DNA from: Minisyncoccota bacterium
Lineage (GTDB): Bacteria > Patescibacteriota > Microgenomatia > UBA1400 > UBA12028
DNA: 64,000 nucleotides
Direction: 5' to 3'
Assembly (NCBI GenBank): GCA_003487265.1
Contig: DNEP01000006.1
Span: forward strand, 3,276-67,275
Shown here: piece by piece, positions 1-64,000 of the stretch
Layout of the letters: every line of letters begins with the position of its first letter
How positions within the stretch are numbered: the stretch's first letter is position 1
Translations under genes and position numbers: made by a program
Notes under the pieces: generated by a model
Databases searched by the model: none
Told to the model about the DNA's origin: nothing
Seen by the model: only the letters and a program-made list of their open reading frames with translations

Positions 1-33
1 TTTTTATCTCCCTTTTTAAATTTGCCATAACCT

Positions 34-906
34 TCACACTCTTTTCATAATGTCCTGAAACGCCTTCATCACTCCAACGTCTCTTTTTGTAGGATGAAAA
101 AATGCCTGGTGTTGGAAAATTAACTCATTCGATATCGATGAACTCATGATAATTTTCTGCATTGATCGAAAAAACCATTCAATCCCACGGGGGAAAATAT
201 TTGTCTGTTCAACAATCCTCGCTGTATTTGATTGATCGGGAATCGCGTTCGCAAATATCGAGTGCATCCAGGTGTTTTTTTGCAACAATCGCTCAGAAAG
301 CTCAAGCGGACATGCGATTGGTTGCGCTTGAATCAACTCGCGCGCCGAGTACAGCGTTTGTTTTTCGAGTGGTAGTTCAAGCGTTGACTCATCCATCCAC
401 AAATTCGTACAGGCTTTTTTTTCAAGCTCCTTATTCGCAAGATCATTTTTCCCACGATAGAGCCCAACGAACTTCAAAAAAAGAACAACAAGAAAGCGAG
501 TCGTCCACATCAGTCCTTTCCGAGTAATCACAACAAAATCAAGATCATCGTAGGATTGCACTGCTCCCGCACCCAAACTCCCCGAAAGCAACACTCCCCG
601 CACACCCCAGACTCGTGCAATACACAACCCTACGGATCGCGCGTATTCCAATTTTTCTTGAAATTTTTCTCTATCCCGTATTCTTTTCTCTGCCCAAGCG
701 CTGGTACCTGGAAAAAAATAATACTCGCGGACTTTTGTTATTTTCTTCGCGCGCTCTAACATAACGAGTGAACGCGAAAGTTCGGCGCGAGAAAACGGTT
801 TTTCGGTCTGCGAAAAACGAAAAATCTCTTCAAACGTCAAAGGAAAAGAAAACACAGCAGAATATCCAAGCGCCTTGATGCATGCAGAAGAAATGCGAGA
901 ATTCAT
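34..906 (-). CDS. Nucleotidyltransferase-domain protein (Pol-beta superfamily)
   Basis: ORF of 290 aa. The 'LLSGSLGAGAVQSYDDLDFVVI' segment matches the GS...D.D nucleotidyltransferase signature. No further family assignment is possible from sequence alone. Confidence 0.45.
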   Translation of the reverse strand: MNSRISSACIKALGYSAVFSFPLTFEEIFRFSQTEKPFSRAELSRSLVMLERAKKITKVREYYFFPGTSAWAEKRIRDREKFQEKLEYARSVGLCIARVWGVRGVLLSGSLGAGAVQSYDDLDFVVITRKGLMWTTRFLVVLFLKFVGLYRGKNDLANKELEKKACTNLWMDESTLELPLEKQTLYSARELIQAQPIACPLELSERLLQKNTWMHSIFANAIPDQSNTARIVEQTNIFPRGIEWFFRSMQKIIMSSSISNELIFQHQAFFHPTKRDVGVMKAFQDIMKRV

Positions 907-3150
907 TTATTGAAGTCCATAAAACTGAAGGGTCTTCACAATACCAAGTTGTGCCGTTGCGAGCGCTGATTCTGGCTCAACACCATTCACCGCCACGGCC
1001 GTCACCGCATCCTCAAGGTATTTTACAATTCGATCATTAATCCCCGTGTCGTGCGTGTCGGTGTTTGCGTACCATGATTTTGCCTGAGTTGTGCTTGAAA
1101 CAACTGCCCCAACAAATGGATCATCTTTTAACTCATCCAAAAGATCTTTTCGCGCGTACACCTCTCCAAATAGTCTTGGTGTTTTTTCTAACGCAGATCT
1201 GTACATTTTCGTCTGTTGCTCTTTCGAAGATAAAAACTGAAGAAACATCCATGCGCCATCTTTCTGTTTTGATTCTCGCGACACGCCTTCGACCCAGTAA
1301 TTCGCATAGTTCACGGTTGTCGTTTCAAGTTGTGGCACCGGAGCCATTCCAAAATCCAACGATGGGCTTTTTTGTCGAATCTCAAATGCTCTCCAAGAAG
1401 GCGCAAGTATCATTGCAACTTTTCCATCAGCAAACGCGGTCACCGAGTTGGGAAGTGTTGCATCCCACACTTTATCGGTTGTGGCAAATGATGTGTAGTA
1501 TGTTAATGCGTCAATTGCGGATTGAGAACTAAAATCTTTCATGTCCGCACCGTTCTGCATCATCAATAACGCGAGGATTTCAGAAAAATGATCAACATTT
1601 GTTGAAAGACCAACCGCTGCACCAGCACGTTCGATCTTTTTGCTTGTGTCGGCGGGTAATCGAAGCGCGGTCGCAGACTCACTAAATTCTTTCCATGTTG
1701 TTGGGGCTTCAAGCCCCGCTGTTGCAAAAGCTTGCTTGTTATAAAAAAGAACAAGCGAATCATACTGCAAGGGAATTCCCACCAATCCATCTTTTGTTTT
1801 TAAATCGGTGAGCGCAACCGGCAAAAATGTTTGATCAAACGTCAGCGAAGTAAAGATGTTGCTTGGAACAACAGCCAACTGAGACTTTAGCATTGGAACC
1901 CATGTTGCATGGTATCGAAAAACATCGGGCCCTTTCCCAGAAGAAATCGCGTCTTGCAACCGTTCGCGATAATCTTTTGAGGATTGTTGAACATAGCTCA
2001 CGGTAAATGTGGGGTTCTTCTGCTCGAACTCCGCAATCAATGGTTGCATGACAGCCGAAGACTCCCACAATCCCCAGTAGGTGATTGTTTTTTTTGTGGA
2101 TGAGGGTTTTTTATCTGAAGTCAAAGATTCAAGTGGACCCGCATTGGGAGATTTTGAAAAAATACCAAAAATCTTATCTGCAACAAACGCCAACACTCCA
2201 AAGAGTAATACAATTCCTACAATGAGTGGTAAAAATCGAAAAGGAGATTTTTTAACATCATTTGGAGTTGCATCCTCTGCGATTGGCTTGGGTTGCTCAA
2301 CGTTGGCGTCTGAAAGGGGAGCATCTGGAATTGGCGCAGATTCCACAGGTTGCGATGGTTCGGCGGGCTGCGGTGCTTGGAAAGGTTCTGGAAAAGACTG
2401 CGGTTGTTCGAAGGGTTGAGGTTGTTCAAGTGGTTGCGGTTGTTCGGATGATAATGGCTGTTCGGATGGTTGCACAGGCATCTCTTGTTGGGGAATCTGC
2501 TGTTGTCGTTCAATTGGATATTCGAGTGATGGCTCAATTGGTTGAACGTCGAAGGTATCAGCAGGAGTATATCCCGCAACAACCGGCGGTGTTTTTTGAT
2601 CATCAGAAGAAAAAACATCGACAGGAATCGGGAGATCTTGCGCGATGGATGGTGCGGACGAAAAAGGTTCTTGTGGTGCGGGAGGTTGAGGCTGCACTTC
2701 AGGTTGCAACTGTTCAAGCGGGGCCTTCTGTTCCGACGTGTTTTGAACTGTTCCCTGCCACGATTGATTGGGAACAGGTTGTTCTTGCGCGATATCTTGT
2801 GAACTGAGCTCTGCGGTTGGCGCATCTTCACCAGTTTCAGTTTCTACAGGAGACGAAGGTTCGGGTATCGCGGGATCCGCTTGCGGTGAAGACATTTTTT
2901 TCAAGTCTTCATTCATGGTGCGAAGCATCTCATTTAAATCGGAGGAAAGTGGGTCTTGATCCGAAGAAGACTTTTCGGGGGCGGATTCATCAACAGTAGG
3001 AGGGATTGGCGCTTGAAACACATCAGTAACAGAAGTTGATGCATCATTCCCATCATCTAGCAATTCAGGTTCTTCTGCCTGAGAAAGCGTTGCGGGAAGA
3101 ATTGGTGGTGGAAGGGTTTGGGCATCGTCTGGCATAATACACTCGTACAA
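907..3150 (-). CDS. ABC-transporter solute-binding protein (family 1, MalE-like) with a long N-terminal disordered region
   Basis: The C-terminal ~430 aa ('TITYWGLWESSAVMQPLIAEFEQKNP...') resemble sugar-type periplasmic binding proteins. It is preceded by a TM anchor ('FLPLIVGIVLLFGVLAFV') and a ~300-aa PEQ-rich low-complexity tail. Confidence 0.6.
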   Translation of the reverse strand: MYECIMPDDAQTLPPPILPATLSQAEEPELLDDGNDASTSVTDVFQAPIPPTVDESAPEKSSSDQDPLSSDLNEMLRTMNEDLKKMSSPQADPAIPEPSSPVETETGEDAPTAELSSQDIAQEQPVPNQSWQGTVQNTSEQKAPLEQLQPEVQPQPPAPQEPFSSAPSIAQDLPIPVDVFSSDDQKTPPVVAGYTPADTFDVQPIEPSLEYPIERQQQIPQQEMPVQPSEQPLSSEQPQPLEQPQPFEQPQSFPEPFQAPQPAEPSQPVESAPIPDAPLSDANVEQPKPIAEDATPNDVKKSPFRFLPLIVGIVLLFGVLAFVADKIFGIFSKSPNAGPLESLTSDKKPSSTKKTITYWGLWESSAVMQPLIAEFEQKNPTFTVSYVQQSSKDYRERLQDAISSGKGPDVFRYHATWVPMLKSQLAVVPSNIFTSLTFDQTFLPVALTDLKTKDGLVGIPLQYDSLVLFYNKQAFATAGLEAPTTWKEFSESATALRLPADTSKKIERAGAAVGLSTNVDHFSEILALLMMQNGADMKDFSSQSAIDALTYYTSFATTDKVWDATLPNSVTAFADGKVAMILAPSWRAFEIRQKSPSLDFGMAPVPQLETTTVNYANYWVEGVSRESKQKDGAWMFLQFLSSKEQQTKMYRSALEKTPRLFGEVYARKDLLDELKDDPFVGAVVSSTTQAKSWYANTDTHDTGINDRIVKYLEDAVTAVAVNGVEPESALATAQLGIVKTLQFYGLQ

Positions 3151-3183
3151 ACAAATATGATCTCATTTGAGCATACACAGTTC

Positions 3184-4968
3184 ATGAAAAGATTACAAGA
3201 ATATCGTCCGCTTGTTTTTGGAGCATCCGTCGCTCTTTTTTGTGTGTACCTCTGGGTTGAACTTGTTATCGGAAACTCGATAAAGATACTTCCATTTGTC
3301 AGCATAAACACTACTCGAATCGGCGGGCTCACTCCACAAGAAGCACAAACGCGTCTTGAAGATGTGTACAATCCAGAAAAAGTTCGCATATCGTTTGTCA
3401 TCGAAGTTGACGGGGTTGCGTCTGATTCGGCGATTGCGACAATGTCGGCAAAAGAACTTGGGCTTTCCTATCCTATAGATCATTCAGTTACGAAAGCATA
3501 TCAGCTCGGTCGATCGGGTTATTTTCTTCGTCGCATTCGCGAGATCTTCCAAAAATCTCACACGATCTCGCTCCAACCCGAATGGGATCGTGAGCGCCTT
3601 GATACGGTCGTCGACTCACTCCTCCATCAATACGAACAACCGTACACCCCATATTCTGTTTCGCTTGGGAAATCGGGATATTTTTCCACACTCGAGATTG
3701 AAGCAGGCACCTTTGGAACGACCAGCGATCTCTTAAAAACAACCGAGTCTATTATGCAAGCAGTTGCACATCTTGATCTGGACACAACCGACATGCATAT
3801 TCCTCTCGCGTATCACGCACACACCCCTCTCACATCCGAGGAGTACAAAACACTTCAAGAAAACGCAACGTATTTTGTTGGAAAATCTCCCGAACTCATC
3901 ATTTCAAACAAACACGCGAGTATTTCTGATCAGGAAATGATTTCTTTTCTTCATCCAAGGGGTGGATTGAACGGCGAAATACTTTCTCACTATATTGAGG
4001 AACTCAAAAAAAACATTGATCAAAATCCCGTTGAGCCTGTCTTGGAAATAGAACAAAATATCGTAGTGACATTTATCCCTCCCGAAGATGGTATTTCATT
4101 ACATTCCACGCAGGCGGTGCTCGAACTTCAGTCCGCATTAGAAAAAATGGTATCGGAAAAACCAAAAACACTCGATGCAATTACGCTTTCGTTTCAATCT
4201 ACCCCACCTACCCGCCCTCTCGAATCGACAAACACATTGGGAATCAAAGAGGTGATTGGGACAGGTGAGTCGTACTTTCATCATTCCATTCCCAATCGCG
4301 TTCACAATGTTAAACTCACATTCGATCGCATCCAACACGCGCTCATTCTTCCCGGAGAAACGTTTTCGTTCAATGCAACTGCTGGGGAAATTTCGTCACG
4401 CACGGGATTTAAACCCGCCTACGTTATTTCGAAAGGACAAACTGTGCTTGGAGATGGCGGTGGCGTATGTCAGGTCTCAACAACCGTTTTCCGTGCAACG
4501 CTCGATGCAGGACTTCCCATCGTGAAACGAAAAGGACATTCATATCGGGTGAGTTACTATGAAGAAAACTCAAAACCTGGATTTGACGCAACGGTATACG
4601 CACCCAGTACCGATTTTCAATTTGTAAATGATACTGCTCATGCGATTTTGTTACGTTCGTTTGTGGACACCGAGTTGCTCTACGCGCGCGTTGAGTTCTG
4701 GGGCACACAAGATGGCCGTGTAGCTGAAATTCAAAATTATAAACAATGGGGCGCTTCGCGCCCCCTCGCCACTCGATACGTTGACGACCCAACACTTCCC
4801 GCAGGAAAACTTCGACAGATCGACTGGTCGGCGCCAGGATTAAAAACATCGTTCGAGTACGTTGTGAAAAAGCCAAACAGCGACGGAAATCTCGAGGAGT
4901 CGCGCCAAGTTTTTTCGACCGTGTATCAACCGTGGGCGGCGGTATACCTGCGGGGCACGGGGAATTAA
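3184..4968 (+). CDS. VanW-family protein
   Basis: The motif 'GDGGGVCQVSTTVFRATLDAGLPIVKRKGHSYRVSYY' is typical of the VanW domain, and there is an N-terminal TM helix. I placed the start at the MKRLQEY codon to avoid overlap with the upstream minus-strand gene. Confidence 0.7.
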   Translation: MKRLQEYRPLVFGASVALFCVYLWVELVIGNSIKILPFVSINTTRIGGLTPQEAQTRLEDVYNPEKVRISFVIEVDGVASDSAIATMSAKELGLSYPIDHSVTKAYQLGRSGYFLRRIREIFQKSHTISLQPEWDRERLDTVVDSLLHQYEQPYTPYSVSLGKSGYFSTLEIEAGTFGTTSDLLKTTESIMQAVAHLDLDTTDMHIPLAYHAHTPLTSEEYKTLQENATYFVGKSPELIISNKHASISDQEMISFLHPRGGLNGEILSHYIEELKKNIDQNPVEPVLEIEQNIVVTFIPPEDGISLHSTQAVLELQSALEKMVSEKPKTLDAITLSFQSTPPTRPLESTNTLGIKEVIGTGESYFHHSIPNRVHNVKLTFDRIQHALILPGETFSFNATAGEISSRTGFKPAYVISKGQTVLGDGGGVCQVSTTVFRATLDAGLPIVKRKGHSYRVSYYEENSKPGFDATVYAPSTDFQFVNDTAHAILLRSFVDTELLYARVEFWGTQDGRVAEIQNYKQWGASRPLATRYVDDPTLPAGKLRQIDWSAPGLKTSFEYVVKKPNSDGNLEESRQVFSTVYQPWAAVYLRGTGN

Positions 4969-5027
4969 ATCAAAAATCGCGAACACCTCGCATATTTCTT
5001 ACAACAAATCGTGAATCACGGGAAAAT

Positions 5028-6446
5028 CTACTTCATCAATTCTTCCATCTGAGCCTCGATCTCCTCTGCGCGCTTCTTTGTGTTTCCAAAAATAATATAT
5101 GCGAGCATGTGTTGCGAAAGCAGGTTTTCCGAGATCACAATAATACCTTCTTTTGTTTTTTTGTTATAGAAAATTGGTTGCAATCGATCAAGAACCTCAG
5201 TAAACGTGTATGTTTTTTTTGGATTTAGTGGATAGTTATTGTGAGACAACACGCAGGTGTCGTACATAAAATCTTTGTCAAACAATTCAACCGCCGTCTG
5301 ATACACATGCGTTCCACCTGTTCGTCGCACGTTCGATTCGGTTGCAAACACCATCCCATTTTTTCCATACGCAAAATCAACATCATAAAATCCACGATAT
5401 CCATTTTGCGCATATCTTTCGCCGACAAAAAAACCAACATCCATCATCATTGTTGCGAGCTTATCCGACACAACGTCATCACTGATCTCAACCCCTCCAA
5501 AAACACCGTTTTTGGAAATTCTCATTCCACAGTAGTACAAAAACTCAACTTTGCCAGATTTTTGTACCTTAAACTCCACATTTGGGAATCCTCCACCAAT
5601 CGAAGGATTCACAGAAATAAACTGTTCGATGATAATGGGAAACTTATCCCAGTATTGATCTTTTCGGAGGTATGTGAGAATCGCGAGTTCCGCTTGATCG
5701 TAATCTTGCGGAAGGTCTCCAGGACGGAAAATTAACACCCCCGCGCCCGAATGTCCCTTCGACGTCTTTAGAACGGCACCGCCTGTTTTGAGATACATTT
5801 TCGTTGCGATTTTCGCTGCATCGACTATTCCACTACACACGAAGCCATCCGACATGCGCAAATCTGGTTCAACGGCCGCGCTTTGTTGCACAAGCTGTCG
5901 AAATCCAGATTTACTCCCATAAAAATTGACTGTCCACGCATCCTGCGCTTCGGGTGCCTCTGGCGTATAAACCGAAATTCCCTTATTCCGTAATGCATGA
6001 ACCAACTCTAAAAATTGCGGAGAGGTTGTATATGACATTAACGTGAGCTTTTTCACCGAGTTTGCCCGCTCCACAAGTGTGTTCATTATTTTCGGATCAT
6101 GAAGAATATCGTCACAAATGACTCCACTATGTTTTGCAGGAACGAGAATTTCCAGAGATTTCGTGTTAAACAATGTGGTGTAATACTTGTGAAACTCGGA
6201 AGAAACAGGTTTTGGCATCACAATGGTGATTCTGTCCTCTTGAGCAAGAGAAAAAAGATCGCGATCACCAAGGTTCGCGTTTTCCTCAATTTCATGTGCG
6301 CGTTCGGTGGGATCAGAAATACTGGAGATAAATGGCCACACGTCTTCAGATAAATTGAAGATGTAGATTTTTGCTTCGTAGTGTTTCGCGGCTGGATTTT
6401 CGGATCCAGACTGCGTACCTAGAGGTTCTTCTTCTTGTTTCATCAC
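5028..6446 (-). CDS. ATP-grasp superfamily ligase (function unknown)
   Basis: 472 aa. The Gly-rich loop 'KTSKGHSGAGVLIF', 'IIEQFISVN' (like E-x-I-xG) and 'ATESNVRRTGGTH' (like the ExN-R catalytic motif) fit an ATP-grasp fold. Confidence 0.45.
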   Translation of the reverse strand: MMKQEEEPLGTQSGSENPAAKHYEAKIYIFNLSEDVWPFISSISDPTERAHEIEENANLGDRDLFSLAQEDRITIVMPKPVSSEFHKYYTTLFNTKSLEILVPAKHSGVICDDILHDPKIMNTLVERANSVKKLTLMSYTTSPQFLELVHALRNKGISVYTPEAPEAQDAWTVNFYGSKSGFRQLVQQSAAVEPDLRMSDGFVCSGIVDAAKIATKMYLKTGGAVLKTSKGHSGAGVLIFRPGDLPQDYDQAELAILTYLRKDQYWDKFPIIIEQFISVNPSIGGGFPNVEFKVQKSGKVEFLYYCGMRISKNGVFGGVEISDDVVSDKLATMMMDVGFFVGERYAQNGYRGFYDVDFAYGKNGMVFATESNVRRTGGTHVYQTAVELFDKDFMYDTCVLSHNNYPLNPKKTYTFTEVLDRLQPIFYNKKTKEGIIVISENLLSQHMLAYIIFGNTKKRAEEIEAQMEELMK

Positions 6447-6534
6447 AGAAAAATAGCATACAGTATTTTTTGAAAAGTAAAAGATGGAAAATCAATCTTC
6501 GAATCAAGCGCTATACATCATCCCGTCTGCAAAC

Positions 6535-7035
6535 TCATAAAATACTCTGGATGACTTGTATTGCCCACTCTCTCGCTCGTTCCAACTCGCCATTAGAAAT
6601 CGGGCCTGTTTTACCCTTAACAATAAAACCTTCGGGGGGCAAAACAATCTCCCCACCTTTTTTCTGCAAAACATCGGCGATCTTTGGTGCAGCGTATCCA
6701 ATAGTTTTCAAAAGTGCGCGAAGCGCGAAGTTCTGCTCACGTTCAAGAAAGCGCGTATCAAAAACCGCAACTTTTTTGTGAGTGAGTGCGCCCAAAGGAA
6801 TCGCATCTAAAAACATTTGCATGCTAGGTTTTGCTCTCCCTCCATGCGTTGGAGAGCCAACAATCAAGAGGTCTGCTTCCAGCAAATGTTCTTGGGTCAC
6901 ATCTTGAACATACATCGCTTCAACCTTCATTTTTTGTCCGAAACTCTCTTTTTGTTGAAGAAGCGCATCCAACATTTCCAGCGCGATCTTTTTTGTATTT
7001 CCATACAAGGAGTCATACACAATAAGAATGTTCAT
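6535..7035 (-). CDS. Flavodoxin
   Basis: 166 aa. 'MNILIVYDSLYGNTKKIA' (FMN phosphate-binding loop) and 'LLIVGSPTHGG' are classic short-chain flavodoxin features. Confidence 0.8.
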   Translation of the reverse strand: MNILIVYDSLYGNTKKIALEMLDALLQQKESFGQKMKVEAMYVQDVTQEHLLEADLLIVGSPTHGGRAKPSMQMFLDAIPLGALTHKKVAVFDTRFLEREQNFALRALLKTIGYAAPKIADVLQKKGGEIVLPPEGFIVKGKTGPISNGELERAREWAIQVIQSIL

Positions 7036-7080
7036 GTCATCCTTTCGCTAAACACGCGTTCTTATCGTATAATACCAGAC

Positions 7081-9354
7081 ATGGACAAAACCTACGATCA
7101 TCGACTTGAATCAAAAATATATGCTCTCTGGGAAAACGCGCACGCGTTCGAACCACAAGGAGATGGAGAACCATATTCCATACTTCTTCCCCCACCAAAC
7201 GCGAATGCCTCACTCCACGCAGGACACGCGATGTATGTGATCGAGGACATTCTCGTTCGATGGAAAAGAATGCAGGGATACAAAACGGTCTGGATTCCAG
7301 GAACCGATCACGCGGGATACGAATCACAATATGTATATGAAAAACACCTCGCAAAACAAGGAAAGTCTCGATTCGATTTTGATCGTGAAACACTGTACAA
7401 CGATATTTTTACTTTTGTACGCGAAAACTCGGGGTTGATTGAAGATCAATTAAAAAAACTTGGCTTCTCGCTTGATTGGTCGCGCAAAACATTCATGCTT
7501 GATTCTCACGTAGTTGAAACGGTATACAAAACATTCGAAAAACTCGCGCAAGACGGATTGATCTATCGCGACCACTACATCGTGAATTACTGTCCAAAAT
7601 GCGGAACAACATTTGCCGACTTGGAAGTGACCTATAAAGACCAACAAGATCCCATGTATTACATACAATACGGCCCATTTGTGATTGCAACAGTTCGACC
7701 AGAAACAATGTACGGTGATACCGCGATCGCAGTTCATCCCGCCGACCCACGTTACTCTGCATGGATTGGGAAATCAGTTGAGGTTGAAGGCCCCCTCGGC
7801 CCCACAACGCTTCCCATAATTGCAGACGATGAAATCGACATGGCATTTGGAACCGGTGTAATGAAGGTGACTCCCGCGCACGACCCGCACGACTTCGCGC
7901 TCGCGAAAAAGCACCACCTGCCAGTCATCAGCGTGATCAATACAAGAGGAAAAATTGAGTTGTCTGCAGTTTCAAATCTTTCAAATACAAACGCGCGCGC
8001 CGAAACAACATCAACGGTGCAGAATCTTTCAACCGCAGACGCGCGGAAAAAAGTTGTGGAGTATTACAAAGAAAAAGGCCTCCTCGTAAAAATAGATGAA
8101 AAATACACACATCGTGTTGCGGTATGCTACAAGTCGGGGCACCTCATCGAACCACTTGTTCTTCCAAACTGGTTTATCAAGATGAAGCCGCTGGCTGAAC
8201 CCGCCATCAACGCCGTACGAACAGGAAAAGTGAAGTTCTTCCCCACACGCTTTGAATCGCAATACTACGAATGGTTGGGGAAATTTATTGATTGGCCGAT
8301 CTCTAGGCAAACGGTCTGGGGAATCCGCATTCCCGTGTGGTACTCGACAACAGAAAACCCCGATCTCGCGATAACCTATTTGTCAAAAACAGGCGAACGA
8401 ATAACGGGAACGGCGCAAGAATTGCTCGCAACCACGTCGCTTGAAGAAATTGCAAAAGGACTTCAACAACTTCGCGCACCAATCACAGCAAAATATGTGA
8501 TTTCAAGTACAAAACCATCGGATGAATATTTACCTGAAACGGATACATTTGACACTTGGTTTAGTTCTGGCCAATGGCCACTCACCACGCTCAAATATCC
8601 GGAAGGTGAAGACTTTAAAACCTTTTATCCAACCGCTGTGCTAGATACGATGTGGGATATTTTATTTTTCTGGGTTGCTCGTATGATCATGTTGGGGCTA
8701 TACATGACCGGAGAGGTTCCGTTCAAAACTGTCTACCTCCACTCCATGGTCACCGACGAAAAAGGGCAAAAGATGAGCAAATCAAAAGGGAATGTAATAA
8801 ATCCCATTGAAATCGTTGATCAGTTTGGCGCCGATGCGTTGAGAATCTCGCTCGTCGCGGGAAGCACTCCCGGAAATCCAATCGCAATGAGTCGAGAAAA
8901 GGTGAAAGGATATCGCAATTTTTCAAATAAACTGTGGAATATTGCCCGCTTTTTTATCATGCAACAAGAAAAAGGGCTTGAAGAGTCTGGTGATTCTTCT
9001 GCGATAGTCGAAACATCCGCACAAATTATTGAAAAAACGAATACCCTTATAACATCGGTGACCAAAAATCTTGATCGCTTCCGGTTCTCGGATGCGGCAC
9101 TAGAACTGTATGATTTTATTTGGAACGATTTTGCGAACACCGCGCTCGAACAAGCCAAAGAATTCATGCACCAAAAAGAAACATTCGAGGTATTTTTCGA
9201 GACATATCTCACTTGCTTAAAACTTTTGCATCCATTTATGCCATTCGTCACCGAGTCTATTTGGCAAGAACTTGGAACTGCAAAGCTTATTGATCGCACA
9301 CTGCTCATTCAAACAGCGTGGCCTACCCAAAAACGCGCTAAAATGATCAAATGA
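7081..9354 (+). CDS. valS: Valyl-tRNA synthetase (short form)
   Basis: 'PPPNANASLHAGHAMYV' (HIGH region) and 'KMSKSKGN' (KMSKS) mark a class I synthetase. Val-specific blocks include 'RPETMYGDTAIAVHPADPRY'. The ORF-track start at 6817 is an upstream extension; the real start is MDKTYDH at 7081. At 758 aa it lacks the usual C-terminal coiled-coil extension. Confidence 0.85.
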   Translation: MDKTYDHRLESKIYALWENAHAFEPQGDGEPYSILLPPPNANASLHAGHAMYVIEDILVRWKRMQGYKTVWIPGTDHAGYESQYVYEKHLAKQGKSRFDFDRETLYNDIFTFVRENSGLIEDQLKKLGFSLDWSRKTFMLDSHVVETVYKTFEKLAQDGLIYRDHYIVNYCPKCGTTFADLEVTYKDQQDPMYYIQYGPFVIATVRPETMYGDTAIAVHPADPRYSAWIGKSVEVEGPLGPTTLPIIADDEIDMAFGTGVMKVTPAHDPHDFALAKKHHLPVISVINTRGKIELSAVSNLSNTNARAETTSTVQNLSTADARKKVVEYYKEKGLLVKIDEKYTHRVAVCYKSGHLIEPLVLPNWFIKMKPLAEPAINAVRTGKVKFFPTRFESQYYEWLGKFIDWPISRQTVWGIRIPVWYSTTENPDLAITYLSKTGERITGTAQELLATTSLEEIAKGLQQLRAPITAKYVISSTKPSDEYLPETDTFDTWFSSGQWPLTTLKYPEGEDFKTFYPTAVLDTMWDILFFWVARMIMLGLYMTGEVPFKTVYLHSMVTDEKGQKMSKSKGNVINPIEIVDQFGADALRISLVAGSTPGNPIAMSREKVKGYRNFSNKLWNIARFFIMQQEKGLEESGDSSAIVETSAQIIEKTNTLITSVTKNLDRFRFSDAALELYDFIWNDFANTALEQAKEFMHQKETFEVFFETYLTCLKLLHPFMPFVTESIWQELGTAKLIDRTLLIQTAWPTQKRAKMIK

Positions 9355-9800
9355 GTATATTGCAAACGCGCTATCTGTTTCCACTCTTTTTACTGATCGT
9401 GGGGGGTTCAAGTGTTGTTCATATAAACAGCGCGCTAGTCGCACGATATCAATTTGTAACAACAAGCAATTCACGCGCGTTACACATGTTAGCAGAAGTG
9501 GGATATGAACAAAGCGTAACGAAACTTCGTTTTGCTCATCCAGAATTCTTCCACAACACGCCACCATTCACACGTGAGGTTGAAAATATTCTGAAACAAA
9601 AACAAGAAAACTGGAAAACCATCTTGCAAGTTCAGCCAACAAGCGAAGAACCCCTTTCAACACTCGCAGAATTATCGTACCAACTCAAATCACCATTAAA
9701 AGCAATGGACTATTCGTCACGATATCTCAAGTTGCATCCAAACGGAGATCGGGCGGAAGAAATGAAAAAGATTCAAGAACTGCTTCGGGAAAACGAGTAA
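9351..9800 (+). CDS. Hypothetical small protein with an N-terminal hydrophobic segment
   Basis: 149-aa ORF overlapping the valS stop codon (ATGA). No recognisable domain. Confidence 0.35.
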   Translation: MSILQTRYLFPLFLLIVGGSSVVHINSALVARYQFVTTSNSRALHMLAEVGYEQSVTKLRFAHPEFFHNTPPFTREVENILKQKQENWKTILQVQPTSEEPLSTLAELSYQLKSPLKAMDYSSRYLKLHPNGDRAEEMKKIQELLRENE

Positions 9801-9811
9801 CACGCTACGTG

Positions 9812-10489
9812 TTATTTTGCCTTCTCTTCTTCCTTTTTCACACCATCAGCATCCAACTCTTCATCTTGCTTACCTTTTGCTGCAATCTCAATGTCTTCAA
9901 GAGTTGGGACGACTTCTTCAACAACTTCTTCTTCAGCATTTGCTATACGCACAAGAACTTCGGTTTCGGGAAGAAGAACCTCAACCTTTGTACGATCGTA
10001 TGGTAAATCGGCAACGGTGATCTCTTGACCAACCTCAGAAAGAGTATCAATCGAAAGAACAAACTTTTCTGGCAAATCCGTTGGAAGCGCCTTAGCCTCA
10101 ACTTCATCGCGTAATGTTAACAACACCGCCCCCTCTTTCACCGCGGGAGACTCTCCAACGATCTCGATCTCAATTTGTGCGGTAATCTCTTCAAGTAAGT
10201 TCACTTCTTGAAATGAAATGTGAAGAAGATCTCCCGTCACAGAGTCGTATGCAACTTCCTTAAACATAACAGGTTTCTCTTTTAATGATTCGACCGAAAG
10301 GTACAACACTCCACTATCTCCAACTTCTGCATATGTTTTGCTCGCCAATTTTGTATCGACTTGAATCGCGGTTGTGCCCTTTTCCCCATAAATATTCGCA
10401 GGAATAAGCCCTTTAGAACGAAGCTGTTTTACTTTTTTTCCAAGCAAAACTCGCTTTTCAACGGATAAACGGTGTTGTGATGATGTCAT
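9812..10489 (-). CDS. rplY: 50S ribosomal protein L25 / general stress protein Ctc
   Basis: The N-terminus 'RLSVEKRVLLGKKVKQLRSKGLIPANIYG' is the L25/Ctc signature. An acidic C-terminal tail is present, as in Ctc-type L25. Confidence 0.8.
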   Translation of the reverse strand: MTSSQHRLSVEKRVLLGKKVKQLRSKGLIPANIYGEKGTTAIQVDTKLASKTYAEVGDSGVLYLSVESLKEKPVMFKEVAYDSVTGDLLHISFQEVNLLEEITAQIEIEIVGESPAVKEGAVLLTLRDEVEAKALPTDLPEKFVLSIDTLSEVGQEITVADLPYDRTKVEVLLPETEVLVRIANAEEEVVEEVVPTLEDIEIAAKGKQDEELDADGVKKEEEKAK

Positions 10490-10528
10490 ACGGTTCCTTT
10501 CGAAGAATGAGGACAGATTCTAGCATCC

Positions 10529-13297
10529 CTATCGAGAAACTTCAACCGCAACAAACTGATGCGTGCGCATCGTTGAAAAGAACTCCACACCGTTTGGAAT
10601 CACCGTCCCTTCTGGTGCGATTTTTTTCAGATGTGTGGAGGGTTCAATTCTGATTGAAATTGATTGCGGATACTGTGCGACCCCAGCCTGTTTCTGCATA
10701 AAAAAGGCATACGAAAACACCCCAGAAGATTGCGCGCTTGACTCCATTTCTTTTGCAGGAATGGTATACGAAAAGCTGAGTGCTTTCGTTGACTGAATTG
10801 GCACTTCAAGATACGCGCCCAACACTTTTTTTCCTTGTTCAACTGTCTCATATGTTGCGGATGCCGATAGTGGCTCACCATTTAACAAAATCGCAGAATG
10901 CGTGGCGGTTGGCGGAACATACATGCGGACATATGTTTTATATATTCCTCGAGGCCACGCCGTTGAATATGACAGGTTTTCCAGTTCGAGCGTGTGCGTG
11001 TGAACAATCTCGTTTGGATGAATGAAAATCACATGCGTCCCCGTGCGCTTGATCGATTCGTTCGCCTTGTTCACCCCAACATTTGCCTCGACCACATAGG
11101 ATGTATCAACAATACACATCTGCTCGGTAAACTGTTGTGGACAAAGCGGTGTCAGCACTCCCCCATCCCACCCAATTGATCGCAACACCTCCTGCTCAAC
11201 GGGGTTTTTTGAGTACAGATACATCTGCGACTCTTCCAAAGATAGAAGTATTTTTGAAAGAAGTTGCGACGCCTGAACGTTGTCAAGACTTTTCATTTTC
11301 TGCACAATCTGTTTCATTGTTTCAGAAAAATAGTCCTGTTTTGTCGACCCTTCAAGACGAAAGTTCACCTCTGTTCGATCAACAAGTCGTTGCATAAAAT
11401 TTTCCGCTTCCACCGTTTCGTTATTAAAACTTGGAAGAGAAACCCCCTGAACAAGATCTAGGAGTGGAAGCACCGCATGCGCGTTTATCGCAATCACCCC
11501 ATCAACAACGACACCCATCTCTTTTTCAAAAAACCACGAAATTTTTGTTGCAGAACTTGGGAAATCAGGTGACCAGTTTGCGTCGCGCAAATACCATTGA
11601 GATTCCTTTAAAAATTGTGTGAGGTCCGCTGGCGGCTCAACCTTACCTTGGAGCTGTTCATCTAAAGCATACGTGTCAAAATACTGAATATCCAACACCT
11701 TCCCCTTCTCCACCACAACCATCATCACCCCCTGAATAAAACCTCCTGTCGGCCGCAACTCCATTGGATTTTGCAACACAACAAGATATGTTCGTTTCTC
11801 ATTTTTTCCCAACATGCTTGGAAGAACAGACAGAATGTGTGATGTGGTGTATGTCATTTTTCGCAGTTTTGCTATCTCTTTTGCCAATAACGGAATTGAT
11901 CCGTGCGAGGATTGATATTGGGTGAGTTCCGACAAGAAAATGCTAGAATCTTTCGAAACGGAATCGAGCGTCGTTTGAAGTGATTGAAGCGCGTCTATAT
12001 TTTGTTGCACCCCCCCTTGTTGAACAACATTTGGAAATAAAATCGAAAGAAACAAAGATCCCGCGTCAAGAGAGGCGCTCGCCGAACCCGCATACACGCG
12101 CGCGATTTCCTCGGCAAATCGCATCGACCGAGATCGATCTTCAATCCACGCATCTTGCCCAACAAACACACTTATTCTTCTCAAATAATCCGCATACCAG
12201 CCCACCATCGAAATACTCGATTGAAGCAACGCGACATTTTGTTTTGTAACAACATAGGTTACCCCCTCCGTTGACGAGCTTTGGAGTTGTTGAATCCACC
12301 GTATTGAACGCTCAGAGACAAGATAGAACAGGAGTAAAAGACCCACATGAACAAGCAGAACACCACCCAACACACTCAAAAAAAGAGCTCGCATTTTTTC
12401 AAACGGCGTTCTTACGCGAAAACGCTTTTTCTTGGTTGAAATGATTGGAGGGGGTTCAAATGTGGATTCTTCAAGTTTTTGAACTCGAGTTGACTCTTGA
12501 AATGAGAACTGCATTCCCGAATTTGTTTGCTGACCCACCCCATCACCTTTTTGCAAAATTGACTGCAACACCGTCTTTTGTTCACTGTGAATCGAAGAGC
12601 TCTCATTTGAATCCAATAGAATGGGATGCTCTACGGGAACGTGAGAAAAGGCTGGGATGCGTGGCGGTGTTGGTGAAACTAGATACGATTTTTCTGCGTG
12701 CTTAAAAGGTGTGTGTGTAACGAGTGGATTTTCCGCCCCCCCCAACCCTTTCTTATCACCATCTTCCTCAACCAGCCCCTTTTCGCTACTATCTTCCTCG
12801 ACCACCTCATCCTCAGCAAGCGTAATGTTTTTTTTGCTCGGAGCAACAATCGAGTGTGTTGACCGAACAATCTCTTCTCCCCCTCCAACTAAAATCGTTT
12901 CTTTCTGCACTCCCCGCTCTCGGATAATAAACTCCGCACACGACTGTATTACACCAGCATCATAAACATTCCCACGCAAAATAATTGGAAAAACATTTTC
13001 AGGCTTATTCATTCCCTCTTTTGAAAAAACATAAATAATCGGGCATCCAAACTCGCGAACAACGTTTTGAATAACCCGTTCTAACACAAAATCAACACAC
13101 ACCAAGAGATATGGCGGAACTTCAATCGTTCGAATAAAGGATCCAAGGGTTTGCTCATGTAAAAATACCCCAACATATTCGCTAAACTGTTTTGTAATTT
13201 GATTTGCCAAAAGAGGTGCAACAAGATTATCTTGTTGAGAAAGAATAAGTACAGGAATTTTTTCCTGTGAGATTGTGCGAGAAATCAAGGTTTTCAT
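10529..13297 (-). CDS. DUF4012-domain membrane protein
   Basis: 922 aa. The central motif 'RTYLVVLQNPMELRPTGGFIQGV' matches the DUF4012 signature (R-x-Y-L-x-x-x-Q-N-x-x-E-L-R-P-T-GGF). One TM segment. This family is common in Gram-positive and CPR cell-envelope loci. Confidence 0.55.
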   Translation of the reverse strand: MKTLISRTISQEKIPVLILSQQDNLVAPLLANQITKQFSEYVGVFLHEQTLGSFIRTIEVPPYLLVCVDFVLERVIQNVVREFGCPIIYVFSKEGMNKPENVFPIILRGNVYDAGVIQSCAEFIIRERGVQKETILVGGGEEIVRSTHSIVAPSKKNITLAEDEVVEEDSSEKGLVEEDGDKKGLGGAENPLVTHTPFKHAEKSYLVSPTPPRIPAFSHVPVEHPILLDSNESSSIHSEQKTVLQSILQKGDGVGQQTNSGMQFSFQESTRVQKLEESTFEPPPIISTKKKRFRVRTPFEKMRALFLSVLGGVLLVHVGLLLLFYLVSERSIRWIQQLQSSSTEGVTYVVTKQNVALLQSSISMVGWYADYLRRISVFVGQDAWIEDRSRSMRFAEEIARVYAGSASASLDAGSLFLSILFPNVVQQGGVQQNIDALQSLQTTLDSVSKDSSIFLSELTQYQSSHGSIPLLAKEIAKLRKMTYTTSHILSVLPSMLGKNEKRTYLVVLQNPMELRPTGGFIQGVMMVVVEKGKVLDIQYFDTYALDEQLQGKVEPPADLTQFLKESQWYLRDANWSPDFPSSATKISWFFEKEMGVVVDGVIAINAHAVLPLLDLVQGVSLPSFNNETVEAENFMQRLVDRTEVNFRLEGSTKQDYFSETMKQIVQKMKSLDNVQASQLLSKILLSLEESQMYLYSKNPVEQEVLRSIGWDGGVLTPLCPQQFTEQMCIVDTSYVVEANVGVNKANESIKRTGTHVIFIHPNEIVHTHTLELENLSYSTAWPRGIYKTYVRMYVPPTATHSAILLNGEPLSASATYETVEQGKKVLGAYLEVPIQSTKALSFSYTIPAKEMESSAQSSGVFSYAFFMQKQAGVAQYPQSISIRIEPSTHLKKIAPEGTVIPNGVEFFSTMRTHQFVAVEVSR

Positions 13298-13442
13298 GGC
13301 AGGCAGTTCTTCCCTTGTATCGTACTCAATTCGGAAATAAATAGCAAGAAAGGATATTTATCAAAGAAACAGAAATAGCGCGATATATCGGTCAAATGCG
13401 AATTACAAATCTTTCACGTTATTTGATTGTGGCCCCCACATA

Positions 13443-13880
13443 TTATTCACGATGAGCGTCTAAAGATTGATTCACCAATCTATCTGCCTCTTTGTTCATT
13501 TCTCTCGGAACATACTGAAATGAAATAGTAATGTTCTTTTCTATTAATCGCTGACACATCTCCCACACGCGTTGCGCAAAAGAGAGAAGGTGAGGTTGAT
13601 TAATCTTGTATCGCTTATTAAGCTGTTCAACGACGAGTTGGGAATCTTCATAAAAATACACCCCTTGCTTCTCGGGAGAGTGGGGGAGTTGCTCAACCCA
13701 TTCCATTCCCGCCAACACCGCTCGGTATTCGGCAGTATTGTTCGTTTCAACCCCAATATACGACGATTGTTCAAACACCACTTCTTTTTTGTGAGGATCA
13801 CGAAACACAATCACACCAATTCCCGCATTCCCAGGGTTCCCCCGCGAACCACCATCTGTGTAAATCCAGTAGTTTGGCAT
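13443..13880 (-). CDS. rnhA: Ribonuclease HI
   Basis: 'IYTDGGSRGNPGNAGIG', 'TNNTAEYRA' and 'EMNKEADRL' cover all three catalytic-motif blocks of RNase H1. Confidence 0.85.
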   Translation of the reverse strand: MPNYWIYTDGGSRGNPGNAGIGVIVFRDPHKKEVVFEQSSYIGVETNNTAEYRAVLAGMEWVEQLPHSPEKQGVYFYEDSQLVVEQLNKRYKINQPHLLSFAQRVWEMCQRLIEKNITISFQYVPREMNKEADRLVNQSLDAHRE

Positions 13881-13883
13881 ATC

Positions 13884-14402
13884 TTACTCCGCAACTTCAC
13901 TGCGATCAGCCACCTCAATTGGCTTTTCCTCGGTGGGGGATTGCCCTGACTCCTCAAAATACCCCGCAGGAAATACCGTGAGTCGTCGAAATCGTCCCTC
14001 ACCAGAAGATTGCGTTTGCACACCTTCATTTTCCGACATGAGCATATGAACATATCGACGCTCTTCGGATGAAAGATAGGGGAGTGTCACAGGTTTTCCT
14101 GTCTCCAACACTTCATCGACAGCCTGTTTGGCAACATCTTCGGCAGTAGCAAGGCGACCTTCTTTATAGTGATTAATATCAATCGTCACTCGAGTATCTC
14201 CAAGTTGTTCGCGCATACCTAACCGCACAATTGCCTGCAAAGCTTGCAATGTTTCCCCCCGACGACCGATCAACACCCCAGACCCTTCCTCGGGAACCAT
14301 AATGTGAACAATCACACCATCCTCAACATCTTCCTGTTCAATGGTGAACTCTTCAATTCCTAAAAATCCTAACAGTTTCTCTAAAAATGAGCTTTCGATC
14401 AT
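13884..14402 (-). CDS. jag: Jag/SpoIIIJ-associated protein (KH + R3H domains)
   Basis: A KH 'GRRGETLQAL' block and an R3H 'LSSEERRYVHMLM' block are present. The gene sits immediately downstream of yidC, as in the canonical operon. I moved the start to the MIESSF codon to remove a 44-nt overlap with yidC. Confidence 0.75.
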   Translation of the reverse strand: MIESSFLEKLLGFLGIEEFTIEQEDVEDGVIVHIMVPEEGSGVLIGRRGETLQALQAIVRLGMREQLGDTRVTIDINHYKEGRLATAEDVAKQAVDEVLETGKPVTLPYLSSEERRYVHMLMSENEGVQTQSSGEGRFRRLTVFPAGYFEESGQSPTEEKPIEVADRSEVAE

Positions 14403-14412
14403 ATATTTCCTT

Positions 14413-15183
14413 TCATTTTTCAGCACGGGTGATAAACGCGCGGACTTTTCTCGCATACTCGGAAAGCGCCCCAGGTCCGCTCACATACCACTGTTGCGCA
14501 ATACTATATAGTGTTGAGACAACCCAATACCAGGCTAAACCACTTGGAAACTTCATCGCCATAATTCCCGTAATGATTGGCATCGTGAAGATCATTTGTT
14601 TTTGCATTGTTTCTGCCATTTCCAACATGTCATCTTCTTTTTTGTTTTCTTGTTTCACTTTTTTTACTTTTGACGCATTAGGAATAAGATCGTGTTTTTC
14701 GGCACCAGGCAAAATCATAACGCTTAGAATGAATTGTGATACTCCCGCAATAACCGGCAACACAAAATATTGATCTGGTTTAGAAAGGTTCATCCAAAAA
14801 AACTGCATCACCCCAACCTGATCTCCTGCTTTCAACACAATGTCTAACGCCTGATAAAGCACAATTAAAATAAAGAACTGCGCTAAATAGGGGATACACC
14901 CACTTACAGGATTGATTCCCTCTTTTTTATAGAGTTCAGCCTGCGCTTGTTGAAGTTTTGTAGGTTCTTTCGCAAATTTCTTCTTTAATTCGTCAAGTTT
15001 TGGCTTAAGAAGTTGCATTTTTTTCTGAGACTTCATCCCCTGAATTGAGAGGGGGAGAAGAAGCGATCGCATAAGAAGAGTAAAAAGAAAAATAGACACA
15101 CCAAAACTGTGCGTAAACGCATTCATTGTGAGCAACAATGAAACGAGCGGATGTACAACTGCCTCAAAAAATGAACCAAACAT
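14413..15183 (-). CDS. yidC: Membrane protein insertase YidC/Oxa1 (short Gram-positive type)
   Basis: 256 aa with 5 TM segments. 'LLPLSIQGMKSQKKMQLLKPKLDELKKKF' matches the YidC amphipathic/coiled region, and 'GLAWYWVVSTLYSIAQQ' the conserved C-terminal TM. Confidence 0.9.
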   Translation of the reverse strand: MFGSFFEAVVHPLVSLLLTMNAFTHSFGVSIFLFTLLMRSLLLPLSIQGMKSQKKMQLLKPKLDELKKKFAKEPTKLQQAQAELYKKEGINPVSGCIPYLAQFFILIVLYQALDIVLKAGDQVGVMQFFWMNLSKPDQYFVLPVIAGVSQFILSVMILPGAEKHDLIPNASKVKKVKQENKKEDDMLEMAETMQKQMIFTMPIITGIMAMKFPSGLAWYWVVSTLYSIAQQWYVSGPGALSEYARKVRAFITRAEK

Positions 15184-15186
15184 TAT

Positions 15187-15399
15187 TTACCAACATTGAA
15201 TAAGTCGTCGAATACCATAAAACAATCCCCGCATTGTACCATATTTCTGTATAGCAAAAATCGCATATTCACTACAGGTGGGTGAATGCTTACATGCGGA
15301 AGCATATCCAAAAATAGTTGAGATAAGAAAAGAAATTGGTTTATTTACACCTCGATAAACCCAAATTCCACCGATTGCAATATATTGAAAGATACTCAT
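15187..15399 (-). CDS. yidD: Membrane protein insertion efficiency factor YidD
   Basis: 'CKHSPTCSEYA' corresponds to the conserved C-x-x-x-P-(S/T)-CS-x-Y motif. I chose the start at the MSIFQY codon, giving 70 aa and a 4-nt overlap with the rnpA stop. Confidence 0.7.
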   Translation of the reverse strand: MSIFQYIAIGGIWVYRGVNKPISFLISTIFGYASACKHSPTCSEYAIFAIQKYGTMRGLFYGIRRLIQCW

Positions 15400-15722
15400 A
15401 TACTTCCTAAAAGTTTTTTCAAAACTATTTCCATATCTGCGCGTAATGCTATATCTGTTGTATTTCGCCGCACAATACACACAATCTCACCCATGAGAGA
15501 AGATTGGGTGAGTTGCGAATACGCATAGTGCATGAGCAAGCGTTTAATTCTATTTCTTCGTGTGGCTAACAAACACACCGTTTTGGGCACAATCGCAACA
15601 CATTGAAAAGGGTGGGTTGTTGGACGATAAAGAACATACAGATGTTCCCCAGACACATATTGTGGGTTGCATTGAAAAAAGGTGCTCCCGCGCAACAAAA
15701 GTTTATTTTTTTTAGGAATCAT
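15396..15722 (-). CDS. rnpA: RNase P protein component
   Basis: 108-aa basic protein. 'KKNKLLLRGS' and 'RRNRIKRLLMHYA' fit the RnpA 'RNR' motif, and the position between rpmH and yidD is canonical. Confidence 0.75.
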   Translation of the reverse strand: MIPKKNKLLLRGSTFFQCNPQYVSGEHLYVLYRPTTHPFQCVAIVPKTVCLLATRRNRIKRLLMHYAYSQLTQSSLMGEIVCIVRRNTTDIALRADMEIVLKKLLGSI

Positions 15723-15774
15723 GCGATCAGTATATCAAGATAACATGCGTACGCGAAATTGTTTGGCGGATAAC

Positions 15775-15918
15775 CTACACGGAAAGTTTTTTTCGACCCT
15801 TTGCGCGACGACGTTTAATTGTTGCGCGACCATCATGGGTATTCATTCTACGGAGAAAGCCATGCGTTCGTGCGCGCTTTCGTTTTGCTGGTTGCCATGT
15901 ACGAACTGTTTTTGCCAT
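15775..15918 (-). CDS. rpmH: 50S ribosomal protein L34
   Basis: Not in the ORF track because it is under 60 aa. The reverse complement encodes [47 protein letters not shown], a textbook L34, and it lies directly upstream of rnpA. Confidence 0.85.
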
Positions 15919-15954
15919 AGGAATGGATTCTATCAGAGTAAATCACAGATTACA

Positions 15955-16011
15955 ATGTGGAAAACTCACCCTTGATATTCGTTTTTTTCATGCGTATGAT
16001 TGTGGAAAACT
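15955..16011. promoter_or_regulatory. DnaA-box-like motifs upstream of dnaA (rpmH-dnaA intergenic region)
   Basis: Two copies of 'tgtggaaaac', the reverse complement of TTTTCCACA (a known DnaA-box variant), plus 'aatccacaaa', sit in an AT-rich spacer. This is consistent with dnaA autoregulation or the left part of oriC. Confidence 0.5.
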
Positions 16012-16044
16012 ATCGAAGTTTCTTGAAGTAAATCCACAAATCGC

Positions 16045-17493
16045 TTGCCCACAAAAAAGGATGGAATGACTGCAGAAGATCTTTGGAAAAGAATCCGAGA
16101 CTCTCTTGAGGTGACGCTTTCACAGGGCTATTTTTCGATGTGGATTAAACCAATTCAAGCCATCTCTTTACATGAATCACCTGAAAAAACACTTCTCACC
16201 ATCTCTTCTTCAAGTTCATATCACTTAAAAATGGCCGAACAGCGTTTTTCAGCACAAATATTAGAGGCGGGAAAACAAATTCTTCCAACACTCAGCGATA
16301 TTCGATTTTCGTTTGAACATGTTGGGCAAAACAACATGCTTCAAAAAAATTTGGAAAGCGATGCTCCCACAAGAGAGCATGGTAGACCTACCGAACAATC
16401 CGCACCGCTTTTCTCCTCGACAGAGTCTTCATATTCTTCGGCGATCCGTCGCGCAGGGCTTCGAGAAGACTACATTTTTGAAACGTTTGCCGTTTCGACA
16501 AGTAACGAAATGGCACACGCCGCAGCGATCGCGGTATCTCAAAATCCAGGAAAGGCGTATAACCCCCTCTTTTTATATGGAGGGGTTGGGGTGGGGAAGA
16601 CACATCTTATGCAGGCGGTCGGCCACAATATTTTAAAAAAAGATCCTAATGCGTCAATTGCGTATATCACAGGAGAGCAGTTCACGAATGAAATCGTTGC
16701 AGGCATTCAGCAGAAAAAGATGATCCAGTTAAAATCTCGCCTACGCAACTATTCCGTTCTCCTCGTTGACGATATCCAGTTTATCGCTGGGAAAGAGGCA
16801 GTTCAGGAAGAATTTTTTCACACCTTTAACGCAATCGCACCACTTGGAGGCCAGATTATTCTCACAAGCGACCGCGCCCCGCAAGAAATCCACCCCTTAG
16901 AAGATCGACTTAAATCAAGATTTGAAGCAGGATTGATCATCGACATCCAACAACCCACATTTGAACTCCGCACCGCCATCCTTCTCATCAAGGCAAAAAA
17001 ACTTCAGCTTAATCTCCCCATGGACTGCGCACAAAAAATTGCATCGGTGATAGAAAGCACGAGAAAACTCGAAGGGGCGCTCGCCAAACTTCATTCTGAA
17101 CACATGCTTTTTAAAAAACCAATTACACTTTCTCTCATAGAAGAAATTGTGGGAACTTCCCAATCCGTTTCATACTCAAAACAAAAGGTTCACCCCCAAG
17201 ACGTCATTCGCGCTGTAGCCGAACAGTTTCATATCACCACAAAAAGTTTAAAAGGCCCTGCGCGATCAAAAGAGTTGGTGCGCGCTCGACATATTGCCAT
17301 GTTTCTCCTTCGCGAGGAAAGCGAAATAACGCTTCAAGATATTGGAGAGATGTTCAACGGAAGAGACCACACGAGCGTTATGCACGCGGTTGAAAAAGTG
17401 AAAACACAAATAACTCAAGATGAGGTAATGAAAACGCAAGTGAACGCCGCGATATCCACAATTTCATTCGCATCATCCACATTTCAAGGGTAG
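16045..17493 (+). CDS. dnaA: Chromosomal replication initiator DnaA
   Basis: The Walker A 'LFLYGGVGVGKTHLMQAVG' and the AAA+ sensor and box motifs are present. The C-terminal DnaA-box-binding domain shows 'ARHIAMFLLRE...' and 'GRDHTSVMHA'. An alternative start is possible at MTAEDLW (16066). Confidence 0.9.
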   Translation: MPTKKDGMTAEDLWKRIRDSLEVTLSQGYFSMWIKPIQAISLHESPEKTLLTISSSSSYHLKMAEQRFSAQILEAGKQILPTLSDIRFSFEHVGQNNMLQKNLESDAPTREHGRPTEQSAPLFSSTESSYSSAIRRAGLREDYIFETFAVSTSNEMAHAAAIAVSQNPGKAYNPLFLYGGVGVGKTHLMQAVGHNILKKDPNASIAYITGEQFTNEIVAGIQQKKMIQLKSRLRNYSVLLVDDIQFIAGKEAVQEEFFHTFNAIAPLGGQIILTSDRAPQEIHPLEDRLKSRFEAGLIIDIQQPTFELRTAILLIKAKKLQLNLPMDCAQKIASVIESTRKLEGALAKLHSEHMLFKKPITLSLIEEIVGTSQSVSYSKQKVHPQDVIRAVAEQFHITTKSLKGPARSKELVRARHIAMFLLREESEITLQDIGEMFNGRDHTSVMHAVEKVKTQITQDEVMKTQVNAAISTISFASSTFQG

Positions 17494-17550
17494 GTGGATT
17501 GTGCATATGTTTCTCTTTTATGGGGAAACTGTGAACAATGTCTGGTGCGC

Positions 17551-17599
17551 GTATCCACAAAAACAAAACTTATCCACACAATCCACAAACTTATCCACA
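17551..17599. promoter_or_regulatory. oriC core: cluster of four DnaA boxes between dnaA and dnaN
   Basis: DnaA-box-like sequences occur at 17551-17559 ('gtatccaca'), 17570-17578 ('ttatccaca'), 17581-17587 ('atccaca') and 17591-17599 ('ttatccaca'), all in the same orientation. A very AT-rich stretch (about 17690-17725) follows and is a candidate DNA-unwinding element. Confidence 0.7.
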
Positions 17600-17729
17600 A
17601 TATTTTTTCTGTTTCGCACACGAAAAATGTACGAACTATTCGAGGGCGTTTTCAAACCATTTCACTTTTCCACACTACTACAAATACCTACTACTTCTTT
17701 CTTTATCTATTATTAGATACAATGCCACC

Positions 17730-18824
17730 ATGAAATGCACAGTGCTTCAGGAAAATCTATATAAAGCAATTTCTGCAATATCCCATTTTGCTCCAGCAAA
17801 AGCACATATTCCGATTCTTTCGAACATTCTTCTTCAATCACAAGAAGGAAAACTATTGTGTTATGCAACGGATTTGCAAGCAGGATTGCAAGTTGAAGTT
17901 GGCGGGAAGATTGAATCAGATTTTTCGATTACTGTCCCTGCAAAAATATTTACGGAATTTATTTCTTCTATCGGCTCAGGGAAGATCATTTTAGAGATTC
18001 AGGATCAATCGCTTATTATTCAGGGTGAAGGAACGAAAACAGTGATTCAGGGGGTCTCTGCGAAGGAGTTTCCAAGCTTTCCAAAAGAGAAAAAGAAAAT
18101 CTGCACGATCGCAAAAAAAATATTTTTACCGGCTGTCCAATTTGGCGGGGCATCTTCTGGCATGGACGAGACGCGCCCTATTTTCTCATCACTTCTTTTT
18201 CGAATATCGCAGGGGGAACTTATTGCGGTGAGCACTGATGGATATAGATTGTCAGAGAAACGAATTGCTCTTTCCTATGAGGGGGAACTCGCAGATCTTC
18301 TTATTCCAGCGCGACTTGTAAAGGAGGTTGTGCGTTTGTTGGACAAAAATCTTGAAGGAAATGTTGAGCTCGCTCTTTCTGAAGACAATGTTCTCCTTTT
18401 TTCATTTGACGAATGGAAAAGTTTTGTGCGGAAAAATGAGGGGGAGTATCCTCCGTACCAGAATATTATTCCAGATCATTTCGTTTCTTTTGTCGAATGT
18501 GACGCAGATGTATTGCAAAAAAACTTGAAAACGGCGATGGTGTTTGGCAAAGAGGGTTCTGGGATTGTAAAGTTACATTTGTCGGAAAACAAGCTCCGCA
18601 TGAAAACATCAACAACAACAGGAGAGCACGTTTCCGACATTGACGTTGGTTTTTCTGGCGAAGATGTTGAGATTGCGTTAAATGGAAAATATTTAGCGGA
18701 GTTTCTTCAGCTCGCTCAGGGGAAGCAGTGTAGAATCTCCATTCTCGAACCACTTAAACCAGCAAAACTTGAAATTGTTGACGACGCATCTTTTCTGTAC
18801 GTTATTATGCCGTTTAAAGTGTAA
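17730..18824 (+). CDS. dnaN: DNA polymerase III beta sliding clamp
   Basis: A three-domain beta-clamp of ~365 aa beginning 'MKCTVLQENLYKAISAISHF'. Typical features are 'RLVKEVVRLL' and a C-terminal 'LYVIMPFK'-like end. The ORF-track start at 17538 is spurious because it reads through the DnaA boxes. Confidence 0.85.
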   Translation: MKCTVLQENLYKAISAISHFAPAKAHIPILSNILLQSQEGKLLCYATDLQAGLQVEVGGKIESDFSITVPAKIFTEFISSIGSGKIILEIQDQSLIIQGEGTKTVIQGVSAKEFPSFPKEKKKICTIAKKIFLPAVQFGGASSGMDETRPIFSSLLFRISQGELIAVSTDGYRLSEKRIALSYEGELADLLIPARLVKEVVRLLDKNLEGNVELALSEDNVLLFSFDEWKSFVRKNEGEYPPYQNIIPDHFVSFVECDADVLQKNLKTAMVFGKEGSGIVKLHLSENKLRMKTSTTTGEHVSDIDVGFSGEDVEIALNGKYLAEFLQLAQGKQCRISILEPLKPAKLEIVDDASFLYVIMPFKV

Positions 18825-18830
18825 AACTTT

Positions 18831-20720
18831 TTATATGGTGGCAGACGCCCGTTGTTCGCTCGCTCTTTTTTGTAATATTTCTTCAGGATCCGTTGTGATA
18901 AGTTGGTGCTCTTGTTCGCTCGCGATTACGCGAATGGCAACGTGACTTTGTCCAGCAAAAAAGAGTCCCTCTCCTACATCCGAGCCCATAAGAAAGCGCC
19001 TTTCCCCCTCACTGAGATAGAATACTTGTGTGAGATGGGGGATTGCCGCGCTTGACTGTTTCATGAGGAATTGGATTGATGAGTTAGTGACGATCGCTTT
19101 TCCGTATTCATTGTTCAAAAAATCCTCAACATCTTGAGTAATTGTGGTGATCCCGAGATAATATTTTCGCGCACGTTTCGCCATTGCGTGAAGGAAGGAT
19201 GCACTATCTTGATAGCGCATAAAGTACCACGCCTCATCAACGATAAGAATGCGCTTTTTTAGAGAACTACGAATACGCGTCCAGATAAAATCAAGAATAA
19301 TAAACATTGCGATAGGTCGAAGGGAATCTTCCATTTCTTTTACAGAAAACACAGTCAGTTGATTTTTAATATCAATGTTTGATGCTTGATCAAATATTCC
19401 AGCAAACGAACCCGACGTGAATTTTTCCAGTCGTACGGCGAGCGATTGCGCTTCTGGCGAACTGATCGCTTTTAATGTCTGGAAAAGATCAACCATCTGC
19501 GGTGGTGTGCGCGATTGTGTGTTTGAATCTGGGGTAATTCCCTTTTTCTGGTATGTCTCAACTAGCGCGCGGTCTAATATCGCATCTTCGGTTGGGGAAA
19601 GTTGTCCAAGCATCACGCGTAACAGCGAATGAATGGAGATGATTTTCATTCCCAACTCATTTTCACCTTCTTGCTTTGAAGAACTTAAGTCAAAAGGATT
19701 GATTTTTTTATCTGAATCGAATGAGAATTGAACGTATTCACCACCCATTGCTCCGCACAGTTTTTCGTATTCATTTTCTGGATCAAGAACGATTACTTCG
19801 GCGTCAAACATGAGCTGTCGCAAAATTTCCAGTTTAACGGCGTACGATTTTCCAGCACCAGATTTCGCAAACACAACCATGTTCGCGTTTTCCATTTGGA
19901 ACCGATCAAACACAACAAGCGAATCGTTATGTTCGTTAATTCCATATAAAATCCCTCGATCGCTGGTGAGTTCGGCGGATGCGAAGGGGAATGTTGTGGC
20001 TAGGGAAGTTGTGTCCATATTTCTCGTGATACGTAATTTATCTACTCCCATGGGCGTGGTTGTTTTAAAGCCGTCCTCGATTTGTAAGGATGCTATTTTA
20101 CTCACAATTAACAGAGAGCCGAGGAGCGAGCGAACCTTATTCGTGATTTTATTTAATGCCTCCAACGAACTGTCGCTAATGGTGATGTACAATCCAAACT
20201 GGAAAAAACGCTCCGCACCTTTTGCGAGCTGTTCTTGAATAAGTCTCGCGTCTTCGAGTTTAATTTCTGTGTTGATGTTGCTTAATTTCCCTTGTCGAAC
20301 ATCCGAAGAGATCTCCGCTTCCATTTCTGTGATTTTTCTTCGAAGATCATCCAAGATTTCTTTTACTTCAATCGGGAAAATGTGCATTGAGATATCGAGT
20401 GAGTGGGGAAAATTAATAAGTGGCGCGAGCCAGTTTGCGGGGACGGTTCTGGGGTATCCTGCAACAAACAGGGTGCGAATGTAGGTTGAGTTGATTTTTT
20501 GATAGGTAAAATCAACCTCGATTGCTTCTGGGGCAATAATATCTTGAATACTTACAAGCCCCGCCGAAAATGTGCGAATTTGATCATCGAGCGACGCTTG
20601 CACGCTTTTTCCTGCAGGCGTTGTGATGTTTGTTTGCGCTGAAGATTTCCCCTGAGATTCGTTTTGGCGAGTGTTTACATGAGGTGTTTTTTTTGTAAAA
20701 AAGGGGAGAGAGATTGCCAT
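18831..20720 (-). CDS. VirB4/TraC/TrbE-family type IV secretion ATPase (Gram-positive PrgJ/TcpF-like)
   Basis: 629 aa. The Walker A 'VVFAKSGAGKSYAVK' and Walker B region 'RILIVDEAWYFM' are present. 'LGITTITQDVEDFL' matches the conserved VirB4 C-terminal motif block. This is the AAA_10/DUF87 architecture. Confidence 0.75.
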   Translation of the reverse strand: MAISLPFFTKKTPHVNTRQNESQGKSSAQTNITTPAGKSVQASLDDQIRTFSAGLVSIQDIIAPEAIEVDFTYQKINSTYIRTLFVAGYPRTVPANWLAPLINFPHSLDISMHIFPIEVKEILDDLRRKITEMEAEISSDVRQGKLSNINTEIKLEDARLIQEQLAKGAERFFQFGLYITISDSSLEALNKITNKVRSLLGSLLIVSKIASLQIEDGFKTTTPMGVDKLRITRNMDTTSLATTFPFASAELTSDRGILYGINEHNDSLVVFDRFQMENANMVVFAKSGAGKSYAVKLEILRQLMFDAEVIVLDPENEYEKLCGAMGGEYVQFSFDSDKKINPFDLSSSKQEGENELGMKIISIHSLLRVMLGQLSPTEDAILDRALVETYQKKGITPDSNTQSRTPPQMVDLFQTLKAISSPEAQSLAVRLEKFTSGSFAGIFDQASNIDIKNQLTVFSVKEMEDSLRPIAMFIILDFIWTRIRSSLKKRILIVDEAWYFMRYQDSASFLHAMAKRARKYYLGITTITQDVEDFLNNEYGKAIVTNSSIQFLMKQSSAAIPHLTQVFYLSEGERRFLMGSDVGEGLFFAGQSHVAIRVIASEQEHQLITTDPEEILQKRASEQRASATI

Positions 20721-20760
20721 AATGTCATCTTAGCAGGTTCGTGTGATATCTCGCAATGAA

Positions 20761-21456
20761 TTAGCGCGATTGAACCACTGGACTTGTGTACGCCTTTGAA
20801 CTCTCCACAATTTGACCATCAGAAGATCCTGGATTGTAGATGGTGTAGAAAATATGAATAAGTTCTTGAGTGTTGAGTTGTTTAACAATAATTCCAATGC
20901 GCGCAAGTTGTGAAATAATGTGATCGCGTTTTGGTTCAAGATCGGTTTTTGCTTTTTCAATAAGTTGCGGAATGTTAATTTGTGATTCTTGCGTTGATTT
21001 TTGCTTTTTAAATGGAAAAGGTGATGTTGGAAGGATTGAAGAAAGGGTGCTCGATTGATATGAAATGACAAGATAGAATTTTTTATCCAAAATGTTTCGC
21101 TCTTTCACAAGTGTGGAAACAAACTCTCGATACTGCGCGATTTGCGCGCGTTTTTGTGGGGCGTGTGTTCCACGCTCGGTTTCTTGAAGATGTCCCAAAT
21201 AACCCGAGATGTCTTTTTTTTGTGATCGAATGACAATTTGTATTGGAAAAGAAAGAGAATTGAGAATTCCCGCGTATGTGTAAATCATCGCTTCTTGTTC
21301 TTCTTCAGAGAGAAGATCAAAGTTAACCGATGATGCCGACATCACCATACTTGCCGTGCCATCACGAAGTAAAACGAGATTGTTCGTAATATCTAAAACA
21401 TCAAGAAATTCTTGCGTTGTTGATGAAAGGTGGTTGGAGGATGAGTGGGCGCTCAT
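20761..21456 (-). CDS. Hypothetical soluble protein immediately upstream of the VirB4-like gene
   Basis: 231 aa with no TM segment and no recognisable motif. It is co-oriented and tightly spaced with its neighbours. Confidence 0.35.
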   Translation of the reverse strand: MSAHSSSNHLSSTTQEFLDVLDITNNLVLLRDGTASMVMSASSVNFDLLSEEEQEAMIYTYAGILNSLSFPIQIVIRSQKKDISGYLGHLQETERGTHAPQKRAQIAQYREFVSTLVKERNILDKKFYLVISYQSSTLSSILPTSPFPFKKQKSTQESQINIPQLIEKAKTDLEPKRDHIISQLARIGIIVKQLNTQELIHIFYTIYNPGSSDGQIVESSKAYTSPVVQSR

Positions 21457-21465
21457 AGTGGTAGT

Positions 21466-22515
21466 TTAGGAGGTTTTCGCGAGAAATTCTAGCGGAGGAA
21501 TAATGGTGTTATTTGTAGTGAGTGTGTAGTTGTTAAATTCGAGGCCGTTTTTTTCTGTGCGAATACTAAAAGCTCCATTTTGTAGGGGGGATGTAATAAA
21601 GAATTGTCCTAATTTGTTCGTTTTGACTGCGCGCACCGCGATGCCCGTTTGATCAACAATTTCCACAATTGCCCCATCAACAATTTTACGATTTTGGTCG
21701 AGTACCATTCCAACAACAACGTTTGGTTGTTTTGGAGTTGATGGGAAGGGGAGACTACTATTTGTTTTCACCGCGATTTCCTGTTGGGTGGTAGTTTTAA
21801 TCACATTTTGTGCAAATGTGTGCAGCGTTTGTGTTGTTTCACCACGTTCTTCTTGTTGTTTTGATTTGTTTTGTGCCGCCTCAAATACGGTGACTTTTCC
21901 CGAAGGTTTAAGGAGGACTGATGAGGGTTGATGTGATTGTTTTTCAGCCGTAGATTGTTGGGTGGTAATAGGTTGGGTTGCTGGAGGAATAACGCGTTGT
22001 ATTTGTGCATGAGGCTTGGATTGTTGTAATGTGATAGGCGTTTTGTTGTTATGAAACAGTTGTGTGATGTTTTTTGAGTTCACAAAAAGATCATTTGGCT
22101 CAGACTGTGTTGAAATGGACTCAAAATACGCGCGAACTCGTTCGGAGCGTCCGATTTTTTGGTCGAGAAGGGGTTGCGATCGATCTCCTAATTTTTGTTG
22201 AATATACGCGAACGCATCTGGAATGCGGATTGTTTTTTTCCAGTAAAATTTTGTTGGTTTGTATATCGCGTGTAGGAACGCAACAACCCATTGATCTAGG
22301 GGGCGTTCTTCGAGCGGAACAAACGCAAACGCCGCTCCTGTGCCAATAATGATAAACACGAGAAAGAGTTTGAGTATGTTTGGAAGCGCGATCGAGTACA
22401 CGAGGAGCGCAACACCAACCGATCCAAGTAACTCGAAGAATTGCTTGAGCGTCATGTTTCCAATGAGGTGAAACTCGTACGCAGTGATATTCTGCGGGAC
22501 AGGATGCTCGATCAT
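21466..22515 (-). CDS. PrgI/VirB3-like membrane protein fused to a C-terminal beta-sandwich (carboxypeptidase-regulatory-like) domain
   Basis: The N-terminus 'EFHLIGNMTLKQFFELLGSVGVALLVY...FVFIIIGTGAAFAFVPLEERPLDQWVVAFL' matches the PrgI-family pattern: a two-TM hairpin ending in 'P-x-x-x-RPLDEW'. The C-terminal 'VVGMVLDQNRKIVDGAIVEIVD...FSIRTEKNGLEF' looks like a CarboxypepD_reg/Cna-B-type fold. Confidence 0.5.
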   Translation of the reverse strand: MIEHPVPQNITAYEFHLIGNMTLKQFFELLGSVGVALLVYSIALPNILKLFLVFIIIGTGAAFAFVPLEERPLDQWVVAFLHAIYKPTKFYWKKTIRIPDAFAYIQQKLGDRSQPLLDQKIGRSERVRAYFESISTQSEPNDLFVNSKNITQLFHNNKTPITLQQSKPHAQIQRVIPPATQPITTQQSTAEKQSHQPSSVLLKPSGKVTVFEAAQNKSKQQEERGETTQTLHTFAQNVIKTTTQQEIAVKTNSSLPFPSTPKQPNVVVGMVLDQNRKIVDGAIVEIVDQTGIAVRAVKTNKLGQFFITSPLQNGAFSIRTEKNGLEFNNYTLTTNNTIIPPLEFLAKTS

Positions 22516-22580
22516 ATACTTTCATTGTAGCAGAAAGGTAATATGCTCATGCGAATAATATACTTTCATATGGTGGGGAA

Positions 22581-23594
22581 TTATTCTGTTTGGATTGCGG
22601 AGGTCATCACCTCAATGGTTGCGGAATTTCCTTCGGCGTCCATTGCTGTTCCTGAAAAAATAGCGAAAGGCATAATGGTGTTTGTTGATGGAATCGTTTG
22701 ATATTCAATGCGCATTGTAAAAAGTTTTGAGGATCGCAATTCTTTTGGGGTGAGTAGTTTTCCGGAAATCTGGTATGAAAGAAGGGAGTATTCCCCATTC
22801 TTCATTGAAGAAATCATCTCTGGAATTGAACGCACATTTGCATGACCGCCATCAACTGGTTGATATGCGACGTTGTGAATGAATATTTTTCGAACATATC
22901 CTTGCGAATCAACAAGAACGGTTGCTGGGTTGTTTGTTGTTCCTGTATGAGAAAACGAATATCCTGAAAAGGAAAGAGAAAAAGGAATAGAAAAATAGGT
23001 TGCCTGCTCTTCGATTGTTTGGGTGAGTTCACTTTCCCCCTTCAAAAATTGAATATTGGAAAGTTGTGGCGCGAGCTCTAATGTTGGAGAAAAGAGCGCG
23101 AGCGCCTCTTTTGCCAGAAGAATCGCTTCTTCTGTGCGCACGGTTTGCATTTCGGTTTGTGGTGGAATATTTCCCGTATACCGTATGGTATTTGTTTCAC
23201 TGTCATAAAAAAGGGAATACCCAAATTCTTTTTGTGTCCACAATGATGTTGATGAGCTTTTTTCCATATTCCACGCTATTGCGAGTTCTTGTAGTTTTGT
23301 GAGTGAAATGGGGGGGAGACTGTTTTGGTTTTGATAAATAGGGAGCGTTTTTGGAAGGGTTGGTGTTGGCCCAATGTATTCAAATGTTTGAATATTTTGT
23401 TCCTGTGTGAGTGTTGTTTGAATGCTGGGCTTTTCGGGAACAACGATTGGGGGTTCACTGGGGAGTGGTTGCCTGTTTTGTAACAGGGTGAGAATGAGTT
23501 GTAAAACAAAAACGAGGATTGTTGCGAGAATAATGAATGTAATAAACCATCGTTTCACCGGAATTTGTTTTTTTATTTGGATGTTTGTATTCAT
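22581..23594 (-). CDS. Bitopic membrane protein (candidate VirB8/PrgL-like component)
   Basis: Single N-terminal TM 'WFITFIILATILVFVLQLILTLL' followed by a ~300-aa extracytoplasmic region. I chose the start at the MNTNIQ codon, which leaves a 4-nt overlap with the upstream gene. Confidence 0.35.
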   Translation of the reverse strand: MNTNIQIKKQIPVKRWFITFIILATILVFVLQLILTLLQNRQPLPSEPPIVVPEKPSIQTTLTQEQNIQTFEYIGPTPTLPKTLPIYQNQNSLPPISLTKLQELAIAWNMEKSSSTSLWTQKEFGYSLFYDSETNTIRYTGNIPPQTEMQTVRTEEAILLAKEALALFSPTLELAPQLSNIQFLKGESELTQTIEEQATYFSIPFSLSFSGYSFSHTGTTNNPATVLVDSQGYVRKIFIHNVAYQPVDGGHANVRSIPEMISSMKNGEYSLLSYQISGKLLTPKELRSSKLFTMRIEYQTIPSTNTIMPFAIFSGTAMDAEGNSATIEVMTSAIQTE

Positions 23595-26440
23595 TCTTCC
23601 TCCTGTTGTGCGCCTTCGGTGTTTTGCGATGCGTCGGGGGAACAAGAAGATGTGACATAATCATTTATCGCAACGTCCGGATCGGGAACGGCCTCAAGAA
23701 TATTGATCCCTAAGGCTTCATAATGAAGGTGATTCCCGGTGGAATTTCCAGTTGAATCGGTTTTTCCAATAAGATCTCCAACTTGTATAGACATGGAACT
23801 GTTTTCTGGCATTCCAGCGAAGTTTAAAAGGTGGGCAAAAATAAACACAAGACCGTCGTCGGAAAGGAGAACGACATGCTTTCCATATCCTGGGTCAAGT
23901 CCATTACCCTCTGCATAAAACAGCGCTTTACCAGAAAATGGGGCGTACACAGGTTCATCTGCTCCAAGCACAATGTCGAGCGCAGATCCAGGCCCAGAAA
24001 CATATTCTCCAGATATGTTTGGAATTGAGGATGTGTACACGGCGTGGGGATCTCCGTTAGTGTAGAATTCCCCCAACTGCGTAACTGTTCCACTTACAGG
24101 CCAGCATCCCACACTTGCAACCCCTTGACCGTGAAGTGTTGAGGTGGGGTCAAGCATCATAATATCCGACTGATTTGCGGTGTTTGCGGTAAAAATACGA
24201 ACCGCGATTAACGCCGGAATGGTGATTGCCATTCCAGATGATGCTGAAAAGATAGGTGATTTGCTTGCAATCGAAGCGCCGACCGAACCCAACCCACTTG
24301 CTCCACCCATCGCCCCCTGTCCTCCAACCGCTCCTGCAACTTTTGAGCCACCCGCAACTCCCGCACTCGTCGCTCCCCCTCCTCCGCCCCCTCCACCCAA
24401 AAATGACATGAGTTTCATTGCCCCCATAGCCATTGCGAGCAAACCACTTGCTATAAGTGCAAGCAAACTCAGCAAGATTTTTACAAGCTTTCCCAATCGG
24501 GAAACAGTGTTGAGAAGAAAATCTTCTGTGGCCTCTCCAACAATGGGAATTTTTCTTAACAACTCAGCATATTTAAACGTCTGGTCTAGCGCGGGAATTG
24601 CCCCCGCTCCCCCAGGGATAAAAGTGAGTGCGGTGGTAAGTGCTTTTTTTCCAAGTTCATAATCCGCTTCGTTAAATTCTCTATTTTGCGCTGTGCTTTC
24701 TCCAGAAATTGCAGGAAGCGCGCCAAACGAATCTGGTTCAGAATAAAAGAAATCAAAATCTTTACCAAAAAACTCACCAGCCGATTCAAGAGAAGTTGAA
24801 CCATGATAATACGCGAGAAAACGCTGCCTTTGTTCTTCGGTGGCCGTTGCCCACGCGTGTTGGGTGCCCAAAATTTTCCCCATTTTATACTTGAGTGCAC
24901 GTTGTGCAGAGGAGAATTCTCGACGTTCCCTCTCATTTTCTTCTGCTTGTAGTTTTGCTTGATTTTCAAGTGCATCTCTTCGAATGTACATTCCGCGAGA
25001 CACAATGCGATATCCCTGAAGAAAAACATCTTCCTCAAGTCCTTTGAGTGAGTTTTGATCGAGTGGGAGTGGAGAATGTACTGCGTTATTGTGTGTGTCA
25101 CGCGCAACACTGTTTCGCACGAGTCGAATATATGCGCTAAATGACTCTGCCCAATCTGTATCATAAATGGTGTGCAAGAAGGGGAGAATGCGCGACCGTT
25201 CTTCGTCGGTTAATAAATCTTCAAAAATTCTCTCAAATTGTTTTATGTTAATCGTGTCGATGGTGTGTCCAGAGATTGCCAAGGTTTGGAGTCGAACCAT
25301 AATTCTACGAATGTCGGACTCGGGAATGTTTGCTTTTTGCAAAAGTTGTTCAAGTTGTTCCTCCATAAAAGCTGTTGACGCTTGAGTGGTCCACCCAGCT
25401 TTTTCGAGTTTTTTCTGATCGATGTTTTGAAGAACTTTGCCCGCAGTTTCATCTTCAATAATTGCTTTTACAAGATCCTCAATCTTGGGAGGTTCAACGT
25501 TATTTTTTGCAAGCGAGGTGAGCTGTGTTTTGAGCGACAGTTGAAAATGTGCATCAAGTGAGAGTCGCTGCAAACATTGGATGTACAGTTTTTGCCGTCC
25601 GTCAAACGAGGTGAGCGTGCGAATCAAATCTTCACCGGTGAGTTGTGATAACTCAAATAAAACTATATTTGAGGTTGCGGGAAGGAGGTCGCTGATAAAC
25701 TTTTCGCGTTCTTGATCGTCGGTTATGCCGTATGAAATCGCTAGTCGTGCAAGAAGTGACTGTCGAACGAGGGTAACCTGATTCCGAAGCTCTCTGTCGG
25801 ACTTTAAGATGTCTGTTAACGAAAGATTTTGTTTTTCTTCTTCTTTTTCTCGCTTTTCTTCTTCTTTTTTGTCTTTCTCTTGCATTGCGGGGATCGCAAT
25901 CCCAGCGGATCTCGGTTGATCGCCTGCCGCCACAGGTTGTTCCCCAACCGCCGCCTTTTCTTCTTCGGTTTGTGGCGATCGCAATTCTTCTTCTGATAAA
26001 TCATGCGCTTCCCGCGCAATTTCAATAAGCGTTTCAGCCTCGCGCAACTGTGTGAGAAGATCTGAAAGTTTTTGATCGGGAGAGAGGCGACGTTCTATAC
26101 TGTATTCTTCAAAAATTTCATGCCCGAACAAATCATGATCGACTTTTTTTGGAATAATATAACGAATGGTGAGAATGAGCACCCAAAGTTGATTAAATGA
26201 CAACCTTCCCAGCGTTTGATCGTCGGGGTGATCAATCATCTCGCGAAGCATTGCTTTGTATCCACCGGAGGTTTGAATGCGGGATAAAACGCCCAACGAA
26301 CGATCCGCGAGATCATATGATCGCTTCATGTAGTCGCGCAACGCATACGCGACCTTACTTATGTTTTCATCTTGAAGGTGTTCGCGGGTAAAAAATGATC
26401 GAATTGGCGCGCTATCCAGCATACGCGTATTGTACCGCAT
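23591..26440 (-). CDS. Large membrane protein with a C-terminal M23 (LytM) peptidase domain
   Basis: 949 aa. The C-terminus 'GYGKHVVLLSDDGLVFIFAHLLNF...IGKTDSTGNSTGNHLHYE' matches the M23 zinc-site H-x-x-x-D ... H-x-H arrangement. A poly-Gly/Ala segment ('GGGGGGGGATSAGVAGG...') is flanked by two TM helices. The N-terminal ~600 aa are helical with a KE-rich coiled coil. Confidence 0.65.
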   Translation of the reverse strand: MRYNTRMLDSAPIRSFFTREHLQDENISKVAYALRDYMKRSYDLADRSLGVLSRIQTSGGYKAMLREMIDHPDDQTLGRLSFNQLWVLILTIRYIIPKKVDHDLFGHEIFEEYSIERRLSPDQKLSDLLTQLREAETLIEIAREAHDLSEEELRSPQTEEEKAAVGEQPVAAGDQPRSAGIAIPAMQEKDKKEEEKREKEEEKQNLSLTDILKSDRELRNQVTLVRQSLLARLAISYGITDDQEREKFISDLLPATSNIVLFELSQLTGEDLIRTLTSFDGRQKLYIQCLQRLSLDAHFQLSLKTQLTSLAKNNVEPPKIEDLVKAIIEDETAGKVLQNIDQKKLEKAGWTTQASTAFMEEQLEQLLQKANIPESDIRRIMVRLQTLAISGHTIDTINIKQFERIFEDLLTDEERSRILPFLHTIYDTDWAESFSAYIRLVRNSVARDTHNNAVHSPLPLDQNSLKGLEEDVFLQGYRIVSRGMYIRRDALENQAKLQAEENERERREFSSAQRALKYKMGKILGTQHAWATATEEQRQRFLAYYHGSTSLESAGEFFGKDFDFFYSEPDSFGALPAISGESTAQNREFNEADYELGKKALTTALTFIPGGAGAIPALDQTFKYAELLRKIPIVGEATEDFLLNTVSRLGKLVKILLSLLALIASGLLAMAMGAMKLMSFLGGGGGGGGATSAGVAGGSKVAGAVGGQGAMGGASGLGSVGASIASKSPIFSASSGMAITIPALIAVRIFTANTANQSDIMMLDPTSTLHGQGVASVGCWPVSGTVTQLGEFYTNGDPHAVYTSSIPNISGEYVSGPGSALDIVLGADEPVYAPFSGKALFYAEGNGLDPGYGKHVVLLSDDGLVFIFAHLLNFAGMPENSSMSIQVGDLIGKTDSTGNSTGNHLHYEALGINILEAVPDPDVAINDYVTSSCSPDASQNTEGAQQEEE

Positions 26441-28337
26441 TTGATTGTTCGGTTGCTGCGGCAGTAGGTGTGTGTGCGGGCGATGATTTTGTTGGAGCGT
26501 CTGTGCAGTTTTCGCAAATGTATCCCATTGTTATGAATGGGTTGTACGAAACTCCCGCAAACGATGCGATAAAGTTGTCAACTCCAACGTAGCCGTGCGA
26601 AGTTGTGGTTGAAAAAACGCCGTCTTTCTCTTGTTTTTCAGCTCCTTTACCTAATGTGTCCCTCATTTCGCATGCAAAACACACATCGCATTCGCCAACT
26701 CCACCATCAAGGTGTTTGTAATGAAACTTTCCATCGTTGCACATTTTACATGTTCCATCGTGCCACGCCGTTTCCCATCGTTTGGGTTTGTTGTGATTGA
26801 TGATTCGAATTTTTTCGTCGAGCGTGAGTGATTCTGTTCGAACGGCGCGTTGAAACTCTTCAAGCGAAGAAAAGCGCGATGGAATGCCCAAACCAAGGCT
26901 GTTTGTAGAAATGGAAGAAGCAAAATTGGGATTTAATCGTGTTATTCCTCCGGCTGATCCTGCGGTACAGTCAACAACGCTCACAACCCTTTTTAACACA
27001 TGACTCATTGAGGTATTTTGAAACGAACTAAAAAGGGCGTTGCGCGCAGAAACAAGCGCGGTTCCTTTATGTGATTGAAACACTTCCGGTTTTGCAACTT
27101 TTTCATATTGTTCCCATGCAACCGCGGAATCAAACATTTTTTGTTGCAAAATCGTGTTGAGCGCGACCTCGGCATTCATAAGAATAAGCGCCTCGGCTTG
27201 ATCAATAGAAATGTGTTTTTTCAATAACAATCCCCACACATCAAGAAAAATATCTGTGAGAAACTGTGATGACTCAGCAATAATCGGTTGATAGATCGTT
27301 CTAAAAAGATTCATCGCCTCTTGTTGTGCGACCGCGAGTTGCGCAATCTCCTCGGCGGGAAGCGCGTTTGTGAGAAGTGATGAAAAAAACGGCTCAACCT
27401 CTTCATATGCGAATGGGGGGTGAATAATGTGCGCGCGCATGATTTCCGATTCGGTGGGCGCCGAAGATGTGCGAGATGCCGAAGCCTCCCCCACCCCCCA
27501 CGTTTTCACAAATTCTGATATTGCTTGCGCGTGTTCTTGATGGGAAAAATCGTTGAATGCTTGATGAAGTAAAATAATCCACGCGTCTTTTGTGGGGAGA
27601 TAGCAGACACGATACACATTCCAAAATGATTTTCCCTCTTTGTAGGTTTGCGTATTAGACGGATACACCGCGAAAACTGGCGGGCCTATGAGTACGGGGG
27701 GGCGCTCGTTGGCATCTAGTCCGAGTCCCGCAAGCGCCTCGGTGGGAAGGGGCGCGGTGTACCACCCCCAACCCTCGGGTGGGGTGGGGAGAGGTTCATC
27801 TTCAGATTGCGCGAGTGCGTTAATATACGTGTGCGCAACTTCCGGTAGATTTTCCGCAATAAACTGCAAAAGTTCGAGCGTCTCGATAGCAAGGCGTTCC
27901 TCTTTTTTATATCGGTCCTCAAACGGATTTCCCAAGGCAGATTGAAAATTGGGATTTCGTCTTGCGTACTCAATCGCCTTTTTGCACTGTTCGCGGATTG
28001 TTCCACTATACAAAGGCAGTGCGGCATCCCATTTTCCCTGTTCATTTACAAGCGGAATCATTGCGGTTTCATGAAAGGGAAGGTGGAGTTCTTCTTTAAT
28101 CGCCGACTCAAAAATAAACTGCAGGTGAAGAAAAAACTCATGCTCGATTTTTTCCCAATTTCCCTCATGTTTCCCAATTAATTCTGCGCCTTTTGAAGCC
28201 CATGCGTGAAATAGGTTGAGAAGTGCGACGCGCGTGAGTTGAGAATATTCCGAGGTTTGTAGTGCGCGTTTTTCAACGGCTTGACGCAGTTTTTTTGTTT
28301 CAGTTCTAGATAATTGTGGTTGAAGATGTTCTCGCAT
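26412..28337 (-). CDS. Large hypothetical protein with a Cys-rich (zinc-ribbon-like) C-terminus
   Basis: 641 aa with no TM segment. The C-terminal cluster 'CKMCNDGKFHYKHLDGGVGECDVCFACEM...CENC' is zinc-ribbon-like. It is co-oriented with the M23 gene and overlaps it by 29 nt. Confidence 0.4.
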   Translation of the reverse strand: MREHLQPQLSRTETKKLRQAVEKRALQTSEYSQLTRVALLNLFHAWASKGAELIGKHEGNWEKIEHEFFLHLQFIFESAIKEELHLPFHETAMIPLVNEQGKWDAALPLYSGTIREQCKKAIEYARRNPNFQSALGNPFEDRYKKEERLAIETLELLQFIAENLPEVAHTYINALAQSEDEPLPTPPEGWGWYTAPLPTEALAGLGLDANERPPVLIGPPVFAVYPSNTQTYKEGKSFWNVYRVCYLPTKDAWIILLHQAFNDFSHQEHAQAISEFVKTWGVGEASASRTSSAPTESEIMRAHIIHPPFAYEEVEPFFSSLLTNALPAEEIAQLAVAQQEAMNLFRTIYQPIIAESSQFLTDIFLDVWGLLLKKHISIDQAEALILMNAEVALNTILQQKMFDSAVAWEQYEKVAKPEVFQSHKGTALVSARNALFSSFQNTSMSHVLKRVVSVVDCTAGSAGGITRLNPNFASSISTNSLGLGIPSRFSSLEEFQRAVRTESLTLDEKIRIINHNKPKRWETAWHDGTCKMCNDGKFHYKHLDGGVGECDVCFACEMRDTLGKGAEKQEKDGVFSTTTSHGYVGVDNFIASFAGVSYNPFITMGYICENCTDAPTKSSPAHTPTAAATEQSNAVQYAYAG

Positions 28338-28675
28338 GTGATCTTTCTGATGTGATTCTTCGTGCGAGCGAGGAAATCTATCAAACGATCACAGGAGCAG
28401 TGCTGTGCGTAGCGCTTGAATCCGAAGCCCCACACGATGTCTCGTTCCTGGCTTAGGTGTTGCTTTCGAAAAGCGACACCCACACAGTTGCGGTACAGCC
28501 CGCGATTTACACGCGGTTCCGAGTAGATCCACTATGATCGAGTCGAGGAAAGATTGCAAGAGGGTGATGTGCGTTTTGTGCGCGCGTGCTTTGCGCGCCT
28601 TGAATCTTTTTCGAACCGCCCCTTGATTTTCCAGATGATTCCCTGATATGAATAGATACAGAAAGTGAGGCGAAT

Positions 28676-30313
28676 ATGGCGGATGACGGAATGGATGCAA
28701 GATTAGCCGAACAACAGGCGGAAAGTAAAGCGCAAGATCAAGCATCACAACAAGAAAAACAATTAGATCAAGATGAGCAACGAAACGAATACATTCAAAA
28801 ATTAGTACAAACCGATCAAATACAAACTCAATCTGATAGTACATTTTCAAAACCGTTGAAAAGTGGCGATCACCTGTATTACGTAACACAAGATCAGGAT
28901 CCATACATTTTGACCGGCGGTCGTGTATTTGTTCACGCTTGGCAAACAGAACGCGCCAATCAGCGAAAACAAAACTTTTCGTATGATGAATTAATTTCTT
29001 GGACGACGTTCATGAAAAATCACCTCGACTTGGTTGGGCGAAAAGGAGGAGATGACACAACTGAGCTCGATCAAGAAATTGAGTTGTTTACTCAAGACGA
29101 TTTATGGATGCGAACAACGCTCGAACTTCAAGTGTTACTCGATAAACAAACCATACTTCAAGAGGAAAAACAAAAAGGAGTGATTTCAGAAATTCAGTAC
29201 TCTGAATCTACCATTGATTCGCAAATTAAAGACAAACGTCATCAACTCGCCACAGTCGAAGAGCAGTTATTTCAACGATACGAAGCAATATATTCACCTC
29301 AGAAACGATTGCATATTGAACCCGAGTTGTTGAACACACTTCTCCCGCAAATCGAAGCGCTATTTGCTCAAGAGGGGGAGGTTGATATCACGGCCGTGCG
29401 CGCGATGTTGCTTTCTTTACATCTCGACGAAGCGGCCGTCGATTCGTTTCTCAAAAGCCCCGCAACACTTTCATTTCGAGATCGACTTGGATTTTTTCTA
29501 TTGGGTCAGACGGATCTTCGTGAACAATCACCGCTCGGAGAAAACCAGAAGAAATTGATTTCGCTCATCACCGAAGATCTCAAGCGCGTTGCCGAAAAAG
29601 TGATGACACAAAAAGGAATTCTTCCAACCGACACCATCGATATTGCCGTAGACAAATTTACCGAAGGGATGCTTCCTTCTCAAAAAGCGTGGATGGAGCA
29701 ACGCGTCAAAATACTCGCGGCGGGCTCGTTCATTGCAGGAAACTCTGATATTAAGGCGCTGTTAGACTTTATCATTTCTGGACAAACGTATGGTGGACAC
29801 ATGGAAGGCCGGGATGAGTTGATGAAAAAAGGGCTTCCAACGGTTGGAAAAGAACATATTGTAAAAGTAGCCGATAGTCCCGAACAGGCGTTTTCGGTCG
29901 TTGAACATTCATTGAAAAACTTGTGTGAAGACTTTTCCGATGCATCCGATGAGGAGGGAAATAAAATTTTCTCTCTCATGGCAACGCATAAAGATCAACA
30001 GAAATTCATGAAGAAGAAAGAGGGGTCGGAGGAGGAAGAGTTCGACTTTACTCTTTATAAAGAGTGGGTTATGAACACATTTCTGTATCTTATCCGCAAT
30101 GATGGCTACAAAGAAAAAATTGAAAAATCAGTCGCAATATCGCTTTTTGATGCAGGTTTAAGGGAAGTTACGCAACAAAAAAATGACGGATCCCAATCAG
30201 AGGTGCGTTTCGATACCGCCGAACAAGCGGGTCGAGAAATGAAGCTCAGCCTCGAAGCGATCGAGCTCCTCCTTCAGCGCGCCAACGCTTGGAATGGAGT
30301 GCAAAAAGAATAG
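28676..30313 (+). CDS. Large hypothetical acidic/coiled-coil protein
   Basis: 545 aa, no TM or signal peptide, Q/E/K-rich N-terminus, no recognisable catalytic motif. Confidence 0.4.
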   Translation: MADDGMDARLAEQQAESKAQDQASQQEKQLDQDEQRNEYIQKLVQTDQIQTQSDSTFSKPLKSGDHLYYVTQDQDPYILTGGRVFVHAWQTERANQRKQNFSYDELISWTTFMKNHLDLVGRKGGDDTTELDQEIELFTQDDLWMRTTLELQVLLDKQTILQEEKQKGVISEIQYSESTIDSQIKDKRHQLATVEEQLFQRYEAIYSPQKRLHIEPELLNTLLPQIEALFAQEGEVDITAVRAMLLSLHLDEAAVDSFLKSPATLSFRDRLGFFLLGQTDLREQSPLGENQKKLISLITEDLKRVAEKVMTQKGILPTDTIDIAVDKFTEGMLPSQKAWMEQRVKILAAGSFIAGNSDIKALLDFIISGQTYGGHMEGRDELMKKGLPTVGKEHIVKVADSPEQAFSVVEHSLKNLCEDFSDASDEEGNKIFSLMATHKDQQKFMKKKEGSEEEEFDFTLYKEWVMNTFLYLIRNDGYKEKIEKSVAISLFDAGLREVTQQKNDGSQSEVRFDTAEQAGREMKLSLEAIELLLQRANAWNGVQKE

Positions 30314-30336
30314 AACAGATGTGGTAAAATAAAGAT

Positions 30337-33300
30337 ATGTTTCCAAGTCCAGAAAGCGTTCGATATCCAGAGCAAAGTAAAATACTTGCGCTGAGGAATT
30401 CAAATTTTACTCTCGAAGATATTAACGAGATCGTTGAACTTTCAAGATATATACAAAATCCTGCCATTCCCTACAATGCTGACCAATCGGAAAGAATTGC
30501 ACAGCTAATTACACAATGGAGAACGGGACACCCAGCGCCTACTACAAGTTACGAGGCAACGGTAAATGAAATCTTTGATCTTCTTGAGTATTACTTATCA
30601 CAAAAATCCGTACCCCAGCCTTCAGAAACTGCGCCTGAGCTTGAACCCCAAACTGATAGCGAGCATCTTGGTTCAGTAGAAATAGATGGTGTGAGACTTA
30701 CCCGAGAAGAATATTTTCTCTATCTTGAATCAGTGGGATTCGTAAACAAAAAATTCCGAGATGATAATTCTAAAACATCAGAAGCCTATAATAATGAACT
30801 TTCTGCGTTATATCAATCAGTAAATAAGGTATTGAGTTTTTGGAAAGTGATCGCTTCCCAAGGACCAAATCAGTTTTTAGAAGCAAGTATCGCTCAATTG
30901 GAGAAAGTTTTACATCAGTTCGAGAACACAAAAAAAGAAACTCCTCCAGACAGCGAGGAGAGAAGGCGTCAACTTGTTCATGATATTGTTGCGAACATTA
31001 ATTCGAGAATTGGGGATGAAAAGTACAAGCTTGACTATTCCGCTCTCCGATTTGATCAACAGGAGGGGTTAAATAAGAATGAGCAAACTTTCCTCCATAA
31101 TTTTTTCCGTTTTTTGTTTATGGATGTGTTCAATGAGCGTATTTTAAATAATCCAATTAAGGATGAAAATGGATATCCAAAACTACATTCCGATGTGAAT
31201 TTGTATGATATTACGATTGCAATGGTTGTGGGTATGGATGGAGAAGAATCGACATATTCATTATTAAAATTACTTGATAACATTTTCCCAACAAACATCA
31301 TAAGATCAGCGTTTGAAGAAAAGAATTCGGGGACGTTTGGCAATCGTTTGCTATTCATGCATAAATTACTTTCAATGGAAAGAAAAATTAATAGCATTCC
31401 TTTTACATTTGATTATTTCAAAAAGATGTTTGGGTCTACGAATTTAGGTGGAATACTTGATGATCCGACATCGAATAGTTACTCGCATTATTATCGAAAA
31501 TTTCTGATGAGAGCAATGAATAGACCCGTACTAACAAAAGGCTCTCCTGCATTTTTTGCTGAGCCAGATGAGATGAAAACTTTTAAAGAACATTTAGGGG
31601 AAAAGGATGATTTTTATCTTGGTGTGTTCATTGATTATTTTTCAAATCATCTTGAAGCACATACCGCAATGACAATTCAAAAATATCTTGCACAGGGAAG
31701 ACTTGATCTAATTGAAAACTATCTTGATGACCAAAAATCGACAAATAAAGGGAAATATCGAAAATTTATTACGCCAATAAAACAGAGATTAAATGAAATC
31801 ATCGATGCTCTTCCAGAAGAATACGATAAGAAATACATTAAGGAGCTAGCCAAATGGGCTTTTGTTTTCGCATCATACAGATGGTCATGTAATTTGGGTA
31901 AATTGAGGGCAGACCCTGCAGCAATTCTCGGGGATGAATGGGGACGTGTTAATCATGGATACATGGAATACAAAATGAAAGAAGACGCAAACCGAACGAA
32001 GCGCGCAAGAAGAACGATGAAAAACTTGTTATACGCCCCACTCATTTCATTAGAGCAATATCTCGGAGTTAAAGTTAAGCTTCCCATTTCGTGTATAGAA
32101 CTAGTATATCCTCAAGAATATGATGAAGAAACAAGAAAAGATCTTCGTAAGAAATTTCATAAAAAAGTGTATCACGAACAGACAAAAACGACTACCGATT
32201 TTACTGATGAACGAATTCTTAAACACACAATAGGAATACGCTTTAATCCAGACAAACTTCCAAAAGACTTTGATCCTGTGCTGATGAATGTATACAAAAA
32301 CATGAACCGTAAATTGATCATTCTGCACAAATACGATTTTTCCGAAACACAAGAAGCAGGAATCGTTAAAAATGTGGACACTCAGAGAGCTCGATTGAGC
32401 GCATGCGAAAAGATTCAAAGTGGATCGCTTGTTAAGATACTGGAGAATCCAAACATATCAAGAAAAGAAATATCTGAGATTGTTACTTTATTGCGAGTCA
32501 TTACCGAGATTGAATCCAGCAATCCTATCTTCAACGAAATAAAGAAATCACTTCAAGAGAAAATTTCAGAGATTCAGCGTGGAACTCCCAGTTCATATCC
32601 GAAATTAAGTGATTTGTTGAAAGAACTTGCTCGCACGCCACAAGCAACAGAAGTTTTGTATGCTGAAATTGTATCAAAAGAAACAAGATTACATTTTACG
32701 CAAAGTGAAAACAATCTTCCTGCCCATTTAACCGAAACACTCGCAGTTGCGGAAACAGTATCTATGGGTATTCCAAGGGAATGGGTAATTTGGGAATCCA
32801 TGAACGATAACGCGACGAAAATTTATTCAGAGGCTATGGAATATGTGGCGGCGTTTGCAAAAATGATGTTGTATACAGACCACAGTCCTTTTCCCGATCC
32901 ATCGGTAATGTTGGGGAAGGTTTCTTTAAAAAAGACCGCCTTACAAGCGTGGACAAGCGAAAAAGTTCAAGAATATGTGCATTTTACTGACGAGTGGATT
33001 AAACGTGCATCAATTCAAATCAGTGGGATTAATACTGAGGAAACGAAGAAAAAAATTGAAGAATTCAGCAAAGAACTCGAGTTACGATATACCTGCGCAC
33101 CTATTACGAACAATGAACTTGCATTGAAGACTACGGTTGAAGGAAAAAATCCAGATGACGGAGATGGTCTTGCATATATCATTCAAAATTTGGGGCAATA
33201 TTTCTCGACGGCGTTACTTGCCGGACAGCCGGAAGATGGTGACAAACGACTTTCCTTCTTTATGGATATGTTTAGGGGTGGACATGATCTAAAAATCCGT

Positions 33301-33846
33301 CAAGAATTTCAAGAATTTGTTCGCAATGTGAATAAAAAATCAAAAATGAAACTAGGTGAATATAATTTTTTTACTGCTATCGTGATGTCGTTATTCGAGC
33401 TGTATTTGGATGATTTTGAACCAGACAGAAAAGATGATGAGTTTAATTCAAAAGAACTGTCACATATCGCATTAGCACTTGCTGATCCAAAAAATAAACA
33501 AATAGTGGAATCAGTCATTCCTTTGTTAAAACGAATATCGGAGGCTGGAGAGCAGAAAATTACCGAAAAATCCTTAATTCTTGGGCCAAAGGAGCGCGTT
33601 TTTGTTCGAAAGCTGTATCAAAGAATTATTCAAGAATTACACCTCTTTTTTAGTACGAAAGGTTCCCAAGCGGATATGCCTTCTCAGTTTGTGAAGGATC
33701 CTGTAAATGATGTTATATATCTATCTCCTTCCTATTTGGATCAAGAGCTTCGTTCACGAAGAATTATTGGGACAATTCAATACTTCAAAGATTCGTTATA
33801 TGAAAAACCACTCCACTCAGAAGAAAAAGACGGAAAAGGACATTAG
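30337..33846 (+). CDS. Very large hypothetical protein (1169 aa), predicted cytoplasmic
   Basis: Long uninterrupted ORF with good coding character, no signal peptide or TM, and no recognisable motif. Confidence 0.45.
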   Translation: MFPSPESVRYPEQSKILALRNSNFTLEDINEIVELSRYIQNPAIPYNADQSERIAQLITQWRTGHPAPTTSYEATVNEIFDLLEYYLSQKSVPQPSETAPELEPQTDSEHLGSVEIDGVRLTREEYFLYLESVGFVNKKFRDDNSKTSEAYNNELSALYQSVNKVLSFWKVIASQGPNQFLEASIAQLEKVLHQFENTKKETPPDSEERRRQLVHDIVANINSRIGDEKYKLDYSALRFDQQEGLNKNEQTFLHNFFRFLFMDVFNERILNNPIKDENGYPKLHSDVNLYDITIAMVVGMDGEESTYSLLKLLDNIFPTNIIRSAFEEKNSGTFGNRLLFMHKLLSMERKINSIPFTFDYFKKMFGSTNLGGILDDPTSNSYSHYYRKFLMRAMNRPVLTKGSPAFFAEPDEMKTFKEHLGEKDDFYLGVFIDYFSNHLEAHTAMTIQKYLAQGRLDLIENYLDDQKSTNKGKYRKFITPIKQRLNEIIDALPEEYDKKYIKELAKWAFVFASYRWSCNLGKLRADPAAILGDEWGRVNHGYMEYKMKEDANRTKRARRTMKNLLYAPLISLEQYLGVKVKLPISCIELVYPQEYDEETRKDLRKKFHKKVYHEQTKTTTDFTDERILKHTIGIRFNPDKLPKDFDPVLMNVYKNMNRKLIILHKYDFSETQEAGIVKNVDTQRARLSACEKIQSGSLVKILENPNISRKEISEIVTLLRVITEIESSNPIFNEIKKSLQEKISEIQRGTPSSYPKLSDLLKELARTPQATEVLYAEIVSKETRLHFTQSENNLPAHLTETLAVAETVSMGIPREWVIWESMNDNATKIYSEAMEYVAAFAKMMLYTDHSPFPDPSVMLGKVSLKKTALQAWTSEKVQEYVHFTDEWIKRASIQISGINTEETKKKIEEFSKELELRYTCAPITNNELALKTTVEGKNPDDGDGLAYIIQNLGQYFSTALLAGQPEDGDKRLSFFMDMFRGGHDLKIRQEFQEFVRNVNKKSKMKLGEYNFFTAIVMSLFELYLDDFEPDRKDDEFNSKELSHIALALADPKNKQIVESVIPLLKRISEAGEQKITEKSLILGPKERVFVRKLYQRIIQELHLFFSTKGSQADMPSQFVKDPVNDVIYLSPSYLDQELRSRRIIGTIQYFKDSLYEKPLHSEEKDGKGH

Positions 33847-33898
33847 TATCATCCGTTAACTACGTGTTTGCAAAGATTTTATTATCGAATTGCTTGTG

Positions 33899-35548
33899 CT
33901 ATTTCAGATCTTCAATTGGAATATCTGCGTAGCCCTCTGGGAATGAAGTTTGTGGTGCGTCAGTGTATGTATTTTCAACTCCAGAGCTTGTCTTCGATTG
34001 AAGATTCTTTTCCTGTAATCCTTTATAAACGCGAGTTCCATACTTCCCACCTCCCATAAACACACCATCTTTCATCCATCCTGGGGTGGACTTCACAAAC
34101 TTCGTTCCACCTGCCAGACCGCCGGCGCCGGGGATTCTGCTCCATTCCATGCCGGGAATAATCTTGTCGCCTTCCCAACCTTTAGTCAAATTCTTCTGAA
34201 TTTCTGGGATGTATTTTTCAAAGAAGCCTTCTTTGGCTCCGGACATTTCCTTTGCGATCTTGATGGAGGAGGGGAGCATCATGAGAATTCCGAGTGCGAT
34301 CAGCGCTTGGGTGGCTCGCACGGCCTCCTGTGTGGAGGCGTTTCTTCCATCTGAAATCAGTGGGGGCATAAATCCACCAGATGTTGATTGATATCCGATA
34401 TCGCCTTTTCCAAATCCTCCAAGTGTCATCGCGAGTAACAGCATCACGAGTACGACGGGGAATGGGAGAAGGCGACCGATCATATTCTTGATCCACTGCA
34501 TAAACCCACCCCCTTGCTCGAGAAGCGTGTTCAGCGCAAGCTCGATTGGTGAAAAAATCAAAGAAACAAGAAAACCAACATACGACTTTACCAGTTCAAA
34601 CCACGTTTGAATGACAACAAACAGCAACGCAATGGAAAGGACAACATTCATCAAAATATTTGAGGTGAGCGAAAGCGCAGAAGAAAACCATTTAATCACT
34701 TCTGGCCCAGAAAGGACGCCGTCGACCATATCACCAACGCCGCTACCAATTGTTTGAATCATGGATCCGTTTGTGCCGCCACCATTCCATACCGCTCCCC
34801 AACCGATTGCGAAGATGCTTTGCGAAAATGCGATCTCGGTTAAGGAGACTTCGACTCCGCCGATTTTTGGATTGTTCATCAAACCAGAAAAGATTCCAAC
34901 AAATAAGTACATCGTCACGTACATCAAATCAACAATTAATCCGGCAATGGCGTAGGAAAAAGTTACAATGATCAAGCTGACAACAACGCGCGGGATTGCG
35001 GTTGCAACGGTCATCACGGCTTGGCCGCCGAGTTTTTGGCGGAAAATAATCGCAAACCCAATCACCACAAAAAATAATGCATAAAATCCGTATGCGACGT
35101 TCAAAAATGTTTTCCAGATTGGAAGAATGGGGGTGAGACTCGCAAAACCAACGCCTCCCACACTTTGTGCGTACGCGGGAGGTGCAAACTTTGAGTGTTG
35201 CGCTAAATCTTGAACGTATTGGCCAACGCCCGCGGGGGGAGTGCGATACATAAACGCAATTGCCCGACCAAATCCAGAAATCGCGCTGTCCTTTGATCCA
35301 CCAGTCGTGTTTGCAATTGAGGCCATATCAAGTAAGAATCCGGTTTTACGCCAACACTCCATAGAAAGGGAGCCTGTTTGCTGACAATGATCATATGCAG
35401 ACTCAGCTGAGTCCATCGTGGGAAAATTGTATTTTTCATCTTCTTGTGCGTATGTTGTTGGAACAGAAACAATAAGTGACAGGAGAATGCCCGAAAAAAA
35501 GATCGCTCCCATTGTAAACACACTAATAAATCGGCGCATACTCACCAT
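33899..35548 (-). CDS. Polytopic membrane protein, VirB6/TrbL-like candidate
   Basis: 549 aa. A signal-peptide-like N-terminus is followed by a periplasmic segment and then 6 or more TM helices rich in G/A/I/L/V ('VMTVATAIPRVVVSLIIVTFSYAIAGLIVDLMYV...'). This is the VirB6/TrbL-type topology. Confidence 0.45.
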   Translation of the reverse strand: MVSMRRFISVFTMGAIFFSGILLSLIVSVPTTYAQEDEKYNFPTMDSAESAYDHCQQTGSLSMECWRKTGFLLDMASIANTTGGSKDSAISGFGRAIAFMYRTPPAGVGQYVQDLAQHSKFAPPAYAQSVGGVGFASLTPILPIWKTFLNVAYGFYALFFVVIGFAIIFRQKLGGQAVMTVATAIPRVVVSLIIVTFSYAIAGLIVDLMYVTMYLFVGIFSGLMNNPKIGGVEVSLTEIAFSQSIFAIGWGAVWNGGGTNGSMIQTIGSGVGDMVDGVLSGPEVIKWFSSALSLTSNILMNVVLSIALLFVVIQTWFELVKSYVGFLVSLIFSPIELALNTLLEQGGGFMQWIKNMIGRLLPFPVVLVMLLLAMTLGGFGKGDIGYQSTSGGFMPPLISDGRNASTQEAVRATQALIALGILMMLPSSIKIAKEMSGAKEGFFEKYIPEIQKNLTKGWEGDKIIPGMEWSRIPGAGGLAGGTKFVKSTPGWMKDGVFMGGGKYGTRVYKGLQEKNLQSKTSSGVENTYTDAPQTSFPEGYADIPIEDLK

Positions 35549-35627
35549 AATGGTTGTATTGTATCGTGTATCGCGATCTCAAACAAGAACGCGGAAAACA
35601 GTTCGCTGGAAATGATAGAATATCGAT

Positions 35628-38228
35628 ATGCGCACGCGAGGTATTTTGTTGATGATTGTCTCTTCGAGTTTTCTTGTTGTAATGGCGTTTTTTCGTCTTT
35701 CTTTTCCATATTCCGCGCATGCGGTGGTCGAAAAATCCATTCCGTTTATTTTTCCTGGGCCCGATGATGCGTTTTTGAACTGTTCTGGTGATAAAGAAGA
35801 ATGTTTTCGAGAGTCCGCCTCACAGTACATTATGACGTGCTCTCCAGAAATCAAGTTGCAGGCGCAGGTTGATCCTGAAAAAATCAATGAACCTATTATG
35901 ATTGACGGAACAGCAACAACACTTGCGGAATATTGTGGAACTGATCCAGAAAATGCAAACTGCGTGTTCAATCCCGTAAGTGGATCGGTGACAAGTCTTG
36001 TACCGAAGTCCGCGAATACCTCACTGTATCGCACAACACAATCTTCGGGGAAGGTACTGAAGGGGAGAACGGAAAGTCTGGAAGGTTTTTTGGCGGGAGA
36101 TGCGGATCCCGAAACGATATTTGATGCAGGTCCATCAAGAAAAATCCAAACCGTGCAACAAAACTGTTCACAGAGTATTCGCTATCTTCTTGCGGTTGAA
36201 TCACTTTGCCGAGAAGAAACGCAGCAAGGCGAGTTTTCCCCAGGGTTCCAGACGCAAAGCGTTATTGATCAATTTTTGAATCAATTTAGTCAGCAGTTCC
36301 AAGGGTGTTCACTTAACGAAAAGATTGGAGATACTTCGTACGCTGAGTTGTTGAGCGCTGTTCGAGAGCGAGCCGGCGGTGAAGGAAAAGAGGAGTTGTA
36401 TTGTCGTTTACCCGAATACCTCGATCCCGACTCTGCGGCAAATAATGACTTGGGAAAGAAGCAGGAATACATTGATAGAGCAAGCAAAATAGACAGTCTG
36501 CGCCCAATCTTGGATCGCGCGTTTTCAAAAGGATACTTGGCAATCGCCAATCAAAAAGGAACGGTGTATTCGGTGATTCCCGTGCTAATTCCTTCGAGTT
36601 TGGGATTGTATGAACAAAACTTTCCCGTGCTTTCTGGTTCAAACAATGTCGGGTTTAATGGACCGCTTCGACAATTAATGAGTATGTATATTACTCAAAG
36701 TCAACTGATGGCGATGCAAGACCAACAAAATCTTGCACAAGAAAAGATTGCGCAAACCATGCGTGCAATCGACAATGAACAACTTGATATAAGTGCGTCT
36801 CCGTACATTGATCCAAATTTTTGTTCAAATCCAAGTACCGACGCGCAAAAAATCGCGTGCCTTTTTGCAGACCGCATAAATGCTGGAATTGCCAACAATG
36901 AGTTTGAAGGACCGGATGGAAATACAACCTGTACATTTTCACCTACAAAAGCCGATGCGGAAACAGCAAAAAAACTGTATTCATCTACGAAGCCGAACTT
37001 TTTAACCACACTGTTTTCCTTTTTTTCACCACCCGATGAATCGTTTTCTGGCACACCTGTTGTATCGCAACCTCAGGTACAAAATGATTCCTCAATTCGT
37101 TCGTTTTTGCTTGTTCCATGCGCCGATTTTTGTTTGATTCGATATACAGAAAAAGCTTTGTTTGGTGCGATGGCGGACACAAACTATGCTTCAAACATCG
37201 AACAACACATCAAAGAAGGAAACTATAAAAGCAATGGCTTTTTGCGATTGTCTGGCATTGCTCCAAAGATCACCTCGTACGTATCCGAAAAAACTTTTCC
37301 TTCTGTTTCTGGATCTCCTGTAACAATTTCTGCGGAGATTGTGCCAACAGGAGACGCAAATCCGTTGATGTTTGGAGGATGGCTTGCTCAGTTGTTTTAT
37401 CTTTACACCGCGGGAGTGACCGCGGATGTAGATTCGCCAGCAAGAGCAGAAACATATCCCACACTTGAAACATACTGGACATCATTCAAAAGCGAATCAT
37501 CGCAGTCAACGGGGACATTTGAGTATTGTTCAGATTACAAAGATCCGAATGATGAAAATGCGTGGATCACTGTTGACGTTCCCACGATCCCAGAAATTAA
37601 ACAGCTCGCCTGTTCCACTGCAGAAAAATACAACGTTCCCGCCTCGATGCTTTGGGGAATATTTCAAATTGAGTCGGGATATGACAACACAAATGTGAGT
37701 TATATCAATATTGCATCGCGCCTCGATCCTGATGTAACAACCTACGCGTGTTCTTTGCAAACAGATGGAAGTTTTAAGCCATTAAATCTCATGGTCAACG
37801 ATTGTCGTGTGAATCTTCCCGAGTTTTTTCCAGATGCGAATCCTCCGCTTTCGGCGCTCCCCGCAAATGGCGAGTCAGAGTTTGTTCGGGGAAGAAATGT
37901 GTGCGAAATCGAAGTAGCGTTCGATGTGATTGCGCAAAGTCTTGCGACCTACAGTAAGGCGAAAACTTTCCAATATCCCGCAGGATCAGCGAAAGCGGGA
38001 ACGCCAAATTGGTACTGGTTGGCTGGTCAGTTTGGTGTTGGCGGAATTATTCAAGAATTTAAACAACAAGAAGAACCATACAAATGCGCCATCCCCGAAG
38101 GTGGTCCGTATGAAAAATGGGCGCATGTAAGCGGGTGTTATGAAAATCAACAAACGCTTTCTGGGGCAAATGTCGATTACTGTACTTGTTTAGTTGAAAA
38201 CTTCCCATTGGATTGTTCAAGTTTATAA
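35628..38228 (+). CDS. Secreted Cys-rich 866-aa protein with a lysozyme-like (SLT-type) motif
   Basis: N-terminal signal peptide 'ILLMIVSSSFLVVMAFFRLSFPYSAHA' and more than 25 Cys residues. The segment 'ASMLWGIFQIESGYDNTNVS' resembles the catalytic E-S block of lytic transglycosylases; this assignment is weak. Confidence 0.4.
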   Translation: MRTRGILLMIVSSSFLVVMAFFRLSFPYSAHAVVEKSIPFIFPGPDDAFLNCSGDKEECFRESASQYIMTCSPEIKLQAQVDPEKINEPIMIDGTATTLAEYCGTDPENANCVFNPVSGSVTSLVPKSANTSLYRTTQSSGKVLKGRTESLEGFLAGDADPETIFDAGPSRKIQTVQQNCSQSIRYLLAVESLCREETQQGEFSPGFQTQSVIDQFLNQFSQQFQGCSLNEKIGDTSYAELLSAVRERAGGEGKEELYCRLPEYLDPDSAANNDLGKKQEYIDRASKIDSLRPILDRAFSKGYLAIANQKGTVYSVIPVLIPSSLGLYEQNFPVLSGSNNVGFNGPLRQLMSMYITQSQLMAMQDQQNLAQEKIAQTMRAIDNEQLDISASPYIDPNFCSNPSTDAQKIACLFADRINAGIANNEFEGPDGNTTCTFSPTKADAETAKKLYSSTKPNFLTTLFSFFSPPDESFSGTPVVSQPQVQNDSSIRSFLLVPCADFCLIRYTEKALFGAMADTNYASNIEQHIKEGNYKSNGFLRLSGIAPKITSYVSEKTFPSVSGSPVTISAEIVPTGDANPLMFGGWLAQLFYLYTAGVTADVDSPARAETYPTLETYWTSFKSESSQSTGTFEYCSDYKDPNDENAWITVDVPTIPEIKQLACSTAEKYNVPASMLWGIFQIESGYDNTNVSYINIASRLDPDVTTYACSLQTDGSFKPLNLMVNDCRVNLPEFFPDANPPLSALPANGESEFVRGRNVCEIEVAFDVIAQSLATYSKAKTFQYPAGSAKAGTPNWYWLAGQFGVGGIIQEFKQQEEPYKCAIPEGGPYEKWAHVSGCYENQQTLSGANVDYCTCLVENFPLDCSSL

Positions 38229-38255
38229 CGACAATCGTTCGGAAGTGCGATGTTT

Positions 38256-38696
38256 TTACGGTTGATAAATAGTGAACTGCATGATCGAGGTGACGCCGGT
38301 AAAGTTCGACAAAAACAGCATAATCAACCACGAAGAAATGGCAACCAAAATTCCCAGTAGTGCGAAAGAAAGCGTTTTCTTTCCCGCCTCGGTCATTTTT
38401 GGGTTTCCCCCGCTAAGTAAAAAGGTGAATGCGCCAACAATTAACATAACAAATGATGATAATCCGACTGCCGTGACCGCAATGTTTAATACATTTCGCA
38501 CCACACATTCTAGTCCAGAAAGCGTGGGAATTTCGTATGTTGCTGGGCCGTTTCCTAAATCCATGGTGACTTGTTGAACGCAGCCTTTGGAGGCATTCCA
38601 TTCATTGAGCTTTGTCTGAGCGGAAATTGTTGCGGGTGTTACAAAAGAAACGGAACACAGAACGACGAACGCAATACACGAGGTGAGCAATTTCAT
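38256..38696 (-). CDS. Small two-TM membrane protein, paralog 1 of 7 (putative T4SS-type pilin family)
   Basis: Signal peptide, then a hydrophobic helix, the loop 'LSGGNPKMTEAGKK', and a second helix. This is the same architecture and loop motif as the six downstream paralogs. Confidence 0.5.
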   Translation of the reverse strand: MKLLTSCIAFVVLCSVSFVTPATISAQTKLNEWNASKGCVQQVTMDLGNGPATYEIPTLSGLECVVRNVLNIAVTAVGLSSFVMLIVGAFTFLLSGGNPKMTEAGKKTLSFALLGILVAISSWLIMLFLSNFTGVTSIMQFTIYQP

Positions 38697-38785
38697 ATGT
38701 GTAGTTTAACATACGAACGACCGCTTCTGCATTCGCAGAGATTCGCAAGATGTTTACTAAACCGATTCGAGTACCAATTTGAGTA

Positions 38786-38815
38786 CAAAAAGGCCCCGTT
38801 TTTCAAGCGGGGCCA
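38786..38815 (-). terminator. Rho-independent terminator after the paralog array
   Basis: On the minus strand the GC hairpin GGCCCCGC-(loop)-GCGGGGCC is followed by a T-run. It lies directly after the stop of the 38847-39188 gene. Confidence 0.6.
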
Positions 38816-38846
38816 AGGTTTTCAAAATGTATGAAGTGAGTGTGTA

Positions 38847-39188
38847 TTAGAACGGTCGTTTGATCTGATCGCCGAGGTGAAACACATCAATTCCAAAGAA
38901 GTACGCGACAACTTGCATGAGCGCATATGAAGATGCAACGATTGCGAGTCCGACCAAGGAAGCGGTGATTTTGTTTCGAGCGCTTTCGGTCTTGCTCTTG
39001 TCGCCACCGGACATAATCCACTCAATACCGCCAATAACAAGATATGCGAACACCAAAACAGCCGAGATTAACAAGGCCAAATTGAGAACACTTGTAAAAA
39101 GCAACCCAATATCCGTGATTTTTACGTTTCCATCATTGACTGGGTCAATGGTAATAGTTGGCTTTGCTTGTGCGAGAAGTGCGAGCAT
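38847..39188 (-). CDS. Small two-TM membrane protein, paralog 2
   Basis: '...VIGGIEWIMSGGDKSKTESARNKITASLVGLAIV...FFGIDVFHL' fits the shared family motif. Confidence 0.5.
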   Translation of the reverse strand: MLALLAQAKPTITIDPVNDGNVKITDIGLLFTSVLNLALLISAVLVFAYLVIGGIEWIMSGGDKSKTESARNKITASLVGLAIVASSYALMQVVAYFFGIDVFHLGDQIKRPF

Positions 39189-39270
39189 GTATTCCTCCTT
39201 AGACTATGTGTGCATTTTACCTTGTTTACGTGTTCGGTGCAAGCGGGCGGTGTTTCCCGCGGTTTCGCAT

Positions 39271-39669
39271 TTACAGTACGTAATATTTGTCTTTATCCCA
39301 ATCAACAGGTTTTAGTTGGTCTTGTTTAAGCGGTGTTTTCTCGTTTCCATCCTTTATTTTTTCTAAATTGACGATATTGAGTCCAAAATACCATTGAATA
39401 ATTGCAAAAATGGCGTACGCAGATGCGGTAACCGTGAGCCCAATAATGGCATTGGTGATCATTTGTTTTGCGCTGTCGAGCTTTCCTTTGTCTCCTCCTG
39501 CAAGAACCCACTGTAATCCACCGAAGACTAAATAGAAAAATGTTGCAATACCTGCAATTAACAACAGCGTTCCTGTTGCGGATCCAACGTACTTCCCCAA
39601 GTCAAAAATATTCACAACGGACCCTTCAACTTGCAGGCCTCCTAAAATATCAAGTCGTTGTGTGATCAT
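39271..39669 (-). CDS. Small two-TM membrane protein, paralog 3
   Basis: '...VFGGLQWVLAGGDKGKLDSAKQMITNAIIGLTV...YFGLNIVNL'. Confidence 0.5.
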   Translation of the reverse strand: MITQRLDILGGLQVEGSVVNIFDLGKYVGSATGTLLLIAGIATFFYLVFGGLQWVLAGGDKGKLDSAKQMITNAIIGLTVTASAYAIFAIIQWYFGLNIVNLEKIKDGNEKTPLKQDQLKPVDWDKDKYYVL

Positions 39670-39672
39670 ATC

Positions 39673-40029
39673 TTATTTCCCCAACAATCTTGGAAATACA
39701 GGTTGAAGTAGGCTTAATCCAAAGACGCTTTCCACAAACAACGCGATCGCTGCGACACCCGCCAACACCCCAAAACCGACGATGGACTGCATGATCATTG
39801 TCTTTGCGGAATCAATTTTCCCCTTGTCGCCTGCGGCACTCGTCCATTCCCACCCCGCGCGAAGCAAGTTAACAAGAACCATGATTCCACCAAGAACGAC
39901 CAGCGTTTGCCACAACACCGCAATATATGTGGTGAGTACAAGCGCAGAACTCGCAGTATCCTTCACCGTTTGAAGTTTTGTGGGAAGAACAGGATTTGTG
40001 ATCGCTGCTAAAAGCGTTGTGTTCATCAG
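39673..40029 (-). CDS. Small two-TM membrane protein, paralog 4
   Basis: '...LLRAGWEWTSAAGDKGKIDSAKTMIMQSIVGFGV...VFGLSLLQPV'. I moved the start to the second Met to give a 4-nt overlap with paralog 5. Confidence 0.5.
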   Translation of the reverse strand: MMNTTLLAAITNPVLPTKLQTVKDTASSALVLTTYIAVLWQTLVVLGGIMVLVNLLRAGWEWTSAAGDKGKIDSAKTMIMQSIVGFGVLAGVAAIALFVESVFGLSLLQPVFPRLLGK

Positions 40030-40424
40030 CATCCTCCCCAAATATTGTTCAAGATGAGGATGGGATTCAAGATATCTATTCCAAGAACCCCACCGACAAT
40101 CCCAATGATCGCCTGCGAAACAATCACGACCACAAGTCCAATCGCCCCGTTAATCATTGATTGTTTTGCTGTGTCGATCTTCCCTTTTTCGCCATTCGCG
40201 GTAATCCACGTGAGTCCCGCGAACACCATGTACACCAAGAACATAAGTCCGCCAAGTGCAGTGAAAAATCCAAGAAAAACAGAGATGAGTGTTTCAAGTG
40301 GTCCAGTTGCAACTGCAGAACAATCGCCACTGAAATTTGGGCTCAATTTTTCACTTGCGCTTTTCACAAATCCAGAGAGAGGATTTGTGCTTGCTTCTAG
40401 TGCTAGTAACTTCTGTAACATCAT
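40026..40424 (-). CDS. Small two-TM membrane protein, paralog 5
   Basis: '...VFAGLTWITANGEKGKIDTAKQSMINGAIGLVV...VLGIDILNPI'. Confidence 0.5.
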   Translation of the reverse strand: MMLQKLLALEASTNPLSGFVKSASEKLSPNFSGDCSAVATGPLETLISVFLGFFTALGGLMFLVYMVFAGLTWITANGEKGKIDTAKQSMINGAIGLVVVIVSQAIIGIVGGVLGIDILNPILILNNIWGGC

Positions 40425-40431
40425 TGTTTCC

Positions 40432-40770
40432 TTATGGCGTGACTAGTTTTGGATTGAGGAAGTACGTGGCGTTTCCAAACAACACCCATCCAATAATACC
40501 CATGATAATCGGTGCAGAGACTAACAACAACAACCCCAATATGCTCATGTTGAATTTTTGCATCACTTTTTCGTGTGTTTTTGTATCACCGTTCGAGGTG
40601 ATGTACTGAAATCCTGCGAATACAATGTTAAACAATGCGATTAAGCCACCTACGACTGAAACAAAGACCATCATATTATTGATGAATAGAATGATCTGTC
40701 CACTTGTCCCATAACCGTCTAACGGTGAAGGTTGTGTGATTGTTCCAAAAAATCCATATAGCATAGTCAT
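40432..40770 (-). CDS. Small two-TM membrane protein, paralog 6
   Basis: '...VFAGFQYITSNGDTKTHEKVMQKFNMSILGLLL...LFGNATYFLNP'. Confidence 0.5.
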   Translation of the reverse strand: MTMLYGFFGTITQPSPLDGYGTSGQIILFINNMMVFVSVVGGLIALFNIVFAGFQYITSNGDTKTHEKVMQKFNMSILGLLLLVSAPIIMGIIGWVLFGNATYFLNPKLVTP

Positions 40771-40779
40771 ATTGTACCA

Positions 40780-41127
40780 TTAGATCGCTGGGTTAAGGAT
40801 GTCAAATCCTGCACCGAAGAATACGAGTGACAAGATCTGAACAATCCAATACGCCCCGATTACAAGGAGAAATCCAATAAGCGCGGTTTGAATCGTTTTT
40901 GACCCTTTTTCGAGTCCTTTTGGATCACCTCCAGATGCGACAATGGTGATTCCACCAAACACAAGCATAACAAAGATGATTAACCCACCAAACAGAAAAA
41001 TGTTTGGTAAAAACACATTGATAATGCTCGCGGGATTGGGAAATTTTGAGTCAATAGTTGCCCCAGTATTCGAGTTTAAGATGAGTTCTTGTTTGAAATC
41101 AACGACGGCAAGCAACGATCTGGACAT
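40780..41127 (-). CDS. Small two-TM membrane protein, paralog 7
   Basis: '...VFGGITIVASGGDPKGLEKGSKTIQTALIGFLL...FFGAGFDILNP'. Confidence 0.5.
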   Translation of the reverse strand: MSRSLLAVVDFKQELILNSNTGATIDSKFPNPASIINVFLPNIFLFGGLIIFVMLVFGGITIVASGGDPKGLEKGSKTIQTALIGFLLVIGAYWIVQILSLVFFGAGFDILNPAI

Positions 41128-41146
41128 ACGAATATCTTAGCATATT

Positions 41147-41536
41147 TCAGAAAATCTGAGGGGGTTGCGTGCTTGTTTGTGTTTCTGCCGAGCCCGATGC
41201 CTGTTGCGCCGTTGAAGGCGAGGGTTTTGGGGTTGGGCTCCCCTGCGTTGCAACGTCGAGTGCGATCGGAAAAGATGACAACTCGTCTTGTGTGTATTGA
41301 CGGCGTTGATCAACATCGCGAATCGTGTTTTTGTCAATTGTGTCAGGTAATTTTTTTGTTTGTTCTTGAATTTCGGCAGGAAGGGTATATTTTTTTGCGT
41401 TTATCGACAGAGACACCGCGATCCACAGAATAACGGTGATGATACCAATAATGCCAATCATGGCGTATTCTCGACTATGCGTTACATATGCCAAGAAAGA
41501 TTGATCTTTTGGAGAGCGTATTTTTTGCGATGTCAT
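41147..41536 (-). CDS. Bitopic membrane protein with a P/S/T/Q-rich C-terminal tail
   Basis: 129 aa with one TM 'IGIIGIITVILWIAVSLSI'. It sits between the PilO-like gene and the paralog array and overlaps the PilO-like stop by 4 nt. Confidence 0.4.
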   Translation of the reverse strand: MTSQKIRSPKDQSFLAYVTHSREYAMIGIIGIITVILWIAVSLSINAKKYTLPAEIQEQTKKLPDTIDKNTIRDVDQRRQYTQDELSSFPIALDVATQGSPTPKPSPSTAQQASGSAETQTSTQPPQIF

Positions 41537-42282
41537 AGTTCAACCTCGTCTTGTTTTTTCTTGATGGTTTTTTCAACTGGTTGCCCAACAAAAAACGCGT
41601 GTACTTCTAACGACGCATTTTGAATGCTCACCTCATCTGCGTTTTTTAGCGTTGCGATGGATACAGATTGGACCTTCATCATGCGATCGGCCTTTTCCAC
41701 TGCTTGAATAAACGATCGGATTTGGGGATAGGTCGCGAGAAGGCGGACCTGAATAACCGCGGAATGAATTTCCCCATTTTTTTCTGGGGCGGGGAGATTT
41801 TCTGGAATGGATGCCATTTGAATAGATGAAAGGCGGATTCCTTGATCGGAACCAATGCGTTCAATCCGTTTTACCACCTCTTCGATCTCGGGAGTGTTTG
41901 GAATGGTGCGATGGAGGTTGTTGATTTGCGCTTTTAATGGCGGAAGTTCGGTTGAAAATGAAGAAAGTACCGAGATTTTTTCTGACAACAACTGTGTTGT
42001 TTTTTGTCGATCCTCGATTTGTTTGAGGAGATCGGACATGGTGAGAAGCGTGGGGCGAATTGCAAGCGTTGCGAGTAAAACAATAGACAGCACCGTCGCG
42101 GTAAGTTCAAGTGTTGTGCGCGAAGAAGACTGGTTTACGAGTCGTTGTGCGGTTTGCTCCGCAATACGCCGAAGGTCGTAAAACGTTGCCTTCGCTTGTT
42201 TTTTTGGGCCAAACGATTGCGGTTGAGGTGCAGAAAATTGAGAAGGAGAGGTTGAGCCGACTGTTTGTGGTGCGTCTGTCAT
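41533..42282 (-). CDS. PilO-like pilus-assembly protein
   Basis: 249 aa. Cytoplasmic N-terminus, single TM 'LELTATVLSIVLLATLAI', a coiled-coil, then a ~120-aa C-terminal domain. This is the PilO/PilN-type bitopic architecture. It overlaps the PilN-like stop. Confidence 0.45.
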   Translation of the reverse strand: MTDAPQTVGSTSPSQFSAPQPQSFGPKKQAKATFYDLRRIAEQTAQRLVNQSSSRTTLELTATVLSIVLLATLAIRPTLLTMSDLLKQIEDRQKTTQLLSEKISVLSSFSTELPPLKAQINNLHRTIPNTPEIEEVVKRIERIGSDQGIRLSSIQMASIPENLPAPEKNGEIHSAVIQVRLLATYPQIRSFIQAVEKADRMMKVQSVSIATLKNADEVSIQNASLEVHAFFVGQPVEKTIKKKQDEVEL

Positions 42283-42824
42283 GATTTTACCTCGAAAGAA
42301 AGAATGAACTGATATCCCATCTCTTTTTCATCATCGTTTCGAACTTGGGAAACCGAAAGTTTTTCAATTTGCGGTGATTTTTGAAGTGTGGTGACAAGAA
42401 GCGCAATATCATCTGCTGAGTTTGCAATTCCCGCAATTTGAAGTTGGGCGCCTTTTTGTTGAATAGTTTTCAGATATACGTTGCGAGGTATCTTTGAACT
42501 CACAACGTCAAGAGCGCGAACAATAGAACCTTGCTTTTCTGTTTGAGAAAGAAATGTTGTTTTTTGTTGGATTGCGCGAACATCCTGCTCCATTGTTCCG
42601 TAGGAGGAGACAATCGCCGATTTTTGGACGAGGGTTGCGTTAAGATCGGTGAGATCTCGGTCGAGCTTGAATCGAGAAGCGATACTCAAGATAACGATAA
42701 ACTCGGTGAAGATGATGAGATGTTTCCCAACCGCAGAAGACCAACTCAGCAAACGACCTACGGGCGTGTCAAGAAAAGGATCTTTTGGAAGTAAGTTGAT
42801 GGATTGGACAGGTTTTGTATTCAT
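42279..42824 (-). CDS. PilN-like pilus-assembly protein
   Basis: The N-terminal 'SINLLPKD' matches the hallmark PilN 'INLLP' motif. It is followed by a TM 'LIIFTEFIVILSIASRF' and a periplasmic domain. I chose the start at the MNTKPVQ codon. Confidence 0.5.
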   Translation of the reverse strand: MNTKPVQSINLLPKDPFLDTPVGRLLSWSSAVGKHLIIFTEFIVILSIASRFKLDRDLTDLNATLVQKSAIVSSYGTMEQDVRAIQQKTTFLSQTEKQGSIVRALDVVSSKIPRNVYLKTIQQKGAQLQIAGIANSADDIALLVTTLQKSPQIEKLSVSQVRNDDEKEMGYQFILSFEVKS

Positions 42825-42895
42825 CGCTCCTCGGCAGGAAGGGTACATGGCGACCATGTATTTATGTATGATACTATATCTCAAAAGATTCTGCT

Positions 42896-43507
42896 ATGAA
42901 CTTCACCCCCCAATTTCAAGAAGAACGTCAAAAAGAGCGCGTGTTTGTTCACGATCTTCGATCTGGGGATGTGCGCGCGGTTGAGGAATGGTATCGCCTG
43001 TATAAACAAAAAATGTTGCGATATGTGAATCAAAAAATCGGCGATTCTCGTGACGCCGAGGAAGTCATGCATGATATTTTCCTTTCCTGTTTAGAAAGTC
43101 TCCCTCTTTTCCATGGTCAGTCGATGCTTTGGACGTGGATGTGCGCAATCGCGCGACACGAGATTGCCGATTATTTTCGCAAAAAATACGCAAAAAAATT
43201 GATCAAATCGATTCCACTTATTGATGCGATTTTACCTCTTGTGGGATCACGTTCGGGGGAAGATACACAAAGCACAACCGAGGAAATCCAACTCGCGCTT
43301 CGGGAGTTGTCGGATCGCGATCGCGAGATTTTGCTTATGAAGTACATTGATAAACTGCACGTGAGTGAAATCGCGAGAAAGTTTGGTGTGAGTCTGAAAA
43401 GCATGGAGTCCTCACTTTTTCGAGCGAGAAAATTATTTCGATCGTTATACGAACGCTCCTGTCGCAATGCGACCGAGGCGGTATTCATGGAAAACACAAA
43501 CGCGTGA
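42896..43507 (+). CDS. ECF-type RNA polymerase sigma-70 factor
   Basis: Region 2 is 'DAEEVMHDIFLSCL' and region 4 is the helix-turn-helix 'KLHVSEIARKFGVSLKSMESSLFRARKLF'. The gene is divergent from the PilN-like gene. Confidence 0.75.
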   Translation: MNFTPQFQEERQKERVFVHDLRSGDVRAVEEWYRLYKQKMLRYVNQKIGDSRDAEEVMHDIFLSCLESLPLFHGQSMLWTWMCAIARHEIADYFRKKYAKKLIKSIPLIDAILPLVGSRSGEDTQSTTEEIQLALRELSDRDREILLMKYIDKLHVSEIARKFGVSLKSMESSLFRARKLFRSLYERSCRNATEAVFMENTNA

Positions 43508-43536
43508 AATAAGCGCGAATACTCGACGAATACATC

Positions 43537-43788
43537 ATGCAGGAAACAACATCAAAAAGAGATAAAAACAATCGAGAGGCAGTCTTCCTTTCTCGTTTGC
43601 GCGAACTCGCCGAAGAACAAACGATTCTTTCAAAAACATCGCCACTGCCCGATTGGTCTGCCCCTCTGGCAAACTGGATTGAAAAACGCGCGTATTGGCT
43701 TATTCCCAGCATCGCATTTTGTTTTTCGATGGTGATCTTTTTGTGGAAGTATCCAACCTTTCTTGAAATGGGAGCACACCTGCGATGA
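43537..43788 (+). CDS. Putative anti-sigma factor (small single-TM protein)
   Basis: 83 aa directly downstream of the ECF sigma gene, with a C-terminal TM 'WLIPSIAFCFSMVIFLW'. The assignment is by position only. Confidence 0.3.
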   Translation: MQETTSKRDKNNREAVFLSRLRELAEEQTILSKTSPLPDWSAPLANWIEKRAYWLIPSIAFCFSMVIFLWKYPTFLEMGAHLR

Positions 43789-44147
43789 ACTTCAAGATGA
43801 ATCTCATGCGCGTTCTTCCGCTTTTCTATAACCCTTTCCTCACCTTGCAGGGGGTGCTGTTTCATCCGTACAAAACATTTCGTGAAATTGCTCGAGAACA
43901 TCGGTGGTACTGGGTTGCTTTTCCTTCTTTACTTTGGATTTTTGGGTTTTTGATTTGGCGTATGCTGTTTTTGTTTGGTGTGTTGCGATTTGGATATGCA
44001 ATGAGCTGGATTTTTTTGTCGCTCTGGTTTACGATCTACTGTTCAATGTACCAAGTGTTTGTGTTGTATCTATTGGTGAGATTTGGAGATGTTAAACTGC
44101 AGATGATGTTACGTAAAAAAGGAAAACATGAAGGCGCAAAAATATGA
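43785..44147 (+). CDS. Hypothetical integral membrane protein
   Basis: 120 aa with 3 hydrophobic helices. Its start overlaps the previous stop and its stop overlaps the idi start. Confidence 0.35.
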   Translation: MNFKMNLMRVLPLFYNPFLTLQGVLFHPYKTFREIAREHRWYWVAFPSLLWIFGFLIWRMLFLFGVLRFGYAMSWIFLSLWFTIYCSMYQVFVLYLLVRFGDVKLQMMLRKKGKHEGAKI

Positions 44148-44767
44148 CACAGGATGCTGATTTGTTGGCCCGCGTTCAGCGCGCGATCGATCCTGACGTT
44201 TTTGCGCGTCTCTCGCAGATGCAGGTTGCATTTGTCGATGAAAACGGAATCGAGATTGGGCAAACCTCGGTGATTGATGCGCATCTTGGTGAAGCAAAAC
44301 GTCATCGCGCCGCTTCGGTCTTTTTATTTTCTGACTCTGGAAAAATGTTGATGCAACAACGAGCAAAACAAAAAATTGTTGGTGGTGAGCTGTGGTCGAA
44401 CACGATCTGTGGGAACGCCCGCCCCAGTGAGTCAAGTGAGGCGTGTGCCCACCGACGGTTGCGGGAAGAGCTGGGAATTGAGGGGGTGGTGCTGGAACAG
44501 GTGGACTCGTTTGAGTATCGCGTCCCATGTGATGCATTTTTTAGCGAGTGGGAGTTTGATACCGCGTTTATCGGCACATATTCAGCAGAACCAACGCCAA
44601 ACCCGCAAGAAGTGATGGGTTGGGAATATCTCTCGTTTGATGTTATTCAGAAACAGCTCGAGGATTATCCAGAAAAGTTTTCCCCGTGGTTTCGCGTATT
44701 TATAAAACGACCGAAAATTCTCGAGATGTTTCACGCTGTATCTAGGCAGATTGTAGAAAAAGAATAG
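44144..44767 (+). CDS. idi: Isopentenyl-diphosphate delta-isomerase (type 1, Nudix fold)
   Basis: 'HRAASVFLFSDSGKMLMQQRAKQKIVGGELWSNTICGNARP' parallels the IDI-1 'HRAFSVF..' and 'W.NTCC.HP' blocks. The Nudix glutamates are in 'HRRLREELGIE'. Confidence 0.7.
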   Translation: MTQDADLLARVQRAIDPDVFARLSQMQVAFVDENGIEIGQTSVIDAHLGEAKRHRAASVFLFSDSGKMLMQQRAKQKIVGGELWSNTICGNARPSESSEACAHRRLREELGIEGVVLEQVDSFEYRVPCDAFFSEWEFDTAFIGTYSAEPTPNPQEVMGWEYLSFDVIQKQLEDYPEKFSPWFRVFIKRPKILEMFHAVSRQIVEKE

Positions 44768-44783
44768 CGCGTGGGGGGTTTGT

Positions 44784-45764
44784 ATGCGAAAAGCAACTGT
44801 TCAATCATCATCTGATGTTGCATTAGTCAAGTATTGGGGGAGAAAAGACGAAGTATTACGTCTTCCAGAAAATGGAAGCATTTCGTTGATTTTAGATTCG
44901 CTGTATTCACAAACAACGGTTGAGTTTCGCAATGATTTGTCGCGGGACGAAGTCACCATTACCGGTCTATCGGAAGAAGGTGAAGAAACGCGCGTTTCAA
45001 AACACTTGGATCGTATTCGCGCATTGGCGGGAGTTCAAACGCGCGCAAAAGTGAACTCGGTAAATAATTTTCCTCCTGCGACGGGATTGTCGAGTAGTGG
45101 ATCGGGATTTTCTGCGCTCACGCGCGCTGGGTTGCTGGCGGCGGGTTTGGATTTGAATGAGCGTGAGATCTCAATTTTGGCGCGACAAGGATCGGGAACG
45201 GCGTGTCGATGCAGTTGTGGAGGAATTGTTGAGTGGAAAGATGGCGACACATCCGAAGCGTCATATGCGGAGTCGCTGTACGCTTCAGATTATTGGGATA
45301 TTCGAGATGTGATTGCGGTTGTTTCCACCGGTCGAAAAGATACTTCTTCAAGTGAAGGACACACGTTGGCGAAAACCTCTCCGTTATATTCAACTCGATT
45401 AGCAAACATTCCCAAAAAACTCTTTCAAGTAAAAGAGTTGTTGGCAAAAAAAGCGTTCGAGGAGTTGGGAGAGGTTGTCGAGCAGGAAGCGCTCGAATTT
45501 CATAGCATTTTATTTACCTCAACGCCATCGCTTTTTATATGGTTGCCAGGAACGATCGAGGTTATTCGTGAGGTTCGTGCGCTTCGTACAGAAGGAGTGC
45601 CCGCATATTTCACGATCAGTACGGGATTTAACGTGCATGTGCTGACGTTGCCGGAATTCGAATCAAAAGTTGAGGAACGGTTGCGCGCATTACCGTCGGT
45701 TATCAATATTTTAAAAAGTAAAATAGGCGATGCGCCAAAAGAACTGCAAACGCATTTGTTTTAG
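44784..45764 (+). CDS. mvaD: Diphosphomevalonate decarboxylase (GHMP kinase family)
   Basis: 'SSDVALVKYWGRKDEVLRLPENGSISL' matches the MVD N-terminal motif 'NIA.IKYWGK.D'. 'PPATGLSSSGSGFSAL' is the GHMP ATP-binding motif. I cannot exclude a phosphomevalonate decarboxylase variant. Confidence 0.65.
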   Translation: MRKATVQSSSDVALVKYWGRKDEVLRLPENGSISLILDSLYSQTTVEFRNDLSRDEVTITGLSEEGEETRVSKHLDRIRALAGVQTRAKVNSVNNFPPATGLSSSGSGFSALTRAGLLAAGLDLNEREISILARQGSGTACRCSCGGIVEWKDGDTSEASYAESLYASDYWDIRDVIAVVSTGRKDTSSSEGHTLAKTSPLYSTRLANIPKKLFQVKELLAKKAFEELGEVVEQEALEFHSILFTSTPSLFIWLPGTIEVIREVRALRTEGVPAYFTISTGFNVHVLTLPEFESKVEERLRALPSVINILKSKIGDAPKELQTHLF

Positions 45765-45772
45765 GACTGTAT

Positions 45773-46471
45773 ATGAACAAACCAATAGATCATATCGCGA
45801 TCATTATGGACGGAAATCGTCGGTGGGCACGCGCACATTCTCTTCCCGAAGTTGCGGGGCACGAGTTTGTGGTGAATCATGTGATTGAGGAGCTCGTTGA
45901 TGAATGTGTAGCGCAACATATTCCATATCTTACATTGTGGGCATTTAGCACAGAAAACTGGAATCGGTCAACACTCGAGGTAAATGCGGTGCTTAATCTT
46001 TTTCGCAAAGCATTTGAAAAAAATGTTCAAGATCTACACAAAAAAGGTGTGCGATTGCTGATGATTGGAGATTTGTCGCGTTTTCCCGAGGATATTCAAA
46101 AAAATGTCGCGCGATGGATTGAAATGTCGAAAGATAATACAAAAATTACGCTGATTATCGCGCTGAATTACGGTGGTCGTGATGAAATTGTTCGTGCGAT
46201 GAAAAAACTTTCTGTTGAGAACTTTCCACCCGAAAAACTGCGCGAAATATCAACCGATTCATTTGGGGAATTCCTCGACACCGCGGGAGTTCCCGATCCC
46301 GATCTCATCATTCGCCCAGGGGGTGAAAAGCGCCTGTCTGGGTTTATGCTTTGGCAAAGTGCGTACGCGGAGTTGTATTTTTCTGATTTGATGATGCCCG
46401 AGTTTCGCACCGAGGCGTTGCGAGATGCAGTTCAAGACTATGGGGAACGTAAGCGGCGTTTTGGAAAATAA
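45773..46471 (+). CDS. uppS: Undecaprenyl-diphosphate synthase (cis-prenyltransferase)
   Basis: 'HIAIIMDGNRRWA', 'LTLWAFSTENWNR' and the C-terminal 'RLSGFMLWQSAYAELYF' cover all UPPS signature blocks. Confidence 0.85.
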   Translation: MNKPIDHIAIIMDGNRRWARAHSLPEVAGHEFVVNHVIEELVDECVAQHIPYLTLWAFSTENWNRSTLEVNAVLNLFRKAFEKNVQDLHKKGVRLLMIGDLSRFPEDIQKNVARWIEMSKDNTKITLIIALNYGGRDEIVRAMKKLSVENFPPEKLREISTDSFGEFLDTAGVPDPDLIIRPGGEKRLSGFMLWQSAYAELYFSDLMMPEFRTEALRDAVQDYGERKRRFGK

Positions 46472-46511
46472 AATTTCGGAAATACCTCCAGATTTTTGAT
46501 AGAATAAACAA

Positions 46512-48257
46512 GTGAGAAAAACATCCATTTTTGTTGTGATCTTTTTTGTCCTTTTTTCGTTTTATTTTTCCAGAGGATTTTTTGTTCGTGCGATTGATTG
46601 TCAGGGGGACGCAACCTGCACACAACTCTCTCAAGACATTGAAAAACTTCAAAAAGATTTAGAGGCGAGTGTGAATGCAACAACACCATTGGTTGATGAA
46701 GTAAAAAAGCTTGATGCGCGAATTAAATCAATACAGTCAGCAATCTCATCAGCGAAAAAAAAGGCAAACGATCTCGCGATCGATGTTGAAAAACGAGAAG
46801 CCGAGCTTGGTCAGACCTACACAGAACTTGCGCTCCGCGTGCGTCGACAGTACATGCAAAAACGATCAACATCAGATTTGGAGATATTTTTCAGCAATAC
46901 CTCCTCGAGCACCACGCGCGCACTCGCGTATCGTGCGAGTTTGGCAAAACAGGATGAACAAAAAGTGCATGAGTTGGGTGCAATAATCATTGCACTAGAA
47001 GAAGACAAAAAGCGATTAGAACAAGAACAGAAGCAACTCGCGGGATTACAGGTACAAATCGACAAACAGGCGAGTTTTTTCAAGCAGGAAATCGCAAATG
47101 CCGTTTCATATCAACAATCGTTGCGTGGGAAAATCGCGGAGTTTTCTGCGAAACAGCAGTCGATTTTGTCTGAAAAATCGGGAACATTTCAAACAACCGT
47201 TGGAGATGTTCCACTCGCCGATGATTTTAACGCATCGCCCGCGTTTTCCCCACCGTTTAGCCCCGCATTCGCGGTATTTTCGTTTGGTGCCCCCCACTTT
47301 AACGGGCTTTCGCAGTACGGCGCGCTCGGGCGATCAAAAGAGGGGCAAAGTGCGGATCAGATTTTACACGCCTACTACGGCGATGTTGAGATCAAAAAAG
47401 ATTATGATCAGAACACTGAAATTTGTGTCGGCTCAAGCGCTTCAAACTGCGAGCGCATGTCGATGGAAACCTACGCAAAACGCATTTACGAAGTTCCCAA
47501 CGGTTGGGGCGATCAAGGGGGAATGGAGGCGTTGAAAGCGCAGGCGGTTGCCGCGCGATCCTACGCGTTGGCGGACATGCAACGGCGAGGGTACATTTGT
47601 GCAACAGAATCGTGCCAAGTGTATAAATCTTCAAACAAGGGCGGGAACTGGGAGAGCGCAGTGAACGCGACGGCGGGCTGGGTGCTTATGAAGAACGGAA
47701 AACCGTTATGGGCAAAATATGCCTCAACCGCGGGAGGATACATTGATGCATACACCGATTCTGCATCCACAGGGCATCGAACGCCGAGTTTTTGGGATAC
47801 AAAAAATGGTCGCGATGGATGGACTTCACAGGCATTCGAAAAAATTGCGGGGAGTCCGTGGTTTTACAAAGCGTGGTACAAAACGCGAGGGGGTGATTCC
47901 TGCGGTCGTTCGCATCCGTGGCTCACACAGGAAGAAACCGCGGATGTTCTCAACGCGTGGATTGTGCTTTCAAACACGAGTGAGTCGCGTATCTCGCCTC
48001 TTGGTGGATGTTGGGGTGGGAATCCGTACTCGATGAGTGAGTTGCGCGATCGTGCGAACGGATACGGTGGCGCGGTGACAAGCGTGAGCGATGTTCATGT
48101 CGAGTATTCAAACGATGGATACACCGCCAATGTGATCTTTCAAACAAACAAAGGTGAGGTTTCGATTTCTGGGTCTGAGTTTAAAAAAGTGTTCAACATC
48201 CGCGCGCCTGGCAACATTTCGGTCAAGAGTGGGTTGTTTAATGTAGAGAAGAGATAA
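46512..48257 (+). CDS. SpoIID/LytB-domain protein with an N-terminal coiled-coil
   Basis: Signal/TM, then a ~200-aa coiled-coil. The SpoIID signature 'EALKAQAVAARSYAL' and 'SCQVYKS' are present. Confidence 0.65.
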   Translation: MRKTSIFVVIFFVLFSFYFSRGFFVRAIDCQGDATCTQLSQDIEKLQKDLEASVNATTPLVDEVKKLDARIKSIQSAISSAKKKANDLAIDVEKREAELGQTYTELALRVRRQYMQKRSTSDLEIFFSNTSSSTTRALAYRASLAKQDEQKVHELGAIIIALEEDKKRLEQEQKQLAGLQVQIDKQASFFKQEIANAVSYQQSLRGKIAEFSAKQQSILSEKSGTFQTTVGDVPLADDFNASPAFSPPFSPAFAVFSFGAPHFNGLSQYGALGRSKEGQSADQILHAYYGDVEIKKDYDQNTEICVGSSASNCERMSMETYAKRIYEVPNGWGDQGGMEALKAQAVAARSYALADMQRRGYICATESCQVYKSSNKGGNWESAVNATAGWVLMKNGKPLWAKYASTAGGYIDAYTDSASTGHRTPSFWDTKNGRDGWTSQAFEKIAGSPWFYKAWYKTRGGDSCGRSHPWLTQEETADVLNAWIVLSNTSESRISPLGGCWGGNPYSMSELRDRANGYGGAVTSVSDVHVEYSNDGYTANVIFQTNKGEVSISGSEFKKVFNIRAPGNISVKSGLFNVEKR

Positions 48258-48258
48258 A

Positions 48259-49836
48259 TTAATACAACTGCATGTCTGGATGCGTTGATGGAATATAGAA
48301 CAACGCTCCCTGCGGATCGGCAGAATAAAACATATTTTTGATGTTTCCGGTGGTTACTTTGTACAACACCCCCGCGAGTGACTGTCCCCAAGAATTACCA
48401 AGTTGTGAGGTAAGAAAGTCGGTGGGAGGACTCCAGTTTTCTCCTGCTATCGATCGGCCTATATGGAAAAGCACATCTTTCCAACGGGGAAGTTTAAACA
48501 AAACGTGGATATCAAGAACGGCTCCACGCTGACCTTGATTTGCCTTTGCAATTGTTGAGAGAATGAGTGATAAAAGATTTTCAGTTGAAAATGCCACCCA
48601 TACTCCCAAACGAAACTCGGGGCAATCGAGGTTCGATTTATCTTGCTGGAGTGTGACGATTTCATGAATGATCTGTTTTAACATCGTTCCAATTTCTTGC
48701 CCACCATCTATAATGTCGGTGATAATTTTTGAGTTTTTAAAGTATTCCACTGGAACTGCGCGAAGCGAACGAGCTTTTCCAGTAGGAATAATTACTCGGA
48801 TTTGCTTTTGAATATTTGTGAAAATGTACACTTCAGTATCAGAATATTTTTCCATTTTTACATAGCTGAGCTGTTGTTGTTCACATCGATGAATAAGATA
48901 GTCAGCAATATGAAATCCCGATCGATAGGCTTTCCCACTTTTTCCAAACGGCGTGCGATCTCCAAGCGGTGTCACAATGTAGGAAATATCATTCTGATTT
49001 GGGTCGGGAATATCGCGTTCTAAACATGTGTCAATTAATCTGCGGACTTCAGTTTTGTAATCTTCTGGTTCAATCGCAACTGTTTTTTCAAGCAATGCGT
49101 TCCAAGCATGATTTGTGGCGGTAAACCGATCTCGCAGATCGGAAAAATGTGAAAATAAACTCCAAAGCATTTTCCAGCTTAAAAAACTTCCCGTTGTAAC
49201 CTGTTCCCAAGTTCGTTGTTCCGATGCCAAACAAGGGTGGACTTGACGAGGAACAAGAAAGGTATCATTCGCCATAACCGCTAATCCTGTCGGCTTAAGA
49301 TGTGCTGGGATCTCCTCTGAGATTGCGTATGCTCGTAAAGAGTCTGGCCAAGTGGAAACTTGCTCAAAAGAAGTGCGAAAACACTGCTCAATTTGTTTCA
49401 TAACGATTTGAGATTGACATTCTTGTTGACGTGGAGGCTGTTGTCTCTGTGGTTTTGGTTCTTGAGGAAGTGGTTGAGGAAGATCGTTGAGTGTGGGTTC
49501 AGAAAACGGTTGTTGAGTTGGAATGGTAATGGGCGCGTCGTTTAGGCTGAGTCTTGGGAGTGGAACAGGAATATTCCCAAACTCAGGAGGAAGCGTATCA
49601 GGATCTTCTAGTGGTTCCCATTGTGGTTCTGAGGGAAAAAGAAATGGAAGAAGTGGGAGACCAAAAGGAGTCAATAAGTTTCTAATCATTTCTTCTGCAA
49701 GAATTGCTCCACCAAGTTTCAGCAAACCGCGCCTCGAAAGTAAAAGTGGTGGTTTTTCATATCCACTAAAGGATGGATCCGACGTCTCTATCTTCTCAAT
49801 ATAGACTGGTGCTGATATCTCAGTTCGCTTTGACAT
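48259..49836 (-). CDS. Hypothetical protein (525 aa)
   Basis: Long ORF with a Pro/Gln-rich linker ('PQPLPQEPKPQRQQPPRQQ') and no recognisable motif. Confidence 0.35.
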   Translation of the reverse strand: MSKRTEISAPVYIEKIETSDPSFSGYEKPPLLLSRRGLLKLGGAILAEEMIRNLLTPFGLPLLPFLFPSEPQWEPLEDPDTLPPEFGNIPVPLPRLSLNDAPITIPTQQPFSEPTLNDLPQPLPQEPKPQRQQPPRQQECQSQIVMKQIEQCFRTSFEQVSTWPDSLRAYAISEEIPAHLKPTGLAVMANDTFLVPRQVHPCLASEQRTWEQVTTGSFLSWKMLWSLFSHFSDLRDRFTATNHAWNALLEKTVAIEPEDYKTEVRRLIDTCLERDIPDPNQNDISYIVTPLGDRTPFGKSGKAYRSGFHIADYLIHRCEQQQLSYVKMEKYSDTEVYIFTNIQKQIRVIIPTGKARSLRAVPVEYFKNSKIITDIIDGGQEIGTMLKQIIHEIVTLQQDKSNLDCPEFRLGVWVAFSTENLLSLILSTIAKANQGQRGAVLDIHVLFKLPRWKDVLFHIGRSIAGENWSPPTDFLTSQLGNSWGQSLAGVLYKVTTGNIKNMFYSADPQGALFYIPSTHPDMQLY

Positions 49837-49898
49837 AGCCTATAATGATACCATAAGGGTCAAGACTTGAGATATGAGAAGAATCAGTGTTTTATGTC

Positions 49899-50297
49899 TT
49901 AAAACCCGATCTTATTCACTATGAAAAATGTCACAGTGGAAACCGAGGCCGCGAGCACCGCGCCCCAAGCCAAATCGACGAGCGTGACCAAAAGTGGCCA
50001 GTCTTTCGCGACTGCCAAGTTTGTTAAATCGTAAGTGGCGTAACACACAAATCCGAACAGAGCGCCAAAAAGAAGTGCGTGCATCCATGAATTTTTTTCC
50101 ATCGCAGGAGTGATCACAAACACCACGAGTCCGGCAATAAAAATCAAATAAAAAATAATTGCGGCAATCCAGTTCACATCAGATTTCATTAACGATCCGA
50201 TTTGATCTCGATAAAAGTTTTTGGATACAACGCCAAGCCAAATCATGTCGATTGCGAAAAAGACGGGAAGCGCGATGAGGCTAAGTTTCAAAAACAT
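49899..50297 (-). CDS. Small integral membrane protein (4 TM)
   Basis: 132 aa with four clear hydrophobic helices. Confidence 0.45.
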   Translation of the reverse strand: MFLKLSLIALPVFFAIDMIWLGVVSKNFYRDQIGSLMKSDVNWIAAIIFYLIFIAGLVVFVITPAMEKNSWMHALLFGALFGFVCYATYDLTNLAVAKDWPLLVTLVDLAWGAVLAASVSTVTFFIVNKIGF

Positions 50298-50333
50298 GCG
50301 TTACCTCTTCTTTTTAGTATTGTATAGATTGAA

Positions 50334-50423
50334 TGGCGGAAGGGGAGGGAATCGAACCCTCGTGGAGCTTGCGCCCCCAGCGGTTTTCAAGACCGAGCCG
50401 ATAGACCGCTCCGGCACCCTTCC
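50334..50423 (-). tRNA. tRNA-Ser (anticodon UGA)
   Basis: The reverse complement is GGAAGGGTGCCGGAGCGG...CTTGAAAACCG...GGGTTCGATTCCCTCCCCTTCCGCCA. It has a 7-bp acceptor stem, a long variable arm, discriminator G73, a TΨC arm, and the anticodon loop C-U-UGA-A-A. The CCA end is encoded. Confidence 0.8.
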
Positions 50424-50515
50424 TTAAATATCTGTGACCACTTATATTGCGCGTCGCAGTCGATAGTATACAACATTGTAAGCCGTTTGTAGGATCTGCG
50501 CCGTATGCTGTGCGC

Positions 50516-51193
50516 ATGATTCTTGATTACATTTTTCCCAAAGTCTGTCTTTCGTGCGGGAAATGGGGCGAATATCTGTGCGCAAATTGTAAATCAAGTG
50601 CAAAATACTTTGATTTTTCGCTGTGTCCAATGTGTGATCGACCTACTAAAAATGGAAAAACGCACGATGTCTGTCGTTTACCTCTGGGCTTGGATGGATT
50701 TCTGTGCTTTTCGCAGTACGCGGAGCCCGTTTCCACTGTTGTGCATTCCATTAAGTATGAAGGCGTTTTTGATGCGATTCGGGAACAAGAAAAAACGATC
50801 GAGGAGCGGTGGCCTGCGTATGCGCCCGCGTTTGATTCGATCATCGCGATTCCCATGACACCTCGAAAAAAACAATCGCGTGGATATAATCAAGCGGAGT
50901 TATTGGCGCGAAAGCTTGCTGAGTTCTTGCGCGTGCCACATGACAGTTCCGCGTTGATCAAAATTCGCGATACGGTTCCGCAGATGCGCTTGTCGAAAGC
51001 GGAGCGAGTGCAAAACAGCGCGTTGAAGCAATCGTTTGTGTGTATTTATCCAAGCAGAATTCGAGGAAAAACCATTGCGTTGGTGGATGACGTCGCAACC
51101 ACGCGCTCAACCTTGCTTTTTGCGTGTCACGTGTTGAAAAAAGCGGGCGCGCAAGAAGTGTGGGGCGTGGTGTACGCGCACGCGTATGGATAG
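50516..51193 (+). CDS. comF: ComF-family protein (phosphoribosyltransferase domain, zinc-finger N-terminus)
   Basis: The N-terminal 'CLSCGKWGEYLCANCKS...CPMCDRP' is a double zinc-ribbon. The C-terminal PRTase motif 'IALVDDVATTRSTL' is present. I chose the start at the MILDYIFP codon. Confidence 0.65.
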   Translation: MILDYIFPKVCLSCGKWGEYLCANCKSSAKYFDFSLCPMCDRPTKNGKTHDVCRLPLGLDGFLCFSQYAEPVSTVVHSIKYEGVFDAIREQEKTIEERWPAYAPAFDSIIAIPMTPRKKQSRGYNQAELLARKLAEFLRVPHDSSALIKIRDTVPQMRLSKAERVQNSALKQSFVCIYPSRIRGKTIALVDDVATTRSTLLFACHVLKKAGAQEVWGVVYAHAYG

Positions 51194-51603
51194 ATATATG
51201 AGCTTGAGTTAAGTCTTTTTCTAGTAATATTATTTGATATACTCTTATGAATAGTAAATCAAGGGAGAATTCATATGAATAATCAAGAGGATGGTCAAGA
51301 CAAGAGAATGGCAGAAATGTTACATCAAGATCAAGTGAGAGCAGGTCTTGATGTTATTTTAAGAGCGATAACTCCGGCGGGTGTTGATCTGACTGATGAA
51401 ATGGCTGAGTAACTATTGCAATTGTTAAGAGAAAAAACCAATATGGGTGTAAACGGTTTTGAAAAACTCAAAGAAGGTTTGGCTACCATGGGGTTGGCTC
51501 AGTCTATGGATGACGACGACTTACCTACTAATGAGGGTTAAAATAGTCTTGAAAGAAATTCAGACGTACAATTTTTCATTTTGGTTAATTGTTCAACCTT
51601 TTG

Positions 51604-51999
51604 TGGAGATGCGCGGGAATGACCCGCGGTCCGCAGGAGCAAATCATCATCTTCTACAAGCGTAGTGTCTTTTTGAATAGGACGAGTGGTGGAGAAACAA
51701 ACCGTTCTCGTTCTTCTGGTAGAAAGGCTTACGCGGTCGCCCTACCAATGCGATCGCAGTCACACTGACTGTGTTCCCACCCTGTTCCCTCCATCAGTGA
51801 GAGAGAAGAACAGAATGCCTTACGTTCACGCAAAAGCGAGGACGCTTGGAGCTGGAGAAAGGAAGGAAGCGATGCTTGCCAAAATGTCTCCGGCTGTCTG
51901 TCGAATTGATTTGACAGTTGTGTTTTTGATGCTTTTACGGTTTCATCAAACCGGCTTGCAGATGGTAAAGAGCCCGCCACGTCGATTCAATACATCCCC
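51604..51999 (-). ncRNA. ssrA: tmRNA (ssrA)
   Basis: The minus-strand 5' end GGGGAUGUAUUGAAUCGACGUGGCGGG matches the tmRNA 5' consensus (GGGG..GA...GGAUUCGACGGG). The 3' end GGACCGCGGGUCAUUCCCGCGCAUCUCCA matches the E. coli 3' end GGACGCGGGUUCAACUCCCGCCAGCUCCA. The acceptor stem pairs GGGGAUG with CAUCUCC and contains a G3·U pair, the Ala identity element. An internal tag ORF, GCA AGC ... GCT TTT GCG TGA, encodes ASIASFLSPAPSVLAFA and ends in 'AFA' like mollicute-type tags. CCA is not encoded. Confidence 0.7.
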
Positions 52000-52216
52000 T
52001 GATTCGCTGAGGAGCCTCCCTTGGCGTTTGACCGCCTCGAGGAGATTCTTCGAGTGACTGGGGGTATTATAGCATGAAGAGAAACACGTCTAGTTTTTAG
52101 AGTGTTCTAGATGCAATTTCACATTTGTCAGCTAAAAGTAAGGCATTTCCGATATCGTATTTTCAAGAAAGGAGGAAATATGGCAAAAATGATGCAAAAA
52201 TTGTTACGATATAAAG

Positions 52217-53626
52217 ATGCTCGGAATAAAAACCGCGGTAGCATATTATCATCGCTTTCTTCGTCTATGGAACCCTGGGCAACCGAGTAGCAAAGATGAC
52301 GCTTTTTTCATCTCAGCGTTGTATATTTCACTTGCGGGAATGTGTGGTTTGTTCTTTGTTTCGTTGGCGTATAGGATGCATCTCGAAATAATTAGCGTTT
52401 TAGTTGAAAAAACTGCGTTTTCTATAGGTGAGATTGCATTGATAGGTATACTTCTTATTGTGTTTTTGGTCAATATCAAGCAACACAAAAAAGAGGCGTC
52501 CATACTGTTTGTGTGCTCAATCTTTATTGTTGCGATATACCTTAGCTCTCGTTGGGGCGTAACGACTCCTCTTGGACTTTTATTCTACGGATTTGCAATC
52601 TCTGTCGCAGGATTGCTTTTTGGATCGCGGGCAACGCTTTATTGTGCAGGAGTAAGTAGTATCGCGATTCTGGGAATCTTTTTTATTCAGTCGAGCGTGT
52701 TTCCAGATCAGATGCAACTTTGGAAACGACAACAAACGATGATTGGTGACGTGCTGATGTATGTGACGCTACTTGTTTTAACAGGGGTTAGTTCGTGGAT
52801 GCACGCGAGAAAGTCAGAAAAACAGAACGTTCAGTTGCGTCACCAGCGCGATGATCTCGAGGAAGAAGTACAAAAAAGAACACACGCTTTGGAAGAGTCG
52901 AACAAAACACTCTACGATACATTCGAATCGTTTCGACGAGAACAAATTCGATCGTATCGGGAAACAAAAAATTTAGTTGCTGTTGGAAAAGTGACTGCGG
53001 GACTGGTTCATGATCTTGTAAATCCATTAACTTTTTTAGGAAATATAACGCGGTTTTTGAAAGAAACAGAAGAAACAAAAAGAATTCGAGAGGGAGTTCA
53101 AGAAATTTCTGATCTTGTCATTACGACAAAACAGATGATGAGCAATGACTCAATTGAGGAAATCTTTTCTGTTAAAACAGAGATCAATAAAATCTTACGA
53201 TTATTCCAATATCAATCGCATGCATTGGGAGTGCGGTTGTGCTTTGAGACTCAGACGAAGGCAAAGATAAAAGGATCGGCGGTTCGGTTTAGAGAAATTA
53301 TTGCCAACATTTTGTCGAACGCACTTGATGCGTATGAAGAGAAAAGTGATATAAGAATTAAGAGTATATCGATCGCATGTATTAAGAAAAACAAAAAGCT
53401 TGAGATCTTAATTGTTGATCATGCGGGTGGTATTCCCATGGCTATCCGATCAAAAATATTCAATCCGTTTGTTACAACAAAATCCTTGAAGGGTGGAACG
53501 GGACTTGGGCTTTCGTTGGCAAGGGAGATTGCGGAAAATGAACTTCGAGGAAGATTAGAATACGAATATTGCGATCCAGATGGTTCCAAATTTATACTAA
53601 CTCTTCCCATGTATACCAGTCAGTAA
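52217..53626 (+). CDS. Sensor histidine kinase (membrane-embedded sensor)
   Basis: About 6 N-terminal TM helices. The HisKA H-box is 'GLVHDLVNPLTFL', and the HATPase_c region shows 'NALDAY', 'DHAGGIP' and 'GGTGLGLSLAREIAE'. No response regulator lies adjacent. Confidence 0.75.
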   Translation: MLGIKTAVAYYHRFLRLWNPGQPSSKDDAFFISALYISLAGMCGLFFVSLAYRMHLEIISVLVEKTAFSIGEIALIGILLIVFLVNIKQHKKEASILFVCSIFIVAIYLSSRWGVTTPLGLLFYGFAISVAGLLFGSRATLYCAGVSSIAILGIFFIQSSVFPDQMQLWKRQQTMIGDVLMYVTLLVLTGVSSWMHARKSEKQNVQLRHQRDDLEEEVQKRTHALEESNKTLYDTFESFRREQIRSYRETKNLVAVGKVTAGLVHDLVNPLTFLGNITRFLKETEETKRIREGVQEISDLVITTKQMMSNDSIEEIFSVKTEINKILRLFQYQSHALGVRLCFETQTKAKIKGSAVRFREIIANILSNALDAYEEKSDIRIKSISIACIKKNKKLEILIVDHAGGIPMAIRSKIFNPFVTTKSLKGGTGLGLSLAREIAENELRGRLEYEYCDPDGSKFILTLPMYTSQ

Positions 53627-53744
53627 TCAAAACCTTCTATGTTGAGAGAGAAGTAAACAAACAACCTCAGTTGTAAGAAAAATGTCATTATGTGCTGATA
53701 TGGTATGGGAATGACATTATTGAAATTGATATTCCCAGAAGACC

Positions 53745-55436
53745 ATGATTAATACGCTTTTCCGAGAACTTCTATTTTCTCTTGAAGAAAATGGATTTGC
53801 ATCAGCTCATCTATCTGAATCTCGCTCCCAAACCAACGTCATTAATCTCCCAACCTTCTATCCCATTCCTATTGCTCTCGAATTATTACAGCCGCACAAA
53901 CAAAGCATCCCTAAGTTATATGAAGAACTACAACGCATTCTTCTTGATCAATTTGATCCACAAACACAAACGTGCAACTGGCTTATTCGCTCCTTGAACT
54001 ACAATCTTGCTTCACAGCAGTATCCAGATGATCTTGACGATACCGCAGTTGCTTGGATCGCGCTTGCTTCAATTCAACAATCTCTCGATCCGAAAAAGCT
54101 TGCGGTGCTTACGCAAACGCTCATTTCTTGTGAACAATCCGAGGGTGGTCCATACAGCACGTGGGTGGTTAATACTGAAGATTCCGTATGGAACGACTGT
54201 GATCCTGTGGTGAATGCGAACATTGCGCGCATGCTCACAAAACTCGGAGTGAATGTTGATCCGCTTCACGAGTGGATTCTCTCCGCAATAGAAAAGAATA
54301 TCGCATCACCATATTACAAAGGAACGCAAACACAAATATATTTTCTCCTCCGATACTTTGAAGCTTGTGGGGAGTATCTATCCGTCGCATTTTTAATAAA
54401 GTATCAAACAATTAATGCTGAAGTTATTACGCAAGCGAGAAAAGCACTCAAAACATCGATATACGACGGAGAAAAACTCATGTTGATTTCCGGTCTTGCT
54501 CGAGTTAAGGAAATTGAACAGGATTTAATTGACGAAATTCCTACCCTTAAACCCGCTTGGTTTCCATTCTGTTTAGATCATCAAAAAAGTGATGGGACGT
54601 TTTATTCAGGTACCAAACTTCTTGCAGAAGTATTTTTACTCGACGTGTTGCATTCTTTGCAATCAAAAACTCAAAAAGAAGAAGGTGTTCCCGTTCCTCA
54701 GCGATGGAAAAAAATCATCAGCTTACTTCCACAGATGATTGCGGATTCATATCAGGAAAAAATCACGCCAGTTCAGCAAAAACAAATCCAAAAACTACTC
54801 GATCTACTACTAAACGCATGGATTGTGTTCACCGCCTTTGATGATTTGTATGACAAAGACAACGACACGATTGACTTTCATACAATTCTCCCCAAGTTGG
54901 ATCGGATGTACGCAATCTCTCATGATTTGCAGATTCAATCACTCGTTTCACAACAAATCGCGCGTTGGCTCGCGCATCTCAAAAATCACAACAAGCTTGT
55001 CGGATTCTTATCATTTGAAGCACTGATTCTTGCACAAATACTCCATGTACCACATTCACAAATAAAAGCATGTCTTTCGGTTTTAGATCTCTACGAATCA
55101 ATTTCTCAACTCCATGATGACCTCCATGACTGTGTTGAAGATTGGCGTGCAAAAAGAAAAACAAAAGTCACAACATATCTTTTCCGACATGTTTCCGAGA
55201 ATGGCACATCTCAAAAACTATTCAAGATCATCGAAAAAAAAGCAATTCCACATTTTCTCACTGTGATGACTAACCGTGTGCAACTCGAAAAAGAACGGTT
55301 TTTATCTGTCGATCTGCTCAATAATCAACCTTTTCTTCAGATAATTTCCGATCTCGAACACCTCATCGACCGTGCCCGCACCAATCTTCTCGATCAAGAT
55401 CTCTTTCTTGACCAATTCTTGCGAGATGATGCGTAA
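53745..55436 (+). CDS. Terpene cyclase/synthase-like protein
   Basis: 'PDDLDDTAVAWIALAS' is a perfect class II DxDD(T/S)A motif, as in squalene-hopene cyclase. 'IVFTAFDDLYDKDND' carries a class I DDxxD metal-binding motif. The region between them is helical. Confidence 0.4.
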   Translation: MINTLFRELLFSLEENGFASAHLSESRSQTNVINLPTFYPIPIALELLQPHKQSIPKLYEELQRILLDQFDPQTQTCNWLIRSLNYNLASQQYPDDLDDTAVAWIALASIQQSLDPKKLAVLTQTLISCEQSEGGPYSTWVVNTEDSVWNDCDPVVNANIARMLTKLGVNVDPLHEWILSAIEKNIASPYYKGTQTQIYFLLRYFEACGEYLSVAFLIKYQTINAEVITQARKALKTSIYDGEKLMLISGLARVKEIEQDLIDEIPTLKPAWFPFCLDHQKSDGTFYSGTKLLAEVFLLDVLHSLQSKTQKEEGVPVPQRWKKIISLLPQMIADSYQEKITPVQQKQIQKLLDLLLNAWIVFTAFDDLYDKDNDTIDFHTILPKLDRMYAISHDLQIQSLVSQQIARWLAHLKNHNKLVGFLSFEALILAQILHVPHSQIKACLSVLDLYESISQLHDDLHDCVEDWRAKRKTKVTTYLFRHVSENGTSQKLFKIIEKKAIPHFLTVMTNRVQLEKERFLSVDLLNNQPFLQIISDLEHLIDRARTNLLDQDLFLDQFLRDDA

Positions 55437-55453
55437 GGCGCTATGCTAGTACT

Positions 55454-56005
55454 ATGCCTGACGCCCCAATGACTGCAGTAAATCAAGTGCCATCTGCGCC
55501 ACAACCTTCCAATCTGCAAGAAGAGGAGCTCGTTGTTGGCTGGCAGTCCATGAATCGCGTCTTCAAGAAACGCTCGCGCGAGTACTACACCTCGATCGCG
55601 ACAATCGCGTTCCTCGTGAGCGTGCTGTTGTTCTTTTTCAACCTCTACATGTTGATCTTTGTCATCATTGCGCTCGCGTTCGCGTCCTACGCGCTTGCGC
55701 TCGTTCCCCCAGAAATGGCCGAACATATCGTCACGAGTTATGGCCTGTATACCTCCGATCGGTTTTACTCGTGGAGCGAGATGGAGCGCTTTTGGTTTTC
55801 AAATAGACTTGGACATCGACTGTTGTCCGTTGAGCTTAAAGGAAAACTCGTGCGACGAGTGACCGTTTTGTTGGGTGAGGTGCCCGAAGACGACCTGCGC
55901 GCCATTTTTCAACAGTTTTTGCCCGAACACCGCCCCCTTCAAACCGTTTTCGAGAAAATGGTGGACTGGTTCGAGACACATTTTCCCATGGACGCAAAAG
56001 AATAG
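55454..56005 (+). CDS. Hypothetical membrane protein (two-TM hairpin, PH-like)
   Basis: 183 aa with a central hydrophobic hairpin 'IATIAFLVSVLLFFFNLYMLIFVIIALAFASYALALV'. Confidence 0.4.
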   Translation: MPDAPMTAVNQVPSAPQPSNLQEEELVVGWQSMNRVFKKRSREYYTSIATIAFLVSVLLFFFNLYMLIFVIIALAFASYALALVPPEMAEHIVTSYGLYTSDRFYSWSEMERFWFSNRLGHRLLSVELKGKLVRRVTVLLGEVPEDDLRAIFQQFLPEHRPLQTVFEKMVDWFETHFPMDAKE

Positions 56006-56063
56006 GCACGCATTCAAGGACACTTTCTGATAAAACGGATCCCCTGCGAAATCGCGCCTCTCG

Positions 56064-56072
56064 GTGTATAAT
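56064..56072 (+). promoter_or_regulatory. Candidate extended -10 element (TGTATAAT) upstream of the tRNA pair
   Basis: 'tgtataat' ends 10 nt before the tRNA-Arg 5' end. Confidence 0.4.
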
Positions 56073-56081
56073 GCAGATCAC

Positions 56082-56153
56082 GCCCTCATAGTTCAATGGA
56101 TAGAACATCGGTTTGCGGAACCGACAATTGTGGTTCGATTCCACATGGGGGCA
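56082..56153 (+). tRNA. tRNA-Arg (anticodon GCG as read)
   Basis: The sequence is GCCCTCATAGTTCAATGGATAGAACATCGGTTTGCGGAACCGACAATTGTGGTTCGATTCCACATGGGGGCA. Acceptor stem is 7 bp with one U·G pair. D-stem is GTTC/GAAC. Anticodon stem is TCGGT/ACCGA with loop U-U-GCG-G-A. T-stem is TGTGG/CCACA with the loop TTCGATT. Discriminator is A. CCA is not encoded. Confidence 0.7.
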
Positions 56154-56196
56154 CATATTTAGTTTTTGAATGTGCGTTTTATGACTGTTTTGCGAA

Positions 56197-56287
56197 GGAG
56201 GGGTGCTTGGAGTGGTTTATCAGCCAGGTCTCGAAAACCTTGGGCTCCGCAAGGGGCACGCGGGTTCGAATCCCGCCCTCTCCGCCA
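56197..56287 (+). tRNA. tRNA-Ser (anticodon CGA)
   Basis: The sequence is GGAGGGGTGCTTGGAGTGG...CAGGTCTCGAAAACCTTGGGCTCCGCAAGGGGCACGCGGGTTCGAATCCCGCCCTCTCCGCCA. It has a long variable arm, discriminator G, an encoded CCA end, and the anticodon loop C-U-CGA-A-A. Confidence 0.8.
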
Positions 56288-56328
56288 GCGATTAAGAGAA
56301 ATAGATAATCGATTGAGGAGAAAAACCA

Positions 56329-56769
56329 ATGGATTTCACCACTCTTCCCGACGAAAAAGACTATCGATTCGCGGCGATTCTCAATAAAAAGATCGAAGTG
56401 GGAAAATTAATGAATGCACTCGGTCACATGACCGCTGGATTATCGGGCAAAGTTGGTGATGCAGAAAAAATGGTCTTCCTCGATTACGTAGATAAGGATG
56501 GTGGCACGCATCCGGCAATTTCACACTTTCCCTTTATCGTTTTAACCGCAGACAACTCAAATATGATAAGAACGATAAGAAACGAAGCATTGGTAAGAGG
56601 AATTCCCTTCACAGATTTTACAAGTACGATGACCGTTGGAACTTCTCAACAACAGGTTGAGGCAACCGCGACAACGGCAGAATCAAATCTCGAATACTTT
56701 GGCATCGTTCTTTTTGGAGGAACACAAGAATTAAAAGAATTTACGGGGAAGTTTTCTCTGTTTCGATAA
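56329..56769 (+). CDS. DUF2000-like hypothetical protein
   Basis: 146 aa. 'FAAILNKKIEVGKLMNALGHMTAGL' resembles the DUF2000 N-terminal block. This is a memory-based call with low certainty. Confidence 0.35.
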   Translation: MDFTTLPDEKDYRFAAILNKKIEVGKLMNALGHMTAGLSGKVGDAEKMVFLDYVDKDGGTHPAISHFPFIVLTADNSNMIRTIRNEALVRGIPFTDFTSTMTVGTSQQQVEATATTAESNLEYFGIVLFGGTQELKEFTGKFSLFR

Positions 56770-56782
56770 GAAGGCGATTTTT

Positions 56783-57247
56783 ATGATAACTACACTTCCT
56801 CAAAGAAATGTACCTGCCAAAATATCAGAATGGCTGACTCGATATTTTCCTGCCGAAATAATTGCGATTATTGGAGCCATGGCAGGTGGATTACTTACAC
56901 ATTACTTTTTTCACAATCCCGTTTTAACTGCTCTCGGGGGAACGTGGGGAGAAAATATAGGATACTATGGAAAGATTTTATATTCCGATGTTCAGGCTAG
57001 AAAAAAAATGGATGAAAAAATTACATTCATCAGCATAGTTAAAGTTTTTCGTAATGCTATTGTTGAATTTGGTTTTGCAGAGTATCTTGATAGTTTTATA
57101 ATCAGACCATTCGCGATGTATTTTTTCCCAAAGTGGACTGGAAATGTTGTGCTTGGTTTATTTTTAGGTAAGATTAGTGCGGATGTTACTTTTTATTTGC
57201 CAACGATCTTTTTCTACGAACTCAGAAAGAAATATTTTAAGGATTAA
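56783..57247 (+). CDS. Hypothetical membrane protein
   Basis: 154 aa with 3-4 hydrophobic helices. Confidence 0.4.
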   Translation: MITTLPQRNVPAKISEWLTRYFPAEIIAIIGAMAGGLLTHYFFHNPVLTALGGTWGENIGYYGKILYSDVQARKKMDEKITFISIVKVFRNAIVEFGFAEYLDSFIIRPFAMYFFPKWTGNVVLGLFLGKISADVTFYLPTIFFYELRKKYFKD

Positions 57248-57303
57248 TCACGATCATACAGACCCGAACATTCATAAATAGATCATCCTGTGTTCTTCAT
57301 AAC

Positions 57304-58098
57304 GTGCTACCAAGTTCGTCATGCTACGATATATCTATGAAAAACCTCATCATCAAACTTTGTGTAGCGGTGTCATATCTCGCGATGATATGGGTGAATT
57401 ATCTGGCCAACGCCCTCCCGATCAACAACCGCTCCACCGGTGCCATCTCGGACGCCTATCCTAATTTGTTTGCTCCTGCGGGGATCACCTTTTCCATTTG
57501 GGGGCTCATTTATTTTTTGTTGGCTGGATATGTCATTTTTCAATTCACCACGCGCGGTCAGCAAAAAGAAAAACTGATCGCGAAGATCAATCCGCTGTTC
57601 ATTGCGACCTCACTGATCAATATGTTGTGGATTTTTGCTTGGCATTACGATTATATTGGCGTTTCGGTGATTCTGATGTCCGCGTTTCTTGTGCTCCTCA
57701 TTAAGATTGCCGATACACTTCGCACAGAATCAATGACCGCGCAAGAAAAACTGTTCATCTCCACACCTTTTTTTGTGTACTTTGGTTGGATCACTGTGGC
57801 GACGATCGCAAACATCACGGTTTTTTTGGTGAGCACTGGATGGACAGGATTTGGAATCGCGGATTATATCTGGACAAGCGCCGTTCTTCTTGTTGGAACG
57901 TTGATCGGCATTCTGCGTCTGCGCAAAGATAAACAGATCGCGTATGGCTTGGTTTTTTTATGGGCGTACCTGGGTATCTTGCTCAAACACACAACAGCGG
58001 GCGGTTTTGATGGAAAATATCCCAGCGTGATTGTCACGGTGATCGCATGTCTTGTATCACAACTAGTGTTTATTCTCAGATTGCGTAGTAAAAACTAA
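57304..58098 (+). CDS. Polytopic membrane protein (TspO/MBR-related family candidate)
   Basis: 'ANALPINNRSTGAISDAYPNLFAPAGITFSIWGLIYFLL' resembles a family annotated as TspO/MBR-like in Firmicutes. 6 or more TM helices. Confidence 0.35.
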   Translation: MLPSSSCYDISMKNLIIKLCVAVSYLAMIWVNYLANALPINNRSTGAISDAYPNLFAPAGITFSIWGLIYFLLAGYVIFQFTTRGQQKEKLIAKINPLFIATSLINMLWIFAWHYDYIGVSVILMSAFLVLLIKIADTLRTESMTAQEKLFISTPFFVYFGWITVATIANITVFLVSTGWTGFGIADYIWTSAVLLVGTLIGILRLRKDKQIAYGLVFLWAYLGILLKHTTAGGFDGKYPSVIVTVIACLVSQLVFILRLRSKN

Positions 58099-58111
58099 AG
58101 GAGACACTTTC

Positions 58112-58597
58112 ATGAAAAATCAAATAGATGAAAACGAATGTTGTCCAAAATTTGATCCAGCGCCTTGGAACGAAAAAACATTTCATTGGGACAATAAAAA
58201 ATTCATTCAAGATCGCGTGAGAACATTTTTTTATATTCCCCTTAACTTTGGTTCGGTGATGACGCGATCGGTGAAAAAGATCGAGGACGCGAAAGCAAAA
58301 ATGTTGGAAGGCGTGGTGTTATCTGAATCTACGTCCAAATGGAACATGGATCTGTACATCGCCGTTGATCAACACATTCACAACGCGGAAAACACAACGA
58401 TGAACGGAAAGTTTGTGAGTAAAGTCTACGAGGGAAGTTTTCAAAATATGGGGATCTGGATGAAAGACTTTGAACAATTCGCGCAAGCAAAAAAGCTTTC
58501 TCTCACAAAAACGTACATGTGGTACACCACGTGTCCTCAATGTGCAAAGAAATATGGCAAGAACTATGTGGTGATTGTTGGAAAACTCGCCGACTAA
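58112..58597 (+). CDS. Hypothetical protein
   Basis: 161 aa, soluble, Cys pairs near both termini ('CCPKF', 'CPQC'), no assignable family. Confidence 0.35.
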   Translation: MKNQIDENECCPKFDPAPWNEKTFHWDNKKFIQDRVRTFFYIPLNFGSVMTRSVKKIEDAKAKMLEGVVLSESTSKWNMDLYIAVDQHIHNAENTTMNGKFVSKVYEGSFQNMGIWMKDFEQFAQAKKLSLTKTYMWYTTCPQCAKKYGKNYVVIVGKLAD

Positions 58598-58601
58598 TGG
58601 A

Positions 58602-59606
58602 TTAATTCGCGCTTTTTTTCAATCTCAATACCGTGAGCAGAAGTGGTAATCCAACTCCAAAAACACCATACACGATCCAAAAATGTGGAATGACGCTTTT
58701 CCCATACAGTTCATAATAATATGATGCAGAAATTCCCGTGAGCGCAATCAAAATAAGATGTACAACTTTGAACGCGAGGAACTGACCAAACACAATCTGT
58801 ATGGTGTTTGCCCCAATAAACTGCATCGCGCGTTGCATTTTTTGTGGTGCGTGTTCGAGAAGACGTGCGCACGCATAGGCACAGAAAAATCCAATGAGAG
58901 AATCAAAAATCATAGACGGGTGATGTAGCGCGAGATTGGGAAGATATGAATACTGGTGGACTCTAAACAGCAAATACACGATCGCGCACACAATAAAAAT
59001 CGAGAGACGTGTTTTTGTGAACGATATTTTTTTAAATCTTCCTCCGCGTTGTAGACGCGCGATCATCATTCCAATCCAGATCAATCCAACTCCAAGCAAC
59101 ACATCTTTTGAGATTCCGATCAACTCAGTTTGTGTAAACACCGCGTACTCCCCAATCAGCAATGAAATAATCGGAAAAAGATGAAACGAGATGTGAACTC
59201 GATCAGCAACACGCGTCCACAGAAATAACGCGCACTCAGCGACAAAAAGCACAGGAAGAAACCACGAGGCACCAACAAGAGGATCGGTGTTTGAACCGAT
59301 GATCATTCCAAAAAGATATCGCGGAGAAAAAACTTCTGCAGAAACAACGAGACGCGCAAGGTACACCAAGAAATTCACAATCAAATATGGCAGATATAGT
59401 CGGCGCAAACGTGAAGAAAAAAACTTGATCGCTGATTTTTTCTCAACTGATCGTTCAACCCACAGCATCCCCGCGAGATAAAAAAACAACTGAACGTGGA
59501 AAAGGTACAACATTGCTCGAAACGGGGCGTCGGTGTGCCCAAGCACGATTGCGATAATTCCGATCGCACGAATGTAATCCCATAACGGAATGCGTTGGAG
59601 GTTCAT
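58602..59606 (-). CDS. Acyltransferase family 3 membrane protein
   Basis: N-terminal 'LWDYIRAIGIIAIVLGHT' matches the acyltransferase-3 'D.LRG.A...VV..H' motif. About 10 TM helices. Confidence 0.6.
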   Translation of the reverse strand: MNLQRIPLWDYIRAIGIIAIVLGHTDAPFRAMLYLFHVQLFFYLAGMLWVERSVEKKSAIKFFSSRLRRLYLPYLIVNFLVYLARLVVSAEVFSPRYLFGMIIGSNTDPLVGASWFLPVLFVAECALFLWTRVADRVHISFHLFPIISLLIGEYAVFTQTELIGISKDVLLGVGLIWIGMMIARLQRGGRFKKISFTKTRLSIFIVCAIVYLLFRVHQYSYLPNLALHHPSMIFDSLIGFFCAYACARLLEHAPQKMQRAMQFIGANTIQIVFGQFLAFKVVHLILIALTGISASYYYELYGKSVIPHFWIVYGVFGVGLPLLLTVLRLKKSAN

Positions 59607-59703
59607 ATCGCTTATTATGCCCGAAGATCTGCGAATCTGATATACTTCGCGTATTCGAAAAAAGATTATTCGCGCACAGCCTATTCTTGTAAAAGAATCC
59701 TCG

Positions 59704-59776
59704 CGCTCCCATAGGCTAATGGATAGACCATGAGTTTCCGAAACTTAAAATGAAGGTTCAATTCCTTCTGGGAGCA
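59704..59776 (+). tRNA. tRNA-Arg (anticodon CCG)
   Basis: The sequence is GCTCCCATAGGCTAATGGATAGACCATGAGTTTCCGAAACTTAAAATGAAGGTTCAATTCCTTCTGGGAGCA. Acceptor stem is GCTCCCA/TGGGAGC. Anticodon stem is TGAGT/ACTTA with loop U-U-CCG-A-A. T-stem is GAAGG/CCTTC. Discriminator is A. Confidence 0.7.
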
Positions 59777-59793
59777 CTTTTTGTTAAACGAAC

Positions 59794-60174
59794 TCAATCT
59801 TTAGGAAGCGTATCGAGATATTCTTGTAATAATAATGCTGCAGCAATGGCGTCGATTTTTTTATCTCCCCGTTTCATTTTTTTCATGCGATGTGCTTCAA
59901 CGGATGAAAGTGATTCGTCGACCTCGACCCATTTTACAGGATGCGTATATGAAAAAGATTGAAGCGTTGATAGAAACATACGCGCTTGTTCTGCAATGCG
60001 ACCGTCGGGAATTCCGATAAGCACAACATCCACTTTTCGTGTTTGAATGAGTGCTTGAATATTTTCGGTTGCGCGATCTGTTGGAAAGACTGCGAGCGGT
60101 TCTGCAAACGTTTCAATGTTCATCGCAGTCCCAACGCGAACGGTTCCATAATCAATGCAAAGATACTGTTTCAT
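59794..60174 (-). CDS. ruvX: Holliday-junction resolvase-like protein RuvX/YqgF
   Basis: 'YLCIDYGTVRVGTA' (like the GLDLGTKRIGVA block), 'DESLSSVEA' and 'KIDAIAAALLLQEYL' match the YqgF/RuvX conserved blocks. Confidence 0.75.
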   Translation of the reverse strand: MKQYLCIDYGTVRVGTAMNIETFAEPLAVFPTDRATENIQALIQTRKVDVVLIGIPDGRIAEQARMFLSTLQSFSYTHPVKWVEVDESLSSVEAHRMKKMKRGDKKIDAIAAALLLQEYLDTLPKD

Positions 60175-60183
60175 GTCGCAATC

Positions 60184-61002
60184 TTACTCAAGATTTTCCA
60201 GTTGTGCAAATACAATTCCGCGTCGAAGGTACGTTCCGGGGGGCGTACAGGTGATCAACTTGAGTTCTTTTGTGTCGTGACGCTGAGAAAGAATGTAGGT
60301 ATCGTCTGGTTTTACCTCCATTTTATTCGTGACGCGGTAGGTGTAGGTGATGCCGTCGTAGGTCACGATGATTTTGTCATCCTTTTTTAACTGCATGATC
60401 TTGGTGAAAATGGAAATGTATCGGCGCGGATTTGATTCCGAAGGATTGTAAAAAAGTTGCGATACGGAGTGTCCAAAGATCACCGGCGACCCAAGCTCCC
60501 CCGGATTCGCGGTACCAGGGTACTGAATGAGCGATTTGTCGAGATTTAATCCACCAATATTCACCATTGCGTTGCTGATATTCAAGCTGGGGATACTAAT
60601 GGAATATTGTTCTGCTTTTTCTTCGTCAACCTGTGGAATTTCTTTCCATGGAAACCATTGCGAAAGATTAATGTACTCAAGTTCTTCCTCGATTACAATT
60701 GGTCCGGACTCGCGTTGCTGTGTTTCAACGGGTTTCGCGATGGTTGCAGGGGGAGCTGTTTGCGTTTGAACGGGAGCTGCGGAAAGATACACCTCTTCTT
60801 TTGCCGATGAGATCGGAGAAATGAACAACTGATATGACACAATCGGCCACACCACATTTGCGAGCAACATGCTTCCAATGGTGATTAAACTTGCGGGAAG
60901 GATCGCTTGCTTGTTAAACAAGGAAAACGCCCGAACTGGCTTTGTTGGCGCGGTTACGGGTGGTTGCGTTGGTGTTGCTTTTCGGTACACTTTGATGGGC
61001 AT
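60184..61002 (-). CDS. Sortase-family transpeptidase
   Basis: N-terminal TM anchor. 'SPVIFGHSV' contains the catalytic His, and 'LKLITCTPPGTYLRRGIVF' is the TLxTC Cys motif with the downstream Arg. Confidence 0.65.
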   Translation of the reverse strand: MPIKVYRKATPTQPPVTAPTKPVRAFSLFNKQAILPASLITIGSMLLANVVWPIVSYQLFISPISSAKEEVYLSAAPVQTQTAPPATIAKPVETQQRESGPIVIEEELEYINLSQWFPWKEIPQVDEEKAEQYSISIPSLNISNAMVNIGGLNLDKSLIQYPGTANPGELGSPVIFGHSVSQLFYNPSESNPRRYISIFTKIMQLKKDDKIIVTYDGITYTYRVTNKMEVKPDDTYILSQRHDTKELKLITCTPPGTYLRRGIVFAQLENLE

Positions 61003-61023
61003 AGGCAGTTTTTATTTCTCGTG

Positions 61024-63444
61024 TTATTTCTCGATGGTGATGGTGATTGCGCTTGCGTCCTTTGGCAGTCTTCCAAAAAGCGTTGGAAGAACTGCGGGAG
61101 ATCGTGTGAGCTTGTGAGATTCTATTTCTTTATACGTCGACAACAGCGTGCTGACTTGATCGGGCGTTCTTCCTTGAATTTGCGGAAGAAGGCGGTCGAT
61201 TGCGAACTGTGGTTGGATTTTTGCGCGAACCGCGAGTCGAAGCTCGGTGCCATCCTTGATTTGTTTTTGTGATTGATCCACGGCAAAAACTTCAACTGAA
61301 GTAAGATCAACCGATCCTTTTGCGATTTCCTCTGCAAACAACACTTGAATAATTTCAAGCATCGCATCCTGCGACAGCGTCGCGGATTTGCGCGCGATCG
61401 TCATGGACATTTCGAGTTGCGTCGTTTCATCTCCAAGATCGTGCGAGGTTGTTTTGTCTTTTACCTCGGCAAGATCAAGTGAAATTGTGTTTTGTTGTTG
61501 GGTAGTCGGTTTTTCGAGAAGCTCTTTTTTGAGTTGTGATTCAAGATTTGAAAGATCGGTTTTTGAAACAACTTGAATTTCACTACTTGAACCACCAGAA
61601 AACGCTTGCGCATTTGATGCGATAAACGAGATTTTGTCGAAGTTTGCAACCGTAAACTCGGTTCCCGATGCGACGTTGTAGTTTGGTCCAATCTTTGTTG
61701 CCACAACTTTTACTTCCGCTTTCCCCGGTTGAATCGAAAAATCTGAGCCTGAACTACTTGAGGCGATCTTCACATCCTCGGTTGTGGAAAATACAAGTCC
61801 ACCTGCTCCCGTGAGTTTTGTGTCTTTCGGGAACGTTTTTTCGCTCGAGGTGCGATTGTATAGCGTGACTGTTCCTGAGGAGCTTTCGCCAACTTTATCT
61901 TTTCCTGTGGTTTGCGCATCTTTTTTTCCATCCACAAGATCCTCAACAATTTGTATGGGAATTGAGGTTTCTCCAATCACGAGCGTCTGAGCTTTACTAT
62001 CAATAGTCGCATCAATCTCTTTCGAGATAGGTTCAAGTTTGAGTTTGATTGAAAGCGAAGCGCGCAGTGATGAATCAGCATAGACATATCCACCACCAAT
62101 CGCGAACAAAAGAAGTAACGGTAAGCCAACAAAAAGAAGCAGTTTTTTTACTGGAAGCCGTTTTGTTTGAAGTGCTTCGACGAGTCCTTCGTTTACATCA
62201 TCTGTGCGCATACGATTCACGTGCAGTTTTTGCGTTGTTTTTTGGAAGATGCGCTGTATGAATGCCGTCGAGTTCCTTTGTAAACCGCGGAGAGCGTGCT
62301 CTTTGCGAGGTTCGGGGACAGACTGAATATTCATATCTTCTTGCATGATGTCTTCTGAAAGTTCCTCGTCTGCTGGCATTTGTGTTTGTGTCGGCTGCCA
62401 AGGTGGAGGTAAGACCTCTGACTGCAGATTGTTCTGATTAGAAAAATCAGGAGTCATGAACGAACTATCCTGCTCGATTTCAACAGAATACTTTGGTTGA
62501 GGAGGCAGTGGAGGAAGGGGAAGCTCTTCTTGAGCAGGAGGAACGGGTTTTGGAAGTGGCTCATCTTGTTCATCGGTAGCCGTGAGAGATTCAGATGCGT
62601 TGTTTTGTGCAGTTTGCACGGGCTCTTCTTGAGAAGGATCCAAAATGCCAAGCGCACGTGCAACTTCTGAACCTCCCGCAACACAAACTGCGGAGATCAT
62701 CACGCGTGGCTCGAGCACCTCGACCTTCGGAATGTGCGCAAAAGGAAAGGACGATTTCCAATCATGCGCAAGAAACGTTTGTTTTTCTTCTTCAAGCTGT
62801 TCTTGTTTGAGTCGTTCTGCGCTCAATAATATTCGAGAAGGAAAGTGCGCTGTTTTCATACGCGCAAAACCTTCGGAAAGATCCGCGACTGCATCGCCAC
62901 TGCGACCAATAAACTCTTGTGCTTCGATTTTTCCTGCGGTCACGAGCGAGAGTTGTAGTTGCGATTCGCTGTAGCGCAAGAGAAAAGCGGTTACCGGCGC
63001 ACCCTCAATATCCTGTAAATAATGGGTAAGTGCTTCGTCAGTGACAACAAAACCAATTGGATTGAGTTGCAACTCATCTTTTAAGCTTTTGATTATTTTT
63101 TTCTTTTCATTTTCGATTCCCGATGCGGTAACCCAATCGGCGCGCAGACCCAGCATCACATCATCAACCTTGCTCGCTTCCGCTCCGAGCTCCTCGAGTG
63201 CAACGTCCGCAGCTTCAACGGCATCTTTTGCGTCTTCGCCTGACCACTGAATGGGGCTACTGTACTTCAAAATCTCGACGCCATCGAGCCCCGCCATCCA
63301 CAATCCGGCGGTTATTGCTTCAGATCCAATTTCGAGCGCGAGAAACGTTCGAACTTCGTCTTTTTTTTGTGTACGCGAAAAAATGGAAGGGAGATCCATA
63401 GATCCATTAAAGCAGGAAAATGGGTGCGCGTCCAATTTACGCAA
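61024..63444 (-). CDS. Large membrane protein with an FtsA/PilM-like (actin-fold) N-terminal domain and an extracellular C-terminal region
   Basis: 806 aa. The N-terminal 'TFLALEIGSEAITAGLWMA...ADVALEELG...IGFVVTDEALTHYL' follows the phosphate-1, adenosine and connect pattern of actin-like ATPases. After a P/Q-rich linker there is a TM 'LLLFVGLPLLLLFAIGGGYVYA' and a ~330-aa Ser/Thr-rich ectodomain. Confidence 0.4.
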   Translation of the reverse strand: MRKLDAHPFSCFNGSMDLPSIFSRTQKKDEVRTFLALEIGSEAITAGLWMAGLDGVEILKYSSPIQWSGEDAKDAVEAADVALEELGAEASKVDDVMLGLRADWVTASGIENEKKKIIKSLKDELQLNPIGFVVTDEALTHYLQDIEGAPVTAFLLRYSESQLQLSLVTAGKIEAQEFIGRSGDAVADLSEGFARMKTAHFPSRILLSAERLKQEQLEEEKQTFLAHDWKSSFPFAHIPKVEVLEPRVMISAVCVAGGSEVARALGILDPSQEEPVQTAQNNASESLTATDEQDEPLPKPVPPAQEELPLPPLPPQPKYSVEIEQDSSFMTPDFSNQNNLQSEVLPPPWQPTQTQMPADEELSEDIMQEDMNIQSVPEPRKEHALRGLQRNSTAFIQRIFQKTTQKLHVNRMRTDDVNEGLVEALQTKRLPVKKLLLFVGLPLLLLFAIGGGYVYADSSLRASLSIKLKLEPISKEIDATIDSKAQTLVIGETSIPIQIVEDLVDGKKDAQTTGKDKVGESSSGTVTLYNRTSSEKTFPKDTKLTGAGGLVFSTTEDVKIASSSSGSDFSIQPGKAEVKVVATKIGPNYNVASGTEFTVANFDKISFIASNAQAFSGGSSSEIQVVSKTDLSNLESQLKKELLEKPTTQQQNTISLDLAEVKDKTTSHDLGDETTQLEMSMTIARKSATLSQDAMLEIIQVLFAEEIAKGSVDLTSVEVFAVDQSQKQIKDGTELRLAVRAKIQPQFAIDRLLPQIQGRTPDQVSTLLSTYKEIESHKLTRSPAVLPTLFGRLPKDASAITITIEK

Positions 63445-63446
63445 TG

Positions 63447-63959
63447 TTATGCGCGACCTTCATCTAGCTCAATATCATACGGTTCTAGAATCACATCATT
63501 ATCATCAGCTATTTCAATTTCTGAAATGATGTCCAATAAGACTAAACGAATTTGTGACAGCTGATGCAGATAACATATTTGATTTTTTTGCTCCTGCGTC
63601 AATTGTTGCGAATCATATCCGAGCGAGACAGCCAAAGTATCGAACGATGGTTGTTGTTGCGTAATGCGCTTAGCCAGTTCTTGAATGACCCTTTTTGCAA
63701 TCTTTATCCAGGTTTTGCTTCGTAGATCAAGCGCGTTTTTTTGTTTATTGTTTTCTACTAAATCATAAATATACGTTTGATATCCTCTATATAGTCTATT
63801 TATTTTCCCAGGATTATCGATAATTTTATCAAAGGGAATAATTGATCCAAATACGGTCACAGTTGCTTCTCGTGTTTTTTTCTCAACTGGATCAACTTCA
63901 ATCCAAGAACCAATGTAACTAGGTTTATCTGTAGGAATACTGCCCGAGGGAAGCACCAT
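63447..63959 (-). CDS. Hypothetical protein
   Basis: 170-aa ORF, no motif. It is co-oriented with and directly upstream of the FtsA/PilM-like gene. Confidence 0.3.
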   Translation of the reverse strand: MVLPSGSIPTDKPSYIGSWIEVDPVEKKTREATVTVFGSIIPFDKIIDNPGKINRLYRGYQTYIYDLVENNKQKNALDLRSKTWIKIAKRVIQELAKRITQQQPSFDTLAVSLGYDSQQLTQEQKNQICYLHQLSQIRLVLLDIISEIEIADDNDVILEPYDIELDEGRA

Positions 63960-64000
63960 TTTTGTGTATGTTTGTACACCACTAAATTCTGCATAGTTTG

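Follow-up and report, generated by a model that had tools for sequence, protein, structure and literature searches.

The window, by which we mean the whole 64 kb stretch of DNA analysed, raises the question of what is made by a 563-amino-acid enzyme encoded on its forward strand (53745-55436). As a preliminary description had claimed, this ORF contains the motifs DDLDDTA (aa 95-101, nt 54027-54047) and FDDLYD (the FARM; aa 365-370, nt 54837-54854); it also contains a further Asp-rich motif, QLHDDLHDCVED (aa 455-466), which had been overlooked. P94, D96, L97, D98, D99, T100, D366, D370, Q455, D458, D459, D462 and D466 are invariant in an alignment of 30 family sequences. The pattern QxxDDxxDxxxD was found in 106 of 106 family sequences and PxDxDDT in 103 of 106; in an index-free profile search of the family, the two patterns were present in 141 and 135 of 144 matches, respectively. 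This conservation argues against coincidental motifs, an outcome that the description had allowed for. We conclude that the two motifs mark two real terpenoid-enzyme domains and that the enzyme is therefore very probably bifunctional. To this extent the bifunctional cyclase/synthase originally suggested stands; the identities given to its halves, an SHC-type cyclase and a class I terpene cyclase, do not.

The N-terminal domain (aa 1-312; 53745-54680, forward strand) is a single-domain class II terpene cyclase of the TC-beta type that is shared with MstE and with the drimenol synthase AsDMS (HAD-TC-beta); the partner domain is an HAD phosphatase in AsDMS, whereas it is an IPPS-fold domain in the CPR enzyme. 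In this domain, DDLDDTA is the general-acid motif, and SPYY is located at nt 54306-54317. When the HMM check was run, SQHop_cyclase_C gave just 11 bits against a threshold of 26; with a single beta domain and no beta-gamma pair, an SHC identity is ruled out. The equivalents of the cyclase catalytic residues D331, D333 and Y427 are kept in 106, 106 and 105 of 106 family sequences, and other residues stand in place of the diphosphate-binding AsDMS arginines (W for R378 in 103/106, D for R380 in 102/106 and P for R425 in 76/106). Because these arginines are not conserved, FPP is probably not the direct substrate, and their replacement fits a substrate without a diphosphate.

The C-terminal domain (aa 313-563; 54681-55436, forward strand) does not correspond to a class I terpene synthase but has a trans-prenyl-diphosphate-synthase (trans-IPPS) fold without the IPP site, and we assign it as a ComQ-like prenyltransferase. 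In addition to the FARM, it contains a Gln and the SARM (QLHDDLHD(CVED), nt 55107-55142). The family retains the FARM, the Gln before the SARM (106/106) and, in 72/72 sequences, a K/R at the KT-like position. None of the GGKRxRP, RRG and GK-loop residues that are invariant in real CPR polyprenyl synthases is found in the family C-domain, i.e. K47 and R50 (GGKRxRP), R96 (RRG), K254 (GK loop), K264 and T266 have no counterpart and the GK loop is deleted. Similarly, Pfam polyprenyl_synt matches were below threshold and in only 5 of 72 members. The residue pattern is that described for trans-IDS-like Trp prenyltransferases (bioRxiv 10.64898/2026.08.29.745113; PMC13290415). FARM and Gln-SARM are common to canonical IPPS and ComQ-like enzymes, and the motifs alone are non-discriminating; because searches against solved structures and curated families gave no significant sequence match, the ComQ-like assignment rests on fold, motifs and context.

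This context is a conserved cassette. In related loci, the gene order is response regulator, a peptide of ~36 aa, polytopic histidine kinase and, last, the enzyme. The response regulator, which is of the OmpR type, is present in 70-71 of 84 loci, and the kinase lies directly upstream of the enzyme in all 81 loci having upstream sequence, often so closely that the kinase stop codon overlaps the next start codon. In 12 of 84 loci (14%), a canonical polyprenyl synthase (PF00348, E 1e-45 to 1e-54) is encoded within or beside the cassette; the cassette includes no conserved exporter or leader peptidase. The peptide family was detected in 74 of 81 kinase-upstream regions. All 74 peptides have an invariant Trp at a distance of 1-7 residues from the C-terminal end, a variable core, and a leader in which an Arg is 100% and a Leu 97% conserved; among 726 control small ORFs, only 10.5% have a Trp within the last 8 residues. 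The enzyme family comprises at least 1,576 sequence clusters, labelled almost entirely as Patescibacteria and all unannotated, and occurs in only 212 of the 185,579 species-representative genomes searched. We conclude that the cassette is widespread and undescribed in ultra-small CPR bacteria.

In the window, the peptide, the kinase and the enzyme are present, and no response regulator was found within the 64 kb. The ComX-like precursor peptide gene (52180-52290, forward strand; 36 aa, MAKMMQKLLRYKDARNKNRGSILSSLSSSMEPWATE) matched the peptide family with a jackhmmer E-value of 5e-10. A strong Shine-Dalgarno sequence that matches the consensus, AAGGAGG (52169-52175, forward strand), was read 4 nt before its start codon. 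The peptide has the conserved leader, in the divergent form LRYKDAR compared with the consensus LTDKxAR, and only one Trp, located 3 residues before the C-terminus. The sensor histidine kinase (52319-53626, forward strand; HATPase_c E=8.5e-19) has 5-6 closely spaced TM helices without a large extracellular domain and matches the kinase beside the homologue in locus L001 with E=5e-38. Its start is uncertain: the alignment to the family kinase HMM begins at residue 37, and because the first ATG (52217) falls within the peptide ORF, TTG 52319 or ATG 52340 appears more likely.

The isoprenoid genes that were previously tied to the enzyme lie 7 kb upstream of it at the stated coordinates (44144-46471, forward strand), and profile matches bore out their identities: idi encodes a type-1 IPP isomerase with a NUDIX fold (44144-44767; NF002995, 130.4 bits against a cut-off of 127), mvaD a diphosphomevalonate decarboxylase (44784-45764; TIGR01240, 237 bits against 171) and uppS a cis-prenyltransferase, undecaprenyl-diphosphate synthase (45773-46471; TIGR00055, 235 bits against 110; PF01255, E=7e-74). 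The tie itself was lost on comparison, in that MVD and uppS were absent from all 84 related loci and an idi-like gene occurred in 1 of them. These are housekeeping genes for IPP/DMAPP supply and the cell-wall lipid carrier, and they lie outside the conserved cassette; they could nevertheless supply the prenyl donor pool. Nor is a mevalonate route surprising in a reduced genome, as had been held; Borrelia, for example, retains one for its peptidoglycan carrier lipid (PMC13370337).

Given the observed folds, conserved motifs and residues, peptide gene, order of the genes and distribution, we infer that the window genes rather probably form a pheromone cassette similar to ComQXPA and PalPXQ, in which the maturase would prenylate the peptide Trp and then cyclise the prenyl chain. 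The product is likely a terpenoid-modified peptide signal, in preference to the free membrane-rigidifying polycyclic terpenoid proposed earlier. The C-domain would hold an allylic prenyl diphosphate (C10-C20) via Mg2+ at DDxxD and move the prenyl group onto the indole of the peptide's single near-C-terminal Trp, as modelled on ComQ, StheQ, PalQ and the P domain of ChrPC. The DxDD aspartate of the N-domain (D98, held by Y191) would then protonate the distal double bond of the peptide-bound chain and so cyclise it, as in the C domains of ChrPC and NctPC; farnesylation of Trp followed by protonation-initiated cyclisation has a precedent in the drimentines (PMC6173783). Finally, the lipidated peptide would be exported and sensed by the adjacent 5-6-TM kinase, which would signal via an OmpR-type regulator in a pheromone or autoinducer loop analogous to ComQXPA.

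Alternatively, and correcting the earlier idea, the class II domain could cyclise a prenyl diphosphate in free form, whose diphosphate would then be ionised or removed by the class-I-fold domain, yielding a membrane-acting cyclic terpene or alcohol; the two-component system would only regulate the gene, e.g. in a DesK-like membrane-state loop, and the small ORF would be an unrelated regulatory or leader peptide. Catalytic-type motifs in both domains, the polyprenyl synthase adjoining the cassette in 12 loci and the TM prediction of an intramembrane-sensing kinase agree with this reading, and plant and bacterial diterpene synthases are known to join a class II and a following class I activity in a single polypeptide (PMC12164552). 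We nevertheless consider it unlikely: the AsDMS diphosphate-binding arginines are missing, R378 and R380 being replaced in >96% of members, and the co-conserved peptide with its invariant near-C-terminal Trp in a fixed operon slot is left unexplained. Even less likely is an assembly line like that of PvCPS, in which the C-domain, as a working chain-elongating prenyltransferase, would turn IPP and DMAPP into FPP or GGPP, to be cyclised by the N-domain to a bicyclic prenyl diphosphate. PvCPS also has its cyclase N-terminal and its prenyltransferase C-terminal, and FARM and SARM are both there in the CPR enzyme; however, the absent polyprenyl-synthase residues, the deleted GK loop, the few sub-threshold Pfam matches and the recruitment of a separate canonical synthase beside the gene in 14% of loci argue against it, and a family present in only 212 species-representative genomes is therefore not a housekeeping FPP synthase. 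Least probable of all, the protein might be a non-catalytic accessory, yielding no product, that takes up an isoprenoid diphosphate (either FPP or undecaprenyl-PP) and adjusts the activity of the neighbouring kinase according to the state of the lipid-carrier pool. The strict kinase adjacency with frequent stop/start overlap suggests translational coupling and possibly a complex, and CPR bacteria have very little biosynthetic metabolism; by contrast, hundreds of sequences of only 20-40% identity show no variation in the general-acid Asp, in the Tyr that partners it or in either Mg2+-binding Asp motif, which is typical of enzymes, not binding modules, and the Trp peptide would again be unaccounted for.

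The window enzyme is, by sequence, the most divergent member of the family. Among 173 members it has the lowest score in both domains, with 183 bits for the N-domain (family median 373) and 51 bits for the C-domain (family median 350; minimum among other members 121). The C-domain is ~80 residues shorter than in typical members and lacks two N-terminal helices, a hairpin and 5 of 9 conserved basic residues; moreover, the enzyme has N78 where the family has a pocket aromatic residue, is the only member to deviate at about 15 near-invariant positions, and is separated from the kinase by a 118-nt gap where other genomes show overlap. Together with the response regulator missing from the 64 kb, these features could mean that the family is functional while this gene is a degenerating or neofunctionalised remnant, e.g. 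with cyclase activity alone or none. The preliminary description had raised such decay, and the low C-domain score speaks for it; we give it a small but real chance, since the 563-codon ORF is intact, all 27 invariant residues are kept, the AF2 model is reasonably confident (pLDDT 77, pTM 0.74), the identical protein occurs on 21 contigs from several samples in the same gene order, and the cognate peptide is intact with its Trp and a perfect Shine-Dalgarno sequence. The peptide leader is divergent as well, and this joint divergence of leader and enzyme suggests co-evolution rather than decay.

The proposed peptide maturase shares features with several known systems. Like PvCPS, it has an N-terminal class II cyclase fused to a C-terminal IPPS-fold alpha domain with FARM and SARM; in PvCPS, however, the cyclase is a beta-gamma pair and the other domain a true GGPP synthase, whereas the CPR enzyme has a single beta domain and an alpha domain that differs from PF00348 synthases in the residues listed above and in falling under the Pfam threshold. 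The PalP-PalX-PalQ cluster of Paenibacillus (kinase, Trp peptide and prenyltransferase; PMC10853753) and StheQ/StheX of Sphaerobacter (bioRxiv 10.64898/2026.08.29.745113) are precedents for a class-I/IPPS-fold prenyltransferase gene adjoining that of a precursor whose C-terminal or penultimate residue is a conserved Trp; the Pal cluster also has a histidine kinase beside them. PalQ and StheQ lack a cyclase domain, no significant sequence similarity to the CPR C-domain was detected for them, and their precursors, the NHLP-type PalX and the 69-aa StheX, are unlike the ~36-aa CPR peptide.

ChrPC and NctPC are prenyltransferase-cyclase fusion RiPP maturases (Hubrich et al. 2024, Chem 10:3224, as covered in the review PMC13290415). 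In that coverage, they combine, like the CPR enzyme, a peptide-Trp prenyltransferase and an MstE-like single-domain class II cyclase in one polypeptide, and the cyclase acts on the attached prenyl chain, which for the CPR family is proposed only. The ChrPC prenyltransferase is trans-IDS-like, as in the CPR enzyme, with a conserved Gln just before the SARM. The CPR cyclase domain is N-terminal; the name 'PC' suggests the reverse order in ChrPC, which is likened here by description only. Unlike in ChrPC, the CPR precursor is a ~36-aa ComX-like peptide, and the gene forms part of a two-component signalling cassette, with family members labelled almost entirely Patescibacteria.

The experimental precedent for the proposed pheromone cassette is the quorum-sensing cassette ComQXPA (PMC4008528). 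In both, the genes for four functional parts are neighbours on the same strand, i.e. an IPPS-fold DDxxD enzyme, a short, highly variable precursor, a polytopic histidine kinase and a response regulator, and, as in ComX, a Trp close to the C-terminus is the sole fixed residue of the core. The order is RR-X-HK-Q in the CPR cassette and Q-X-P-A in Bacillus; the CPR kinase is of the HisKA type with 5-6 TM helices, whereas ComP is HisKA_3 with 8-10; the regulator is OmpR-type compared with the GerE/LuxR-type ComA; and the peptide has 33-40 aa and a conserved leader compared with 52-73 aa for ComX. Moreover, the SARM is a true DDxxD in the CPR enzyme and the pseudo-SARM NDxxx in ComQ, and the CPR enzyme has a class II cyclase domain in addition. 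A 2014 census found com-like loci in Firmicutes only (PMC4008528). In total, we conclude that the CPR cassette and ComQXPA are analogous, not orthologous.

The ORF at 53745-55436 (plus strand) encodes a 563-aa protein that, as claimed in the preliminary description, contains the motifs DDLDDTA (residues 95-101) and FDDLYD (residues 365-370); a further Asp-rich motif, QLHDDLHDCVED (residues 455-466), had been overlooked. The protein has no match in Pfam or NCBIfam at E<0.01, and none in the PDB at E<10 using phmmer. A word-indexed search identified 31 relatives of mostly ~640 aa and 20-26% identity, all of which are annotated as hypothetical and lack a Pfam domain. In the alignment of relatives, P94, D96, L97, D98, D99 and T100 of the class II motif, the motifs GGPYxTW, DxxVNANI and SxYY, and, in the C-terminal half, D366, D370, Q455, D458, D459, D462 and D466 are invariant. 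When 1.84 billion cluster representatives were searched with an index-free profile method, 1,576 proteins passed E≤1e-30 and 4,016 passed E≤1e-3; the top 150 matches are all full-length, align in one stretch and have lengths of 592-677 aa, and the motifs are kept in 135-141 of the 144 matches that could be checked.

Scanning one genome per species, we found the family in 212 genomes. Eighty fetched loci are labelled Saccharibacteria/Saccharimonadia, Paceibacterota, Shapiro-, Levy-, Roizman-, Davies-, Doudna-, Taylor- or Moranbacteria, or "Patescibacteria group"; nine loci carry the label "uncultured Gammaproteobacteria". The helicase encoded at one of these nine loci has named relatives that are mostly from Patescibacteria and in no case gammaproteobacterial, which gives some slight reason to doubt the nine labels. 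The exact 563-aa protein occurs on 21 public contigs, including one of GCA_001788675.1, with identical gene order on all of them.

The preliminary description had allowed that the motifs could be coincidental if an alpha-alpha barrel were lacking. The N-terminal domain (N-domain; residues 1-312) has a single (alpha/alpha)6-barrel beta-domain fold, as required of a TC-beta class II cyclase, and contains both the DxDD(T) general-acid motif and the Tyr that hydrogen-bonds the catalytic Asp. The family profile matches the TC-beta domain of the Aquimarina drimenol synthase AsDMS (9mhs, E=6e-17; 9m7d, E=2e-15). In AsDMS, mutagenesis showed that the catalytic residues D331, D333 and Y427, the pocket aromatics and the arginines binding the FPP diphosphate are essential (PMC12365925). 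D331, D333 and Y427 correspond to D96, D98 and Y191 here, and are conserved in 106/106, 106/106 and 105/106 sequences, respectively. The pocket aromatics F281, F318, Y319 and F328 correspond to F, Y, W and Y in at least 97 of the 106 family sequences and to Y39, N78, W79 and Y93 in the window protein, in which one of the four aromatics is lost. By contrast, the basic cluster formed in AsDMS by R378, R380 and R425 is not kept in the family: R378 is replaced by W (103/106), R380 by D (102/106) and R425 by P (76/106). We conclude that the N-domain is a single-domain class II terpene cyclase of the AsDMS/MstE type. Because the catalytic residues are kept and the arginines replaced, the domain looks catalytically competent but does not look built for holding a diphosphate head group; the loss of the arginines would fit a peptide-bound substrate lacking a diphosphate. 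The squalene-hopene cyclase type inferred earlier from the motif does not hold: there is one barrel instead of a beta-gamma didomain, the SQHop_cyclase_C match is at E=0.22 (11 bits versus a cut-off of 26.1), SQHop_cyclase_N does not match the window protein, and squalene-hopene cyclases have been reported as missing from CPR bacteria (PMC7306690).

The C-terminal domain (C-domain; residues 313-563) has an all-alpha IPPS fold, with a DDxxD first Asp-rich motif (FARM) and an (F)QxxDDxxD second Asp-rich motif (SARM) on facing helices. It does not combine DDxxD with an NSE/DTE motif of the form (N/D)Dxx(S/T)xxxE and a fold closest to class I enzymes, and its earlier assignment as a class I terpene synthase or cyclase is abandoned. 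Searched against the PDB, the C-domain profile gave only spurious matches (best E=0.12). In Pfam searches of the C-domains, Terpene_syn_C_2, Terpene_synth_C and polyprenyl_synt recur, and in NCBIfam searches of 72 C-domains only FPP synthase and prenyltransferase models were hit; all of these matches are sub-threshold. Profile-profile comparison with 12 genuine CPR polyprenyl synthases gave E=1.2e-4, in an alignment that pairs ARQLNDDAHD with the SARM AFQxxDDxL and DLxxG with SDIxEGK. In the family, an 11-residue deletion removes the GK loop of the genuine synthases. The 12 synthases share the invariant elements GGKRxRP, RRG, KT, GK and K..T, which include the IPP-binding basic residues of PF00348; apart from K/R-S at a KT-like position, the family has nothing conserved in their place. 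Because the synthase-invariant residues lack conserved counterparts, we conclude, from residue conservation, that the C-domain is predicted to keep the allylic-diphosphate and Mg2+ site and to have lost the homoallylic (IPP) site. A role as the missing housekeeping FPP synthase of CPR bacteria was considered and rejected, given the patchy distribution of the family over its 212 genomes and the missing IPP-site residues. The ComQ-type arrangement Q455-x-x-D458-D459 is present in 106/106 sequences; an IPPS fold, a FARM and a Gln one helical turn before the SARM are all found, features that are necessary and not sufficient for a ComQ-type enzyme, as canonical IPPS share them.

To define the genomic context of the enzyme, we compared 84 related loci with flanks of up to 10 kb per side. 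A homologous histidine kinase is encoded directly upstream on the same strand in all 81 loci that have upstream sequence, and the kinase and enzyme genes often overlap in different frames; loci that seemed to lack the kinase were filter artefacts caused by these overlapping frames. Most of the kinases have five to six TM helices set close together and lack a large extracellular domain, and no kinase-enzyme fusion protein was found. In 70-71 of the 84 loci, a gene for an OmpR-type response regulator is found upstream of the kinase gene.

Between the regulator and the kinase there is a small ORF (median 36.5 aa) in 74 of 81 kinase-upstream regions; most regions without it are on truncated contigs. 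The regulator lies upstream of this ORF in 63 loci, and the ORF occupies a fixed place, a median of 64 nt past the regulator stop and ~79 nt before the first aligned kinase residue. The encoded peptides have a conserved leader (consensus llkkvLTDkxaRn, with Leu in 97% and Arg in 100%), a variable middle and an invariant Trp. Exactly one Trp is present in 69/74 peptides. The invariant Trp is located 1-7 residues from the C-terminus in 74/74 and 1-4 residues from it in 69/74; in 49 peptides a Pro comes directly before it. As a control, a Trp falls within the last eight residues in only 10.5% of 726 other small ORFs taken from these regions.

In the window, the peptide gene is at 52180-52290 (MAKMMQKLLRYKDARNKNRGSILSSLSSSMEPWATE; jackhmmer E=5e-10), with the consensus AAGGAGG 4 nt upstream of its ATG. 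The first ATG of the kinase, at 52217, opens an ORF that shares 74 nt with the peptide ORF in a different frame. This ATG is inside the peptide ORF, and residue 37 is the first that the family kinase model aligns; the kinase (52319..53626) therefore more likely starts at the TTG at 52319 or the ATG at 52340. Public gene calls of the same locus (L085-L088) have a 469-aa kinase and no peptide; the omission of small ORFs probably hides the peptide family in most annotations. No response regulator was detected in the 64-kb window at E≤1. Thus, the window holds three of the four cassette genes, and the complete order regulator-peptide-kinase-enzyme is that of the family. A full-length tmRNA gene (51601-51999, minus strand; Rfam RF00023, 81.7 bits) occupies the ORF-free stretch between comF and the cassette, which is the place of the regulator in other genomes. 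Promoter-like matches in the cassette were no more frequent than chance alone would give, and a terminator scan predicted none between the kinase and enzyme genes.

Only one further neighbour recurs in more than 10 loci, namely a canonical polyprenyl synthase (PF00348, E 1e-45 to 1e-54). It is encoded in 12 loci either immediately 3' of the enzyme or between regulator and kinase, and is an independent tie of the cassette to prenyl-donor supply. These synthases are of two sequence types. They lie between regulator and kinase in L037, L046 and L080, downstream on the same strand in L010, L023, L030, L036, L038, L061 and L068, and downstream on the opposite strand in L065 and L084. The synthases of the first three loci have an odd FARM context, EDWLLIHDD(I/V/F)ED, together with RQGKYFR; the unusual context may reflect a particular chain length of the prenyl donor.

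The preliminary description had linked the enzyme to a contiguous set of isoprenoid genes located ~7 kb upstream. These genes are contiguous and genuine, each scoring above a curated equivalog cut-off: idi (type-1 IPP isomerase, 44144-44767; NF002995, 130.4 bits versus 127), mvaD (diphosphomevalonate decarboxylase, 44784-45764; TIGR01240, 237.4 versus 171.35) and uppS (undecaprenyl-diphosphate synthase, 45773-46471; TIGR00055, 235.1 versus 109.55). Under a second model, Idi is below the cut-off (TIGR02150, 96.5 versus 105.8). As partners of the enzyme they do not hold up: six protein-coding genes, a tRNA gene and the tmRNA gene lie between them and the cassette, and among the 84 loci a gene for MVD or UppS is found in none and an idi-like NUDIX gene in one. 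Because of the intervening genes and the lack of conserved proximity, we treat the nearness of the two sets of genes as coincidental. In a peptidoglycan-containing cell, synthesis of the lipid carrier requires the functions of idi, mvaD and uppS; the three genes could also supply the prenyl-donor pool used by the enzyme. Neither the remaining mevalonate genes nor a polyprenyl synthase occurs among the scanned window ORFs of at least 150 aa (28389-28904, 35579-36034, 61024-63444 and 63447-63959 excepted). Similarly, no polyprenyl synthase in the window matched an IspA bait in phmmer; this bait, an E. coli sequence, was used for fishing only, with sequences caught then confirmed by Pfam. The earlier statement that a mevalonate route is not expected in a reduced genome is not sustained, as the route is kept in other reduced genomes, e.g. 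that of Borrelia (PMC13370337).

The window copy of the enzyme is atypical. It is the shortest member of the family (563 aa versus a median of 648), alone deviates at ~15 near-invariant positions, and has the lowest score of 173 members for both the N-domain (183 bits; median 373, minimum 202) and the C-domain (51 bits; median 350, minimum 121), using domain HMMs built without it. Moreover, two helices at the start of its C-domain are missing, along with a hairpin and part of an internal helix, five of nine conserved basic residues are lost, and no regulator gene lies within the 64 kb. In line with the earlier suggestion of a decayed remnant, these features would fit a copy that is non-functional or reduced in function. 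However, the ORF is intact, all 27 invariant residues are kept, the peptide is intact, its ribosome-binding site is perfect and its leader has diverged alongside the enzyme, and the identical protein recurs in several samples. On balance, we regard loss or reduction of its function as unlikely.

The remainder of the window contains several features in their own right. The ORF at 6817-9354 (plus strand) encodes a valyl-tRNA synthetase with 58-67% identity to the Pacebacteria, Woesebacteria and Cerribacteria enzymes, and the window belongs to a Microgenomates-like CPR bacterium. If started at TTG, it has 845 aa; relatives in the database, including a 100% identical ENA protein, have ~754-770 aa, and the true start is probably ~90 codons downstream of the TTG. 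The cumulative GC skew reaches its minimum (about -0.76 at 16-18 kb, in the profile at 14-20 kb) at dnaA and dnaN (16045-18824), upstream of which are yidC and a gene for a KH/R3H (Jag-like) protein; this region is very probably the chromosomal replication origin. A type IV secretion-like block (18831-28337, minus strand) encodes a VirB4/TraG-type ATPase (18831-20720), a PrgI-family protein (21466-22515) and a 949-aa M23 peptidase (23591-26440), interspersed with several large ORFs without a Pfam match. It is followed at 28676-38228 by four very large ORFs (545, 1169, 549 and 866 aa), none with a Pfam family; the GC content at 30-34 kb is 0.37 versus ~0.44, and the region may be horizontally acquired or encode surface proteins. 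Eight small ORFs (112-146 aa; 38256-41536, minus strand) lie directly upstream of pilO (41533-42282) and pilN (42279-42884), a position that suggests that they are pilin or pseudopilin genes of a type IV pilus operon. A 525-aa ORF (48259-49836, minus strand), in which the N-terminal third is Pro/Gln-rich and which has no Pfam or NCBIfam match, is flanked by a SpoIID-like gene and a gene for a DUF2177 membrane protein. Finally, in the sortase region (60184-63444), the sortase has 272 aa in the window versus 127 aa as called in GCA_001788675.1, an NCBI assembly of the same organism (L086, 16449-18476), and the large ORF that follows has 806 aa versus a 395-aa Baseplate_J-domain protein; this discrepancy suggests assembly or strain differences, or a phage-tail-like element adjoining the sortase.

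Beyond the folds, residues, peptide gene, gene order and distribution observed here, we propose that the enzyme would prenylate the Trp of the peptide, would then cyclise the attached prenyl chain, and that the product would be a signal read by the adjacent kinase. Tentatively, and as one possible reading, CPR bacteria would thus have their own widespread signalling system, in which a ribosomal peptide with a near-C-terminal Trp is given a polycyclic terpenoid on this Trp by a single cyclase-prenyltransferase and is sensed by a dedicated histidine kinase with five to six TM helices. A DesK-like membrane-homeostasis loop and a sensor of isoprenoid diphosphates were also considered and are placed behind the proposed peptide signal.

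To our knowledge, these ultra-small and mostly episymbiotic bacteria are thought to be almost without secondary metabolism, and we know of no native quorum sensing in them; likewise, we know of peptide Trp prenylation with terpene cyclisation from only a handful of RiPP maturases. If the proposal is correct, the cassette would constitute the first pheromone system encoded by CPR bacteria, with signalling either among CPR cells or to the host, and the first combination of ComX-type signalling with class II terpene cyclisation. It would extend peptide Trp prenylation and cyclisation to a whole radiation of uncultivated bacteria, and give a testable function to at least 1,576 sequence clusters now annotated as "hypothetical protein". 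A dedicated cell-cell or cell-host circuit would bear on how episymbionts find, recognise and coordinate on their hosts, and would provide a reason why organisms with minimal metabolism keep isoprenoid precursor genes beyond cell-wall synthesis. In addition, the enzymes would be compact single-polypeptide catalysts for peptide lipidation and cyclisation, and the peptide-kinase pairs could be used as orthogonal signalling parts.

The proposal is based on the match of the four cassette components to the logic of ComQXPA, PalP-PalX-PalQ and StheQ/StheX, and on the ChrPC-type precedent for the cyclase domain. Bacillus ComQXPA is defined by four adjacent same-strand genes for an enzyme, a Trp peptide, a multi-TM kinase and a regulator (PMC4008528), and the Paenibacillus PalP-PalX-PalQ cluster is a further precedent (PMC10853753). 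In the ComQ family, which has the trans-IPPS fold, the prenyl donor and Mg2+ are held by the FARM, a Gln situated one turn ahead of the (pseudo-)SARM assists in placing donor and indole, and the SARM region is repurposed for recognising the Trp (bioRxiv 10.64898/2026.08.29.745113; PMC13290415). The cassette reproduces this logic with a Trp precursor, a polytopic kinase, a regulator and an IPPS-fold protein: the precursor is short, with the near-C-terminal Trp as the only fixed core residue, and the enzyme has a FARM and a Gln-SARM and lacks the IPP site. By contrast, ComP is a HisKA_3 kinase (PF07730) and ComA a GerE regulator (PF00196), whereas the cassette kinase has HATPase_c with a weak HisKA match and the regulators have Response_reg and Trans_reg_C. 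The cassette is analogous and not orthologous to ComQXPA.

For the cyclase domain, the precedent is NctPC and ChrPC, which a 2026 review presents as RiPP maturases that fuse a prenyltransferase to a cyclase: a Trp is prenylated from C10-C20 donors by the P domain (trans-IDS-like in ChrPC), after which the attached group is cyclised by an MstE-like C domain (PMC13290415). In drimentine biosynthesis, separate enzymes farnesylate Trp and then carry out a protonation-initiated cyclisation (PMC6173783). The enzyme described here resembles ChrPC, as described in that review, in that a trans-IDS-like prenyltransferase is fused to an MstE-like class II cyclase. The primary reference for ChrPC is Hubrich et al. 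2024. Searching the literature for terpene cyclases with Patescibacteria/CPR, and for class II terpene enzymes with histidine kinases, we found nothing relevant. Because each component has a characterised relative, the cassette is not categorically new. The combination, set against ChrPC as described in the review, appears to be undescribed: an almost wholly CPR/Patescibacteria-labelled family of at least 1,576 clusters with an N-terminal cyclase fused to a ComQ-like domain, and a short ComX-like precursor with a conserved leader, in a regulator-peptide-kinase-enzyme cassette.
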